NCBI GenBank assembly: GCA_050230475.1
Contig: JBFLGF010000069.1
Coordinates: 1 to 64,000 of the forward strand
Length of the DNA stretch: 64,000 nucleotides
Source of the DNA: Ancylonema sp.
Lineage: Eukaryota
Direction of reading: 5' to 3'
A model generated the notes under the pieces. That model made no database searches. It saw only the letters and a list, made by a program, of their open reading frames with translations, and was not told the origin of the DNA. This document shows positions 1-64,000 of this stretch, piece by piece. Position numbers and translations under genes: made by a program. How positions within the stretch are numbered: the stretch's first letter is position 1; the number at the start of each line of letters is the position of its first letter.

Positions 1-503
1 GTTGCAGAAAATACTCCACAAGAAGGCAGTGGTCACATCCATTTGGTGCATCTGCATTCCTTTCGCTGTGCCAAGTGCCGCCATTTGTCTTATACTCTCG
101 AATCTCACAGTAGGACTGAAATTTTGATCGTTATCAATCCCTTCTACTTGACTATACCCCTTCGCCACTACCCTTCCCTTGTACTTTTCCACTTCTCCCT
201 TCTCATTTGTCTTCTCCCTTAATACCCACTTTGATTTAACCAACTTTTCCCTCTGTCGACGAGTTCGTACACCCCATTCTCTTTCAAGCCGTTCATTTCA
301 CTATTCATTGCTTCCAGCCACTCGACCCTCTGTGCACTCTTGAGAGCATCTTCCACCGATTGAGGACTTTGTTGAGCGTCCTCCTCAACTTCTGCTGCGA
401 GATACATCTCAATGTAACGAAGTTGCGGCACACCTCGTCTCTCCCTATTGCTATGCCTTGACTCATCATCTTCTTTAGCTCCCTCAAGCACCGTGACATC
501 AAT

Positions 504-916
504 TGTAAGGGGCATAGCTTAATGCAAGAATGGGATGGGAAAATGTGCACTAAAGGAAGCAAGTTTTACATGAGTTGTTAGAAGCGAGAAAGACTACGCT
601 TCTAACTAGTATCAGTACTAAGAGAAGAGTGAGAACACATGTAAGTACGGTCACTCGCGAAAGAGGACGAAGTCCGCGAACGACTAGTGAATGTTCGGGA
701 AAGTCTGACGGGAAATCACTACACGACAAACAACTTAAGTTTCGCGAAACGAAATAACTAAAGAGTGACGCGAAACGAAAATAACTCAAGTCAAGTGACG
801 CGAAACAAACTGAAAGTGACGCGAAACGAGAAAGTGACGCGAAACGAAAGACTCTATATATCGTACGGTAACTCTAGTGTTGGGAGCATACGCTAGTATG
901 GTCCTTCCTAATAACA
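504..916. mobile_element. Solo LTR (413 bp) inserted in Copia pol
   Basis: Starts TGTAAGG, ends ATAACA, flanked by the 5-bp duplication TCAAT (499-503 and 917-921); Copia coding sequence continues on both sides. Confidence 0.85.
741..860 (+). promoter_or_regulatory. Enhancer-like array GTGACGCGAAAC x4 (plus a partial copy) upstream of a TATATA box in the solo LTR
   Basis: Copies at 765, 795, 816 and 834; partial CGCGAAAC at 743; TATATA at 855-860. Confidence 0.55.
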
Positions 917-1426
917 TCAATAGGTTCCCCTTCCACAATCACTGGAGCATCAGCACTGGGTCCTTAGTCGTCGTCTTCATTTCCTCCCTCATCTCCACCA
1001 CTTCCCTCGTCGTCGTCACTACTGTCTTCCACCAAAACATGCATTTCCAGCTGATGATTCACTTCCCCCACAGAAAAAACATCATCATTGAGATCTGGAA
1101 ACATGAGCAGATCGACATCATCAAACTCCCCACCATCAACTGCTTTTTTCCACCAGCCAACCTCAATATTTTCATCGACATCGGGAACCCCCACATTGAA
1201 CACCTTCCCCCTCACTATATCCGAGACTCGATATCCGATACTCCTAGCAGGATATCCAACGACTACCCCCTCCCACTTCGTTACTCCCCTCTCCCCCTTT
1301 CTCTTAAACTATTCCATCGACACTTAGGCTTTGCTCCCATAAGCTCTTAGATGTTTGATCGTTGGAGTACTACCAGACCACAACTCATTTGGGGTCTTAC
1401 TCAGACCGATCACTGGTCCTCTGTTT

Positions 1427-4227
1427 TGTCGTGCCGTTAAGCATCGTGCCCCATTCACACGTGTAACCCATTCGATATAACGAACATTGTTACAATGAGT
1501 ATGAATCACGTGCGAAATATGAATCTGGTGCGAATTATGTGTCGTCTCATCACATGGAGTGTTTGCACATAGAATCATGACCTAGTCGAGGTCCGCCACA
1601 CACACGTGTGTACAAGCATCGCGCAAGTCTACCACATGTCAAATATGATTTTCTAGTCTACCTATGGCAAGGCGTTGCCATTGGACTGAACGTAGAGTGT
1701 TCGAAGCTGATGAAAGGTATGAGATTGCAAGATGCGATCACACAAGATCTGAAATGAATTCACACAATCGCGAAAATGCCAGCCGAACACAATGAGAATT
1801 GGATGGACAATGGTATTGTATTCCTCAGAGATTCCCGAGGAGTGATAAGACCAATTAAAGGTCGAATCACTCCTGTTACAGACTTTATAGAACTCAGCTC
1901 AGCAATCTATGCTAGTTACAAGGAAGCTACCATTCCTGCCGTATCGACTTATGGCGCCGGCTCGGCGGTTTTAGCTAGCCGACTTTTCCTAGTTTATCCA
2001 ATTGTAAACTAGCACGCTAGGACAGATGGTGCAACATGCTTTACTCGAGGTGAGAAGATGTTAAACTAAAATACTGCAGTAGTGTCGATGCGTCACAGCT
2101 ACTGACCAGTATCCCCATAAGTCACAAAATGGCGATCCACGCCTTGTCGCTTTCCTCCCGCAACTAAGATGCCAACTTACGGCGCCTTTACCGCGGGAAT
2201 ATTGCTAGGCGTTGACGGAGGAAACTGTACGCTGAATTGCCAGTGGCCTGGTAACGCAGCTGTCGGTACAGTCCGTCCTTGGTGCCGCCAAATGTGCCGT
2301 AGGTAGGTGGCGGAACAACTATACCGTTCGGTCTAACTAAGGCCTTAGATCCCTTTCACTTGACCAAGGACAAATCCGTCCGAGGGACACGTGTTATTAC
2401 TTCGAACATTTCGATAAGTAAAGTAACCACGCGCATTCCGACTTTCAAATATAGTCGTGAATATCCGTACCCGTGCCATGTCATCGAATAGACACCTTCG
2501 CCATATAAGCACTTCTACCTGAAAAGCGTTCACTAGCGTTATACGTAGTTCTGAGCATATAATCACACTTCACCGTTCAGGCGTATTTACTCTATAGGTA
2601 CTCTCACCGTATAGGCACACCACTTCGAGAAAATACCTTCTCCACTCTATATTCTCACCATATAAGCGATAATCTTCGTTATGAAGGCACACGATCGAAT
2701 ATTGTCCGACAGCTGTCGTGCCGTTAAGCATCGTGCCCCATTCACACGTGTAACCCATTCGATATAACGAACATTGTTATAATGAGTATGAATCACGTGC
2801 GAATTATGTGTCGTCTCATCACATGGAGTGTTTGCACATAGAATCATGACCTAGTCGAGGTCCGCCACACACACGTGAGCGCTAATAAACAACATTGTAC
2901 AAGCATCGCGCAAGTCTACCACATGTCAAATCTTATTTTATTATAGTCTACTGGCAAGGCATTGCCGTTGGTCTGAACGTAGAGTGTTCGAAGCTTATGA
3001 AAGGTATGAGATTGCAATATGCGATCACACAAGAACTGAAATGAATTCACACAATCGCGAAAATGCTAGCCGAACACAATGAGAATTGGATGGAAAATGG
3101 TATTGAATTCCTCAGAGATTCCCGAGGAGTGATAAGACCAATTAAAGGTCGAATCACTCCTGTTACAGACTTTATAGAACTCAGCTCAGCAATCTATGCT
3201 AGTTACAAGGAAGCTACCATTCCTGTCGTATCGACTTACGGCGCCGGCTCGGCGGTTTTTAGCTAGCCGACTTCCTAGTTTATCCAATTGTAAACTAGCA
3301 CGCTAGGACAGATGGTGCAACATGCTTTACTCGAGGTGAGAAGATGTTAAACTAAAATACTGCAGTAGTGTCGATGCGTCACAGCTACTGACCAGTATCC
3401 CCATAAGTCACAAAATGGCGATCCACGCCTTGTCGCTTTCCTCCCGCAACTAAGATGCCAACTTACGGCGCCTTTACCGCGGGAATATTGCTAGGCGTTG
3501 ACGGAGGAAACTGTACGCTGAATTGCCAGTGGCCTGGTAACGCAGCTGTCGGTACAGTCCGTCCTTGGTGCCGCCAAATGTGCCGTAGGTAGGTGGCGGA
3601 ACAACTATACCGTTCGGTCTAACTAAGGCCTTAGATCCCTTTCACTTGACCAAGGACAAATCCGTCCGAGGGACACGTGTTATTACTTCGAACATTTCGA
3701 TAAGTAAAGTAACCACGCGCATTCCGACTTTCAAATATAGTCGTGAATATCCGTACCCGTGCCATGTCATCGAATAGACACCTTCGCCATATAAGCACTT
3801 CTACCTGAAAAGCGTTCACTAGCGTTATACGTAGTTCTGAGCATATAATCACACTTCACCGTTCAGGCGTATTTACTCTATAGGTACTCTCACCGTATAG
3901 GCACACTAGGCACACTTCGTGAAAAGACATTCTCCACTCTATAGGCGCTTCTCACCATATAAGCGTATGAAGGCACACGATCGAATATTGTCCGACAGCT
4001 GTCGTGCCGTTAAGCATCGTGCCCCATTCACACGTGTAACCCATTCGATATAACGAACATTGTTATAATGAGTATGAATCACGTGCGAATTATGTGTCGT
4101 CTCATCACATGGAGTGTTTGCACATAGAATCATGACCTAGTCGAGGTCCGCCACACACACGTGAGCGCTAATAAACAACATTGTACAAGCATCGCGCAAG
4201 TCTACCACATGTCAAATCTTATTTTCT
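1427..4227. repeat. Tandem array of the ~1286-bp LTR unit: 1427-2711, 2714-3997, partial 4000-4227
   Basis: Near-identical copies, each starting TGTCGTGCC; the two full copies end TTGTCCGACA and are joined by GC spacers. The short ORFs 2345-2566 and 3631-3852 translate identically. Confidence 0.95.
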
Positions 4228-4235
4228 CCCCCCCC
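4228..4235 (-). other. Polypurine tract (G8) of the Gypsy element
   Basis: C8 run on the plus strand directly abutting the end of LTR homology at 4227. Confidence 0.75.
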
Positions 4236-4818
4236 AAAGATGAACCAAGCTCCCGCGACATTCATCTTTGCACTACGTGCACTATGAAATAACGCCGACC
4301 CGAACATAAAGGGTTGTCAAACTCCGATAACTGAGGTGCCGGACCTGAAATCAGGAAGGTCCCACCATCACTATCGCCTCAAAGTCTACATATGAGATGT
4401 GCACTCACTATGTACTCACTTTGGCCAAAATATTATACCCCCCCCCAAATGTGCACTTTGGTGGATAAAATAAATTGCATCATCCATGAAGGAGTGATGT
4501 GTGGGCCATGCAATCCGTATGGAGTTGCCCTTCCCGTGATAATGGTACTTGGCGTAAGAACATTATCACCTTATGATCATAATAAACCATGAACATTGTG
4601 ATTCCTCCCCAATGTTAGGAGCCTTCCAAAGAATTTGAGGTATTTATAGCCATCAAGATTCAATATCAATACTTGTATGCCAGTGCAGGCAAGACAATGA
4701 AAAGCTACATTACAAAGTAATGGACCAAGAAATGGTTTTCGCCAGCTTCATAGGTGAAGATAGAGCTCAAAGACGAAATACCCCTATACACGAAAATGAA
4801 GTTGGGAGTGCACATACC

Positions 4819-4956
4819 TTAATGCTTAGGGCACGTCCATGGTTCGATCGGCACCCTCATCAAAGGCTTGTCAAGACACCATACGTGACAACCCGCGTTG
4901 CACTTATCACAAACGACCATTTTTGTCGCCGCCCGCCGTTGCCGCATTACTTGGCA
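4819..4956 (-). pseudogene. PHD finger at the C-terminus of Gypsy pol
   Basis: Hand translation, not in the ORF track: CQV...MVVCDKCNAGCHVWCLDKPLMRVPIEPWTCPKH*, matching the PHD pattern CDxC-GxHxxCL-VP-W-CP. Confidence 0.85.
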
Positions 4957-5080
4957 ATGGAGAGATGGACCTCGGAAGTTAACGTTCGGGGGTACATCTT
5001 GGTGTCAAGGATGGGAAGGGGAAACCGTGGGCGATGTTCTTTATCTGCTCCTCCCGTCTTGCCGCAATCGCTCCCCTCCA

Positions 5081-6060
5081 TTAACCACTACCCCGCTTTG
5101 GTTTGATCTCCACGATTCGTGACACATGAGGCCTGGATGGTGCCTCCAACGTGCTGACCTTGACTTGTCGTAGCATGACATAATCTCCGGGAGCAAAAGA
5201 TGCCTTGGGCCGATCCCATCCCCCGCCTCGCACTAAGCGGTACCGCTCCATGTCTCGTTGCTGGGCAATCGCAAGGGGCATGACACGTTTGAACGCCTGT
5301 CCACGGCGGTCCAAGAAAGCCCGCAGTCCCTCCTCCACTGTCTCAAGGTCTAGGACCTCCGCGTGTGACTCCTGAAGACGACTCTGAATGATGGGGTCCC
5401 GTCCGAACATCAAAAAGTATGGAGAATAGCCCACCGCCTTTTGCTTTGACATGCGGTAGCCCATGGCGACGTAGGGAAGGAGCTCGTCCCATTCCTCCCC
5501 ACCACCATCTAGAAGGCACTTCCTAAGCTTCATGGTCTGGACCATGCGCTCCGCCAAGCCGTCCGATTGAGGGTGCTCTCGAGACGCCAACCTGTGGGTG
5601 ATTTCGGGTTTGGCAAGGAGAGTTTGGAAATCTCCTTCAAAGTCTGTCCCTTGGTCTGTGAGAATCACCCCTAGTGCTCCGTATCGGCTCAACACCCCGT
5701 CCAGCAGTCCCCTCGCCGAGTCCCGAGATGATTTGGAGGGTAAGGGGATAAGTTCAATCCACTTGGTAAAATTGCATACCATGACATAGGTATTGTTCGC
5801 TGATGTCCTAGGAGGCCCGGCGGCAAAATCTACCCCCCACCTGTAGCCCAACCCTTAGACGGGTAGTGGCTGTAGCTCCTTCCCGGACTCCTCCCGAAAG
5901 CCCGCCTTTACCCGTGCACAAGGGTGGCATGCTCTGATGACGGTCATAATCATGTCGCCCATGTTGCGCCACTAGTAGTTCTTCTGAAGCCGATCAAGGA
6001 CCCGTTGGTGGACCCCGAAATGTCCCATCCCTTGATGGGTGTTGATGACAATTCCCTGGC
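5081..6060 (-). pseudogene. Gypsy integrase (HHCC zinc finger plus DDE core), frameshifted
   Basis: H-GMGHFGV; WGVDFAAG; ILTDQGTDF; HPQSDGLAERMVQT; GYSPYFLMFGR. Confidence 0.93.
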
Positions 6061-6359
6061 GGTCGGCTGGACGTGGCACCACTACGATCCTCCCCCCTTG
6101 TAGTGACTCCATCACCCCGTCGCACATCCAACGATAAGACTTGGCCCTCCGATAGATCCGATCCCGCATTTTAGCGCTCAGCCCGTCGCGGTCCTTGTGG
6201 GTTTGAATGAAGTGTAGTACATCGGTGTCGTGCCAGATGTCGCGTTCCTCCTCGCTGACATCCGTCGGTGTAGTCGCTCCCGCCATCAGCGCCAAGAAAG
6301 TGGTTGGTGCCAAAACTTCCCCTATGGTCCAGTCTAGAAGTGGTGCATTGGCAGCCGAT

Positions 6360-7640
6360 GGAAGGGGGTAACGACTCAGGCAGTCCGCGTTGGTGTTGGC
6401 AGTCCCCGCCCGATGTTCCACCGTAAAATCATACTCTTGGAGTAGTAGGCTCCACCTAGCCGCCAATTTACCCCCGTTAGCTTTTGAGTGGTCATAATCC
6501 ATTTTAAAGGTTCATGATCAGTCACAAGGGTGAAAGAATTCCCAAACAAGTAAGGCCGGAAATGACTAGTGGCCCATACAACGGCCAGACATTCCCCATC
6601 GAAAGATGCGTAATTCTGCTCCGCGGCGTTGCAAGATCTGGAAGCGTAGCATATTGGGTGCTCCACGCCTTCCGAGTTGCGTTGGCTCAGTATTGCGCCC
6701 CCGTTGGCTCCATTCCGTAGTGAGAATGAAAGGGGAGTAAGGGTCCGGGAGTCGTAGGACTGCGGCACTGCAGAGTTATTCTTTGAGCTCCAGATATGCA
6801 GACTCTTGCGCTTCCCCCCATTCCCATGGCCGGTCTTTCTTCAGTAGCGCGTTAAGGGGAAATGCGATGGAGCTGAAGTGTAAGACAAACTTCCTGTAGT
6901 ATGAAAACAACCCCAAAGATGCCCTCAAGCTAGATATGTCTGTTGGTGAGGGGAGATCACGGACTGCCGCTAGTTTATCCTGTTGGGGCTCCAACTTATC
7001 GGCTAAGATGCGATGGCCAAGGAAGTCGATGCTGTCCGCGCCGAACACGCATTTCCTTGGGTGTACTTTTAAGCCTGCGTCGCGCAATCTCCCAAACACT
7101 ATCTATAAGTGTTGAATATGTTCCTCCACCGTCGTAGACCAGATGATGATGTCGTCGATGTAACATCGACAGAATGAGAAGTCTTTAAGGACCTCATCCA
7201 TTCTGCGTTGGAAATGTGGCGGGGCATTTTTCAGTCCAAACGGCACCACCAACCATTCCCAAAGTATGCGATTAGCCCCCCAGAAGGCCGTCTTGGAGCG
7301 ATCCTCCTCGCGTAAGGGCATCTGGTGGTAACCGCTCCTCAGATCTAATTTCGAAAAGATCGTTGCCCCCCCCATCTGATTGAAGATGTCCTCCATTCTA
7401 GGTAAAGGGTATCGGTCCAGGGTGGTCTCCAGATTTAATGGTCTGTAGTCCCCACACTGTCTGAAGTCCGTATAGTTGCCCTCCGTATCCTTCTTCCGTA
7501 CGACGACGGTTGCGGACGCGTACATGGATTGGGTAGATCTCTGAATAAACCCAAGCGCCTCTAGTTTCTGACATTGCGCTTGAACAAAATCCCACTCCAC
7601 CTGACCCAGTTTGTGCGGGGGCCGAAAGATCGGTTAGCTG
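6360..7640 (-). pseudogene. Gypsy reverse transcriptase and RNase H, with stops and frameshifts
   Basis: DYRPLN, FSKLDLRSGYHQ, PFGLKNAP, YIDDIII, SLGLFSYYRKFV; RNase H GAILSQ...PICYASR...EQNY...FTLVTDHEPL...ARWSLLLQEYDF...NADCLSR. Confidence 0.95.
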
Positions 7641-8139
7641 GAGTTGAGGTGGATCTGAAGGGGCTCTCCTGTAAAGGGCTCAATGTCCTCCAATGAGAAA
7701 GCGAAACGATCCAACGATCCAAGTTGGTAATCGCCAGGACCTTCAGTTGGTCCTACTCTTGTAGGCTTGCGCCTATTTGAAATTTCGGGGTTGGCGACTT
7801 GTCCCGCTGAGGGGGACCTGGCGTACTCCCCCCCTCGCCCTCAGGGGCTAAAACCCTAGGGTTTTGAGTAGACCCTCCTGGGGATTCCGTGGCAAGTAAA
7901 GCGTTGACCACCCCCATGGCAGCATGACGTGGAAGATTAGGAGGAGATTGGAAAAGGGATGCATCCACTGTAACCCTTTCTCTCATGGCTGGGATGTAGT
8001 GGAGAGACGTGAAAGAAGGATGGATGGAAGGAAGGGTGATGTCCCCCCCCCCAGGTGAGAGAGGATGTCTCTGAATCTGGGTGGGGTGAGATCCCTATGC
8101 CTGGCTGGCATGCAAGAAGGCACCCAACCACCGCAGTAT

Positions 8140-9110
8140 TTCCGTCCAAAGCGCGCCCCAAACGAATAGCGCGGTGATCCTCCGTGACGCCAGATGTGAC
8201 CGTATCGCCAGCGTGAAATCCCAAAAGGAGCTCTTTCTCCGTGGCATCTGGCTCCTCTCCCAACTGTTGGTGTGGATTATACACTGACCCTCCCCGGGTG
8301 CTCCATCGGCTTTAGCACGGAATGCACATTGCTCCCCAAGTATATGAAACCACGGTAGGCATACAGATGCGCGCCCATCCAAGTTGTTTGTGGGGGGGAA
8401 ATGGGTGGCGATCCGTGTGACCTGGTTTGGTGGGGATGTGATAGGGTCTGAGGATGGTGTCCACCAGAGAAGGGGATGGCGGTAGGATGGGCAGCGCAGC
8501 TTGAAGGGTTGAAGGGGGCAGCATGTTAGTCCATAAAAGGCGCACACGATGGGCGGCTGCCCCAAATGTGCTCCATCCAACCAGGATAGGTGCTCCCAAG
8601 AATGCGTGCACTAACTCCCCTACTTTGTTGACTGCTGGGGCACATGTCTCCCCTGGGTAGGTGTTATCCAAAATGTAGAGCATTGGTGACTCCTGTTCGC
8701 GCTGAAAGAAGTTGATGATACGCACCAAGTCGTAGAAGAAGGTGAAGCGGGGATCCTCGGGATCCTCGGCGCCCAGCTGCCGTCCGGCCCGGCTGACACT
8801 CTAGCATTCCCTACTTCCCCCAAGGAGGTCCACTGGTCCATAGCGTGCCACCAAATTTGCAAGAAAAAGTTGGCTGACAGCGGAGATGGACTGCTTGTCA
8901 AATGATCGTATGGCGGAATCCAGGAGTTGACGAGGATATTGGCGTTGCAGGCTGGTCAATACACAAATCGTGCGATGTGCGACGGCTGATGTCGTCTTTG
9001 TCCACGTAGGTGTAGCAACGTATGCAATAGCCTGCTGCTAGGGCAGTTCGAAGAACTCCCAGGCCAAGCCAATTCCCCCAAAAAAATCCAGCACGTGTAA
9101 GCCATTTTCA
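8140..9110 (-). pseudogene. C5 cytosine DNA methyltransferase domain embedded in pol between protease and RT
   Basis: Motif I VLDFFGGIG (~9095); motif II YTYVDKD; motif IV DLL-GSREC*SVSRAG with the catalytic Cys (~8805); motif V DPRFTFFY; motif VI YILDN; motif VIII AHRVRLLWTN; motif IX EKELLLGF; motif X RLGRALD. Order is canonical; frameshifts and a stop are present. Confidence 0.88.
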
Positions 9111-9465
9111 TGTACTTGAGATGAAAGCGTGCGTACAGACGCAGACGCAGACGTATTGGTATTGACAGGTACAGCTCCCTGCCTGAACGACATCACCCAA
9201 CCATTTGGACGTGGGATGCGAGGTTGGTAGGGCAAGAGGGACAGTTTGTGCCAACTTGACCGCGCGGCACTCTCCCTTCGCGCCAGGTCACCTACCCTCA
9301 CCTCCTCACACAACCTTACCGACTCTTGGCGGTCGCATGCCTCTGCAAGTTGTTGAAGGTTGACTGCCGCTAACTGGAGGGGAGAGGAATAAAATCCGAA
9401 GTCCTCCTCGGCTGGTATAACGTCGTCGTCGGCGCCTTGCACATCTTATAAGTCGATCTCTCCAT

Positions 9466-11747
9466 CTAGGAGGCCACTGAAGCAAGCGTAAGCGATGAGA
9501 GGTGGAGATGACGTGTGACATATGGGGCAGATATCTCGTGTACATGTGCCACCCCATCGCTCCCCGTCCACCGACACTTGAATTGCTCCGTGTATGTGTC
9601 GTAGGCTCCACCCATTGATGTCATGAACTCCATGCCTAGCAAGACGTCGTAGGCAGTCGTGTCCACAATGGTGAAAAATAGCCATATTGTATGCATGTGT
9701 GGGTGTGGCGTTCCCCGGCCGAAAGTGAACTTCACCTTTCCCCGTGATACGCCAAGTGGCATTACTACAGCTCCACTTGCTGTAACATACTCCACTCCTC
9801 TAGTCAGGTTGTTGGAGTTGATTTGCATTGCAGCCGCGAATGTCTAGCTCAGCATCACGTTGGTGGCCCCGGTGTCGAGTATGGCCTCTTTTGGCACACA
9901 TCCCTCTACATCGAGTACCCCATGTGTATTGTCGATGTAAGCTGGTTGTTGCTCGGTCCGCCTCTGGCACCCGCGAATGGTTCCTCGTGTATGATGGGCA
10001 CACGTTGATCCGGGAAGCGCCTTTCTTGGTCTGTCGCCTTATCCCACAGGCTTGCGGACAATTCCGCCACCAGTTGTTGCAGGTTTGTGGCTGCATGTCG
10101 GAGCTGTGCCATGGTCTGCAGGGGTGTTTCTGTCATCAAGATCTCCCCATCTCCGAGTGGCGCCTCTGGAAATAAATTGGTAGGCGGGAATCGTAGATCG
10201 GATGTCCCCGGCTCCAAGCTGGATGGAGGTAAGCCATGCGGGAATGATTGCGGCAGTTGTCCCTTGAATGCGTATTTGTTACTTTGGAAGCCAGGCGTAG
10301 TGTCTGGTTCCTCTTGTGTAGGAAACAAACGATCGACGGACTCTGGAGTAGGGTCAGCAACGAGTGGAGGAGAAGGAGGCGTAAAGTGGACTCGTCGTCC
10401 TCGTGCCTGCTCCGATGATTGCCGTGCTGCCTCCGTGGGTAGGCTGGGCCTTGTTGACCGCCTCTGCACCATGGCCAGATGAGGTCGCCGATAGGTGAGG
10501 GCCATTCCCTGGCCTAGAAGTGATAGTTGGGTGGGGCTGACGTAATCGGCTGCTTTTCTCCTCTTACGCGCTGTTGCTGACAACGCTTGCTGCCTCTTCT
10601 TTAGTGGTGCTTCTAGCACCAGCTCCGGGTGTGCCGACCAACACTGCGCCTCTGTATGACCTGGCTTGTTGCAGGATTCACACACATGCCCCGTGGTCTT
10701 GTGGGTGGCCATCGCGTCAGTATTGTTGACAATTGTCTTGCCATTGGTGGCTGGGGTTGTGGTTGTTGGGCAATTCCTGGCGAGTCCTGTCTTCTTTACA
10801 CTCGCGGTTGTCGTGCGTTAGTGCACTCTCCCCTCTAGTTCCGAGTCGGTCTCGTACATCTCGCGGTTGAGTGCCCAAACGATCTCCCACCGCTCTATGT
10901 GGTCTTGGAGGTGGTGGTGGTGCCGAGGGGAGTCGCTCATCACTTGTGGGTCGTGGATTAGGTATCTGGCCAGCTGCGCGCATCTCAGCTTCAAATTCCT
11001 CCAGAAGAAAGCCCTCCTTACGTTGCGCTAGTGCCATCAGTTGTTCGTCCATGTCCATGATGAATGGCGTCCCCTTCTCGAATCGTTTCTCTCTCATCCT
11101 CCCTCATCATTGAGTTGATGGTGGACCGCCTGATGTGAGTGGGATATGTTGTCGTAGGTTCAACGCCAATCCACGTGTTGTCATTAGTCCCGCTGTGAGC
11201 AGTGGTATCGCCACTTCATCAAAGTGGTCAGCCAATTGTAGGAGTGATTCCCGTGGTTTAGCTTTAAACGCATGCAGGTCCTCCAAGTAAATAGCCGATG
11301 CAGCCTGAAATGAAATGTCTCCTGTACAATAGCGAGGAACTCGTCCAATTCAGCTGGCTCCGGAATAGGATCATCCAACAAATCAGGTTGTGCGGGTGAT
11401 GGTCCTCCCGTCTGGACTTGAATCTGGCGTAAGTCGTAGACTGACTTGGCCTTGTAGTAGTGCCTCCATTTGGCACGACTCGCTTCTCGTGTGACGGCCT
11501 CCTCGTAGAATGGGTTGGTCTCGTCACAGTAATCCCATTTGTCAATGAAATTGTCCAGCAGACGTCGGGCCTGTCCTCCCATACGTAGTCCCAATGACTC
11601 AAGGTATTCGTATTGTGCGATACCGTTGGCCAATTGTTTCATTGGGTCGTTGAGCAGGTTACGCCACCCGATACGCGCGTCTTTGATGCAAATCCTCTGC
11701 TCATTGCTGCCGTCACCAGTGTATTTCTTATCACTTACTGGATTCAT
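9466..11747 (-). pseudogene. Gypsy gag (with CCHC knuckle) and aspartic protease, fragmented
   Basis: CESCNKPGHTEAQCW at ~10685; protease AILDTGATNVML at ~9885-9851 and YDVLLGMEF. Confidence 0.8.
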
Positions 11748-11816
11748 GATGTCAAACTTTTTTTCTTTTTTTTTGCGATATCAAATTCTGAACTTCGGAA
11801 TTTAACAAAAATTTCC

Positions 11817-11830
11817 AATTGGTCTTATCA
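11817..11830 (-). other. Primer binding site TGATAAGACCAATT, self-complementary type
   Basis: Abuts the LTR boundary at 11831; exact reverse complement of LTR positions 12019-12032; does not begin TGG as a tRNA PBS would. Confidence 0.75.
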
Positions 11831-12882
11831 AGTCTACCTATGGCAAGGCGTTGCCGTTGGTCTGACGTAGAGTGTTCAAAGCTTATGAAAGGTATGAGAT
11901 TGCGATATGCGATCACACAAGATCTGAAATGAATTCACACAATCGCGAAAATGCCAGCCGAAGCCGAACACAAAATTGGATGGAAAATGGTATTGAATTC
12001 CTCAGAGGTTCCCAGGAGTGATAAGACCAATTAAAGGTCGAATCACTCCTGTTACAGACTTTATAGAACTCAGCTCAGCAATCTATGCTAGTTACAAGGA
12101 AGCTACAATTTCTGCCGTATCGACTTACGGCGCCGGCTCGGCGGTTTTAGCTAGCCGACTTACTAGTTGATCCAATTGTAAACTAGCACGCTAGGACAGA
12201 TGGTGCAACATGCTTTACTCGAGCTGAGAAGATGTTAAACCAAAATACTGCAGTAGTGTCTCGTATGCGCACAGCTACTGACCAGTATCCGCATAAGTCA
12301 CAAAATGGCGATCCACGCCTTGTACGTGTCGCCTTCCCGCAACTAAGATAACATGCCAACTTACGGCGCCTTTAACGCGGTGTGAATATTGCTAGGCGTT
12401 GACGGAGGAAACTGTACGCTGAATTGCCAGTGGCCTGGTAACGCAGCTGTCGGTACAGTCCGTCCTTGGTGCCGCCAAATGTGCCGTAGGAGGTGGCGGA
12501 ACAACTATACCATTCGGTCTAACTAACTAAGGCCTTAGATCCCTTTCACTTGACCAAGGACAAATCCGTCCGAGGGACACGTGTTATTACTTCGAACATT
12601 TCGATAAATAACCACGCGCATTCCGACTTTCAAATATAGTCGTAAATATCCGTACCCGTGCCATGTCATCGAATAGACACCTTCGCCATATTCGCACTTC
12701 TACCTTATAAGCGTTCACTCGCGTTATAAGTAGTTCTGAGCATATAATCACACTTCACCGTTCAGGCGTATTTACTCTATAGGTACTCTCACGTATAGGC
12801 ACACTTTTCGAGAAAAGACACATTCTCCACTCTATAGGCGCTTCTCACCATATAAGCGTTAATCTTCGTTATGAAGGCACAC
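11831..12882 (-). repeat. 5' LTR segment X of the Gypsy element, with TATAAA at 12065-12060
   Basis: Homologous to 1655-2692 and 2945-3978 with small indels; lacks the 228-bp Y segment, which lies at 4000-4227. Confidence 0.9.
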
Positions 12883-15028
12883 CTAGACACTAAGCAACCT
12901 TGTTTCGAATGCACGATGCAGTTGAGATTGCCTCCACCCAAAACCCCCATCCTAAGCCAGCACCTACCAACATTGATCTTGCCTTGTCTTGCAGCGTACG
13001 ATTCATTCGCACCGCAATCCCATTGCTTTGAGGTGAACGTGCTGAGATAGTTTGATGAAGAATGCCATGCTCCCTAAACCGAGTCTCAAGTGCTGTATCG
13101 ATATATTCTCCTCCTTTGTCTGACCTGATTTTCTTGACCCTCCTTCCAGTCTGATTTTCGTTTACTGTGATCCACTCCTTGAGAGCAACCTTAGTGTCGC
13201 TCTTCTGTCGAAGTGGCACCGTCTAGGACTTCCGACTGAAATCATCGATGATCACCAAGTTGTGCTGGCTGCCTCCTCCTCCCATTGCCTTTGGGTTAAA
13301 AGGGCCAACGATATCCGTATGAGCTAGCTCAAGAGGCTCCTTCGCCTTGTACTCCTGAATTTTCCTTGGATGTGATTTCTCGCTGGACTTTCCAACTTAT
13401 AACTTTGGCACATTCCGAAGTCCCCTCTGATCCCCTCCTCCAATCCCCCGACCAGTTGCTCTTGCAGTAATCTCTCCATTCCCCCCTAAGATGTGTGCCC
13501 AAGCCTTCTGTGAAGCAATTCCATGCTTATCCATTTTCCTCCAAGTGCCTCTCCCTCCATTTCCTCAAGTCCATGGAGCCCCTCGCAGATAAAGGTAGGT
13601 CTCGCTTTCAACGATTCTCTCATTTTAGCTATTTGCTCTCCTTCTTTGTTCAAGACGGGACTCTCTTTCCCAGGCTAAGGCTCCCCTTTGAAAGAAAAAC
13701 TTCAAGCACCCTTGTCCCGGATTCGCTAAAGCGAGAAGATATTCACCTTCATCCCTCGCAGAAACAACACCTCATGAAGCTCTAGTACACCTCTCACTCC
13801 ATTCCCCTTGTCAGTGGACAGGCGCACTACTCCCCATTTAGTTATGACCACCTTTCCTTTAATCTGCTTGTTATGGAATGTTGATGGAATGTCTTCGAGG
13901 AAGTCAAACATATTTATGCCACCCGACATGTGATAGTCAGCTCCGACCCACTCCCTCTCTTCTCCATCACCATCTCCTATGCCCATGTTGATCTCCCCAA
14001 TCAGCACCTTTGCATGTCCCTAATCTTCCCCATCTGTCCCCTTCCCAAATATTTCATGGCCACCTAGGCCTCTCCTTGCGCTACAAGCACCTCGACCCCT
14101 TGTTCTTGTACCACCGGATTTTCCTCCCCTTGCAGCTCCATTTGCCTTGTTGTAATATGTTAACTCAATGTGTCCTACTCCTCCACACCATGTACAGACG
14201 CTATCCTTCTTTGGGCACTCTCTGCTCTAATGGTCCGACTCACCACATCTGAAACAATTTGTTGATTTCCCTTCACTTCCTCCACCGCTTCGACCGCTGA
14301 GATTTCCCCTTCCTCCCCCCCTAAAGCTCCCTCGACCCCTCGTAGGCTGATAATAGATTTCTATCGCCATTGCCGACGCTCCAGATTGCAGCGCCCACCT
14401 CTTCTTTGTAGACTCTATATCATACATTCGATCCCAGATGTAGTCTATGGGTGGAGCTGGAGTTTGCGCGAAGTACGACTCACAGAGTATATCATACTTC
14501 TCTGGTAGAGCACCAAGGCGTGTCTGCAGCCGATTATTTGCTCTTATCATACCACCCTGTACTGTCACCTTGCGTGAGAGCTCATTGTACCTCTGCTTGA
14601 TAGTAAGATAAGACTCATCACCACTGATTGTGAAGAAAAGAAACTCTGTGCGCGCTGATGATCGCTGCGCGGGTGTCACTGTATTGTAGTCTGCTCCAAA
14701 TTGTGCCTACATGAGGACAAGGTTGTTACCATGAACATCGAGACACATGACAAAACTGTCGTCTACCGTCTGAGTGATAAGTGACGCGGCCTTCTTGGCC
14801 CAATCCTTGATTTCCACGTGTCTTTTCTCAACCTCCGCAATATTGACCGGAACGTTTTCAGCATCTTGAACTTTTGCGATTTCAAAAGGCTCCATCTCTG
14901 TACCGTTTAATATTTCCAAACAGTCCTCTGCATCCACGATTGCCGTGAGTTTTGTTCTCCACGGAGCGTAAGACAATGCGTCCTTCAACACCATCTTTTT
15001 TACATACTCTGAGGATCCGGAGCTAGAG

Positions 15029-15445
15029 GCTCTGATACCACTTGTGGACGCCATGTTGACGTATACTCTTGACTTAACTCTTAACTCACTCAGAACTCAA
15101 ATAGTGCTCAATGAATATTAACACATACACATACTCAATTGCGCATTCACATACATTTTAAACTCATACACATTGTGCACGATACATAGACAAAGCTTCT
15201 TTCATGAACAACAAGTGAAAACAAATGCTGGAGAAGGATTGTCACTATAGTGGTTTGGTTAGCGAATCTCGATCCGCTAGCCAAAAGTATGACCTTGGAA
15301 CACGCAACCGAGTCCAAACATTCATAAACGACTTACGACCCTAGATACATCAAACGATCAATCTAAACTCGGTCATACACAATCTTCATAAATACGCACG
15401 CACGCGCCAAGCTAGACTACGCCGTCGCCACGTTGTCACTAACAC
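15029..15445 (-). repeat. Copia tRNA-iMet PBS (TGGTATCAGAGC, 15040-15029) and truncated 5' LTR (15043-15445)
   Basis: Canonical plant PBS 2 nt after the LTR CA; LTR homologous to 59389-59792. Confidence 0.85.
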
Positions 15446-17491
15446 AAAGGCTATCAAAAGCCTCGCCTAATTTTGAAAGACGGGAATTATCGACACTAGA
15501 GTACAATCATCGAACAAGTGCCTCGAAAGAAAAAGGTTTGGGTCCACGTGCAAGGTACGGTGGCACCACCCGGACCAATTTTGCAACTTGGCGCTTGCGC
15601 TTCGCCAGCAGTCCCCGCAGTACCCGAGATCGTCGCCGCGATGGGCGTAGCCGCAGTTCTCGCCGTACCCGCCGTACCAACAAACGCTGGCGTTACAAAG
15701 GCGCAGGTCGACGCTTCTCGCGTGGCCCACGATCAACACGCCGTGAACGAGGCGAAGGCCGACTCCATGATCCTTCTCACGCTCAATCCGAAGGACCCAA
15801 TGACCCTGATTGCGTATATCACGGCAGCGAAAAAGTGGACAAAGCTTGCCGCTGATCACGTGTCAATTACAGCGTCGAAGGGAATCAATGCTACTCAAAA
15901 AATTCAGTCGTTTGTATTTATTGTAGGAGAAACAGTCTACTAGAGCAGGCAACGCTTCGACGGCCTAGTCACCGAATGCGCGCTTCAGGGTATCGTCCTG
16001 TCCGAGATGTTGAAAACCACGGTGCTTCTTACGCACCCAACTGAGAGGTGGAAGACCTTCATTGACTCCATCTCCTTTCAGGGTCCTCTCCCGACAACAA
16101 CAATAATATTTCACCACATGATCATCCTTTCATAAAAGAGGGAGGCCCGAGACGAGAAGGAACACACTAAAGCGAATTTCGCGGACTACAAGCGACGGAC
16201 GCGTCATCCATCGACAGGTGGCCAGAGACGAGTTCAGAGCCGGAATGAGGTTCAGCATTAGCAGCCAAGGCGAGAGGTTCTTCAACCAGGGTCTGCAAAT
16301 CCCTGCTTTTGTTGCGGAAGTTTCCTGCACCTTTTCGCGACGTGCCCTAAGAAAGATCTGAGTTGCAATGTTTGCGACAAGAAGGGGCCAGGTGTAAGCT
16401 ACGACGAACAAGGCAATAGTTGATCAGCCTTCAACTTCCGTGGGCAAGCCAAAGAAAATTGAGTTCGCGGGGGACCTAAAAAGGCATCTGCTCTGAAAAA
16501 GGCTATGGCCGCGGAAATCATCGAAGTAGAGGCTGGCAAAATTTGCAATGTTTCAAGCAATGAGTGGTTGGCTGATAGTGGTGCGAGTAGGCAAATTTGC
16601 AACGATGTACGCATGCTATGGGATGTGAGGCAGCTTCCAGTACCCATCATAGTCGGGCACCTAGCGGATGAAGTCCCGATTACGCAAAGTGGGACTGTAA
16701 AAATTCAGTGTGAGAATGAAACAGGAGAGGTGGTGCAAATTGATCTTCACGATGCTTTGTTTGTGCCTAACTTTCGTGTTAATTTATTCAGCATGCAAAG
16801 AATGAGGCAGGCACGCGTCCGATCAAAGATAGTAGGTAGTAAGTACCCATCAAAGATAGGGACAATTTGGATGATAAATAGTTTAGGCAATTACATAGGT
16901 AGTCTTGATGAAAGCTATCTAGGCAGGCCCACTTTGAATTGTCGCACCCTACTCTGTGACGTGGCTGCCTACACCTTTTTCCCTCCTACTCTGGATCCAG
17001 ACCCACGTACGACTGAAGTCGTCGCGGAGCAGGCTGTTGCAGCTGCTAACGTCACAGGGGACTTGTGAGCAACCGCCCCTGCTCCCTCTGTTACGGCACA
17101 TTCTACCGCAACCGAGGCCGCTTCAGAGACACCTTGGAAAAATCTGCCCTGCAATTCAACTTGATCTCCTACACCGACGCACAGGCCACTCTGCTCTATG
17201 TACACTGTTGCAGCTAAGAGGCGAAGGCCTGGTTCGACCTCTCGACTCTGGCTCTGAACTCGTCTCTGGCCACCTGTCGATGGCTGACGCGTCCGTCGCT
17301 TGTAGTCCGCAAAATTTGCCACAGTGTGTTCCTTCTCGTCTCGGGCCTCCCACTTTTATGAAAGGATGATCATTTGGTGAAATATTATTGTTGTCGTCGG
17401 GAGAGGGACCCTGAAAGGAGATGGAGTCAATGAAGGTCTTCCACCTCTTAGTAGGGTGCGTAAGAAGCACCGTGGTTTTCAACATCTCGGA
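15446..17491 (+). mobile_element. Second Copia family fragment (gag, protease, GAG-pre-integrase start) with an inverted duplication of part of gag
   Basis: Degenerate gag; WLADSGASRQIC protease (~16565); LFVPNFRVNLFS; LDLLHRRTGH (~17160); 17250-17491 is the reverse complement of 16001-16241. Confidence 0.8.
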
Positions 17492-17521
17492 TGTGAGATA
17501 TAAGTGCTGCAACAATCTTGT
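17492..17521 (+). mobile_element. First 30 bp of another LTR of the 54738-60064 Copia family, cut by the N at 17522
   Basis: TGTGAGATATAAGTGCTGCAACAATCTTGT is the exact reverse complement of 60035-60064. Confidence 0.8.
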
Positions 17522-17825
17522 NACCCCCCCCCCCCCCCCCCCCAAAACCCATCATATTTTCCAGGTTTTGACAATTTCACACGCCGGCTCCGCCACTCTG
17601 TCGGAATCTGTCCATAAAAACCTTCCACCCACGTGTAACAATCATACCCATCCCATCCCATCCCATCCCATCTTATCCCGTCCAGCCCGTGGCTGGCCTG
17701 CCACCATCAGTTAAGTATGCATCCCTCCTCTCTCGAGGCAGCCGTGTTTGGACTGTGGCTCTCATTGACTGCCCCCCCACTAGATGGAGGTCCAGGTTCG
17801 GGATCAGGTCTAGGTTCAGACGTAC

Positions 17826-19723
17826 CTGCTGCAGGTTCACCCCGCGGTCCAGAGCCCTCTGAATGAGCCCAAAAGCGGAATCGAACGAAATGGCATTCAG
17901 ACTCCGCTTCTCCCTGCGCACCCACCCACCCACAGCGCGCACAGGCTGGCAGTGCTGGTATAACCGACCCACAACTTCTCACGTTCGTTATAAGTGGGGC
18001 ATGGGCCAGCTATGCTCACCCACCCCTCGGTAGAGCGATCCGATGACAGCTGCCACGTGTGTGATACGTTATGACTTACTTGTTCTATTTCGAAGCAGTT
18101 CTAGAGACCTGAAGTTGCCAATCAGAAGAGAGGGGTTCTCCATCCTCTGAAATTTATGTGAATTACGACAGCGGCCCCTCCCCACATCGCATTCCTCAAA
18201 TTTAACTGCACCGAAATCAGCCACCCCGCAGTCCTCCTCCCCCCCCCCACTACCAACCTCTCCATACCCTCCCCTCACTTCTCACCTACCCCTCTCAAAG
18301 ACACTGCAGTTATGAACCGACTGACCAATCACGTTCCAATTAGGACTGTCGTGTTCCACCGGTGGCTAAGATTGTTAGGTGTTGCCTAACAAATCAAGTG
18401 CAGAAAACAGTTTTTTTAGGGTTGTTATAGTGGAACAAACTTGTGTTGTCAGTAGAGACGGAATCCGCAATTTTTAGCCACTTATCAAGTAAGTGGGGTT
18501 ATAAGCCTCACATTCTGAGCATGGACGCCGAAATCGCCTCGGGGGAGATGACATCCACAGCCCATCCCATGAGGGGGTCGGACACAATGGCAGCGTACAG
18601 CTGCTCACGCTTTGCTTCGCTCAGAGTCTTCGAATCTGATTCGGAAGGGGTAAGGGGTAAGAGGTAAGGGGTAAGGGGTAAGAGGTGAGATTCAATGTCG
18701 ATAGTCTATGCTATTGTTTTTTATTCTCATTGTTACTGTCAATTATTTTTATTATTATTGTTACTACTGCTATACTTTTTGTTATTATTATTATTGTTAT
18801 TATTATTGTTGTTATTATTTCTACCATTTAGATTGTATGGGATTACAATTTCTGTCAATGATAGCAAATATTGTATTTATTGCTATCATTGCTATTGTTA
18901 TGACCACCATTATCATTATCATTATCATAACTATACTGATTCTCTTATTTGTATCATTCTTGTGAATTTTATTACCATTACATTCGTCTTCATCATCACG
19001 ACTATTCTGAATATTATTGTCATCTTAATAACAATTGTCACGAACATTTTTAGTGCACCGACAAATGTTTAGTATCATTCCTATGATGGTCGTTATGATG
19101 GGACCGACATTATTGTTGTCCGGCCTTCAAAACCGACATCCGGCCTCCCGATCTGGAGTGCTAGATGGGACCCACACCGCTGATCTGAGGCACCCCCTTT
19201 ATACCGACCAAGTGAGTGTGTTTTCACCTGCGAATTCAAGAGTGCCGATTCTCTTTTTCTGGGAGATGGGACAATATGCGCATCCGTACACCATGGGGCC
19301 TGCGCAGGGAGACACGGGGCTGGGCATCCTCAGAAGCTTCCTCGCCACCTCATGCATCGCAGTGCTTGACAGGATTCACCCAGAAAGGGTCAAAACATAA
19401 ATGTAATGGGTAGAGGGGGATAAGGAGGGGTAAGGAAGCGAAGGAGTTCGTGACACTGGGGTTATCAGGAAGTCAACGCAGGTGCGCGTGGCAAAACGAG
19501 TTGCAGGACGAAAAGATCCGCCTAGAGTCATGCAAGCATCTGGCGAGATACTGGTTCTCGTTTCACACAGCAGGGTGACACATTTGAAATCAGACGGCCA
19601 CATTGGCAGAATCTGAGTCGAATACGTACCCAAGACCGGGCCTCTACCAGCCTCGTCTATCCCGAGCATGCAGGGCTCTTCGAACCAATCGCGGTTCGGA
19701 GGAGGCACCATTGCTAACGCCAT
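17826..19723 (-). CDS. RNASEH2A: Ribonuclease H2 subunit A, first four exons (19723-19630, 19299-19228, 18635-18512, 17913-17826); 3' part not found
   Basis: LGIDEAGRGPVLG/PMVYGCAYCP/DSKTL...GWAVDVISP/SLNAISFDSAFGLI; GT-AG junctions in phase. Confidence 0.92.
18700..19100. repeat. Degenerate ATT/ATC triplet low-complexity tract in an RNase H2A intron
   Basis: Visible TAT/TGT/CAT repeats that generate spurious ORFs. Confidence 0.85.
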
Positions 19724-19871
19724 GATCTGGATTTGACTTCCGCACTTTGTAGAGTCGGAAGCTCAGATTCTTGGTCGCGAGGAAGTGAAGAGATAGATTA
19801 AACGAAACAGTCGCACTGGTGCCGGAGAAGGGACCCTCCACCACCGAATACCGACTTGCGGTGTAGCATCT

Positions 19872-20119
19872 TTTCGCGCACAACCTCGTGCAGTGACCGC
19901 AGAGGCACGTTTCCAGGTGCGTATGTTGACAATTACGTCAAACCGCCGCCCGTAATTGTTGTCCTCGACATGCACACAGTGCAAGTCACCCAAGACGTCG
20001 CGTTACGGGCGCAGGTCTTCCCTGACAGTCAAGTGAATGATGCCTTGCATAGGATTCCATAATAGCAAAAACCATTCCCGGCTGTGGCAACGCACGTCAC
20101 GGATGTCAGCATTTGGCGC
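19872..20119. promoter_or_regulatory. Two E2F-consensus sites upstream of RNase H2A
   Basis: TTTCGCGC at 19872-19879 and TTTGGCGC at 20112-20119 match TTTSSCGC. Confidence 0.4.
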
Positions 20120-20420
20120 CAATTTTTTTGGGCCATGACGGGGATGTATTCGTCCATCCAACCCTTTTCATATCCACAATGGGACGGCTGGTCAGGGATG
20201 TATGGGGATGGACACGTGTTCGGGTGGAAATACTTCGGCCATCCCGGCTTGATACAAATGGTCGCATCCCGATTGGTAGGACATTAGACCAGCATCTCCG
20301 TCTCCAATGTTGCTCCTGTCGGTCCATATGTATAGTAGTTATTACGGGTATTACATGCCGTAGAGAGTTACGGGAAACCCGCCAGATCACAACGGTGGAT
20401 GACTTCGCACGTGTGCGCAC

Positions 20421-21077
20421 TTGTCATTAAAGCCGACATTATTGCTAATGCATCACTAGCCAAGTATTCCTGTTGCTACGTCATACATGTTGCTACTTCA
20501 GCTAGATGCAATGTACAGCCGACACAGATCGTCTCCTAACGTACAGCTACATTGCTGGCTTCCGCCATTGATCGCTTGAAATACAAAAAGGACAGAATGT
20601 ACCTATCATTACTTTGCCTCTATTGTAATGTCTATTTCTAGACACCTAAGCTTCCAACGTGGATGTCTACGTTATGGTGCAATGTATGTATTTCTTTATC
20701 TGCTTAGTAACGTGCGACCTGCAAGCTTGGCGGCAGGTCCTAACGAATATGGTATCGTGAATGACGGAGCAGTCATAACGTTCACTACTAACTAAGGCCT
20801 TCGGTCGTTAAATGAAGCTAATGATGAGAAATACGTTTGTCAGGACATGTGTCCTTAGAACCGTCTTCGTGAAGAACCCACACATGTGCCAAACATGGCT
20901 AAAGACAGATAATGACGCATCGGACTAATTCTATCGTATATACACCTTTTAGTGTTATAGGCGCATTTCAATGTATTAGAACATTTCACTACATTAGCAT
21001 ATTCGCCGAATCAGGCCTATTAACTCGTTAAGCACAGTATATCACCATATAAGCACACGAGTGGTAATTGTCCGACA
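20421..21077. mobile_element. Diverged relative of the Gypsy LTR unit, ending exactly at TTGTCCGACA
   Basis: Colinear motifs CTAACTAAGGCCTT (20788), GGACAYGTGT, TCAGGC-TATT-ACTC, TCACCATATAAGC and ATTGTCCGACA; left boundary tentative. Confidence 0.6.
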
Positions 21078-21576
21078 TGCACAAAATCGACCTTTTTCCC
21101 GCCTTCAACGCAGTGTTCTCGCGCCGATAACCAAGACGATTCGCCGGGGTAAAGTTGGAACACGCCCTTTAGCGCCTAAAACGATTGTGTACCGCTATCG
21201 AGTGGGCCTGTAATGAGCTTTCACTGGTGGCAAGTTATGGCCGAGTTGGATACACGAGTAAAGTTGCGGCGACTCGCCCAAGTCGCAACGAGTTGGCATC
21301 GCAGACGCGAGTCAAGCAATACACATTGACAGGACAAGCATGCCGTGTGTATGACGACCTATATGAATCTATCATTTAATGCCTCAATGGCTATCGGAAG
21401 GTCATTGTGGACATAGATGAACATCCTAATCTGTAATTTAATGCCCCAATGAAATCTAAAATATTGGAAGGTCAAGGTGGACATAGATAAATATCCGACG
21501 GTCTTCCTTCATGATTGAGCCCGAATTAATTTATTTGAACAATGTCGGGGTGTTATATTTCTGCTCATGGATCGTC

Positions 21577-21870
21577 CTGCTCGGAGATCCCAATTCTCAG
21601 TGGTCGTTCGTTGCATCCAAACCGTGAATTTGTCGTTCCTAAAACAGCACAGGCGTTGAAGTTCGTTTTTGTCGTGAAGTGGCTGTTCGCTGCAAGTTGT
21701 CCTCGGTCATCTTAATTCAACCGAACTGCTCGGAGATCCCAATTCTCAGTGGTCGTTAGTTGCGTCCAAACCGTGAATTTGTCGTTCCTAAAACAGCACA
21801 GGCGTTGAAGTTCATTTTTGTCGTGAAGGGGCTGTTCGCTGCAAGTAGTCCCGGTCATCTTAATACAACC
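21577..21870. repeat. Tandem duplication, ~149-bp unit x2
   Basis: CTGCTCGGAGATCCCAATTCTCAG... begins at 21577 and 21726. Confidence 0.9.
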
Positions 21871-22278
21871 CACCGTTTGCGTACGGTACGGGTAGAGGAA
21901 CTGGATATGGAACTATTTGTATTCCACGTCAAGGACGTTTAGCCAATCATATCATTCTATTTACTGCCCGATGCGTCGATGGACTTTGGCATCCTCGCTG
22001 CCCGTCCAGATGATTCAACTCTTTAGCTTTTGCATCAAAGATTCTCGCTTCCGACAAAACAAATTCGGTAGCATTCTAGCCTTACACCTTCCATACCACC
22101 GAAATCCACCCGGGTGTTCCATTGCGAAGAGCCTCCTGAATAGCTGCCAACGAGCACGTCCGATACTCCTCTCGTAGTGAAAATCCTTCTCGGAGTTGTG
22201 AAAGTTCAGGGTATCCAGTTTCATCGTCGTCCTTACATTCACTGCGGCAGTAGTGTAGCTCTCTTTGGGGTAAGCAAG

Positions 22279-24768
22279 ATGACTGATAGGGCCTATGATT
22301 ACCGGGAGGCAAAGTTAGATCAGCATGAAGACATTTCTGCTCCGCGGACGCCTCAATCTGCCGCCAGTTCCGAGTCTGGTGGGGACCGGCACTTTCGCAT
22401 TGGTAACATCATCCTCCAGGCTGCTCAGCAAGCGCAGCAAGATGAGCAGGCGCAGGCAACTGCCCGGACTGCGGCACAAATTGCCGCTCAAGCACGAAAG
22501 ATGAGGTCTCGTACTCGGAAAGTGCAACCTGTAGCAGCAGATCAAGATTATGATGTGGAATCGTCAGGGATGAGTCATCGTGTACCTTCCAATACGGAAT
22601 GGGGAATGGGGTCCGGGGATATGGATAGCGACATGGGGACCCAGGACGTGGAGAATTCACCCACCGCGAAGGATATCCGTGGACAGAAATCCTTATATCC
22701 CGACGGGAAGGCTTACAGTCTTCCTCTCCCGCCTGCCTTTGCTCTCTTGGACATTGAGAAGCCCGGGAAACGATCATTGTTCAGTGTACGGCTATCCCGT
22801 CCCTCACTCTCCTACCTTTGCCCCTTCCGGCCGTAACCAAACGTGAATATAACGGCTCAAATACCACCCGTGATCACACTGCGACACAGACCCTCCCACC
22901 CATAAAATACGATTTTTCAACCTGACACCAAGTTGCCGTATTTTGGGCCTATCAAGTGCCGTGAACGGGTGCCACCACGCTGTATCTAGTTTCGCATAAT
23001 CTTCCACATTCACTATACAGCAACAACACTATCCGTAAGTGTAAGCTATATACCGCTGTGTAACAGAACCTGGTCATAACTCCACAGTTTTTTTTTTTTT
23101 AATGGATATCGTCTCTCTCCACTGCCTGTTCTCAGCGTCCTGGAGAATGTCAGGTCACGTGAATGTATCATTGCTCTAGTCGACTGTGTTAACAAGCGCC
23201 AGTCCGGAAGTATGGGCCCCCCTTGTGCTCTAGTTGGACATTCAAGCGCCCTCCCCCTCAATACAAGTAGTCATACACGTCTAGCTGTCGTACAATGTGA
23301 AAGAAAGCTGAGAAATTCACACCCGATTGGCAAATATTTACAGAGATGACGACTCTCTTTACGTTTCTAGTAGTCACACATTTCTCTCCCTGGGCTGTGG
23401 CATACTCATTCGCGAGCACTTGTAGTATATCACACAGAAATATTGATATGAGAAATATGAGAAATATGAGAAATATTGATGTCCTCATAAATTCACGCAT
23501 TTCTCTCTTTTCAGAACTCATTGTTCAAGGGGCCGCCTGGATACCGCGTCTGCTTGTGGACGGCGATAACCCTCATGGCGCTTTCCACCATCATCGGCCT
23601 CAGTATGATCACAGCTTTCGTAGCGCTTCAGCCGAAAGCACCCACGTATGACTTGCAGGAGGTCCGAGTGCAGGTCTGTGTTTTTCACTCGCTGACGTTC
23701 GGGAATATGATCTTGCTAGCTAGTTGCACAGTTCTGGTCGCGGTGTTGCCCGAGGTAATATCGTCATTCGACCGATGGCCGCAAAATTGGAAGTGGGTTA
23801 GTCAGACAGACAGACAGGTGCGGATCAGGACCGAAGTTAGCTTTCCTCGAACTGGGGATTCCAAATTTGGAGTGTAGGCAGGGTTAACCGGTGTAACAGA
23901 GGGGTTGGAGTATAGGAGGCACTGAAGTTGCGTCGTCATTCGACGCAACTTCCGTACTCTGTATGGAGAGAGCCGCCATGATTCGCAATGATCGACTTGC
24001 TTGTCTGTGAGCCTCGGAGGGCAGGTGCATGCACTGTGTCAGTAGGAAGTACTGTCGGAGGACTATGGATACGAAGCTGATAGTGAATTTGCAAAATGCC
24101 CTCAGCTTGGGCGGAAACAAGAGCATATACTGAGCAGTGGTTGATAGTTTCGGTCATATGAATGCAATGGTAACAAGGAGACTGAAGAGTTTTTATTTCC
24201 AGGAATGAGGAAAGAAGGTGACGTGAAAATGTGTGGTCCTGGGGGATGGAACACTGTGTGGGTCAGTACTTGGTCACTCATCACTGACAGGTGTGTCTCG
24301 TCGCCTTTGCATGTGCAGTGGTGGCTGACCTACCGGGACACCGCCGGTTACCTCCCCGCCACCAAAGTCAACAATGGCACTGCAATTTCCACAGTGTACC
24401 TTTACGCAGACGTGGTCCTGGTTACCAAGGCCGAGAACCACAATAATCAAATCGGGATTCACTACCAGAATACCACGTTCGAGATTTCCTACCAAGGCAC
24501 GCGAATCGGATTCGTAACGGTACCTCCGGTCTACCAACCGCCCAACAACGTAACTTCCGTTCTAGCGGAGTGGAAATGTGACGGATGTGTCGTTTTGGAC
24601 GTGGGTCATTATTTGGAAGCGGACCAGCTGATGGGGTCGGTGCCTCTGAACATCAAGATGACTGTCGACGCCAGTGTCGAAATTGCTGGGGTGGTGTCTC
24701 CGGGTTACGTTTACACCAACACATATGATGTGAAAATAAAGCCCCCGCCATCCACTTCTGGGAGTTAG
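22279..24768 (+). CDS. LEA_2 / NDR1-HIN1-like membrane protein (exons ~22279-22785, 23530-23673, 24319-24768)
   Basis: Disordered N-terminus, TM helix then ALQPKAPTY, and KAENHNNQIGIHY...ISYQGTRIG...PPVYQPP; splice sites in phase. Confidence 0.8.
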
Positions 24769-26094
24769 TTAGAGTGATGAATCAATGCCAGGTGGTGGCA
24801 GGGGGGAGTAGCCCGATTGTCTGGCATGACATTTTGACACAGAGGGTGCAATATATAAGACGTTGACTTGTACAGAAGAGGGTTTGAATGAGTTGTCGGT
24901 GGTTTGGCTGGTAGGTTCACTTAGGAGTTGATCTGACATCGACATCAGTTCTTTATTCATTTTTCCCCGATATTCAGTTAAATATTTTTACATGCTTATT
25001 GTACTCTCAAATTTGAAGGGTATCTGTATGAAAGTCGACGCATATGTATTTTGATAAATTGCCTCGTGTTTTGAATGGTATTTGTCTTCCCGCTCCAGTT
25101 CCAATTGAGTGGTTGCAAAACGTTGAACGGATGCTGTAATGACACACAACCCTTTCTCTTTGACGCCATCATGACTCACACGCGATTTTTAGTTAGACGT
25201 GTTAAATGATGTATTAACATTACTAAAACAAGTCATCAGTAAGTGTTAACCTCACTTGCAACCACTTTACTTCATGACGGCTATCCTTCAAATCCAGCCC
25301 AGAAAATTGATCTTCTCAACAAATCTATTTTCCTCTCCACCTCCTGGAACATTCTCTCTATGAAGAAACTTGCCAAAAAAAAAGGACATCGATATAACAC
25401 CAAAAGTTGTCATGCACGATTATGTTTGCCGATTTAGCATTGTACTAGTTCTAAGTTCATGTAACGAAGTACCAGTTCGATTGTTTTAGTGATTCATTGC
25501 GGCCATCCGACCATCGATACCATCGATACCATCAACGCATTTGTCACAACCTTTCGAGTATGTGTAATAAGGCGAGATTCCCTACTATATTTTGCTAGAT
25601 ACTATTAGGTCGCCTACCGATTGCAGTGTCAAGTTGATTGGCACTACGCTTAAGAGCCAACAACTTAAAGCAAAAAAAGAATTACACTTGCACAACTTGT
25701 TCGCACTCTCGCAGGTTTGCGAGACTTGCACCCAGTAAAAGATTTTCCCATACGAGCCTAGGCATTGTGTCTATGTGATCGTCTCTCGCTTGCCGCCTCA
25801 ACGTTTCGACGTATGCACGATGTCGCTCTTATGCAAAGTTGTACTCACCTGTGAGCACTTGCCTCGAGTGATCAGCGCATGAGTTGGTAGCGTGACATAG
25901 CGTTACACAACCATCTACCGTTTTGTATTAGTGCCGTGATCTCATGATTATATGTGTGTAATGAGATTGAGTGCGTCGACACCATTAGATAACTGTATTT
26001 TGATGCTTGATTAGTTATGTGTGTATTTGCATCACGATCGCATCTAGCACGTCAAAGCTCATTCAAACCACATTCGCACGGTCCTCCACACTTT

Positions 26095-26335
26095 TGTTTT
26101 CGGTACGGGTTGGTCCGAGGCACGTGTCCTCGCGGTCTTCCGAATTTTTAGGTTTTTTGCAAAAAAAAAAAAATCAAATTAGGGGTTTTTGAACCTCTTT
26201 ATCAAGACGCGTCCAATACGGACATCATTGGTTACGTGCGATGCATATTTTTAATTTTGATCAATTTTGAAAACAATTTTCAAACTTTGAAAACCCAAAG
26301 TTTGACACGAACGGAGACAAATGAGGACGTCTAGT
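26095..26335 (+). repeat. Dispersed repeat, probably a non-autonomous TE; inverted homolog at 37280-37720
   Basis: Shared colinear blocks CGGTACGGG, CGCGTCCAATRCRGACAT, TGCGATGC, TCAATTTT-GAAAAC and CGAACGGAGACAAAT. Confidence 0.7.
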
Positions 26336-26990
26336 CAATCGGACTTTCTAAACTAGACAAGGAACAAGATATGTGTCGAGAAGAAAGGGAGGAGGTCGCG
26401 TGAGTGTCCACGTACGACGTGAGTTGTGATATGGTGTGTTTGATGTGATGATGTGATATGGCATCACGAGAAGTAATCTCCCCACAATGTAATCAGTTGT
26501 TATGTGCGCCATAATGATGCGTGACATAAAATGTACGTATTATATTCACTTAATAGTCACTTGAAACTTTGGAAGTGGAGTAAAAGTGTCGTGAGTTGAT
26601 TGTGTACCCCATTTGCACTACGTATAAGAGAAAGAATACAAACATACCCAAAAAACCCAAAAAGGGCTCTAAGTCCGATCCCCCTCTTTTTTTGGGGGGT
26701 ACAGGTCGGGCTTGGGAACGAATTTCGGGTCCCCGTACATTAAATCACCCTACGCTCGAATTTCTTTCGACCTAGCGTTTAGTACACAACATATTCTTTT
26801 CCGACTCTTGAGAATTGGCAATAAGGCATATACTTGAGCTTGATGCACCCTACTCTACGTAACTGGTAGAAAGAAGGATTGAGGCAAAGAACATCAAAAC
26901 ATGTTTATAAGCATAAAATTTATATACATTTGGGATAGTTTTTGTATTAGGTATGAAACATCCAAAAAAGAGTAATTGTTGGACAATTGC

Positions 26991-28900
26991 ATGTTGGAGG
27001 TGGTGCGCGCATATAAGACCAACAAAGAAGAAGAGGACAGTACAAGTCCGTGGAAGATTTTGTCCACAGCAGATGAAGATTCTCTTTATAACAAAGTCTA
27101 TTCACTAGTGCGAACCTCGTTCTAAGGCTATTATTGATTGCCTTATACTACAATATTAGTATTAATAAGTAATAACGTATAATGAGTATTTATAAATATT
27201 AGTATTTATATTATATAGATTATTGAGTACTACAATAATAGTATACACTTCTAAGCTGCATCCTGGCGTGCTTTCATGCCAGTGCCACATAGTAATGTAT
27301 GATCCCAGACTACACGGCAACAAACCATGTTACACTCCTATATGGATTGGTTATGTATAACTGCATTGCTCTGCCGCAGCAATGATGTTTGAGAAGCATG
27401 TACCACTTCTACTGCCTGGACTTCAGTCCTCGTCTTGTTGTTGCTATGATATGGTCTACATCAACACTTGATTCTGAACAACATACACTCGATTCATCCA
27501 GTGCCATTTTGCGTCTTTGACATTTGGTAGGGCCTGGCATCACCTGTGCACCATTGTCCCAGACACACGCCTTCAAAGCAGGGAATGTCACATTGCAACA
27601 TTGCCATGTGGAGAATTAAGAGGCTGTCAAAAGAAGGAAAAAGAAGGAGACGATACATTTTGGATGAGAGGCGACAAACGAAAATGAAGAGTGGGAGCGA
27701 ATTTCTACAGGAGAACAAGAGAGCTCCACTCTCGATTTTGAGGATGAAAGGAAATCCACCATGGTCTTGAAAGCAGGCCACATTGCAGGAAAATCACATA
27801 TGGAAAGTGACACAAATTTCAAGTGGTGACACGCATTGGGATGCGTTTCGGGCAGCAATAAAGTGATGTGACAAGCGGAATGTGACTTCTTTGTCTCTAG
27901 AAAATATGACATTCTTTTTTTGTTCATTGGTTGATGTATCTTGTTCAAACATGGGGAATCTAATCGCTGTATCAGTCAACCTGTGGTGGTTCAGCGAGTG
28001 TGAAAGGATTATGCGAAGCTCTTTGTGCCAGAAAGCGGTGGTGTGCTTATTCTAGAAGGAGTACAAGGGAAGGAATGGGAAGTCCAATGGCTGCAAAATC
28101 GATCAGAAATGAGTACCAATTTCACAGGATTCCGCACTGACAATAAGCTCCAAAAAGGCGATATTTTGGTATATGAGGGAGCTGGCAAGGGCGAGCAGAG
28201 GTTCAAGGTAAGGGAGCCATCAATACAGTGATGATATCAATTTTACTAGTTTGCCGTTCTGAATTCTTTTTGTAACGACTGCAGGTCTGCAATTCTCATA
28301 ATGTGACAACTCTTTATGGTGTTGAACATATTTGCTTTTGGTGTTTAAGTACATTATGACGTAGCTGTTTATGCTAGTGTCACCTCTGGTGGCAAAAAAA
28401 TTGAACATTGGTTTTGCAGGTTGGAATCCCTAACCTTCATACAAAACGACTTGGCGGTTATGAGTTCGGTATAGATGAGGTACAACTGATAGGAAAACCA
28501 AAGACAAAGAAGAAGAAGAGGAGAGTGAAAGTCTGTGGAAGATCGTTTCCACAGCGAATGAAGTCAATACGTGAGCTTCTTTCACATGCACCGATAGCTT
28601 CAAAACGTATAACAAGGGCACTAGCAAAGAAGTTGGAGGAGCAGAGTAAAACGCAGGCATCATCCGAGGAGTCCATCGAAACACGCACTCTGAGGCCTGT
28701 GAAACATTAAAGAGAAAAAGAGAAAGAAAGCCATGGGAAATAAGAAATCAAGGGGCAATCACACACATTGTCTGAGGAGTCCATCGAAATACGAACATTG
28801 AGGCATGTGAAACTGAAGGCAGAAAAAAGTGGGGAAATCCAAGGCAGGTCGATCATTTGAGAGTCAAGGGAGGTACTTGATTGGATGTCTCGCAAGGGCA
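26991..28900 (+). pseudogene. B3-domain (REM-like) pseudogene
   Basis: LILEGVQGKEWEVQW...FTGFRTDNKLQKGDILVYE (27995-28207); in-frame stops at 28001, 28708, 28741 and 28858; internal repeat SEESIE(T/I)RTLR. Confidence 0.65.
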
Positions 28901-29638
28901 GTAGGAGGAGGTCAGAACTGGAAGGAGGGAAAGTGGACAAATAATGAGCATCATAGGGATGATAGTGGGAATGGCAGTGGCTGAGTATACGAGGCAAATA
29001 AATAAAAGGGGTGAAGGCAATGTGAAGGTGGTAATGGGCTTCACAGTTTGTATAAGCGGTGAGAAAACAACTAAATCGCAAGCATATTTATTTCAGATGT
29101 GTGTGACAATGAGTGATGGGGGTCACAGACCTCCGACAACATAGACATTCTGACCTTCTAGCACATAGTGGAGGCTCAGATTACAGTTTCTTCCCTTTGA
29201 GGACAATCTTAGTACAAAATTTCAAAAAAATGATCACTTATGAAGTGACCAACATGGCTTCACTATTGGAATCCCTGCACAAATGTCCAAGTAGCCTGCT
29301 TGTCTTTCATCCATTAATTAGCTCTTGCATCACTGTTCAACAATTCAAAACTAAGTCGTTGAATGTGTGGGGATTAAGAGTATATAAGATCATTGTCCTT
29401 TACATGATTTGTGGCCCTTCCACTCACTTCATTGCCTAATTTCAATATCTCGACAAATAGTAATCAACTTAACGATATATCCTGACATATCACACAGTCC
29501 ACCTTTAAAAAAATTGACAACGAACCTCCTCTACACTCAAGTCTCACTAGGTCCTCGTTTGGTTTTGCACAAGGGTTTGTTGCACCCTCAACGCGTTCCA
29601 TTGTAGCAACACAGCCACTTGCAGCGCCTGTTGCTCCT

Positions 29639-32600
29639 CTAACCGGGGATAACCGCTACTTTCGGTGGCGCACCCGGTTCCGGTTCCGTTTCCGGATCCC
29701 TATGATACCCAGGCAGCGGAATCCCATCATTCGACGGCTTCATATTCTCTTTCAAGAAATTGATTTTCGCCGTCGTCTGTCTCTGTTTCTCCACCAGATC
29801 TGCTTTCAGCTCCTCTTCCGTGACCACTATCACAGCGCCATCTGTCAAATCATCCAACCAATCCTGGGGCTCTGCTGCAATCTCGTCCAATACGCGTTGA
29901 GAAGAAGACCGCAGCAAAAATTTGCACAACATGTCTGTGAACTCGTCTCCCAAACCCCCATCTTGCGCAATGTCGCTTATACCGAAAATGATCATCGCCA
30001 ATGTGTCCCCATACCAAGTTTTCGCCATGTAACACAGCTGCACACCAAATATGCCATAATTCAAAAATCAGAATCTAGAATCTAGAATCTAGAATCCAGA
30101 ATCCAGAATCCAGAATCCAGAATCTAGAATCCAGAATCCAGAATCCAGAATCTAGAGTATGTTGCCATGCCTCACTGACATCAGAATCTCATCAACCAAT
30201 TCCCTTGCTTCCATGAATACCAAATTCAAATATCAATCATCACTTCACCATCCCATCCATCCTGACCTTCATTGTGCACCTTTATCCCAACCCCCTACCC
30301 CACCATCCCAACCCTGCTACCCCAATTCTATACGTGATACCATCCAAACCTTCGCAACAAAAAGCAGAAAACAAATACAAATACACCATCTGCCAAGACG
30401 CCAATATAGACCCCCAAACCCCACTCCCTCCCCCACTTAGGCTTCCAAAAGCTCTCACCTGAAACCCTGATCGGCTTCTCAGCATGTGCTGACAAAGTGT
30501 ATGCAACGGCTTCTTCTCGATCGCTCTCAGCCCCCCCAGCAGCTTCCTGGCACCGATTTCGTCCGGTCTCAACACAATGTTTTTTTCGTTGGATTCGTAG
30601 CGATACATCCCCGAAAACTCTCTCATCGCGGGCAAGCCCGGAACAATGCGGAAGAATTCAACGGGTGCCACCGGATAGGGCAGCAGCAGTTCCGTCAACG
30701 GTATGCGGTAGGTTTGGCATCGCAACAGGACGGGATCCCCCTGGGACCCCCCTTGGATCCCCACTGCCCCCTGTTTTTTTCTCCTGATTTTACCATCCGT
30801 TTCGTCCACATCTGCGTAGTCACCTGCGCTGATGTGGCTGCCAGGTGGCAGACCGGAGACTGCCCCCCCCCCATAGTACAGCAACTGAACGCAGAGGGCA
30901 CTTCGCTCGAACTGCGACACGGTCACAGTGACGTCCGCCTTCACAGGTTCCTGCCAGGTGAAAACAACAGAGAGTCGGACACGGCCAGGATGTGGCAACA
31001 AGTCACCAGCAGGTTTCATCAGGAGCTCCGCACACAAATTCTGGCCTCGACAGCCCTTCACACAGGCAGGAAATGAGATGGGGGGATGGGCATGCGGCGT
31101 AGCACACACATGCAAACAGAATCTAAACATTCAATATCTCGATATCAAATCACAGCAACAAACTGACAAGTGACTGTACAAAGGTCTACCCACTCCACAG
31201 TGTCTCCTCCAAGGTGTGCCTATATGAAGGTGTGAGTGTACCTGGGGCAGCAGCCCTCGCAGATGCCTCACTGCTAGTGGGGCGCCATCCATAAATCGGA
31301 GCGACCCCAGCAGCCCCACACGGACTTCCACCCGCCCCACCTCGATCTCCGTCATGTTCAGCACCTGCGGGGAAACGTGAAGTGGAACCATGAATCCGGG
31401 ACACACACGGTACCTTTTGTGCGTACATACATACCTCCAAATATGTTGACATACAAATGTACATACATGCATGCATAAGTACGCACATACATACCTACGT
31501 GCATACATGTAGATGTATTCATATTTACTTACATACATACATACGTACATACATACATACCTACAAACATATACAAAGATACATATATACATACATACAC
31601 ATACGAACATACATATAGACACAGATATATAGACATATACATATACATATACATATGTATACATACATACATAAATACAGATATGCAAACGTGCATACAT
31701 GCATACACACATGCGCATGTACATCTGTCCATACAACTCTGTGCTACAACAGCGGTCCGACCTCTATATCGAACAAACGAATTGCACATGGAGAGCACCC
31801 CCCACCCCTCCACCTTCAAATGCAGCGTCACCCGATGCTCGTTTATATCTGTGAGATGATACCCCTCTGTCAAAACGGGATCGCTGCTCCCACTTAGAAC
31901 CTTAGGGGCCGCCACCTCCTTCCCCCGCCCTCCCCTCCTGCCCCCTGCGCCACCTGTCACCACCTCAAGCTCTGACGCGCCTGGGTGCCACAGGGCCGTG
32001 ACAGCTGTCCTGACCACGTCCTCCAGCTTCCGGTCCTGCGCCGCTGCTGCCTGATGGTACTCCGCGCTCAGTTTGTGGTGGGTGAAGGGGTACTCCCCCG
32101 TGGGGCCCACCCTGGCCGCCCACCTGGCAGGGGGGGAGGGTGGGTGAGGATGGTGGGGGCTGGGTATGGGGGGAGGGAGAAGAGAGGTTACTGTCGCTCG
32201 GGCGCTTTTTGGATGTTAGCGAGGAGGCTGACGATGAGTTTGCATCGCTGCTTGCTGACGCCGTCGGCCAATGAGGACGTCCGAAACTCTTCCAGCTCAC
32301 GGCAGACGAGCGCAGCTGCCCGGAAGCTTCTGGTGCCCAAGTGCTGCCCACACACCAGAATGGCCTGAAACGCAGAGGGGTACCGGGGTAAGGGCGCGGT
32401 TATCGAATAGGCGGGCGCCAGGTGGCAGCTTCTGGGCTCACCTCCACGTCCTGCGACCGGTCCGAGCCTGCAGCTTCAGGAGTGAACAGGATGCGGTGGA
32501 CACACGCTATAAGCACATTCAGGGGCTCCCGGGGCTCGTCAGCAAAGACTGCGCTTGTACCGGCCAGACTAAGATGCTCTGCTAAGACCCACAGCAGGCG

Positions 32601-34632
32601 GACACGCATGCAGGGGGTTGCCACCTGGCGGGGAAGCGTTGGGCGGGAGGGGGAGGGTTTCGAACCAAAGGCAGGACTTGGACTGTGGGGGCTTTGAGAG
32701 ATATGCGACCACTTAGATTCAGATTCGGATTCACTTGCGGTGGCATATTTAGCGTGCCGTTCGTTGATTCTGATATATCTTTATGGCAAAGCACCTACTC
32801 ACCGACCAACAGTCCATACCAAACAAACTAGATCGTGGCATCTGGCAGATGCCCCTACTGCTTACATCAGCGAGGTCTTCCAGCAACTGCCTCTGAAGGT
32901 TCTGCAGCCTCTGCTCCGCTCGTATTTGCTCTGGCGTCGCCCCGTCAGCGATCGACTTCACCCCCCCCGCAGTGTCGTACAGCAGACAGAGCTGAGTCAG
33001 CAGTCGGAGGTAGCAGTCCATCGCATACGTCCTCCCAGCGCATTCCCAGCCCACACAGGGACGCCCAACCTCCAGAACCTCAAGCGCAGACTGGGCCCAT
33101 TTGGCAGCGCTACCCTCCGTGTTCCCGAGGACTCCGGAGGATCTCATGCCAGTGGTTGGGGAGCGGAGGGGGGGGGGGGGCTGGGAAAGTTGGAAGCAGG
33201 TTTCTGCCAGACAAGCGAGGAGCTCTTCGCGGAACAAGGAGTTGGCAGAAACGGCAGAAAACTCTTCGCGAGTTTGAGCATCTTCCAACAGCGCGCCGAC
33301 ATCTGTCCCTGCCAGAGGCTTCTGCCCCCTCCTAGCACTCTCCTTCACAAACAGGTCCAGACAGAGAGCTGTCTGACAGATGCAGGCCAACGCATGCATG
33401 CGATCGGCCTCCATTCTGAGGTTGCGCACCATCACCAGCAGCCTCTTGAAGAGCGCCACCTGGAGGTGCAGATCCAGCAGCTTGAGGTTCGAAACCACCG
33501 CCCTCACAATGGCTTCCCTCCCGGCACTGTACTCCTGACGATCCCACAGCGTCAGAAAGGCTGTGATTGGTCCAAGGGCCCACTCAGGCTTCCCCCCCGG
33601 GACACCGGCCAATGACAGGACCTGGATGCCGACCTCATACACGAGCGCGGGGTCCAGGGAGGAGGAGAGGAAGGGGGAGAGGTGGGAGATGATGTCAGAG
33701 ACCCCCAAGATTCTTTCCGCATTCACCAAGTCCTTTTCGACCCCAGCTCCGACCCCCAGCCTCCCCCCCCGGCTCGGTTGGGCCCCTTTTCTGTTGGCCG
33801 TGAAAGACTTCATGTCGTCTAACATGCCTGATGCGACCGCTCGAGCGGCGTAGACGAGGGGGTAAACCGTTGACCTCATTTTGTCGAGTGGCAGGACAGC
33901 GGCACGAGCCATGAGGAGATCGCGTTTGGACCATACGAATTCAACTGTCGAGATGACGAATTGGGATCGGACGGCCAATGAGGACTCGGTGGAAATGATT
34001 TTGTCGCCAGCGAGGCGAGATAACCGCTTGGTGGCAAATTCGGAGAAGAGGCTGCCCACGGCGTCAAACGCGGCGGATGATACGGAGTCGGCGGTGTCCA
34101 GCATGGAGCGACAGATTTGGGTCCACCAGAAGTTGGCGCGCTCGAGCAGAGTGACACTTGTCGCGCAGAGCAGAGCCATGTCATCCCGCGCCAGAAGACA
34201 TCCGAGGGTTTCGACAGTCACCTGGCGCAGTGCCACGTGGTCGTGGACCATGCAGGCGCTTATGTCGTTGCTGCACTCCGTCACGAAATCACCCACGCGC
34301 CAGCTGGGGAGGGCGGTGAGAAACGAGAGACTGACGGCTGTCAATTCGGGATTGCTGGAATTGAAATCCGTTGTCATCCCGCGGCAGACGATCTCCCACT
34401 CGTCCGCAATCAGACGTGAGATGCGGACGCAATCATCAGCGAGTTTCTTACACACCACACTCGTGCCACTGTTGGCGATCAGTTCATTGCAGAAAGTGGG
34501 AGCCAAAGAGGAAATGTCTTTTCCGGAAGCTGCCAGCTGCAACGCGACCAGAAGCGAGGATGACTGACGATCGAGATCGGTAGAAACGACGTCAGCTTTG
34601 ATGGCCTGATAAATCAAGTCCATAGTAGCCAT
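29639..34632 (-). CDS. TPLATE: TPLATE, core subunit of the TPLATE/TSET endocytic adaptor complex; 7 exons (34632-32866, 32624-32442, ~32364-32252, ~32124-31814, ~31364-31242, 30950-30459, 30037-29639)
   Basis: MDLIYQAIKAD...ALQLAASGKDIS; GVPGGKPEWA; RPCVGWECAGRTYAMDCYL; YPFTHHKL...AAQDRKLE; LSGSSDP; FERSALCVQLLYY; LCYMAKTWYG. Confidence 0.95.
30069..30154. repeat. Heptamer array (AGAATCY)n in the last TPLATE intron
   Basis: About 12 tandem AGAATCT/AGAATCC units. Confidence 0.9.
31420..31730. repeat. Degenerate (ATAC)n/RY microsatellite in a TPLATE intron
   Basis: Seen directly. Confidence 0.9.
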
Positions 34633-35246
34633 GATTGCGAGCGGATGGTGCGTATACTACAGCTGGGTCAGAGGCTGGACGGAAAAGCGAGACGGGAGGA
34701 CTACTCAGAGAGAGGTGCGGATGGTGCGTAGAAAACTCGCGCGAGGGGGACGGAACTCACGAGAAAGGTTATGTACGTAAGGTGCCATCACGCCTTTCGA
34801 TGTGTGCGTACTGTCGCTCCATGGCAATACAGAGCGTCCAGGTTACCGCGACGCACATCAGGACATCCCAATACAATCTGATACGGGGCCTTGCCTGGAG
34901 GTCGCTCTGACACGGAGCTCCTCAACAATTTGTCACGCGAAAGGAATGTACCTTTTGCCGGTGGTACGGTTTTGTACGGAGAGAGAACTGGGCCAGGGTG
35001 ACACTTCTTTCCACGCCTTCGGCTCGCGGTTTGTTTCCGTACTATCATATCTCGGCCAGTTCCAGTCAAAATGGCGAGACCTACAACAGAAGTAACCGAA
35101 AGATGCACCGATACAGCGGGTACCATTATCTGAACCCCACTTTTAAAGTTCGCAAGACATGCAGAGTTTTCTCTACTAGCAAACAATCACCTGAGTTGTT
35201 ACTAAACATATCACAGCGAAGGTGAGGAGTAATCAGAGGGTGTACG

Positions 35247-36471
35247 ATGGTTTTGCCAGCACTAGCAAGGCTTGGTCGCCATCTTGCGACTCTGACGCGT
35301 CCACGTGGCGCTGTGGACATTCCAATTGGGTGCCAAAGGTTCGATGCTGCTGTAATTGCTCACCATCGTCTGCTTGAGCAAGTGACTGCGTGGACACGTG
35401 GCAGTGTTCAGCATTTCAGCTCCCAGGATTCAGGGGATGAAGGGAAGCCAGGAGATGTCGTGGATGAACAGTATCAAAAGCGGGTGGATGATCTAACTAG
35501 GAGAAGAGAGCTGTTAGAGCGGGTAACTTTGGGGCCAAATCAGCTGTATTCAAGAGCAACTGAAGGGGAAACGGAAGTCGGACTTGATAATTCTGACTTA
35601 TCTGGTCTAGCGGACATTCTATCCCCTGACTTTGAGCCTCGGAAGACCGCTGCGAGCTCGAAATCCGACGAGCATTCCGATTAGGAGGCAGCAGAGGAAG
35701 ATTTTGAGAGGGAATTGAGATCGTCTCCACCTTTTGAGGCCGTGCCGGCCAACTTTTTTGACGACGAGTTCGAGTTGTCGGACGACGATCTAGACGGCCT
35801 CATCGTGCAGAGAAATTTTGAGGGGATCGAGGGACTACCTCCTCTGGACGAGTTGAGACGACAGGACGACGATGTAGAGGCGCGAGCAGAGCGACGGAAA
35901 ATGGAAATGGAGAAGCAGGAGGCTGTGCAGCTGACACGCATCCGTCAAGTGGACCAGTTCGGGCGGGCTTATGCGACTGGGCGGCGGAAAACATCCTCTG
36001 CACGTGTGTGGCTGGCGGAAGGGGAAGGGAGAATTCTTGTGAATGGGTCAACGCACGACATCTACTTCCCTCAATTCACGCACCGAACACACGTGTTGCA
36101 ACCGTTTTTAACGACCAACACGCTGGGGCTGTTTGACATACAGTGCACTGTGGCTGGAGGCGGCATGACAGGTACTACCAGCAGCATGGGTTTTGGGGCT
36201 TCCCAGTGTGCTTGTATGCTGTTCGAATTCATACGGGATGAGATGACTGTACTGGGGTTCGGCAGGGCAAGCTGGAGCCGTCCGATTGGGCATCAGTCGG
36301 GCTCTGCAATTGTTCGATCCCACCATGAGAGGGTCTTTGAAAGCAGGTGAGTGATCCTCGACTCCAGGCATGAGTCTGCTGGGTGTGGTATGCAGTTGCA
36401 GATAAGCATGGGGGTGGTTCCCGAACATGGTGGCTGAAAGTGATAAAGAAACGCGAGAGAGATAGAGTGTG

Positions 36472-36528
<57 letters not shown>

Positions 36529-36779
36529 AGGAGGGGTTAGCTCGGATCAGTCTTCCATTCGCTTGCTGAGAAGGAGGCTCATGAGCCACAGATCCAGAAA
36601 GTTATTAGGGTAGATGGAGAGTGAAGACTTTCAAGCAGCCTGATTCTCTGGTTGGGCTGGGCTGGGGTTGGGGCTGGGGCTGTTCAGATGGCCTTCTGAC
36701 TAGAGACCCTCGAGCTGTTGAAAGAAAGAAACCTGGGAAAGCAAAAGCTCGGAAGAGCTTCCAATGGGTCAAGAGATAG
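35247..36779 (+). CDS. RPS9: Mitochondrial-type ribosomal protein uS9 (exons 35247-36171, 36266-36346, 36688-36779); in-frame TAG at 35682-35684
   Basis: Presequence-like N-terminus; [65 protein letters not shown]. Confidence 0.93.
36475..36524. repeat. (GA)n microsatellite in an RPS9 intron
   Basis: About 25 GA units. Confidence 0.95.
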
Positions 36780-37279
36780 TTTTGACATCACTTTTGAGGT
36801 CTATTTTCTTACACACTTTTTGTCTTTTGTGGAGGAATTGAAGCTTTGTAGGGGTTTTGAAAAGTGGAACGAATCAAGATTTAGAGCGAATTAAAAAAAA
36901 ATGAGCACACAAAAAGATTGACCCATCATTTACAATACAGCATTTGGCTTCTTTTGATGTGTATTTCCATGCTCTCTCTTCATTTGTAGTGCAAATGGGG
37001 CACACACCCATTTCATTGCACTTTTACTCCACTTCCAGGATTTTATGTGAATATCATTTGACTTCAATAAAGACATTTTACATCACGCATCATGACAACG
37101 CACATAACAACCAATTACAATGTGGGGAGTTGACTTTTTGGGCCACACCACTTCATTACATCAAACACACGTCGAATGTGTCAATCGACCTCCCTTTGGG
37201 GGAAAAAAATGTTTTTTTTTGTTTTCTCTTCTTCCATAGTCATCTCCTTTTCCTTGTCGTGTTCATTGTGTCTGACTAA

Positions 37280-37720
37280 CTAGACAGACTGATTTGTCTC
37301 CGTTCGAGTTTTTGCACACAATGTTTCTTGAAATAATCGTCCGAGTGATCGAGCATCTCTCATTGGTTCCACAACACCAAACATGCGAGATTCGTTGATA
37401 CGATTTAGTACACCGCTCAAGATTGTGACTCATCAGTTTGGGCGTGGTGTTGTGTTTTTTTGGCGGAATGTCAAATTTCGGGTCAACATTTGAGTTTTCA
37501 AAAATTGATGAAACTGGAAGTACGCATCGCATGTAGAGCATGTCTGCATTGGACGCGCCTTTTAAAAGAGCTTTTCAAAGAGCTTTTTAAAGAGGTAAAA
37601 AAAATCCCAGATCGGAGGTTTGAAAAAAAATAAAAACGAAAACCCTAAAAAGTCGGAGGGTTGCGAGGAGCAACCGGGACCTGGACCGGTAACTGAGACC
37701 ATCCCGTACCGAAAACGAAA
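37280..37720 (-). repeat. Dispersed repeat homologous to 26095-26335, inverted
   Basis: The reverse complement carries the same motif blocks in the same order. Confidence 0.7.
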
Positions 37721-37961
37721 ATGTGGTGGAACCGTGACATTGTCCTCTATCCCAATTGTCAAGGAGTATTTTTTTTGTTACCACTTTGTTCAAAATTCAT
37801 TGCAGATGAACAAATATCGGCAGCTGGCTACACCTCACTAATGTTTGTGGCATAGGAACAAAACGCCAAGCATGAGAGCTCGTACTATATATGCTCCTAT
37901 CACAACCTTAACATAATATATACACCTGTACAAGAATCTTGAGGTTGAGTAGGAGTGTCCT

Positions 37962-40333
37962 TCAAACTATGGACCACGAAATATCCCGAAAAGCTATTGC
38001 GGGCGCTAACTTTGCTAGAGATACAGCGGTGTGAAAGCATTGTGCACTATCCTCGAACCTTCCTCTCGCCTTGTTCGCCAGTCCCAATTGCACCCAACAC
38101 GTAGAGTCTGCTGAATCTGTTTGTGCTGCTTGATTGAGTAGACTCCAAGTAACGGCGTGGGCGGAATCGCCCCCTCTCCGCAAAAATTGCGCCGCCAATT
38201 TGATTTTGCTGGGGGCGAAATTGGGGTCTATTGCGATTGCGGTCTCAAAATACGATTGCGCACCGTCAACATCCCCTTGCGCTTCCTCCACAAGGCCTGC
38301 ACAAACACGAGAAGGACTCATTGTGTTGAGGTTCAAGGCAGACATGTCTCTGTAATCGCGTACATTGAATTGAACGGAACCCTACGATACATTCGGAATC
38401 AGTGATGGCGCTTGGCTAAGATGGCGCTTTCGTAGGTAACAATTCCAAACCTGAACATTGATCGAAGAAAATTCCTCGATCACAGGAGAAATGGGATAAC
38501 TTTCGAGCCAACCAACCAACCAACCAACCCAGCCACCTACCCACGAAGTGAACAGTCTTCAAACAGTCGGTACCAAGCCATGCATACCATTATTCACCTC
38601 CCATTGCCTCTAGGTCCAAGTGGTGGCCGAAAAAGCACTCTACACACAAGATGACCTCTCATCGAAAACATTTAATACGAGTATGGTGACTCTTTCGTGT
38701 CACTATCCTCCCAAAGTACACTTACGGTGAGCCGTACCGTTCTAGTACCTTCAATCTGTACAAACTTGTACAGATTGACCGAATGACCCTACAAAATACG
38801 TCCATCCTCGAGAATTCTCCATGATCTAATCCACCAAAAAAACACGCATTTTGACATGCGCGTACAAGAGCCACCGCCTCATCCGCGAACATTGACAGAA
38901 GTGGCAGGGCGTGGTGCTAACCTTGAGCGTGGTAGGCCTCGGGGGAGTAAGGCCCAAGCTCCACTCCTTTCTTCGCACATGCCACGGCGTCACCCCATTG
39001 GCCGAGAGCCGAATACACCTCCGCCATGTCCTCCCACACGTGTTCCTCTATCGACGTCAGCTGGGCCTGCCAGGAGCGGAATGAAGGGGGGTTGTGAGTG
39101 AGCCGTATTCACATTGTTGTGTCACACCCCTCCATTCCCATCAACCTTGTCAGCTGCAGCTTCATTTCTCGCCCCCTGCAGCACACGGAGGCGCCACTTG
39201 GCAGTCTGCAGAGCCTCCTCAGCAGACCCCCCCTCCAGCTGTACCTTCCCCATCACTCGCAACAATGCCAGCTGTTCCCGTACCCCTCCTACTGCCCCTG
39301 CTCCCACAGCAGTCCTACACACCACCTCTGCCTCCTTTCCCCTCTTCTGCCCAGACAGGATCAGCGCCAGGAGGCGCCATCTGTCCCCTCTCTTCGCATG
39401 CCACCTGGCATGAGCACACTCCCCACTCGCCCCATCTACCTGCCACATGTCGCCTCCAGATTGCTCCTCCACCAAGACCCCCTTCACCAACTTCGTAGCC
39501 CTCTTATATGCCCCCTCCTCTGCTAGGAGCAGGGCCAAATCAAACGCAACCGCCCTATCCCATCCTTTCCCAGCCTCCCCAACCGCATCCTCCAAGCTTG
39601 CAATGGCTGTCTGTCTAAGCTCGCTGGCTTGGGTACGGGTAACCCCCCCCTTTCGTGCCTTCATTCCCTGATTGAGTGCCAGCACATGGCGAGCTTGACA
39701 CCTGTCCGTATCGGATTGCGTGGAGGCCCTGAGAGCATATCCAATCCCTTCATCTGCTGTCGCAGGCGATTTGGAGCAGATCCGAGCGGCCAGTAGCAAT
39801 GAAGCAATGTCGTTCGGAGCTTCGTTCGAGTGGAGTGCCTTTCGGAGCACGTTGAGCGCCACCTCATCATTTCCTGCCACATGCTGAGACAATGCTATGT
39901 GGCGCCACCTCACCGGTCGAGGGAGTACACCTGGCGGCGCACCCTCCAGCAGTTCGGTCAGCTCCGAAAATTTCTCCAGACGGATGAGAGATTGTGATAG
40001 GGGCTCCAGTGTTGTGGGATCGAACTTTAGTTTCTGTGACTCCAGAAGCATCCTGGAAGCTTCCTCGACCTTTGACTTGTCCGCAACCATGGTATTGGTG
40101 ACATCAGTGCTGCTGGTGCTGACAATACTACGCCCCTGCTCAGGATCCTGTCCATACAAAATCGCCAGAGCCCATCTGTTGAGGACAGCTGTCCTCTCCC
40201 CCCCTACCACTGCCCCAGGTCCATGTAACAGAGGATTGGACGCCCCCGAGGGACTCTCAGGCGACAGAGGACCAGACGCCAGCTCATCGGAATTCAGATT
40301 GTTCGATGCAGCAGTTGCTTCGCTCAGCTTGCC
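37962..40333 (-). CDS. NPG/NPGR (TTC7/YPP1-like) TPR protein; exons 40333-~39140, 39066-38922, 38297-37962; 5' exons unresolved (~40600-41800)
   Basis: PGVLPRPVRWRHIAL...GNDEVALNVLRKAL...LLLAARICS...EGIGYALRA; WRLLALILSGQKR; VWEDMAEVYSALGQW; TPR C-terminus. Confidence 0.85.
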
Positions 40334-42274
40334 CTGAGAGTGACATCAGCTATGATGTCAGGGATGACGACGCTGACATCAGCTACGGAGATAGTTTCAT
40401 AATGAAATTGTTTTGATACGTTTGCATACATTCTTCCATTCCGCACCTTCTGCCTGTGGTTTTATTATGTTCTATAGCATAGCACGTTGAAATCATTGAC
40501 ATATGCCGAGCAGGGACGGCACACTCTGCTCGATCACATCGATTCCCGTCCCATTCCCAGATCCGAGACATTTCAGAGACGTCCATTTCTATTGTTTCTT
40601 ACTTAAAAAATATAGATCGCAGCGCAGATAAGACTAGATAAGAGCGTGTGCTTGTCTGCGCAAACCGAATCACAAAGCATGACGCCAGCTCACGCGAATA
40701 GCACGTTGCAACATCAGCTGAGCTTCTGATCTCGGCATCTTGCACAGTAGGTATCACTAATACATGTGCACACCATTTGAAAATGTTCGTTTTCAAATCC
40801 AGGAAAGAGCAACCTTCTAGCAAGCGCACGTTGCTTCCCGCCTCATACATCAGATCAGTGTTGGACATTGTTGGCAAACGTGTTTATGTGGCATGTGGAC
40901 GAGTCCACAGTGAGTCTAGAGCGATACATGCACAACTCTCTTAGAGCTTGGAGCGTTTCATTTGTATTGAAGGTGTGCATCAACTCCCATGCATATGCAG
41001 CCATATGGAAAGCAAAGTACCTCAGAAATAAGTTGGACACTGGATGGGCCACCAGACCCCGTAGCCTTCCTTCGCATTTCTACAAATGTCAGCAATTTCT
41101 GTGCAGCGTACCAGCGAAAGCAGTTTGACGTGCCCGTCTTGACAGATCCAGAGGGGCTCCAGTTTTTCCTTATGCCAGTGATGTCAGTGATGATGTCAGT
41201 GATGAGGGGCCAGAGCTGGGGAAATCTGCTGACGTTCTCGCCGTTCGTCGTATCCAGTTCCCGTTAAAGTGATATTTCATTTTTGTCGAATTTTCGGAGG
41301 ACACGGCTGGAGTTTCCTGCCGGGGAAATATGACAATTCTGACAGCGGTGTCTGACAGAATTCTGACAGCTGTCGTTATTGGCGGAGGGGCGTAGGGGCG
41401 GTGACAGTTGCAGTGCATCAAGTACCCTATCTGCGTTTGTATTCACTCTCTAAGCTGACATGTCCTCTGCTGAGAGGCGAGGTGCAGGCAATGGGAGACG
41501 TTGCAGAGGCGCAGTGAAATGAGCGACACTAGAGGTTGATTTACTGCCGATTGCTGATTTTCTCTTCCCCCATGTCTCGGGAGAGAGTCGTCAGAAGAAT
41601 GACAGGATGTCTCACCAATGCAATTATGCAGCTGAAAGGTCGGGGGGCAGGAGTAAAAGCTCAGCAGATAAGAAAAATGCCGAACGCTCCTCATCGCCCT
41701 CCTAGCTACACACATGCATCCTTTGGGATCTTTTTCAGAAATTACGTAGCAGGAATTCATGGAAGGGGAGCTCTACCAGGCGATGGTCATCCGATTCGTA
41801 GATATTCTCAAATCTGTTCCCTCCGTTCGATGTCGTAAGCTTCCCATGCCGGCGATCTCGTATGCCACAATCACCCGTACACTACTGAGTTGAGCCCGGT
41901 GTGTTCGCGCATAGTCATATAAAGTGGGAGGTGAAGAGGTGGGAGGTGTTGATTGAAGAATTCAGTTGTTTCACCCGTGCTGCCCGTGTGCTGTGTCTAA
42001 GAACGCAGTGTCAAAAAGGGAATGAATGGCTAAATTATTCTCTCATTTTTGAATGCGTTTGGATACAAATCCAGCTTTCGTGATTTTCGACTCCTCGAGC
42101 TTGATGCTAAATAAAACTAGATCCTGACCCCAGGCTGGCTATTTAGTACGTACCTGTTTATGCGGACTTTCTATTGAGCTGGCCAGCTCCTGCTTGTCTC
42201 TTGTTGGCCGCCAGAATTCGCAACCACTGTCTAAGGGAGACTATCGACTCGGGTGGGTTGCAGCAGCAGCAGCA

Positions 42275-43043
42275 ATGGGGGTTCAGTGGACAGGTTATCC
42301 GGTGACAGGTTATCCGGTGACAGGTTATCCGGTGACAGGTTATCCGGTGACAGGTTATCCGGTGACAAACTCGTTCTCCGGGGTCTGCTGTTCCACGGCT
42401 ACCATGGCGTGTACAAGGAAGAGCAAGTCCTTGGGCAAAAGTTCTTAATCGATATGGATGCCTACACTGACCTGAGCAAGGCTGGAACTGAGGACGACCT
42501 GCAGTACTCCATAAGCTATGCCCGTCTGTATGAGTAAGTTTCTCGAAGCACCCTGAAAAAGGAGGAGAGACAATGCGGTCTCCGTTTTTCATGGGTGACA
42601 TTGGACATCAATTACGGCTTTTGGTTGCCTGGTAACCGATCCCTCAGATTGAAAATTGATTCCAAAGTCGAAGGCAGCCATGTGTGTGCTGCTGCCACCT
42701 GCCCAGATATGCGTACTGGTTACAGAGGATGGAAGTTGCCAGCTGACAAGTGTTCGTAGTACTGTCGATTTTACTGCTTCTGGCTGCTTTAGTATCGGCG
42801 CTGTCTTTATTGTCTTCATTCTCTCCACTGTCCCGTTTCCATTTCCTGAACAGAATGGCAAAGAGCATCGTGGAAGGTCCTCCACATCAACTTCTCGAAG
42901 CTGTTGCACACAAAATTGCGACGCAAATCATGGCCGAGTTTCCGCAAATATCAGCCCTACGAGTCCGGATAGGAATACCGCAGGTGGCAGTCGTGGGAGT
43001 GGTTGATTATTTGGGAGTGGAGATTGTGAGGTTCAGTGGGTGA
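42275..43043 (+). CDS. FOLB: Dihydroneopterin aldolase (exons ~42275-42533, 42854-43043); start unresolved
   Basis: DKLVLRGLLFHGYHGVYKEEQVLGQKFLID...SISYA / VEGPPHQLLEAVA...GVEIVR. Confidence 0.92.
42289..42363 (+). repeat. Coding minisatellite GACAGGTTATCCGGT x5 (DRLSG x5)
   Basis: Five perfect 15-bp copies. Confidence 0.95.
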
Positions 43044-43849
43044 GAGGTACTTGAGCTAAGAGAGGTCGCTGCTCCTCTAAACCAACCAAGAGCCGACCAA
43101 GGATGGTGGCCTGATGCTTGAATGCCCGAAGCTGAAGCTGCCTGGACCTAACATGTATGTGCAATCTTCTCTTGTAGTAACATTGAGTGAAATAGATTGC
43201 GAGTTTCTGAGAGCTACCACCGAGTTGATATCTATGTGAACGTATCGCCCCCTTCTAGCATTCATTCAGTTGCGAAGGATCGTAGAAAGAAACGGTATGT
43301 GACAACTCACAGGGAGCAAGTGCATGTGTACATTTGGTGCTTGAGATTCGGTGGAGAGGGCATTGTGCAAAAAAAGGGGTATGTGGCCCACCAAGGCTAT
43401 AACTCAAGTATTGGCATCACACTCACCCCCCGCAACAACAAGTCACCATTTCGCTTCTTTCTTTTCTTTTTTTTTCCCCCAAAGCACAAATATGTTGACA
43501 TCTACAAAATATAACACAACAATACAATATACCGAAAACCATCATTGTACTTGATTATGGAATGGTACGAATTGTAGAGCAACAACCTCTCGAAATATAT
43601 ATAAGAAAGCAATGCTTGACAAACGCCAACTTGATAATATCGACCGGAGTACACGAGTTCACCATTCCACACGTGCTAGGCACCTCACTATTCTTGTATT
43701 TCATACCTAGAGATTCGGATGACATTCCTCTTTTTGTTGCATTGAAGTCAAATGCGTGTCATATCCAAATGCTTGCATTGCTGTATTGTGCACACTCGCA
43801 TTTGTAAGTGGTTGATGGCAATAACTACGTAACCATGCCAGCCGTTACA

Positions 43850-44565
43850 ATAGCCGGACTCAGCTGCCACCCCGAAGATCTCATAATAGCGGGTGGCTAA
43901 CCCTCCTCGGTTTCCCCTTGTCCAGCCGCGTGGCATCATCCTCATCATCACTGTCCGAAGACAGCAGCGGAGGCACTATATCATCATCATTGTTGCCACT
44001 TGCATTGGGTGGGGGAGGGGCGGGGAGTCCACCCGGAACGGCTAGGGATACATCCCCATTCGCAACCGCCCCATCCTCATACATCCTTATACATCCCCAT
44101 CCTCATACTCGGCTAGGGAGACCACCGTCTCCATCTCCTCTATATTCCTTCCACCCCGCCTCTCTAGCCACCATCCCGACTTCACCGCCTCTTTGAAATC
44201 TGCCCCCCCCATATTCAGCACCTTCCGATCCTTCTAGGGATTCCATACCCTCACCGAGGGGCTATTCTTAGCAAAGCCCACAAGTACCCCCAGATAGCGT
44301 ACAACCTCTAGCTTGCCACCCCTATCGTTCTTATCTATTGGACAATAGACCTTGCACCTAAAGGACTTCATGTACGCTACATTACATTACGCCCCACGAC
44401 TTCTGCGGAGTCACAATCATGCCCCTCACTGGACCCCTGTTTCTCTAGTGGTTGGCTGCAAAAAAATCCTCACCCTAGCTACCCCCCCGAAGTCCAACAT
44501 GCAACATTTTCGGCCCGGCCTTCTGCCATAGGGTCCTATTCATCCATTCGGCCACTCCATCGCCC
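43850..44565 (-). mobile_element. Degenerate Copia integrase/SH3 fragment
   Basis: Hand translation MKSFRCKVYCPIDKNDRGGKLEVVRYLGVLVGFAKNSPSVRVWNP, followed by a VPPLLSSDSDDE linker like the other Copia copies. Confidence 0.65.
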
Positions 44566-45771
44566 TAGGGTGATCGAGGTGAGGATGATCGGCCATTTCT
44601 CTTCCCATAAACATTTGACATCCTCGCAAACTTGACTGTAAGAGCACTGATGAACACGTCACCGCCTATACTCGTTCTAGTCAACATAATTCTAGGTTTC
44701 CCCAAAAGTGTGTTCCCTTGGGTCGATGACGACAAACAACCATATCCACCGAGTTGGCATGAATGCACACGACTTTACATTATGCTGCTTACAGCATAAG
44801 TCGCTACACGGCTTCCCCTTAGAACTGCTCATGCTATTGCATCTTATTTGCTAGATTTGTATGATCAATCAAGCCAAGCACGTGTGAGCAAAATCTTAAT
44901 GTGCCATGCGCTGCAAGTCATGTGTCAACACATTGTTATTGCTACCTTAGCAAAATTCACAAACATCAATGTAGATGATGAAACCCCGCGTTAAACAAGT
45001 ACAATGGACAATGCTTGCGCCTCAAACCCTCTACAATATAGTTGCAGACGTGGCCCATATATTTAAAAAATACAATGGGCTAACATCGTTTTGTTGCACC
45101 ATAGTTCCTACTATTGTGCCCCCGATGAGACGACTCACATTTATCGTGGAAAGATATCATTGGAAGCACAAGGACACCATATCATCGATACTATGCTCAT
45201 ATATGATCACTCTTGTTATAGCTTTCTGAAAAGTCAATCTCTCCTTCAATCAAACATAGCATACCCAATTCATTTACTATTATACCACAACAATAATGCC
45301 ACATAATGCCACATGTCTTTTTATAGAGTAGATTGAAGCCCGAATCCGGATTGCTATGGACACCGAGGTTGAGTCATCCCAAAACTTTGGGTCTTGAATT
45401 TGGTCCGCCTTTAGTGCTCTCAACTCTGGGATTCAATCACTTCACTTGTGGGCGATTAGGATGCACTCCTCCACAATTGACTTCAACTAGCACAGTAAAG
45501 GTGGTATCAAAAGAGAGGCAAAGAGGCACACCGAAAATTCCTTTGTATACAAAAAATATATCTGAACAACATTTCACTCTTGACACCAACCCATAGACCT
45601 GACCATCTGATATGAAGGGGATGAAGGCCTCTCAAAATGGCTGAAGAAATGACCTCAAGAAAAGGATGTGAAATGTATCAGACCCCAATGTCTGACCCGT
45701 CAGGTCAGATGACTCTGTATGTACACTTGAGCAAAAAGAGCTACCAGACACCAAAGCAGATCGAAGCAGAT

Positions 45772-46845
45772 TTACGTTGGCACCAGTCCACCAAAGCCGT
45801 CTCCGCAGCTCTCAAGCCGTATGATGATTTGAAGCATCAGTAGACACAGGATGACGAGTGCAAAGAAAACAGCGACAGATAGCGAAGCGAGAGCGAATCT
45901 GATGCTATCAGCAGATCTCAGTGATCCAGCCATCTTCCACAAAAGAGATCTCTTGGATATTCCGTCCTTAGTCAAACTTCCTTTCTCAGTATAGTCAGCC
46001 AGAGAAGCAGCACACTGGCCACTGTTGAACTTAGGCTTTACAGGAACGTCAAAATGGTGGTCGTTCACTGGCTTCAGCAATTTTGATTGCGTCTGCAGGG
46101 AGAGAATTTCCTAAATTCACCACATGTCAATATTTCAGGCCAATGACCAAGGCCGACATATGACAGTCGACAAGGAAGCATGAGGCAGCTCTGAGCATGC
46201 AGAGCAGCTGCCAGGCTGTAGCACACCGATTTCAGACGCTCATTTTTTTTGGTTCAACAACAGCTCAGATTAAAGTGACAGTCCTGTCCGGGGCCAGTCT
46301 ATGCAAGAAGGCTTGCAGTGGTACCTGGTCAGTGGTCTCTCGAATGTCAGGTGTACATAGCGAATCTGGCTTCTTTGTGAAGTATTCTTGGTACAGGTCT
46401 GCAATGATTGCTTCCTTCTGCACCAAAAATCGAATCTTCCGAATCTCAAACTCATTGTTGTATGCATGTTGTATGTATGTATCGCATCACACCTCATTAA
46501 GCTGAAATATTCGATAAAGACTCAAGGGACTGTAAATATGAAATTGAGAGTATTGTTGTGGTCTAATGGTGTGCACGTAAGTCTCACTTTGACGGCTGGT
46601 TGGCAGCAGGAAAGGGGATGTGATTCATTTTTTGGAGGAGTGGAAGGGGAAGTAATAGGAGGACTTCTGCGCTGAGGAGGCTTCTGAGGTGTCTTTCCTG
46701 GAGATGGAAGAACAAGCACCCCTTGTTGAATTCCATTAGTGGAGAATGCAGGAGGCAATCTTCTACTGGTGTAACTGCCATCACCAGGCTTTGAGCCTCG
46801 AAAACTCTCGGATTTCCGCTGCGTAAGGTTCAGATCACGACTCAT
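45772..46845 (-). CDS. Tail-anchored protein with a plant KASH-like C-terminus (exons 46845-46588, candidate 46444-46325, 46092-45772)
   Basis: S/P-rich N-terminus; single C-terminal TM helix followed by a 15-aa tail ending LVPT*. Confidence 0.6.
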
Positions 46846-47591
46846 CTCGAGTTACTTTATCCTGGTCTCTGACAAAACTTCACCACAATCACGAACTTGT
46901 TACGCTGTGTACACCTCTTGTTAGGTTTCCACAGCTCCTGCAGTCTCAGCAGCTAGGAAATTAAATTCTCAAATATGGATTCCGGACAATACTCAGCAGT
47001 TGTATCAGATGTGGCAGCAGTTGCAGTGTGCGAACACATGGACTCGCTCGTTTCTGCTGTGGAAAAGGTTGTGACGTTTCGCACGCAATTCATACACGGA
47101 ATGCACAGACGAAAAACACCCGGACATCCACAATCAATCACCAATCAAATTTAGGCATGCCAAATGTACCCGCCACACTGCATTGTACGATGGGATTTGT
47201 ACGATTTGTACCATTTACTCAGCGCAGGGGCTTCGAGACTATTTACTATTATATCGGTATAATTAATCGCTATAATATCGAACAAGGGTGAGGTTCAAGC
47301 TGACTCTCGCTTGATAATCCCTCCAGCGCCGTACCGTCTACGGCAGACGGTCTGAGTCGGACCTGTAAACAAAAGACTACATGGGCAGGTGCACACCTCG
47401 CGTATTGCACTTGTGGAAAATGTACCTGCAGGAATCAGGTCTCTGTTGTTGGACGTGGTGACTGAGGAAAGTCTGTAAGAACCAAGCTTAGCAACACAAT
47501 TGTGTACGTGTCGTCCGGCCTCATTCAGAGCGGAACTTCGTGTTGCCGATGGGTCTTTCATGACCAAAGTCTGGATGGCCGCAAGTTCCAC

Positions 47592-50500
47592 ATGGCTCTG
47601 CATGCATTTCGTTTCATAGGATCGTCTACACCCGTCACACGCCTGGTTGTTGAGCGTATCATTCCCTTTCCAGGTACCGCAATTCGGATTCGAATACTGA
47701 ATGAAGTGAACGTTATTCAAACTCATGCTCCTTTTTCTACCGAGGATTCGCACAAGAAAATTGATTTCACACAAGGATCCTGGACGCGGTTCCTGCATCG
47801 TAATGAGTGTGGGATCCCTGTTTCGTCAAAGGAGCGTGTAGCCGATTTCAGTAGTCGCAATCTATCTCATAGGTGTCTCTTCCAACCTCAATGCGGGATT
47901 TTTCAGGAAAATTCTAGGTCCCGGTCGTTTTCGGGCATTGCTCCTTCTTCACTAGAATTATCAGATGAGACGAGTGGCAGCACCTCCGGACATGTCAGCA
48001 GTCAGATTGATGGGGAAACCACGGGATCCAGCATAGCCTCGCCCTCCAAAGCGAACCGAAAGACGATGAGAGAGATCATAAAGAATGCGAAAGCAGGGCT
48101 GGGGTTCAAGGTCGAGGGTCAAACCTTAAGCAGACCCTCGAGACCCATACAAAAGAACGCCTCAGCAAACAACGACGACGAAAGTTTAGGGCTGAGGAGG
48201 GAAGCAAGGGTAGGCGAAGCCGAAAAGATGAGAGACAAACCAAAAAAGAAGGTGGTCGCAAAATTGTCGAAGACAGGAACACGGGAGAGAGTCAAGGAGG
48301 ATGAGATGGCGTTGGACAGCTTGGTGACAGCTGTCCTAGTGGGTAGACCGAATGTTGGAAAGTCAGCCTTGATCAATAGGCTGACTCAGCGCCGTGAGGC
48401 ATTGGTATATGACACACCTGACAGCCACGTCACTCGGGACCACCGCCAGGGTGTCGCCAAAATCGGGGATTTGAGGCTGCGAATATTCGATACTGCGGGA
48501 CTGGAACCTTCCGCTGAACCAGAGAGCATTCTGAGCCGGACCGGGAAGCTCACCCAGAACGTTCTGAGCAAGTGCCACCTGGCACTCTTCCTTTTGGATG
48601 GCAGGTAACCTCTCGCCCCCGACTCACTCTGCTGTGTTTAAATGATTTTTTTTTACGTGTGTATACATTGATGTGTCCAAACACTGTCGAGCAGATCTAT
48701 AGATACCAGCAAATTATATTTTTAGGTACACAGACATGCAAACACGCCTGCATGCATGCATGCATACAGACATGCATACATGCATACATGCATACATGCA
48801 TACGTGCAGACATACATATATGCATACACACCCACGCATACATATGTATATCTGCACAGATGCACATACATACACATTCGCATTCATCTACTCAGACATA
48901 CAGACCCAAAAGTGATTTCATATGTACACGTGTGTGTTGCCCTGTATACTGTATATCTGACCGCTGCTGAAGTAACAAACCCAAACCCCACATGGGGTTC
49001 AGGTAGCATGCCTTGTATGACCGATGCCAGATGGAGAAGATGAGGGTGTTGAGGCCACGGCATCCATCAGAAAGAAAGAAAGAAAGACTCAGAGCTATCA
49101 AGAGGTGCCATTCAGTCACACTTTTCAACTTTTAGGCAATTCATGCCTCTCAATCGCATACACACTGCTTCGTAGAGAGAGAAGAAAAGGGGGCGAGCCA
49201 TTCTCCTTCCCCACCCCCCCCTCCTCCTCCCTCTGCCTCTCGCTGCTCCTCAGAGTAGGTCTCCACCCCCGCGACTCAGAGATCGCCACCTGGCTGCGTA
49301 AGGTGGCGCCACACGTCCACGTCCTCCTGGTGGTCAACAAATGCGAGGGGCTCGGGGGGGACCCTCGGGGGCTTCTTCCGGCTGTGTTGGGGGAGGCGCA
49401 AGGGTTGGGGTGGGGGGAGGGTGTACCTGTGTCGGCAGAGACGGGGGAGGGCTTATCTGATCTCTACGAGCGCCTGGCGCCGCTAGTGGAGGAGCGGCAA
49501 GAGTTGGCAGGTAGGAACGAGTACTCAGGGTTCAGGATTCTAGTGTTGAGAACTCATTGCTATGGTTAGGTTGCCCCACAACTTGTTGTCAGGGTTTCAT
49601 TTTTTAGGGTTTAGACTTTCGAATGCATGGTGGGTGGGGGGGAATGAAAAAAAGTTGATAATTTGATAATTCAGGGTTCCGGGTCAAGAATGCAGTCTGT
49701 CCCCCCCCCCCCTCTGACCAGATACAGATCCAGAGGAAGAGCCCTCATTCTGCCACGTGGCGCCAGGAGAGAGCCCCGAGGTGGGGCCCGCCAGCGTAGC
49801 AGACGACCGCTCCCTCCCGCTGCAGTTGGCCATCTGCGGCCGCCCCAATGTGGGGAAGTCCACTCTGCTGAACAACCTGGTGGGGGAGGAGAGGGCGCTG
49901 ACAGGACCGGAGCCCGGGCTGACTCGAGACGCTGTATGCGAAAAGTTTCGGTATAAAGGGAGAGAGATCGCGCTGGTACGAGGGGCTATGGATGCATGGA
50001 GTTTCTTCATCCGGTTATCCTTTATTTTTGGGCCGCAACGAGGTTGTGGGGCGTGGTCTGGTAGTCTGACGTGGCAGCGGACTTGGGTGTTGCCAGGTGG
50101 ACACTGCTGGTTGGCTGCACCGTTCGGAGCAGGGGGAGGAGAGCCTGGCCGCCATGGACGCCAAGAGGCGCCTCATGAAGGCGCACGTGGTGGCGCTGGT
50201 TCTGGATGCGGGCGATGTGAGGACACTGCCACCTGTCGCCCCCTCAGTAGACGGATGGGATGGGATGGGATGGGTTCATTGGTCGGCTGGGGTACGGGGG
50301 GTGGCCAGATTTTGGACGCCAGATGCACTCTGAAGCGGTCGGAGATGGGGCTGGCCAGATGGGTGGTGCTGGAGGGGCGGGCGCTGGTCGTGATTGTGAA
50401 TAAAGTGGATAAGCTGCGGGAGGGGGAGTGGGCTGAGGAGAGGGAGGCTCTGGGGAAAAAGATGGCGACGGCAGTTCCGGAGGAAATCCACGCTGCCCTG

Positions 50501-51524
50501 CCGCAGGTGACGGGGCGGTACGGGCATGGATGTGTGCATCTAGGGCGGTCGTTTTTCGTCATATGCCGATCCAGAATGCATTCGATGGTGCATTTTATGG
50601 TGTTTTTTTCCCCCTTCTTAATGTGTGTATCCTTATTTTTGAGCTTCTATATTGATAATAGCCACAGCACATCAAACCAAAAGGTATAACCGCTCGTGTA
50701 TTCATGTATCGATAATGACAAAATGTGCGTATGGTGGAGCACACTACAGTGCACATTGTCATCGACTGTGTATAACAATGCATGTGTCGGTTATAACACA
50801 TCTCGAGGCAGGGTGGTGAGCAAAGAAATTAACCACAACAAGCTAAATACACTCTCCCTCTCTACCTTTCCACGGGCAGGTCGGGCAAGTTCCGATAATT
50901 TTCATGTCGGCCCTAACCGGCAATGCACTAGAAAAAGTGATGCCAATTGTGGAGGAGAGCTATCGCAATTGGTGCACGCGCCTCTCCACGGCCCACCTCA
51001 ACAAGTGGTTAGAGAAGGTAGTCATACACATATATCACATCTCGCTTTCTGCCCAAACTTGGGGAGAAGTATTTTATCCCGCAAAGGTGGTAGAACCGCT
51101 CACCGTATTGGAGGCTCGAAAACTTTTGAGATGCGAGTTGAGACGCGGTTGTCGTAAATGTGAGGCCCAAATGAGGCCTCGAATTTTCCTTTTGCAGATT
51201 TTTTGCGGATTTTTTACGGAAATACGAAGTGTATAGGAGAAATCGTCATGGGGTTGGGGAATTTGAGGTGTTGGGATTTGGGGTTTGGGGTTTAAGGTAT
51301 TGGCGAGGAGTCCGCGGAAATCTGGTCACGGAGGGAAAATTCGGTATTTGACTCAAGCGAAAGCCCGGCCGCCCACCTTCATTGCATTCACAAACGGGGC
51401 AGAGGAGGTGCCAGAGACAGACATGAGGTTCATAGGGGCTGCTTTGAGGGAAGATTTCATGCTGCCCGGAATTCCGGTCAGGGTTTTCCAGCGGTACACA
51501 AAGAAGTCGAAAGCTTCCGCGTGA
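47592..51524 (+). CDS. der: Organellar Der/EngA double GTPase; 7 exons (47592-48604, 49254-49510, 49722-49975, 50097-50216, 50309-50506, 50880-51017, 51297-51524)
   Basis: Two GRPNVGKS P-loops, VTRD/LTRD, DTAG x2, NKCE/NKVD, and a KH-like C-terminus [15 protein letters not shown]. Confidence 0.93.
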
Positions 51525-53032
51525 ATAGAGCGAGATGGTACTCCGGTATGCGGTATGGTTGTGTAGCCGCACACTTGGCACCGAAATCGATCTCTCATTT
51601 CTTTTTGTTGCGCTCGATCCTCATGGGGAGATCCATGTGACTATTTTTGACCTCTCCGAAGTCTCGCTCACAAGAATGCCCGCCCACCAATGTGCAACTC
51701 ATTGATGTGGAGGATTATTTTCAGCAAAAGCGGCCCTAAAATGTTCTAACACGAGCAAACCACAAAAGATACACTACCGTGCACGACACAATTTTTTTTG
51801 TTGGGCCAATTTTTTTCGGTGGATGGTCATCATCTTAACAGAAGATGACCAACATTGTACATTGTATTCGATTGACGGACTTCAATAGGCTTATTTATTC
51901 GATTCGGTTGTAGTGTATCAAGTGATGTCCGACCCGACCACAAGGTTTTGTGCTTCACGATCTCATGTTACAAGTTCTCGTCTCAATAAATTGATAGATT
52001 CACCTCAATATCGTTCATAAAAATATCGGTGTGTAAAATTTATATGCGGCCGTCCTTCAAGGGAATGAAGAATTGCTCTACTCGAGCACATGAGGCCCAC
52101 ATTTTGAGATTGATTTCGGAATGTCAAAGAGGAGGTTGCGATTTGGAGGCTACACATGTGCACACATCATCCCTTTCGTGGCAGTGAGAATGACGTGTAT
52201 TGATTGCAATAAAGGGTCATCGCATGTGGGGAGTAAGCATGGAAGGTATAGGCTCACACTTATGCAAAGATACCTAAAATTTCACGATTTGCAACAACAG
52301 TAGTTCCGTTTGAATGAGGAATTGAAAATCTATAGCGCCTTGGTAACGATATCCAAAGTTGTTCGCACACATTCGCAATCTTGTTGCATTCGCCTTGTGC
52401 ATGTGGTGCCCCATCATGATAAGTAAAGCACATACCTTGGTAATCACTGACAAAAGACTAGCATGCGTGAGATGGATTGTGACATTATGGGTTCCCTTGA
52501 CTGTGAGAAAACCACATTTGTGGGTTCATGATTGAGGTTGTCAAAACACGAGTAGCGAATCCATTTGTGTTATCTAGGTAAGGAGTACAACATGTAGTAG
52601 AAATTCGTCTTAGTATCTTATCCGGAATTAATAGCTAGTCCGGTTTGTTTCATTAATCTATCAAGTGCATCAGTGACTCTTTAATTCAAGGGGTATCACG
52701 TAGATTGAATTCCATTGGGATTGCGGCTTTGAGCATTGAGAGCCTTGTAGTCAATGCCGTCGTTTAGCATAATGATTGGTGTGCACCGTAACCTTGCCTT
52801 TTGTCGCATATACGATCATTGTCACTCGATCATGTTAAGAGTACGGAAAATACCACGCTAGCTGTAATGTGGCAGAAAATTGGGCATGCCAAGACTGTGA
52901 GAAAGTTGGAGCTTTCGGACTTTCTGACCTAATTTTGATTAAACTTGGCAACCATGGTGTAGTGATCTAAATGAAGTGTGCATGGTCAATGTATGGGCAT
53001 TGTGTTTAGTCACGCGACGTGAATAAACATTT

Positions 53033-53991
53033 CATTATCAGATGGACTCTTCGCAACATGTACAACTTCCAACTCGGGATCCATACAAACCCTTACATAA
53101 AGTGAAGTCTACCGCTTCCATATATTTTGCTCCTGTATATTTTCTGTGAGGACATCGGAAAACAGGGTTCGGGCGGGCAAAATGTAAAAACAAAAAAGGC
53201 CGTTCGGTCACCCGGTCAAACCGGATACGTGGCGGGCCGATAATCGTGGTCAAGTTTCTCCTCGATCTCCCGTGCATAGCAGCGGCGTTCTGGTCCGTAG
53301 TTACCGGTAGCTTTCGGTACTACGACCCATGCCAGACTCCTGACAAGAAGTCCGTCTTACGGCTTTCCGCTCTCAGTGGGAGACTTTGTAGCCATGACGG
53401 AACCCGATATCGTGCAATTCTGAGAATGTTGCCGATGACACGTAGTGTTTAGTGATCTAGTACCATTTCCGTATCGCTCCATGGCCCGCCGATGACCGAA
53501 CACCCACTGCGGATACAAAAGTATGGCTCCACAACGTCTAAATGCGTGGAAGCGCCTGCACTTCATGTCTTCTCACACTTTGATGAGACGCCCACCGGCC
53601 TGCTATCGCGACAAAAATATCTTTCTCACCCCTCCTGATGTGTCTCAGAATCCTTCATTGCCTACAAAAGCGCCACATTACCGTTGTGCGCAAATAATGG
53701 CCGCTGAAATGTGCCTGAGCCGGCAACCCTTTCCAGAGTTTTTTTCGTGCCTTATGCGTAGTCATTTCTCGTCCACCCCTCAGCTCACCCAGCCATTCGC
53801 CACAAATGAGGACCTTCATCCAGCTCACGACACGAAACCAGTACTTACCACCACAGATTCCCGCAGTCCGAAAGAATTTCGCGCCTCGAAGTCCTCAGCT
53901 CCGCTCGTAGACGAGATCGTCGACTCCCTCGCTGACCTTCTAGTCACATATGAAGGAGACCCTGCGGGCGCCCCTGCAGCTGCGCTGTCAA
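53033..53991 (+). repeat. Local duplicate of 61269-62269 (promoter and part of exon 1 of the unknown gene), cut at the N at 53992
   Basis: Near-identical ORF MAPQRLNAWKR...APAAALS; upstream region more diverged. Confidence 0.92.
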
Positions 53992-53992
53992 N

Positions 53993-54737
53993 AATTTTAT
54001 GTTAATACACATGTGCATGTATTTTGCGTCCCCCTTTTACCCCTTTACGCAACATTCAATATTTTATGTGAAGACACATGTGCATGTCTTCTGCGTCCCC
54101 CCTTTACCCCTGTACGCAGCATTGTGTGTTTACAGTGTATACACATGTGCATGTATTCTGCGTCCCCCTTTTACCCCTTTACGCAGCATTGTTGAATTAG
54201 AGTGCATACACTTCAACATGCATTATGCATCCCCTCTTTTCACGTGTACGGAGCATTGCTGAATGAATGTGCATACATTTCAACATGTATTATACGTCCC
54301 CCTTTTTCACATGTACGCAGCATTGCTGAATTAATGTGCATACACTTCAACATGTATTATGTGTACATGTGAAAAGGGGGGATGCATAACACATGTTGAA
54401 GTGTATGCACATTAATTCAGCAATGGTGCGTACATGTGAAAAGGGGGGATGCATAAAACATGTTGAACTGTTTGCATATTCATTCAGCAATGTTGCGTAC
54501 ATGTGAAAAGAGGGGATGCATAATGTATGTTGAAGTGTATGCACTTTAATTCAGCAATGTTGCGAAAAGGGGTAAAAGGGGGACGCAGAATACATGCACA
54601 TGTGTCTTCACATAAAATATTGAATGTTGCGTAAAGGGGTAAAAGGGGGACGCAAAATACATGCACATGTGTATTAACATAAAATGTTGAATGTTGTGTA
54701 AAGGGGTAAAAGGGGGACGCAGAATACGTGCACATGT
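53993..54737. repeat. Foldback ~60-bp minisatellite (inverted arms around ~54360), continuing at 60065-60145
   Basis: CACATGTGCATGTATTYTGCGTCCCCCTTTTACCCCTTTACGCA units read forward, then in reverse complement; mirrored ORFs in the track. Confidence 0.9.
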
Positions 54738-57700
54738 TATGGACGCCATAGAGACGTCCACTTAACTCAACTCTAAAACTCTTTAGACTCATGTCGGACC
54801 CAAACTCAACTCTTACTCTGAATGCGCAATAACTCATTCACATACTCATTGTACACATACACATATGGCGCATCACATAGACGAAGCTTCTTTCTCATAA
54901 AGCAAGTGAAAAATCAATAATAGTAAACAATACCGGAGAAGAAAACGTCGAAGCAAATCTAGATCTCTTTAGCCAAACACAAGTCCCTCACATTCCCCCT
55001 CCCAGCAACATCCATCGACATCCATCGACAACTTTTAGCCACTCGAAATCATCCCAGCAAGCTGCTTGCACACTGTCAGAATTCCTCCCCCGACATTCTT
55101 AGTCATCATATCTGCTGCATTCAAACCAGTATCCACCTTGCACAACTCGATGATACCCGACTCTACCCTGTCCCTGAGCGAATGGGGTACTTGAGCAAAA
55201 TGTGTTTTGACCGCTGATGGACAACCGGATTCTCTGCCAACTTCAGGGATGATTCATTGTCTCCATACAAGAGTACACTTGAAGTGCCTCCCCCAAGTTC
55301 ACCCTGAAGTTGAATCACGTAAATCGCCTCATTGCCCGACTCACTCAGGCCCACATATTCGCTCTCACAGCTGCTGTGACACCCCACCTTCATCATAGCT
55401 CCTCCAAGAGATTGCAGCACCAGCACTAAGAAAAATGTAACCAGAACGACCTCTGGATGTTTCTCTATCTCCAGCATGCCCAGAGTCGGAGTACCCCCAA
55501 ACGGCCACCAGTGCTCCCCTCTTCTACAGCAGCCCCTCCCCCACTGTGCCATTGACGTACCGAAGAACCCATTTAACCCCCTCCCCATCTGCAGCTCCAG
55601 GGTTCTGACTGAACTTACTGAGTTCGGAACCTGCTGCAGTAATGTCAGGCCTTGTGCATGTCGCCAGATACATCAGGCTGCCGATTGCCGATCTGTATGG
55701 AATGCTGCTCAGCTGCTCTCTGTCGACCTCGGTAGTCGGCTGCTGGGACGAATCGAGATGAGTCCCCACCTCTAAGGGTGTCGACACCGGCTTGCTCCCC
55801 TCCATGTTAAAACGACTGATGACATCACGTGCATATTTTTCTTGCACAAGGAGAACATCCCCATTCTCCTGTCGACGAATTTCTATCCCCAACAGAAAAC
55901 GTGCTACCCCCATCTTTCATCTTGAACTCCTTTCCCAGCCCCTGCTTCACCACATCGATGTTTACCAGCTTCCTCCCCACCATGAACAGGTCGTCGACAT
56001 AAAGTGCAATGTACACAGCCTCCTCCCCCTTTCCCTTGACATAGATGCCCACATCTGATTTGAGTCTCACAAACCCCAGCTGCTGCAAAACGGTGTCGAT
56101 GCAGATGTGTTCCACTGTCGAGGAGATTGCTTAAGTCCATACAGGCACTTTAGCAACCTCATCACCTTGCTCTCATTCCCCTCCTCGACTGTCCCCTCCG
56201 GCTGCTCCATATACACCACCTCCTCCCGTGGTGCGTACAGAAACGCGGTAGTTACATCCATTTGATGCATTTCTAACCCCTTTGATGCCCCCAAGGCCAC
56301 CAGTTGTCGAATACTTTCGAATCTGACTGTGGGGCTAAAAGTCTGATCATAATCCACTCCTTCCACCTGGCTGTACCCCTTCGCCACCACCCTCGCTTTA
56401 TATTTTTCTATCTCCCCCTTCTCATTTGTCTTCACCCTGAAAACCCACTTTTTCACCACCTGCTTCTTTCCCTTGGGCCGATCTACCAGCTCATAGACCC
56501 CATTTTCTTTCAGACTTGCCATCTCACTGTTCATCGCTTGTTGCCACTCCTCCTTGTGCTCCCCCTGAAGAGCTTCTCGAACTGACTGAGGATTTTGATC
56601 CGCCCCTGCATCTGCTGCACTTGCAAGATAGGCCTCGATGAACCGAAGTGGTGGTACACCTCGATTCTCCCTGTTGCTGTGCCTAGGCTCTCCCCTCTCC
56701 TGTGTGTCCACCCCACTTTCAGATGCTGGACCCTCGTGCTCAGGAGCATCATCATCAGGTCCCCAGCTGTCATCTCCACAATCTCCACCATCTCCTCCAT
56801 TCTCATTATCCTCCCCCTCGTCTTCATCGTCACTGCTGTCTTCCACCAGAGCAGGCATTTCCAGCTGATGTGTCGCTACCCCCACAGCATCGACATCATC
56901 ATTGAGATCTGGAAATCGACAGGTTCGACATCATCGAACACCCCACCATCGACTGTCGTCCTCCACCCAACCCTGCCTCGAACACTCTCATCGACATCTG
57001 GGAACCCCCACATTGAACACCTTCCCCCTGACAGGATCCCAGACTCGGTACCCGACACTTCCCGTGGGATAACCGGACAATCACCCCCTCCCACTTCGGT
57101 TGTCCCCATTTTTCCTGCTCTTTTGAACTTCTCCAATGACACATAGGCTTTGCTCCCATAAGCCCGCAAATGTTTGATCGATGGAATGCTGCCTGACCAA
57201 AGCTCATCAGGTGTCTTGCTCAAGCCAGCCACTGGACCCCTGTTCCGAATGTACGAGGCAGCTGCGATCGCCTCGACCCAGAATCCCCCTCCTAGACCAG
57301 CACCCACCAGCATCGACCTGGCCCTGTCCTGAAGCGTCCTATTCATACGTTCAGCTATCCCATTGCTCTGAGGAGAACGAGCTGGAATAGTTTGATGAAG
57401 GATGCCATGCTCCTTCAGCCAGGTCTCAAGTTCACCATCGACATACTCTCCCCCATTGTCTGACCTCAGCTTCTTGACCTTCTTCCCACTTTGATTTTCG
57501 TTGACAGCAATCCACTGCTTCAGCGCCACCTTGGTATCACTCTTCTTTCGTAGTGGTATTGTCCAGGACTTTCGGCTGAAGTCATCGATGACCACCAGAT
57601 TGTACTGACCCCCCCCTCCTCCAACTGCCTTTGGTTTGAAAGGTCCAGCGATGTCCGTATGAACCAGCTCGAGAGGTTCTGTTGCCCGATACTCCTGAGA

Positions 57701-60064
57701 TTTTCGCGGATGATTTTTTTCACTGGACTTTCCCATTTTGCAGCCCCTACACATGCCAAAATCACCCGTCATCCCCTCCTCGAGACCCCTGACCATCTGC
57801 TCACGCACCAACCTCTCCATCCCCCCCCGAGAAGTGTGCCCTAGCCTCGTGTGTAGCAGCTCCATGCTAATCCCTTTCCCCCCAAGTACTTCTCCCTTCA
57901 TCTCCTCAGGCACATTGAGCTCTAAGCACACTAAGGGTGGTCTTCCCTTGAGTGTCTCACGCATTGTTGCTATCTGCTGCCCCTCTTTGTTCAGAATAGG
58001 AATCAGTTTTTCAGGATGCGGCTTCCCCTCGAAAGCAAAGCTGCATTCGCCCTTGTCCCGAATTCGTTGAAGAGAGAAAATGTTTACTCTCATCCCTGGC
58101 AAGTAAAGCACCTCGTGCAACTCCAGGGCACCTCTCACCCCCTTTCTTCCTTTGTCAGTGTACAGACGCACAACACCCCATTTTGTTATCGACTCCCCCT
58201 TTATCTGTTTGACATAGAACTTAGTTGGAATAATCAGAGAGAGATTCGAAAAGTGTGATGTCCCCTGACAATGGTAGTCAGCTCCACTGTCACACACCCG
58301 TCCCGATCTTCTCCATCATCTTCCCCTGTCCCATGCTGATCCTCCATCAGCACCTCGGCATGTCCCTGTTCCCCTCCTCATCGCGCCCTGTCCATATCTG
58401 TGTACCCACCCCTACCAGCAGCTCCTGCACCTCGACCTCTGCCCTTAAAACTCCAGACTTCCCTCCCCGTGGTGCCCCATTCACTTTGCTATAGCATGTC
58501 TGCTCAATATGACCAACACCAGCACACCATGTGCAAATGGTGTCTTTCTGAGGACACTCTCTACTCCAGTGGTCTGGCTCTCCACACCTAAAGCAATTCT
58601 CTGATTTCCCCTCGTTTCCTCTGCCGACACCTCGTCCACCAAATGTTCCCCTCCTTCCCCTTCCTCTGAAATTCCCGCGACCCCTTGCTGATTGATAATA
58701 GACTCCCGCTCCCATTCCTGATGATTCTTCCTGCAACTCTCTCTTCTTTTCCTGACTCTCTATGTTGTACATGCTATCCCTTACGTACCGGAAGCTGGGG
58801 GCAGGAGTCTGTGCAAAGTAGGACCCTTTGAGATGATCGTATATTTCCTCGGGAGAGCTCCAAGTAGAGTTTAGGCGATCATTCTCTCCGATCATTCCAC
58901 CCTGAACGGTCAACTTCCGCAACAGCTCATCATATCTAAGCTTAGTATCAATATACGACTTCCTCTCCGATCTTGAGTGAGAAAATCAGTTCGTGCCGAA
59001 GAACGCTGCGCTGGCGTAATCGTGTTTCAGCTCCAAGTTGAGCCCACATGAGTGTAGGATTGTTTCCATGAACGTCCAGGCTCATTACTATACTGTCGTC
59101 CATGGTTTGAGTTATCAGCGACGCTGCTTTCTTTGACCTCTTCCTCCAGTCCTTGATTTCCACCTGTCTCTTGTTCACCTCCTCATTGTTTGCTGAAGTA
59201 TTGTCAGCATTCAGCACCTCAGCTATCTCTACCGGCTCCAGTTCAGTACCGTTCACTATTTCGAGACAGTCCTCTGCGTCTAATATCGCTGTGAGTTTTG
59301 TCCGCCATGGACCATAGGACAAAGCGTCTTTCAATATTATCTTCTTCATGTACTCTGAAGTCCCAGAGCCAGAAGCTCTGATCCCACTTGATGACGCCAT
59401 TGAGGCGTCAACTCAACACAACTCTTATAAACTCTTAAACTCAACTCAAACACGACTCTTACTCAAAAGTGCGTATACTTATTCACATACTCATCGCACA
59501 CTCATACACATTTTTGCGCTGCACGTAGACGAAAGCTTCTTTCATGTAAAAGCAAAAGTAAAATCCACAAAGGAGAAGGATCGTCTCTCTCTATAGTTGT
59601 CCGGAAGCAAATCTAGATCTCTTTAGCCAAACACAAGTCCAACCTTCTGTCACGTAGCTAAGTCACGTCAGATATTTAAGACTAAATGACCTTGTGTCAT
59701 CGAACGATCAATCTAAACCGTTCACGCCAACTTCAAATATCATATCGCGCGCGCCATTCAAATTAGCGTCGTCGCCACGTTGTCACTAACACTAATTTTA
59801 CCGATACAAAATACGCGAACCATTTCGATCCAAAATACACGCGTCACAATTCTAAGCTACTTTGATTGATAGAGTCACAAACAACATTCATGTATCTCTC
59901 TTCTCATTTCATAGACACATGCGCACACGCGCCTAAAACCAAAACCAACACCAAACCAACACAAGTACCCGAACAACTAAATAGGCAACTTTCTTTGGCC
60001 AACTACAAATAAAACCAAACACTAACATTAATATACAAGATTGTTGCAGCACTTATATCTCACA
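54738..60064 (-). mobile_element. Near full-length Ty1/Copia element, frameshifted; 5' LTR 60064-59389, PBS 59386-59375, PPT 55003-54993, 3' LTR 54992-54738
   Basis: TSD CATGT (54733-54737, 60065-60069); gag, CCHC x2, protease CDSGA, integrase HTDIAGP/SDNGGEY, RT YVDDL, RNase H SCESEY/YGDNESS. Confidence 0.93.
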
Positions 60065-60248
60065 CATGTGTACGCACACACTATACAGATGGTTGCGTAC
60101 AGAGGAAAAGGGGTAGAAGCTGGACACATGCACATATGTATGCATCATCGTAAACCTGCAGCATAACACACCACCAGAAACAGCAATGAGTCCCCAACCT
60201 CAACCTCAACATGAACTTACTACTCTTCACAGTACTTACCATTGCATT

Positions 60249-60873
60249 CTAATCGAAGGCATGGGCCTCTAGTAGGTCACTCCACGCCTGTAGATGCGTT
60301 TTCATATTCAGTACACTCATCCATTCCTCGCTTAATCCCGCCATATCGTGAGCTGAATAGATGTAGATTTTTTTTTCTAGATTTGCAAAAAAAAAAAAAA
60401 AACTAATGTCGGAAAATTGTTTCACTTCATTCAAATTTGAACTCTGAATTGTGCTGCTTGTAGTATTTCAGGGCATCCTTCCAGAAATCCGCGGGGGTGA
60501 CCCTAGATTTGCGGACTGTGTGTGTGGACAGAAATACGTCACACGACAGAAATTTGGTAACGCAAATGTTCATCGACTGCCACTTGTTCCAGCATCCCTT
60601 ACCGGTTCTGATTTCAAATACTACACCCTTTTTGGGCTTCGCGGGCACTCCGCCCAGGTTCTTATAGAAGAAGTGGTAAGCCAATAGTACGCACTCAAAC
60701 AATATTTCGGTAGTCTGACTTGTTCCTTTCCTTCCAAGATTCGCACTTACATGGTACCACGCCATGCACAGTCCTTCGTTTGCAGATCGTTCCAGAGCTC
60801 CGATCCTCCGACAAAAGTGGCTTCGCGATCTCGTTGCACACGCGGCATCCCGAAACTGATTATTGCAGAGCAC
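60249..60873 (-). mobile_element. PIF/Harbinger (Pong-like) ORF1 Myb/SANT-like relic
   Basis: LCMAWYHVS...GTSQT...RT...NKWQSMN..VTKFLSC...ALKYYK...FKF pattern. Confidence 0.6.
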
Positions 60874-61975
60874 AGGAGAAGCCTATACCATCCTTGTGGC
60901 AGATCGAAACTTCAAACCCCATTACAAGAGACGTCTACTCTGTTGGCGCGAAAAGTTGTCGGTTCGACTCAATTTATCCGCACGATTAATATAGCGATGT
61001 GATTGGATGGGTTAGTCGAACTGAGCTGGGCAAGCCAAATTTACCCAATTCAGGTACCGAGCCGGGTAAATCGGGCCGGCGCAATGTTTGCCCGACTCGA
61101 TCCCAGTTCGTTTCGCCAATTTATGTCGAACTGGGAGCGAGCCGGGAGGGCCATAAATTGAACTTTCGCGACCCAGCTCGACATGGAACCGGGAGCAATC
61201 GAACTCGGCAGATTTTTCGTCGAACTGGGTTGGTCTATAACTTGTGCTCTTAACTTTGTTAAGAGCTCCATTATCAGATGGATTCTTCACAACATGTACA
61301 ACCTTCAACTTGGGATCCATACAAACCCTTACATCAAGCGAAGTCCACCACTTCCATATTTTTTGCTTTTCTATATTTTCTGTAAGGACATCGGACATTA
61401 GGGTTCGGGCAGCATGTTAATACAAAAAAGGCCGTTCGGTTGAAATTGACCGTGTTTAAAACTCGACAATATTAGCATATTTGGCCGATCAAACCAGATA
61501 CGTGGCGAGCATATGATCGTAGTCGAAGTTTCTCCTCGATCTTCCCGTGCATAGCAGCGGCGTTCTGGTCCGCAATTAACGGTAGCTTTCGATACTACGG
61601 CCCATGCCAGACTCCTGGCAAGTCGTCCGTCTTACGGATTTCCGCTCTCATTCCGAGACTTTGAAGCCATGACGGAACCCGATATCGTGCAATTCTGGGA
61701 ATGTTGCTGATGACACGAAGCGTTTTGTGGTCTGGTATAATTTCTGTGCCGTTCCATTGTCCGCCGATGACCGAACACCCACTGCGGATACAAAAGTATG
61801 GCTCCACAACGCCTAAATGCGTGGAAACGCCACCTGCACTTCATGTCTTCTCACACTTTGATGAGACGCTCACCGGCCTGCTACCGCGACAAAAATCTCT
61901 TTCTCACCCCCCCTGACGTGTCTCAGAATCCTTCATTGCCTACAAAAGCGCCACATTACCGTTGTGCGCAAATAA

Positions 61976-63948
61976 TGGCCGCTGAAATGTGCCTGAGCCG
62001 GCAATCCTTTCCAGAGTTTTTTTCGCGCCTTATGCGTAGTCCTTTCTCGTCAACCCCTCAGCTCACCCAGCCATTCGCCACAAATGAGGACCTTCATCCA
62101 GCTCACGACACGAAACCGATACTTACCACCACAGACTCCCGCAGTCCGAAAGAATTTCGCGCCTCAAAGCCCTCAGCTCCGCTCGTAGACGAGATCGTCG
62201 ACTCCCTCGCTGACCTTCTAGTCACATATGAAGGAGACCCTGCGGGCGCCCCTGCAGCTGCGCTGTCAAATGAAGCTTCCATGCAGCTTCTCCTGCAGTT
62301 TTTGGATGACGTCAGCCCCCCAAGGACGGAGTTCCCAAAAGCGAGCGTGAGGAGACTTGAGTTTTTTCTTCGTTCGGAGACACCGTGGGGGGGAGAGGGC
62401 TATCGCCGGGTCAGTATGGAGCTCAAAACGACCGGAGGCCTGTGCAAGAAGATGGTCGAGAAATCGCTGGGAAGTTTCTTGGAAGGTGCATTTACAATGC
62501 CTCCCTGAAATGAAAATCCTGAATCTCAGTATTGGGTGGAGCTTTAATTATGGAATCTTCAATGGTAATGAGGGTTTCCATGTCACATTGCATTTGTAAA
62601 TTATTAGGGTATTCTTGCGACTATTCAAGAGGAAATCCGTTTCATTACTATCTTCGAAGCTTGCAAGGCCTTTTACAATTTGTGACTACATCCAGAGATG
62701 AAGTGTTGGCTTGGTAGTGGTCCCAATAGGGTTGGAAGAAAGGTTGGAGGTTGGCAATACTCCCTCAAACTTCCCAGCCATTCCTAAGCCTTGATCTACA
62801 AGAACTCCAAATCATCTCAAAAATCAGGAAACAAGGCACAATGATAGGGCACAACCTTAGCCTGATATAGCCTGATGATGAGGTGTTTTAGTGGCTCTAC
62901 TTGTTAACATCAGATGATTTTTGGTTGCTCCCTCGGTCAAGATGTGTGCATTCACTCTTCACGTCTTTGGCATGAAAGGCTCGCATTTGGAGCTTCAAAA
63001 GTTTACGGAATCTCGCCATGTCGATGATGTGATGCAAGAAGTAGAGGGCCAATCCTATCTCGTCTTGGACGTCTCTAACTTCACCCCCGTTTCACTTCAT
63101 GGACATATTTTTTAATGACTCTTACACAAGGCTTGTCGTCATAGTGTATGTGGAGTATCTTGATTATTCAGTAGGGTCCTCTCAGCTAGCTAGATAGCTT
63201 GACACCTCTTTACTACAACCAAAATCGTGTCTCCACACTTCCCCGACAACACAACCATGAGTTCATCTTCATTTTGTGACCTTTGTTAAACCGCTGACCT
63301 CAATGTTTCCCGTTTGTAGAATGTGGCCTTCCTGGAAAGTTCCGATGGGGAAAAGATTGTTGGGAGCTCACGGAGGCAGTCCCGATCAAGACTAGACCAA
63401 TCGAAAACCCAGACACTCTAACCCCCTCGGAGATTCTAGCTGTCGCAAACGATGAATCGGATAAGGGTGCGAATTCAAGCCCCTCCTTTTCGAAATCAAG
63501 CTCATTGGAGATGGATTCAAAAGATGGTCTAGATGGCGAGAGAGGTGTGATGGAAAGTGAGAGGAGGGACCAAAAGGAGGGGGTAGGAGTTGATAGTAGA
63601 GAGGAGCAAAGCACTAGTGAAGGTAGCAAAGACAATAGGTTATCAATCGAGGAGGCTGTACAAAAACTGGATCCTATTCTAGAAGCTTTGGCAACATTGC
63701 CTTGGCACGAAGATGAGGCGGATAGAAGTAGAATAAAGAGGGAGTTGCTCGATACCCTAGAGGAAGATGGGTGGAAGGTGGGAGAGGGTGTGCTCAAAAT
63801 TTGGGGGGGGGAGAGGGAGTTAGTGAATGTGGTCTCGGGAGTAGACGCAGCCAGTGTAGAGGCGTTGAAGGGTGTTTTGTATCATACCAAACGATATGAT
63901 GCGGAATTCGGGATAGCAATCGCACCCGAGCTCGCATCACAACAATGA
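61976..63948 (+). CDS. Unknown two-exon protein (61976 or 61798 to 62485; 63320-63948)
   Basis: Phase-1 GT donor at 62486 and AG acceptor at 63318-63319 join two open frames; globular-looking C-terminal LEEDGW...IWGGERE...GVD module. Confidence 0.6.
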
Positions 63949-64000
63949 AAGCCTGCCCTTCGTCTTGCTTGGAATGGTATATGGCCTTCGATTGGTGAGG

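What the first reader, a model, noticed from the sequence alone, without database searches (positions are those of the whole stretch)
1427..12905. Circularly permuted split-LTR Gypsy: an integration end lies at a palindrome inside the LTR
Seen: on the minus strand the element reads X-PBS-internal-PPT-Y-X-Y-X-Y (X ~1057 bp, Y ~228 bp). The PPT and PBS define LTR = Y+X with AG...CT ends, and 1654/1655 is a seamless end-to-end junction (TTTTCT|AGTCT). Yet the TSD-flanked left boundary starts at TGTCG, half of the 12-bp palindrome CGACA-GC-TGTCG at the internal Y/X joints (2707-2718, 3993-4004). Known: LTR integrases normally use TG...CA at the ends of linear cDNA. Inference: the att site has moved into the LTR, so a 2-LTR circle is opened once at the palindrome to give X-int-YX-Y, which still supplies terminal redundancy. 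The extra unit here would be a later duplication. Caveat: the last 18 nt on the right (12883-12900) do not match the expected ...GTCCGACA.
Basis: partly seen in the sequence, partly recalled or inferred. Interest (0 to 1): 0.88.

Follow-up and report, generated by a model that had tools for sequence, protein, structure and literature searches.

The report
Gypsy retrotransposon cut inside its LTR
Copies of this jumping gene, and of its relatives in other green-lineage genomes, begin and end at a short palindrome in the middle of their end repeat, which likely means the DNA copy first joins its two ends and is then re-cut there for insertion, a route thought to be a dead end and now testable in a relative that is active in laboratory Chlamydomonas.

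Summary
Confirmed and extended. The element is a decayed Gypsy (protease, C5-methyltransferase, RT, RNase H, DDE integrase, PHD; no tyrosine recombinase) laid out A-internal-B-GC-A-B-GC-A-B inside a Copia element. In contigs of four public runs, unlike flanks pile up exactly at the two halves of CGACA-GC-TGTCG, while the PPT/PBS-defined ends are fused seamlessly family-wide. So genomic ends sit inside the repeat that reverse transcription makes. The CA-GC-TG core recurs after pol in several distant families, all in one integrase branch with a D,D(34)E centre. At least 10 of 21 numbered Gypsy families I saw in the published Chlamydomonas library have the same layout, including lab-active Gypsy-7a_cRei. 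Likely mechanism (inferred): linear cDNA is end-joined and integrase opens it at the internal palindrome. The layout was noted once (KnitGypsy-Dnmt3 figure legend; an 8-bp remark on Gypsy-7a) without explanation in the papers searched; this scan proposed the same idea before on other DNA (four earlier notes). The odd 18 nt at the right end look like copy-specific repair filler. The third repeat unit is unexplained and untested by long reads.

The parts
1422..1426 (+). left target-site duplication TGTTT (or its last 4 nt)
   Evidence: matches 12901-12905; empty site seen in Copia paralog 57238-57244
1427..1654 (-). terminal B (Y) repeat; the element's 3' end is CGACA at 1427-1431 on the minus strand
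   Evidence: family ends here in 53, 37, 39, 14 contigs of 4 runs (equivalent place 2714)
1654..1655 (.). seamless junction of the PBS-defined end of A with the PPT-defined start of B
   Evidence: same junction is the family consensus in contigs
1655..2711 (-). A (X) repeat, third copy
2707..2718 (.). palindrome CGACA-GC-TGTCG, inferred integrase site (GC spacer 2712-2713)
   Evidence: core conserved in other families
2714..2939 (-). B repeat, middle copy; 0 substitutions in 226 nt against the PPT-adjacent B
2940..2944 (.). imprecise second A|B junction (5-nt filler, 3-nt deletion nearby)
2945..3997 (-). A repeat, second copy
3993..4004 (.). second copy of the palindrome
4000..4227 (-). B repeat directly after the PPT
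4228..4235 (-). polypurine tract (G8)
   Evidence: same tract in a contig of run X10
4807..4995 (-). PHD-finger region, out of frame with the integrase
   Evidence: tblastn to P0002/P0014 ends, E 7e-15, 9e-12; those proteins carry PF00628
4982..7711 (-). RT - RNase H - integrase, broken by stops and frameshifts; integrase core 5084-5854 with D,D(34)E
8135..9227 (-). C5 cytosine methyltransferase domain, broken
   Evidence: 38% to P0014 480-834, E 1e-61; P0014 517-733 is PF00145
9571..9915 (-). aspartic protease region
   Evidence: E 2e-14 to P0014 252-365, which is gag-asp_proteas
9916..11780 (-). gag region (inferred from position; no Pfam hit)
11817..11830 (-). self-priming-type primer site, 14 nt, directly after A
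11831..12882 (-). 5' A repeat; TATA-like box 12060-12065; predicted transcript 5' end about 12032
12019..12032 (-). 14-mer complementary to the primer site, 33 nt below the TATA-like box
12883..12900 (.). 18-nt filler replacing the normal 19-nt terminus; 15 of 18 nt match two overlapping copies (one inverted) of flank 13184-13198
12901..12905 (+). right target-site duplication

Best explanation
This is a Gypsy-type LTR retrotransposon whose genomic copies start and end at the two halves of a CA-GC-TG palindrome lying inside the repeat bounded by its PPT and primer site, likely because its cDNA is first joined end to end and its DDE integrase would then cut the internal palindrome to insert it. 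Steps: (1) transcription from a promoter in the 5' A, likely starting about 200 nt before A's end (inferred from TATA-like box); (2) minus strand primed by fold-back of the RNA's own 5' end, Tf1-style (complementarity shown, use inferred); (3) ordinary strand transfers give linear B-GC-A-internal-B-GC-A (inferred from PPT and primer positions, which are shown); (4) the blunt ends are joined, giving the A|B junction (junction shown in genomes; joining as a circle or head-to-tail multimer inferred); (5) integrase nicks after each CA, leaving CA-3' ends with 2-nt 5' GC overhangs, and inserts with a 4-5 bp duplication (end positions shown; the cut inferred). Cutting the palindrome in the primer-side repeat gives A-internal-B-GC-A-B, the only product that keeps both a promoter and a complete 3' repeat; A-internal-B copies would come from one-LTR circles, double cuts or later B-B recombination.
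For: Family ends: unlike long flanks (agreement 0.35-0.41) before 2714 in 4 of 4 runs (53, 37, 39, 14 contigs) and behind 2711 in 3 of 4 runs listed (16, 11, 7; agreement 0.40-0.49). PPT/PBS ends: short loose letters whose consensus is the seamless junction in 4 of 4 runs (54, 24, 13, 1 contigs). Second family (6 loci): 5' end at TGTC in 3 of 3 loci with a 5' A, seamless A|B in 3 of 3 loci where B follows A, 3' end at the CA half-site in L012, L036, L059, and 14 nt around the palindrome identical to the window's although the repeats are otherwise unrelated. CAGCTGTC within 1.5 kb after pol in 6 of 10 branch loci (two are one insertion) against 0 of 40 others, 0.13 expected. Chlamydomonas library entries show the same layout with B from about 6 to about 50 nt. 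No tyrosine recombinase in 39 window ORFs of 75 aa or more, 17 ORFs of L059 or 9 long relatives. Catalytic D, D, E are present. Biochemical precedent: foamy virus integrase cuts both strands of an internal palindrome after CA and leaves 2-nt 5' overhangs (PMC1180852 section 8).
Against: Loose-end tables were cut (24 of 638 rows, 24 of 172), so a minority of ordinary ends cannot be excluded; X1 and X6 are one sample and may be the window's source. The mirror product (cut in the other repeat: A-B-GC-A-internal-B) was not seen in the few loci at hand. This copy has an aberrant 5' end, one imprecise junction and a third unit whose B is identical to the PPT-side B while the 5' A differs from the other A copies by 2.8-3.3%, which a single insertion event does not explain. 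In the Chlamydomonas library the Gypsy-18 consensus ends with the GC still attached, and the Gypsy-10a LTR end does not match its internal end.
Confidence: 0.7

Rival explanations
1. No ligated circle: reverse transcriptase, on reaching one end of the linear cDNA, jumps onto the other end and copies on through B and the palindrome, giving a terminally extended linear DNA that integrase trims back to the CA at both palindromes. Same products, different joining enzyme.
For: Explains a near-perfect junction without host ligation (consensus agreement 0.74-0.83) and could generate extra tandem units such as the third one here; easy to picture for families where B is only 6-8 nt.
Against: The junction has no shared base to aid a jump; the imprecise second junction with filler looks like host end-joining; no precedent found in the searches.
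Confidence: 0.18
2. The element replicates like PAT/Ngaro/VIPER split-direct-repeat elements: the RNA runs through the last B, the A|B junction is inherited rather than remade, and a different priming scheme yields a circle.
For: Identical repeat order A1-B1-A2-B2 (PMC4157794, PMC6681497 passages); KnitGypsy-Dnmt3 was described as DIRS-like in repeats.
Against: A's end coincides with a primer site at position 0 and B's start with a G-run PPT in three unrelated families, as ordinary LTR reverse transcription requires; tRNA-type sites follow A in Gypsy-7/8/9; no tyrosine recombinase; short TSDs are present.
Confidence: 0.08
3. An ordinary Gypsy with tandem LTRs whose ends were trimmed by deletion or misassembly at this locus.
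For: The locus is decayed, the right end is aberrant, the third unit is unverified, and the window has scaffold joins (N at 17522, 53992).
Against: Dozens of independent contigs from 3 studies end at the same two bases; the layout recurs in unrelated hosts and a curated library.
Confidence: 0.03

Closest known systems
KnitGypsy-Dnmt3 of Klebsormidium nitens (de Mendoza et al. 2018, PMC5890265; section 9 read whole, passages elsewhere)
   Same: Gypsy domains with a C5 methyltransferase in Pol and repeats arranged 'as in a DIRS retrotransposon' (Fig. 4c legend). A K. nitens protein (P0035) falls in the same integrase branch.
   Different: The paper gives no termini, palindrome, priming mode, TSD or mechanism in the parts read; I could not compare its sequence directly.
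Chlamydomonas Gypsy families in the published repeat library (Craig et al., PMC9940879, Dataset S15; parts and entry boundaries read), incl. active Gypsy-7a_cRei
   Same: Internal entry ends in PPT + last part of LTR + GC; Gypsy-18 is a full A-internal-B-GC-A-B with a TGACA-GC-TGTCA palindrome; Gypsy-7a has a PHD finger and, by my hand count from the printed sequence, D,D(34)E, against D,D(35)E in ordinary Gypsy-17.
   Different: B is 6-50 nt rather than 228 nt; Gypsy-7/8/9 have tRNA-type primer sites; the paper only remarks that the left LTR lacks the last 8 bp.
PAT, TOC, Ngaro, VIPER split-direct-repeat elements (PMC4157794, PMC6681497; passages)
   Same: A1-ORFs-B1-A2-B2 order.
   Different: Those encode a tyrosine recombinase; this has a DDE integrase, a PPT, CA/TG ends and a TSD.
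Integrase cleavage of 2-LTR circle junctions in foamy virus and HIV-1 (PMC1180852 abstract and section 8; PMC1905944 abstract)
   Same: Double-strand cut of an internal palindrome after CA, 2-nt 5' overhang.
   Different: There the palindrome is the end-to-end junction itself and cutting restores the linear form; here the palindrome is a fixed part of the repeat, away from the junction, so cutting permutes the element and joining would be obligatory.
Tf1/sushi and Tcn1 self-priming chromoviruses (PMC6317226, passages)
   Same: Primer site complementary to a stretch within the 5' repeat instead of a tRNA.
   Different: Those have ordinary LTR pairs and mostly chromodomains; this branch has PHD fingers and split repeats.
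IS3-family insertion sequences (recalled, no call)
   Same: DDE enzyme opens a circle at two abutted ends with a 2-3 bp spacer.
   Different: DNA transposons; the circle junction is made by the transposase, not inherited inside a repeat.

Membership tests
Ty3/Gypsy LTR retrotransposons | Pol order protease-RT-RNase H-DDE integrase | tested here: met
Ty3/Gypsy LTR retrotransposons | PPT before the 3' repeat and primer site after the 5' repeat | tested here: met
Ty3/Gypsy LTR retrotransposons | two complete LTRs whose outer ends are the PPT/PBS-defined ends | tested here: not met
   ends lie inside the repeat
Ty3/Gypsy LTR retrotransposons | TG...CA termini with 4-6 bp TSD | tested here: met
   family ends TGTCG/CGACA; TSD 4 or 5 bp here, 4 bp in L059; this copy's 5' end is aberrant
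Ty3/Gypsy LTR retrotransposons | D,D(35)E spacing | tested here: not met
   34 residues in 7 of 7 readable branch rows and 40 of 41 proteins; 35 in 23 of 23 readable outside rows (29 further rows not read by the pattern)
KnitGypsy-Dnmt3 type | C5 methyltransferase inside Pol | tested here: met
KnitGypsy-Dnmt3 type | A-coding-B-A-B repeats | tested here: met
KnitGypsy-Dnmt3 type | sequence grouping with the described K. nitens elements | tested here: inconclusive
   one K. nitens protein is in the same branch (SH-aLRT 99, quick tree) but it is not labelled as KnitGypsy-Dnmt3 and shows no methyltransferase domain; one search returned no named protein
DIRS-order split-direct-repeat elements (PAT, Ngaro, VIPER) | tyrosine recombinase | tested here: not met
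DIRS-order split-direct-repeat elements (PAT, Ngaro, VIPER) | A1-B1-A2-B2 repeats | tested here: met
Tcn1/Tf1 self-priming chromoviruses | self-complementary primer site | tested here: met
   14 nt here; 8-10 nt exact, with matching changes on both sides between L013 and L006, not found exact in L059
Tcn1/Tf1 self-priming chromoviruses | chromodomain after integrase | tested here: not met
   PHD finger, no chromodomain hit in 9 long relatives
Circle-integrating retroelement (mechanistic class) | circular or end-joined cDNA is the integrase substrate | not testable with these tools
   needs extrachromosomal DNA sequencing and integrase assays

The most novel reading that the evidence does not exclude
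A widespread green-lineage branch of Gypsy retrotransposons (D,D(34)E integrase, PHD finger, some with a methyltransferase) has made end-joined cDNA its obligatory integration intermediate: the attachment site is a frozen CA-GC-TG circle junction carried inside the LTR and conserved from chlorophytes to streptophytes, and the integrase works as a site-specific endonuclease on it before strand transfer. This would be a natural case of the old 'two-LTR circles are the precursors' model, testable in Gypsy-7a_cRei.
Probability: 0.6. Interest if true: 0.9.

Novelty: new variant of a known kind. Interest (0 to 1): 0.78.

Why it matters
LTR elements and retroviruses are held to integrate linear cDNA, with two-LTR circles as by-products; whether circles can be real precursors has been argued for decades (background knowledge; PMC1180852 and PMC1905944 abstracts take up the question). 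Here a whole branch has a genomic layout that linear cDNA with ordinary ends cannot give, and one member is transposing in common laboratory strains (86 new insertions in CC-4532, PMC9940879), so the question can be tested directly. It also offers a DDE route to the split repeats so far tied to tyrosine recombinases, and means that LTR finders needing two full TG...CA repeats will misplace or miss these elements.

Tried and rejected
No genome is held for the window, so no direct copy census. Palindrome pattern in viral contigs: 0 hits; looser patterns gave 21 viral and 5 prokaryote hits, none with Pol similarity in 26 of 26 checked: chance. No RNA holder was listed: says nothing on expression. 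L033/L042's apparent A-B-A-B in the self-comparison was rejected: it is another element inserted with 40-57 bp duplications; their own CA-GC-TG lies at 14684 and no 5' A was found within the 10 kb held. Whole records behind the metagenome loci are not held. The careful tree did not finish; the quick tree on 171 columns of integrase core (59 of 84 loci gave a usable segment, viral loci L085-L146 left out) supports one branch but has no bootstrap and no root, and I make no claim on origin. The motif test used a motif defined from the window and the second family, so only L024, L030 and L033/L042 are independent tests (3 of 3 positive). No tRNA gene in the window. Unequal crossing-over between B copies was considered for the third unit but does not predict the observed second junction. 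No structure or complex was predicted. Only part of the Chlamydomonas library was read and the file is cut.
Full report
Observation. The repeat layout, the two palindromes, the seamless junction at 1654/1655 and the TSD are all in the sequence at the stated places. Read on the coding (minus) strand, with A = X and B = Y, the element is A - primer site - internal - PPT - B - GC - A - B - GC - A - B. It sits inside a Copia integrase gene; a 70-76% identical Copia paralog at 56242-59795 is uninterrupted at the site and fixes the duplication as TGTTT, or GTTT if the T is chance.

Coding content. The internal region is a decayed Gypsy pol: protease, C5 methyltransferase, RT, RNase H, integrase, PHD finger (domains of intact relatives). 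No tyrosine recombinase was hit in the 39 window ORFs of 75 aa or more (12, 27), 17 ORFs of L059 or 9 long relatives. The runs that hold the DNA are one coded organism and glacier, ice, sediment and unlabelled metagenomes; with the Klebsormidium relative this suggests a streptophyte alga as host (inference).

Where the family's ends are. I laid public contigs on a 121-nt stretch around the palindrome (4 runs, 3 studies; X1 and X6 are one sample). Loose ends with long, mutually unlike letters cluster before 2714 (53, 37, 39, 14 contigs; agreement 0.35-0.41) and behind 2711 (16, 11, 7 contigs in 3 of 4 runs listed). That is the pattern of insertion ends. On a stretch spanning the second junction (4 runs, 4 studies), the loose letters at the PPT/PBS-defined ends are short and their consensus is the seamless junction (54, 24, 13, 1 contigs), plus the PPT in one contig. 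Both tables were cut (24 of 172 and 24 of 638 rows), so rare ordinary ends are not excluded.

The odd right end. 15 of the 18 nt at 12883-12900 are covered by a direct and an inverted copy of one 15-nt flank segment at 13184-13198; 60 of 34,000 control 18-mers reach this from one spot, 28 with both strands. It resembles templated repair filler (recalled from polymerase-theta end joining) and is specific to this copy, since contigs show the family ending in CGACA.

Generality. A scan with an alignment of 19 relatives gave 80 metagenome loci. Six share a second, unrelated repeat pair (A about 340 nt, B about 115 nt): 5' ends at TGTC in 3 of 3, B directly after a G-run PPT in 5, B-GC-A with the same 14 nt as the window in L013 and L036 (degenerate in L006), seamless A|B in 3 of 3, and 3' ends at the CA half-site in L012, L036 and L059; L006's last B is truncated and L007 is rearranged. 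L059 is a complete A-internal-B copy with a 4-bp duplication. CAGCTGTC lies within 1.5 kb after pol in 6 of 10 branch loci and 0 of 40 others. In a quick integrase tree the 7 loci labelled as split fall in one 28-row branch (SH-aLRT 99) with a K. nitens and a Tetraselmis protein, and 5 loci with plain LTR pairs fall outside. The branch has 34 residues between the second D and E, others 35.

Chlamydomonas. Searching the published repeat library (PMC9940879, Dataset S15) for the palindrome gave 6 hits, 5 of them about 50-60 nt from a G-run. Gypsy-18_cRei, read whole, is A - self-complementary primer site - internal - PPT - B - GC - A - B. From entry boundaries of numbered families 1-21: 10 show the layout (2, 3, 5, 6, 7, 8, 9, 10, 11, 18), 8 look ordinary (1, 4, 12, 13, 15, 16, 17, 19; 19 judged from one end) and 3 were undetermined (14, 20, 21); later entries were not read. 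Gypsy-7a_cRei has B = 8 nt, matching the legend remark that its left LTR lacks the final 8 bp, and by hand count D,D(34)E against D,D(35)E in Gypsy-17. The paper reports 86 new insertions of it in strain CC-4532.

Priming. The 14 nt after A are complementary to a site 202 nt upstream, 33 nt below a TATA-like box. The second family shows the same, with matching changes on both sides between L013 and L006. Self-priming is described for Tf1/sushi and Tcn1 elements (PMC6317226 passages). Its use here is inferred.

Mechanism. PPT and primer site fix the reverse-transcription product as B-GC-A-internal-B-GC-A. Genomic copies carry that product's two ends fused and start and end at the palindrome, so the ends must have been joined and the DNA opened elsewhere. 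Nicks after each CA would leave exactly the processed ends a DDE integrase uses; foamy virus integrase does this to its circle junction in vitro (PMC1180852 section 8) and HIV-1 integrase cleaves its own (PMC1905944 abstract). The opening in the primer-side repeat is the only one giving a copy able to start a new cycle. Whether joining is by ligation (favoured, 0.7 with circle or multimer) or by an RT jump (0.18) cannot be told from genomes.

The third unit. The middle B equals the PPT-side B (0 of 226 substitutions), the two 3' A copies differ by 1.3% with 675 identical nt in the middle, and the 5' A differs from them by 2.8-3.3%. The added piece is exactly one B-GC-A repeat with a scarred junction. 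A three-repeat cDNA, later duplication with conversion, or an assembly effect all remain; no long reads were available.

What is in print. The layout is stated in one legend for KnitGypsy-Dnmt3 (the only paper with that name) and is implicit in the Chlamydomonas library. Searches for split LTR Gypsy (0 papers), split direct repeats with Gypsy and integrase (8 listed, passages of one read and of another, both on tyrosine-recombinase elements), circular intermediates with DDE integrase (1 listing, not opened), permuted LTR junctions (13 listings, none opened) and (0 papers) showed no account of the palindrome or mechanism; the REM1 paper and Craig's thesis could not be read. Earlier notes of this scan proposed the same idea for plant, fungal and bivalve elements; they are not independent evidence, and none lies on this DNA.

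Verdict. Real, family-wide and branch-wide; a new variant of Gypsy elements with an unexplained but testable replication step. Interest 0.78.

Noticed in passing
window 978-1425 and 12898-15448: The host is a decayed Copia element; a 70-76% paralog lies at 56242-59795 between 960-bp direct repeats at 53033-53991 and 61269-62269.
   Followed up: partly
window 16001-17491: A 1.5-kb element with 245-bp inverted ends (95%) enclosing a Copia-type protease fragment (Pol_BBD); no TSD evident.
   Followed up: partly
window 53994-54737: Head-to-head arrays of a 67-bp unit forming a 350-bp inverted repeat, next to an N at 53992.
   Followed up: no
window about 17700-19760, minus strand: Exon-like pieces that read like RNase H2 subunit A (GIDEAGRG motif; label recalled, no call).
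   Followed up: no
L033/L042 5851-6762 and 10826-11742: Two 910-bp LTR-like insertions, each flanked by a 40-57 bp duplication of target DNA rather than a short TSD.
   Followed up: partly
window 5084-5854 and relatives: The branch's integrase has D,D(34)E spacing, one residue short, in a region that may touch target DNA (role recalled, untested).
   Followed up: partly
window 1422-1426; L012 3597, L036 3778, L059 13337: Flanks after the CA end begin AAAC, TACA, AACA, TACA: a possible target preference, too few sites to test.
   Followed up: no
L024 4700-5670 and L030 6030-6380: Extra reading frame after the PHD finger before the PPT in two GC-rich relatives.
   Followed up: no

Follow-up and report, generated by a model that had tools for sequence, protein, structure and literature searches.

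Organization of the element

The minus strand of the window (the whole 64-kb stretch of DNA analysed) carries, from 12900 to 1427 and inside a Copia element, a decayed Ty3/Gypsy element in which a predicted DNMT3-type cytosine-5 DNA methyltransferase (DNMT) domain lies between the protease and the reverse transcriptase (RT). The Ty3/Gypsy features comprise the order Gag, protease, RT, RNase H and DDE integrase, a primer-binding site, a polypurine tract and a short target duplication (Table 1). A PHD finger, a self-priming site and permuted repeats accompany the DNMT, as the initial annotation had said, with a PF00628 match for the first, 14 of 14 complementary positions for the second and the repeat layout A-coding-B-A-B-A-B, which holds one extra A-B unit, for the third.

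Table 1 Features of the Gypsy element and host genes in the window
Feature	Position	Strand	Basis or remark
Target-site duplication, 5 bp, in Copia element	1422..1426; second copy 12901-12905	.	
Extra left-end piece, 19 nt	12882..12900	-	between target duplication and TG of A1
Repeat A1	11831..12881	-	starts TG; TATA-like box 12065; primer-site complement 12032-12019
Primer-binding site, self-priming type	11817..11830	-	14/14 complementary to 12032-12019
Gag with CCHC knuckle and linker, broken	9949..11750	-	domain searches, alignment
Aspartic protease (D-T-G), one stop	9568..9948	-	domain searches, alignment
DNMT3-type C5 cytosine methyltransferase domain, last of ORF1	8098..9103	-	motifs, relatives, profile, predicted fold
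Motif I	9091-9068	-	three-frame translation
Motif II	about 9014-8994	-	three-frame translation
Motif IV	8830-8801	-	S-R-E-C-stop in window copy
Motif IV core	8801..8812	-	catalytic Cys 8806-8804, Glu before; intact relatives W-E-C-Q
Motif VI	8677-8660	-	D-N-T in window copy
Motif VIII	8554-8525	-	three-frame translation
Motif IX	about 8257-8216	-	three-frame translation
Motif X	8164-8135	-	three-frame translation
Conserved UAG closing ORF1 (Gag-zinc knuckle-protease-DNMT)	8095..8097	-	relatives' C-termini, gap-free contigs
C-rich/G-rich hairpin, candidate readthrough signal	8043..8086	-	core begins 8 nt behind stop
39 in-frame codons, stop to conserved Met position (7977-7975)	7975..8094	-	second half protein-conserved, ORF1 frame
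Reverse transcriptase and RNase H of ORF2, broken	6404..7633	-	domain searches, alignment
Integrase (zinc-binding and rve core), two stops	5135..6196	-	domain searches, alignment
C-terminal PHD finger of ORF2	4822..4989	-	PF00628 E 3e-7
Polypurine tract	4228..4235	-	adjoins repeat B1
3' repeats B1-spacer-A2-B2-spacer-A3-B3	1427..4227	-	B ends CA, 22-nt spacer, A starts TG
LEA_2 protein gene	24148-24768		
Long helical-repeat protein gene	32749-34656		
Ribosomal S9 gene	35685-36350		
TPR protein gene	37962-40345		
Der-type double GTPase gene	47466-50689		

Two whole LTRs with TG...CA ends are absent; CA and TG face inward across the 22-nt spacer, and the right end of the element is the CA of B3. 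Because the polypurine tract abuts B1 and the primer-binding site lies behind A1, the reverse-transcription unit is, by its layout, B-spacer-A, without TG...CA ends. The complement of the primer-binding site sits in A1, 33 nt downstream of the TATA-like box. Self-priming is the mechanism of Tf1. The 19-nt piece at the left end has no match longer than 9 nt elsewhere in the window. The extra A-B unit within the 3' repeats measures 1286 bp; B1 and B2 are identical, and differences in B3 and the end of A3 point to a mosaic formed from two variants or to a duplication of recent date. The joint of the empty site (1421>12901) and end-to-end coverage of the element were both found in 4 of 4 runs, and the second Copia copy of the window is also empty. 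Among 20 runs listed, 11, mostly glacier, ice and sediment metagenomes, contained a fraction of 0.25-0.36 of the sampled words. The host is probably a glacier alga of the streptophytes.

The methyltransferase domain

Three-frame translation of the minus strand recovers all the C5-methyltransferase motifs, from I to X, that the initial annotation had named between protease and RT; they are spread across several reading frames in canonical order, and the domain extends approximately 40 nt beyond the lower bound of 8140 given there. A frameshift-aware alignment to one intact relative yields 70% identity over 328 codons, interrupted by five frameshifts (near 9066, 8966, 8335, 8282 and 8134) and one premature stop (8803-8801). 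This corresponds to 1.8 breaks per 100 codons, compared with 10 in the remaining 853 codons of ORF1 and 13 in the 983 scored codons of ORF2, and agrees with the earlier impression that the domain has decayed like the rest of pol. Six of the nine premature stops listed occur at Gln codons of the relative and one at a Trp codon, a pattern that would fit C-to-T decay outside a CG context. On either side of the catalytic Cys, the window copy has Arg for the family Trp and a stop for the family Gln, the family residues being present in about 99% of the summed contig depth (run X1); in motif VI it has Asp in place of a Glu kept in 18 of 18 relatives listed. Given these frameshifts and stops, the altered residues around the Cys and the Asp in motif VI, the window copy of the element is, as read from its sequence, dead.

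The main frame of this copy, with stops written as X, matches PF00145 with an E of 0.012, below the Pfam cut-off, and its single ORF fragments gave no DNMT match to Pfam, whereas all 12 close relatives match PF00145 (E 4e-4 to 9e-9, the curated cut-off of 22 bits being reached by 8 of them). These 12, out of 1092 candidate proteins, match the window domain at 58-71% identity with E 1e-51 or better; related proteins number 458 at E 0.001 or better. DNMT3A is the best match (E 6e-22) of a profile built from 24 divergent relatives, followed by DNMT3B/C and, more weakly, by DRM (2e-13), M.HhaI (7e-9) and DNMT2 (8e-5). An AlphaFold model of P0020, an intact close relative (pLDDT 93.8, 59-row alignment), found DNMT3A/B/C in 33 of the 33 rows listed of a fold search, with a best E of 9e-18 and a target TM of about 0.8. 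By profile and predicted fold the domain is DNMT3-type, and its motif order is unpermuted, unlike that of DRM.

Across the 24 divergent domains the catalytic Cys, the motif VI Glu and the motif VIII Arg are invariant. The residue before the catalytic Cys was scored in 98 domains, which remained of 125 full-length domains once near-duplicates were removed: 62 have Glu there, 20 have Pro, 4 have another residue and 12 could not be parsed. The window's clade lacks the Pro-Cys dipeptide of motif IV and has Glu-Cys (EC) instead; domains of the Pro-Cys (PC) form are scattered across the DNMT tree, which covers domains from retrotransposons. On this distribution EC is a standing feature of the group. 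The EC reading first noticed in the window copy is thus a family trait; an origin by decay of that copy was ruled out by the same count and by the W-E-C-Q of intact relatives.

The DNMT is better conserved than its neighbors in ORF1, with a mean identity among 8 ORF1 relatives of 0.71, compared with 0.63 for the protease and 0.49 for Gag (one pair of the 8 is near-identical), a difference that would point toward purifying selection on the DNMT; among 11 ORF2 relatives the means are 0.86 for RT and 0.76 for integrase. Distances in the DNMT and RT trees agree (rho 0.78 over 34 proteins carrying both domains, 0 of 999 permutations). Because it is better conserved than Gag and protease, and because its tree tracks that of RT, the domain is not a one-off capture and is, by these measures, an old and retained component of the element. 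Other family copies, far from missing the domain, provide the 12 close matches, the 458 related proteins and the congruent trees.

Its position within the wider group varies. Forty of the 98 domains, most of them from a single clade (support 0.91), follow RNase H and/or immediately precede the integrase, with domain order taken from Pfam on 29 long matches picked from 150. A large group of Gypsy polyproteins (P0080, P0100, P0102, P0127, P0297-P0301) has the DNMT3 between RNase H and integrase and ends in a PHD tail, as does the metagenome locus L001:1400-7480; we found no description of this placement in the parts consulted of the literature on DNMT-carrying retrotransposons. A third position, upstream of the protease (DNMT-PR-RT-RH-IN), occurs in P0116, a polyprotein of 2531 aa. 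Searches for DNA of close relatives gave 197 pattern matches in metagenome_contigs and 16 in viral_contigs, none of them confirmed. A second metagenome scan gave 79 loci, and only L001, which has no terminal repeats within its 11 kb, and the short L002 have the appearance of true relatives.

A conserved stop codon after the methyltransferase

The intact close relatives of ORF1 are Gag-knuckle-protease-DNMT proteins of about 1200 aa that end just past the last DNMT helix. Seven of the 12 closest stop at the column of the window's UAG and one stops two residues earlier, while three end before motif X and one is frameshifted; in all, this column is the C-terminus of 31 database proteins, which include many cluster mates. 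The RT-RNaseH-integrase-PHD proteins are separate entries of 1029-1091 aa. Four ORF1/ORF2 protein pairs come from contigs of equal size (7292, 7530, 7714 and 10303), which suggests that the two members of a pair are ORFs of the same contig. Two contigs from other studies span the stop and a G-run without gaps, and no variant touches the stop among the rows listed (40 of 67). A mutation private to the window copy was ruled out by this lack of variants and by the common column in the relatives. The initial annotation, which had described a DNMT built into the retrotransposon polyprotein, was right in placing the domain between protease and RT, but the conserved in-frame stop separates RT from it.

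Trees (FastTree local supports, midpoint root) place the stop clade (support 0.98 for DNMT, 0.94 for RT) as sister to a single-ORF clade (1.0 in both) consisting of P0218, P0220, P0302, P0304 and P0305. More distant DNMT-before-RT elements, such as one with a Closterium protein, likewise have a continuous ORF. Because the sister clade and these more distant elements have one continuous ORF, the stop after the DNMT is probably a derived state. We found no paper on a split Gag-protease-DNMT ORF in the literature searched, mostly freely accessible articles. Another lineage (P0225-P0227, P0283-P0296), near the Closterium elements in the RT tree, carries RT-RH-IN-PHD as a separate ORF of ~1040 aa without a protease.

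Access to ORF2

Readthrough of the stop is the best reading of this junction, and one that we consider slightly better than an even bet on the features of the sequence and by analogy. Behind the stop the window's frame remains open, and its translation aligns with the N-terminal ends of ORF2 relatives. The hairpin behind the stop is predicted to be modestly stable (-29.4 kcal/mol, z -1.75, 9 of 200 shuffles equally good), and in the window copy its predicted stem reaches nearer the stop than 8 nt. Nine proteins were compared with the window over the residues that lie between the G-run and the conserved Met. Six of them, from 5 lineages, match it in the ORF1 frame alone (p 0.002 or less, compared with 0.16 or more in the other frames), one fails and two are too short. 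Because of this match, translation seems to enter ORF2 upstream of the conserved Met. Against readthrough, three proteins (P0205, P0214, P0280) cross the stop from the -1 frame into ORF2, two from copies with other breaks and one that could reflect a one-base slip in the G-run, so that the frame at the junction may not be constant. Frameshifting by -1 was considered as a route to ORF2, and no slippery heptamer was seen ahead of the hairpin.

The same enzyme at the same Gag-level dose would be made if RT-integrase were expressed separately, by Ogre-like splicing, from a subgenomic RNA or from the AUG 39 codons 3' of the stop, a possibility that we rate as a minority one but take seriously. Of 29 N-termini of ORF2, 28 keep the initial Met (in part a bias of gene callers), and in the window copy that Met is preceded by a pyrimidine tract and CAG, which would suit splicing or separate initiation; readthrough is also weakened by the report that the similar junction of Tca2 did not by itself direct readthrough (PMC2194720, as far as consulted). 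Separate expression is harder to reconcile with the protein-like conservation that the ORF1 frame shows ahead of the Met, the lack of a good splice donor seen before the stop and the in-frame spacing in gap-free contigs.

Precedents for either route resemble the junction in part. MuLV and Tca2, in the portions consulted of PMC6317226 and PMC2194720, share with the window a stop, an 8-nt spacer and an RNA structure, but their split precedes the protease, and they combine a purine-rich spacer with a pseudoknot, where the window has a predicted hairpin. In Ogre a stop likewise divides an abundant Gag-side product from RT-integrase, and the split falls after the protease, but an intron is used (PMC6317226, same portions). 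None of the three is described there with a methyltransferase, unlike the window element. Retroelements usually make Gag in about 20-fold excess over Pol (PMC6317226; PMC2194720), and under readthrough or separate expression of ORF2 alike the DNMT would be produced at Gag's abundance. A second stretch conserved at the DNA level across subfamilies (window 7828-7875) contains a palindrome around a telomere-like AAACCCTAG motif.

Relation to known elements

The initial annotation had noted that DNMT-carrying retrotransposons are known from charophyte algae, and such an element is on record: KnitGypsy-Dnmt3 of Klebsormidium nitens (PMC5890265). As the main text of that paper describes it, KnitGypsy-Dnmt3 shares with the window element the Ty3/Gypsy domain set, an intronless and unpermuted DNMT3-type domain with conserved catalytic residues, and a DIRS-like split of its repeats in the layout A-coding-B-A-B. 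It differs in that its DNMT is in one ORF with RT and RNase H, whereas the DNMT of the window element closes the Gag-protease ORF, and the window element has an extra A-B unit. Self-priming, a PHD finger, an internal CA-spacer-TG site and EC are not mentioned in the text consulted (its supplement may show EC or the domain order), and in the parts consulted of later papers citing KnitGypsy-Dnmt3 we found no such structural detail. Likened by description, the window element is probably of the KnitGypsy-Dnmt3 kind, minus the same-ORF feature; no named K. nitens sequence was among the matches, the nearest named relatives being Closterium proteins. Relative to KnitGypsy-Dnmt3, the split of the ORF after the DNMT is, as far as the sequences and that description go, new, and sets the clade apart. 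The proposal that DNMT, permuted LTR, self-priming and PHD together mark a distinct family fares less well: the repeat layout is published, and both RT-RH-IN-PHD and EC are widespread in the group.

The single-ORF sister clade has the same protease-DNMT-RT-RNaseH-integrase-PHD order and W-E-C-Q motif as the window clade, at 48-54% DNMT identity and 66-71% RT identity, but no stop after the DNMT. Closterium sp. NIES-54 CAI7886383.1 also has its DNMT before RT (32% identity) with no stop after it. More remote are SymbioDIRS-Dnmt3 (PMC5890265) and the EpiLTRs (bioRxiv 10.64898/2026.05.21.726589), retrotransposons with a C5 methyltransferase of their own and, according to the parts of those two sources consulted, of independent origins. 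The former, whose domains methylate CG de novo in yeast, is a tyrosine recombinase element (PMC5890265), and the latter carry DNMT4-related modules with DAM and a chromodomain (bioRxiv 10.64898/2026.05.21.726589), unlike the window element in either case. The chromoviruses Tf1 and Tcn1, in the account given in PMC6317226, similarly have a primer site that pairs with the predicted 5' end of the RNA in place of a tRNA; the window element differs in having a PHD in place of a chromodomain, permuted repeats and a DNMT.

Proposed role of the methyltransferase

Cytosine methyltransferases belong to the enzyme class that silences retrotransposons, yet retrotransposons carry them. De Mendoza et al. 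2018 hypothesized that such elements methylate their own cDNA, and argued for action in cis from the DNMT sharing the ORF of RT (PMC5890265, in the text consulted). The window clade breaks that link while the domain is still strongly conserved, so that selection may act on dose or on loading into the particle.

In the reading that we put forward, intact copies would make the DNMT at Gag level, pack it into the particle and methylate new cDNA before integration; we regard it, as a whole, as evenly poised between right and wrong. Most ribosomes would stop after the DNMT, while a minority, aided by the hairpin, would pass the UAG and yield full Pol. The protease would free the DNMT from the Gag-protease-DNMT product, and many copies of it, far more than of the copying enzymes, would be loaded per particle. 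That the DNMT would then methylate the cDNA, so that new copies arrive pre-marked, is suggested by analogy and could go either way. The RNA may prime itself and the integrase may open a two-LTR cDNA circle at the internal CA-spacer-TG site, steps to which we assign a little less than an even chance; the 19 extra nt before the left TG in the single copy examined speak against the circle. CpG depletion is no stronger in the element, with an observed/expected ratio (o/e) of 0.78 in its coding part and 0.79 in the rest of the window (Copia pieces 0.59-0.89; LTR A2 1.14), so there is no sign of extra self-methylation. As a broader and more speculative scenario, which we doubt will hold in all its parts, the DNMT3 captured by an algal Gypsy lineage would have been shifted ahead of a readthrough stop, onto the Gag side, so that the particle holds an active Glu-Cys enzyme in bulk; self-priming would yield a pre-methylated cDNA circle that integrates via att sites inside the LTR, and in the wider group the domain would also have moved between two Pol positions, before RT and between RNase H and integrase.

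An abundant DNMT might instead act in trans, on host chromatin, on rival elements, at the insertion site or in limiting the element's own spread. An enzyme uncoupled from RT and made at a Gag-level dose is more than one cDNA requires, the element lacks extra CpG loss and a PHD finger could tether it to chromatin; but fusion to Gag targets a protein to the cytoplasmic particle, and the PHD sits on the integrase and not on the DNMT, and we consider action in trans improbable. It is less probable still that the EC-type domain is no DNA methylase at all, serving rather as a nucleic-acid-binding or cytosine-trapping module or acting on RNA. Such a view could draw on the Glu that replaces the canonical Pro before the Cys in most of the domains, and on the K. 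nitens domain, which did not methylate yeast DNA, a result that its authors call inconclusive in the text consulted (PMC5890265). The SAM-binding motif I, the Cys, the Glu and the Arg are nevertheless all retained, and the tree does not separate PC from EC forms, as if both were functional. A one-off capture, a chance motif match or an assembly artefact is scarcely credible: the broken copy alone does fall below the Pfam cut-off and the window's repeats are indel-rich, but the hundreds of related proteins, the coverage of the whole element in each of the four runs and the congruent DNMT and RT trees all contradict it.

The family is abundant and offers many intact natural ORFs, with the single-ORF sister clade as a built-in comparison. 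Because these exist, methylation of cDNA by intact copies, activity of the EC motif and readthrough at the junction are all open to direct tests.

Other features of the window

Two related, decayed Copia elements are present, one (1-1421 and 12901-15100) split by the Gypsy insertion and the other at 56000-59500. In a segment of ~1.5 kb at 16001-17491, a Copia-type pol fragment (PF22936) is enclosed by inverted arms of 86 nt and 160 nt (94-98%). An array of 67-bp repeats at 53994-54737 forms a large palindrome, and a DUF4460-like gene fragment is duplicated at 53033-53854 and 61269-62132, the copies being 88-96% identical and 8.3 kb apart. Intron-containing host genes lie within 19376-50689 (Table 1); the exon at 19376-19762, which we take from its motif to be RNase H2-like, is without a Pfam match.

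Follow-up and report, generated by a model that had tools for sequence, protein, structure and literature searches.

A predicted self-primer and terminal repeats split at an inner joint in a green-lineage Ty3/gypsy retrotransposon clade

We propose that a decayed Ty3/gypsy retrotransposon in the window (the whole stretch of DNA analysed, 64,000 nucleotides) very probably primes its own reverse transcription with the first 14 bases of its RNA, because a 14-base self-match next to its 5′ repeat is kept by relatives that spell it with different letters. The terminal repeats of this element are split into two parts, A and B, and the place where its TG..CA ends and its target duplication are found is a CA-NN-TG joint within the A+B LTR, not the ends of that LTR. 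Since the inserted ends lie inside the terminal repeat, integration likely proceeded from a circle opened there; we infer the start site, the primer cleavage and the circle itself.

The element interrupts a copia element, both halves of which align to a second copia copy at 56242–57841. Contigs from 3/3 DNA runs contain the empty site, in which 1421 is joined to 12901 with five shared letters. The insertion and its coding content, in the protease–reverse transcriptase (RT)–RNase H–integrase order of Ty3/gypsy, comprise the following features:

1427..12900, minus strand: whole element, a decayed Ty3/gypsy retrotransposon with split repeats inside a copia element (copia flanks and empty site)
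12901..12905, minus strand: target site duplication, 5′ copy, AAACA (flank comparison, empty site)
1422..1426, minus strand: 3′ copy of the target site duplication, immediately past the CGACA end of the element (flank comparison, empty site)
9906..11747, minus strand: gag-like region, broken (position and a CX2CX4HX4C knuckle in the 9906–10817 frame)
9571..9942, minus strand: aspartic protease remnant (tblastn to P0019 residues 34–156, E 8e-16)
8135..9226, minus strand: C5 cytosine methyltransferase remnant with stops and frameshifts (38% to P0016 residues 480–834, E 1e-61)
6379..7630, minus strand: reverse transcriptase and RNase H, broken (PF00078, PF17917)
5030..6100, minus strand: integrase, rve core (PF00665)
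4822..4995, minus strand: PHD finger at the end of pol (PF00628)

Because the first 18–19 nt of the element have been replaced, a 4-bp reading of the duplication, AAAC, is equally good. The related protein P0019 carries the Pfam protease domain and PF00145 was found on P0016; Pfam searches gave no match for the gag-like region and no direct match for the window's own methyltransferase fragments. A PHD finger is present in the window element and in P0002, P0016 and P0019, the chromodomain PF00385 is absent from all four by Pfam, and none of the 17 window frames scanned encodes a tyrosine recombinase. Across the clade the methyltransferase stands either before the RT or between RNase H and integrase (P0067, P0068 and P0070 versus P0016, P0019 and P0117), so the domain either moved or was captured twice. 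The sequence of the window element was found in glacier, ice and sediment metagenomes, and, given the plant-type host genes in the neighbourhood (LEA_2), its host is probably a streptophyte glacier alga.

Elsewhere in the window, the second copia element (53033–62132, minus strand; rve, RVT_2 and a zinc knuckle; repeats at 53033–53854 and 61269–62132) is 70–78% alike to the copia element that the gypsy element interrupts; TG..CA ends or a TGG primer binding site (PBS) were not evident in the stretches of it inspected. Inside it, at 53994–54737, tandem 67-bp units form a large inverted repeat whose arms, about 350 nt each, are 90% alike. Further inverted arms (16001–16244 and 17247–17491, 94–98%) surround a copia-type protease frame at 16463–17065, and degenerate inverted repeat pieces at 26082–26621 and 36986–37730 (72–79%, about 10.5 kb apart) bracket host genes. 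Host gene pieces (ribosomal protein S9, a ribosome-binding GTPase and LEA_2) lie within 35685–36347, 47466–48605 and 24148–24765, all on the plus strand, and a minus-strand frame at 32752–34656, without a Pfam match, is one that we take to resemble TPLATE.

The termini depart from the usual Ty3/gypsy arrangement of one complete LTR per end. The 5′ end is B alone and the 3′ end is A1-GC-B2-A2-GC-B3-A3, which gives B-internal-A-B-A-B-A overall:

11831..12900, minus strand: repeat B1, the presumed 3′ portion of U3 together with R and U5 (repeat comparison)
4228..4235, minus strand: G8 polypurine tract (PPT) directly before A1 (sequence, relatives)
4000..4227, minus strand: repeat A1, inferred 5′ part of U3, ending CGACA (repeat comparison)
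3993..4004, no strand: inner joint 1, CGACA-GC-TGTCG, inferred integrase site (repeat comparison)
2945..3997, minus strand: repeat B2, with the primer motif at 3130–3143 (repeat comparison)
2714..2944, minus strand: B|A joint j2 (imprecise, five other letters replacing two) and repeat A2 (repeat comparison)
2707..2718, no strand: inner joint 2, CGACA-GC-TGTCG (repeat comparison)
1655..2711, minus strand: repeat B3, with the primer motif at 1843–1856 (repeat comparison)
1427..1654, minus strand: repeat A3, joined precisely to the B3 end (j3), its CGACA being the 3′ end of the element (repeat comparison)

What the preliminary description called the 5′ LTR does adjoin the PBS, but it comprises just B; the A portion of the LTR lies at the 3′ end. 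B2 and B3 are 95–96% identical to B1, and A1 equals A2 at 226/226 positions. The first 18–19 nt of B1 (12882–12900) are unlike the TGTCG start of B2 and B3, with the length unchanged. The A end CGACA and the B start TGTCG form a palindrome with two nucleotides between them, and the CA of A3 is followed by the target duplication; the window copy thus retains the 3′ CGACA with its duplication and has lost the 5′ TG. Repeat B stops at 11831 in both other window copies as well, and in 3/4 DNA runs contigs exit B at 11831 into the start of A. Since A1 directly follows G8 and B ends directly at the PBS, A+GC+B is the LTR expected from reverse transcription. The extra A-B unit of the window copy may have arisen by duplication at a later time or by misassembly. 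A second G-run at 4438–4445 (minus strand) lies 210 nt upstream of the PPT, and reads show deletions between both regions.

The features that bear on priming cluster around the 3′ portion of B1:

12060..12065, minus strand: TATAAA box (sequence; spacing to the primer alike in relatives)
12019..12032, minus strand: predicted self-primer, the first 14 nt of the predicted RNA (complement, folding, shuffles)
11817..11830, minus strand: primer binding site, adjoining B1 (complement, repeat end, contig exits)
12013..12051, minus strand: hairpin across the predicted start, hiding the primer only in RNAs that start at least 20 nt upstream

The PBS, read on the minus strand from 11830 to 11817, is TGATAAGACCAATT, and 12032–12019 is its exact complement (14/14). 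A perfect complement between the 14 nt adjoining the repeat and an LTR segment about 30 nt past TATAAA had been claimed before, and it is borne out: the primer begins 33 nt after the first T of TATAAA (12065), at a pyrimidine-A step, base composition predicts 7e-6 exact 14-mer matches in the 1070-nt repeat, and the observed 12/12 score was reached by 0/300 dinucleotide shuffles. The earlier placement of the primer 3′ end at the base abutting the LTR also agrees with the data, in that the PBS starts at the first base past the end of B1 at 11831, a boundary marked by the other copies and the contig exits. By contrast, the conservation claimed at 1843 and 3130 is not independent, because these matches lie in B3 and B2, copies of the same repeat in the same element. 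Folding of the transcript start, suggested in the preliminary description, gave all 14 pairs for an RNA starting at 12032 (z = -3.3, mean pair probability 0.96). The hairpin across the start does not hold as a feature of the clade, since 4/4 relatives tested showed no such effect. Contigs of RNA run X19 thinly cover 25/30 bins, too sparsely to place the start site. At a 3% threshold, reads list variants at just two positions of the paired 14-mers, 12029 (A>G) and 11820 (T>C). These positions face each other in the helix, where the changes turn U-A into C-G or U.G; no contig phases them, and in the three runs that cover it the 11820 variant makes up 42–64% of depth, with the 12029 variant at 2–14% in those runs.

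A metagenome scan for relatives yielded at least 559 matches, the best 80 of 559 were kept, and 30 loci were screened as clade members (duplicate pairs L004/L006 and L012/L013 included). The pairing test covered the 13 loci in which B1 is followed by the internal region, and compared the 12 nt after B with the segment 24–38 nt after TATA. Among these best 80 of 559 matches, 10/13 relatives showed at least 10/12 Watson–Crick pairs, each score being matched by at most 3/300 shuffles; the preliminary description had suggested seeking compensatory changes, and pairing is indeed kept with other letters. Within the same 80, the passing loci fall into two other sequence families (9/11 and 1/2), the primers of which are unlike each other and unlike the window primer, so that the window and the two families amount to three independent sequences, not eleven. 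For the two-locus family (L022 and L062) the end of B was placed by the complement itself. The three failures among the 13, again from the best 80 of 559, are L020 with a boundary insertion, L062 with its primer deleted and L064 with its PBS partly deleted. In L062 B1 (4830–4860 region) a loss of about 14 nt has removed the primer at a local palindrome that is intact in L022 B2; a reading of this deletion as a clean footprint of primer cleavage was dropped, as it coincides with the local palindrome and the alignment is ambiguous. Next to the PBS, the repeat ends AAT or GAT in family 2 (11 loci) and AGACT, not CA, in the window B1. In 3/3 control loci from outside the clade, exact self-complements at the repeat end reached at most 0, 6 and 8 nt; the control is weak, since two of these loci are permuted contigs, in which the end of the repeat is not necessarily that of an LTR.

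The layout recurs in these relatives. Among the best 80 of 559 matches, 8 distinct loci have A-B-A after pol, with B1 visible as well in 5 of them, and the reverse order, with A before B1 (B-A-B-internal-A), occurs in 0/13. Three loci (L017, L020 and L062) are B-internal-A with target duplications; L036 and L080 resemble them with damaged ends, and L007 and L022 show A-B only. Within the same best 80 of 559, the A|B joint has a 2-nt spacer of varying letters between CA/TA and TG/TT in 10/10 relatives (and in 2/2 window joints), A begins right after the G-run in all nine relatives printed, the end of B stands next to the start of A in 8/8 B|A joints with small slips, and B1 begins TGTCA in 13/13. 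In that set, an exact 4-bp target duplication flanks the TG..CA ends in 3/10 relatives with both ends, two more match at 3/4 positions, and in the remaining 5/10 a convincing duplication is missing. A FastTree phylogeny of 183 RT cores (9 near-duplicates dropped, only 4 of L091–L153 kept, as the outgroup, and authentic Tf1 not included) placed the window RT in an 82-leaf clade (0.993) that holds all 15 PHD-labelled proteins, zero chromodomain-labelled ones, and proteins named from the liverworts Calypogeia fissa and Marchantia polymorpha. A viral-contig scan with the window RT found no relative; with an alignment query it found 73 loci, and none of those placed in the tree fell within the clade.

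These observations allow us to propose a cycle, which as a whole we regard as reasonably likely: self-priming, joining of the cDNA ends into a circle, and opening of that circle by integrase at the CA-NN-TG joint within the LTR. First, RNA would start near 12032 in B1 and end in B2. Bases 1–14 would then pair with the PBS, and a cut behind them (made by RNase H, if the element follows Tf1) would release the primer. Ordinary strand transfers would produce a linear cDNA with an A+NN+B LTR at each end, after which joining of the U5 end to the U3 start would create the B|A joint. Last, integrase would make a staggered cut at the joint of the 5′ LTR, behind the CA of each strand; the two processed ends, with overhangs of 2 nt, would then be inserted, which would restore B-internal-A-B-A. 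With copying of the RNA reaching no further than B2, joining of the cDNA ends would have to supply the terminal A. Copies of the form B-internal-A might derive from one-LTR circles, from double cuts or from recombination between A repeats at a later time. From a symmetric two-LTR circle one would expect B-A-B-internal-A as well; as this order is seen in 0/13 loci from the best 80 of 559 matches, a plain circle is insufficient.

That asymmetry bears on an unlikely though serious alternative, in which the element self-primes without a free two-LTR circle: integrase would cut the 5′ joint of linear or half-finished cDNA and hold both ends, the short A being joined to the U5 end afterwards or gained through an extra RT jump or a head-to-tail dimer. 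Such a route explains why A-B-A lies only at the 3′ end (8 loci versus 0/13 in reverse order, among the best 80 of 559), and the B-internal-A copies with target duplications (L017, L020 and L062) are in its favour. On the other hand, it needs an extra ordered step for which we found no precedent, and the precise B|A joints are equally compatible with simple end-joining.

That the 14-bp helix is structural, serving packaging, dimer formation, translation control or DIRS-like cDNA pairing, with another primer in use, appears improbable. Folding shows only that the helix can form, and Tf1-type flanking duplexes beat shuffles (at most 9/200) in only 3/22 tests, with a weak duplex recurring at one place in 5 family-2 loci. 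Nevertheless, the last base of the helix coincides with the end of B and with the B|A joints, the position that a primer 3′ end must take, and the helix starts at the expected TATA-to-start distance in three families. A host tRNA or tRNA half as primer, with the complement incidental, is very improbable. The tRNA gene search was confined to the 64-kb window, which has none, a point that leaves room for it, but no PBS in the window or the relatives tested begins with TGG, the three PBS sequences, unrelated to one another, all find their match in their own LTRs, and an Rfam scan of 11600–12900 found no family over the PBS (one unrelated, chance-level match lies beside it, E 0.81). Finally, an ordinary LTR element scrambled after insertion, or misassembled, is scarcely credible: the copy is decayed, the identity of A1 and A2 (226/226) is as such a history would give and the third unit may be a duplication or assembly error, yet relatives sharing about 40% protein identity show the same layout at 8 distinct loci (best 80 of 559), as does an element of Klebsormidium nitens, as far as the accessible part of PMC5890265 depicts it, and the empty site brackets exactly the window layout, so that scrambling is contradicted for the basic layout and may still account for the extra A-B unit.

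Circles are usually a dead end for LTR elements. Here, primer and PPT mark the ends of reverse transcription and the target duplication marks the integrase cut, and the two do not coincide. This makes the old question of whether LTR circles can be a normal integration precursor testable with a short DNA substrate. We lean, by a little, towards the reading that in a green-lineage gypsy clade the integrase attachment site has shifted from the termini of the cDNA to a place within U3, and that the clade self-primes, joins its cDNA ends, integrates through a staggered cut at the templated CA-NN-TG joint and uses circles as its true precursor. The K. nitens element KnitGypsy-Dnmt3 has a gypsy pol with a C5 methyltransferase and the order A-coding-B-A-B, a layout noted without explanation in a figure legend of the accessible part of PMC5890265; the non-coincidence of the reverse-transcription ends and the integrase cut provides a concrete mechanism for it. 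The window element equals KnitGypsy-Dnmt3 in its methyltransferase in pol and its split repeats, a comparison by published description only, and the main text of that paper, in its accessible part, does not describe a primer, target site, joint, cycle or PHD finger (PMC5890265). New relative to KnitGypsy-Dnmt3 are the start of A right after the PPT, the end of B right at the PBS and the inserted ends at the inner joint. Tf1/sushi elements are known to self-prime, and the same has been predicted for Tcn1 and for the TAR lineage of copia (PMC6317226); here the signature stands in a different gypsy clade. In the literature covered, mostly open-access and in part excerpts, we found no account of this clade that describes self-priming or an attachment site inside the LTR. 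If correct, self-priming exists in gypsy elements outside the Tf1/sushi chromoviruses, and the same geometry offers a testable model for the split repeats of PAT and Ngaro. Annotation tools that expect one full LTR per end would presumably miss or mis-cut such elements.

Among known systems, Tf1 uses an 11-base self-primer cut by RNase H, according to the accessible text of PMC7175516. As in Tf1/Tf2, Tf1/sushi and Tcn1, the 5′ end of the RNA, here predicted, is complementary to a PBS abutting U5 (PMC7175516, PMC4600332, PMC6317226, each as excerpted). Also like Tf1/sushi as described there, the window clade lacks a tRNA match (no TGG start, no Rfam family on the PBS) and has a G-rich PPT and the gypsy domain order. 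Its primer has 14 or 12 nt compared with 11 in Tf1, and the repeat before the PBS ends CT or AT, not CA as in Tf1/sushi. The window clade has a PHD finger and a separate RT clade, in a tree without authentic Tf1, whereas Tf1/sushi has a chromodomain and a chromoviral RT; the termini are split in the window element and not in Tf1. Tf1 RNA forms a three-duplex 'pretzel' in the available part of bioRxiv 2022.12.06.519325, against 3/22 flank tests at no more than 9/200 shuffles here. The Tf1-like self-priming of the preliminary description therefore stands for priming (position, no TGG, two unalignable families, mirrored variants) but does not extend beyond it (PHD clade, no chromodomain, no CA before the PBS, split termini), and membership in the Tf1/sushi chromoviruses was rejected given no chromodomain, a separate RT clade and no CA before the PBS.

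Troyka elements have CG..CG ends and a 3-bp duplication and occur only in animals, in the excerpt of PMC12440569, and membership was rejected, the window clade ending TG..CA. Chlamydomonas Gypsy-7a_cRei is a gypsy element with a PHD finger that is active in laboratory strains and has 'LTR subparts' in a figure legend (bioRxiv 2022.06.16.496473, partial text). PAT, TOC and Ngaro share the A1-coding-B1-A2-B2 split direct repeats, with an inner joint copying the joined termini, but have a tyrosine recombinase where the window element has an rve integrase, TG..CA ends and 4–5 bp duplications (PMC4157794, in the part available). DIRS/Ngaro membership was rejected, as an rve integrase is present and no recombinase was found in 17 frames. 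REM1 of Chlamydomonas is another gypsy element with a PHD finger. Foamy virus integrase, a DDE enzyme, cuts the palindromic LTR–LTR joint of 2-LTR circles, where CA/TG ends abut across a short spacer, as proposed here (PMC1180852, accessible part). In that virus, on the same partial account, the cut site is the joined cDNA ends, whereas here the end-joined B|A would be kept and the templated U3 joint lies at the inserted ends. A DDE enzyme likewise acts on abutted ends with a short spacer between them at the circle junctions of IS3- and IS30-family elements; those systems cut at the joined ends, and in the window clade the cut would fall at the templated joint inside U3.
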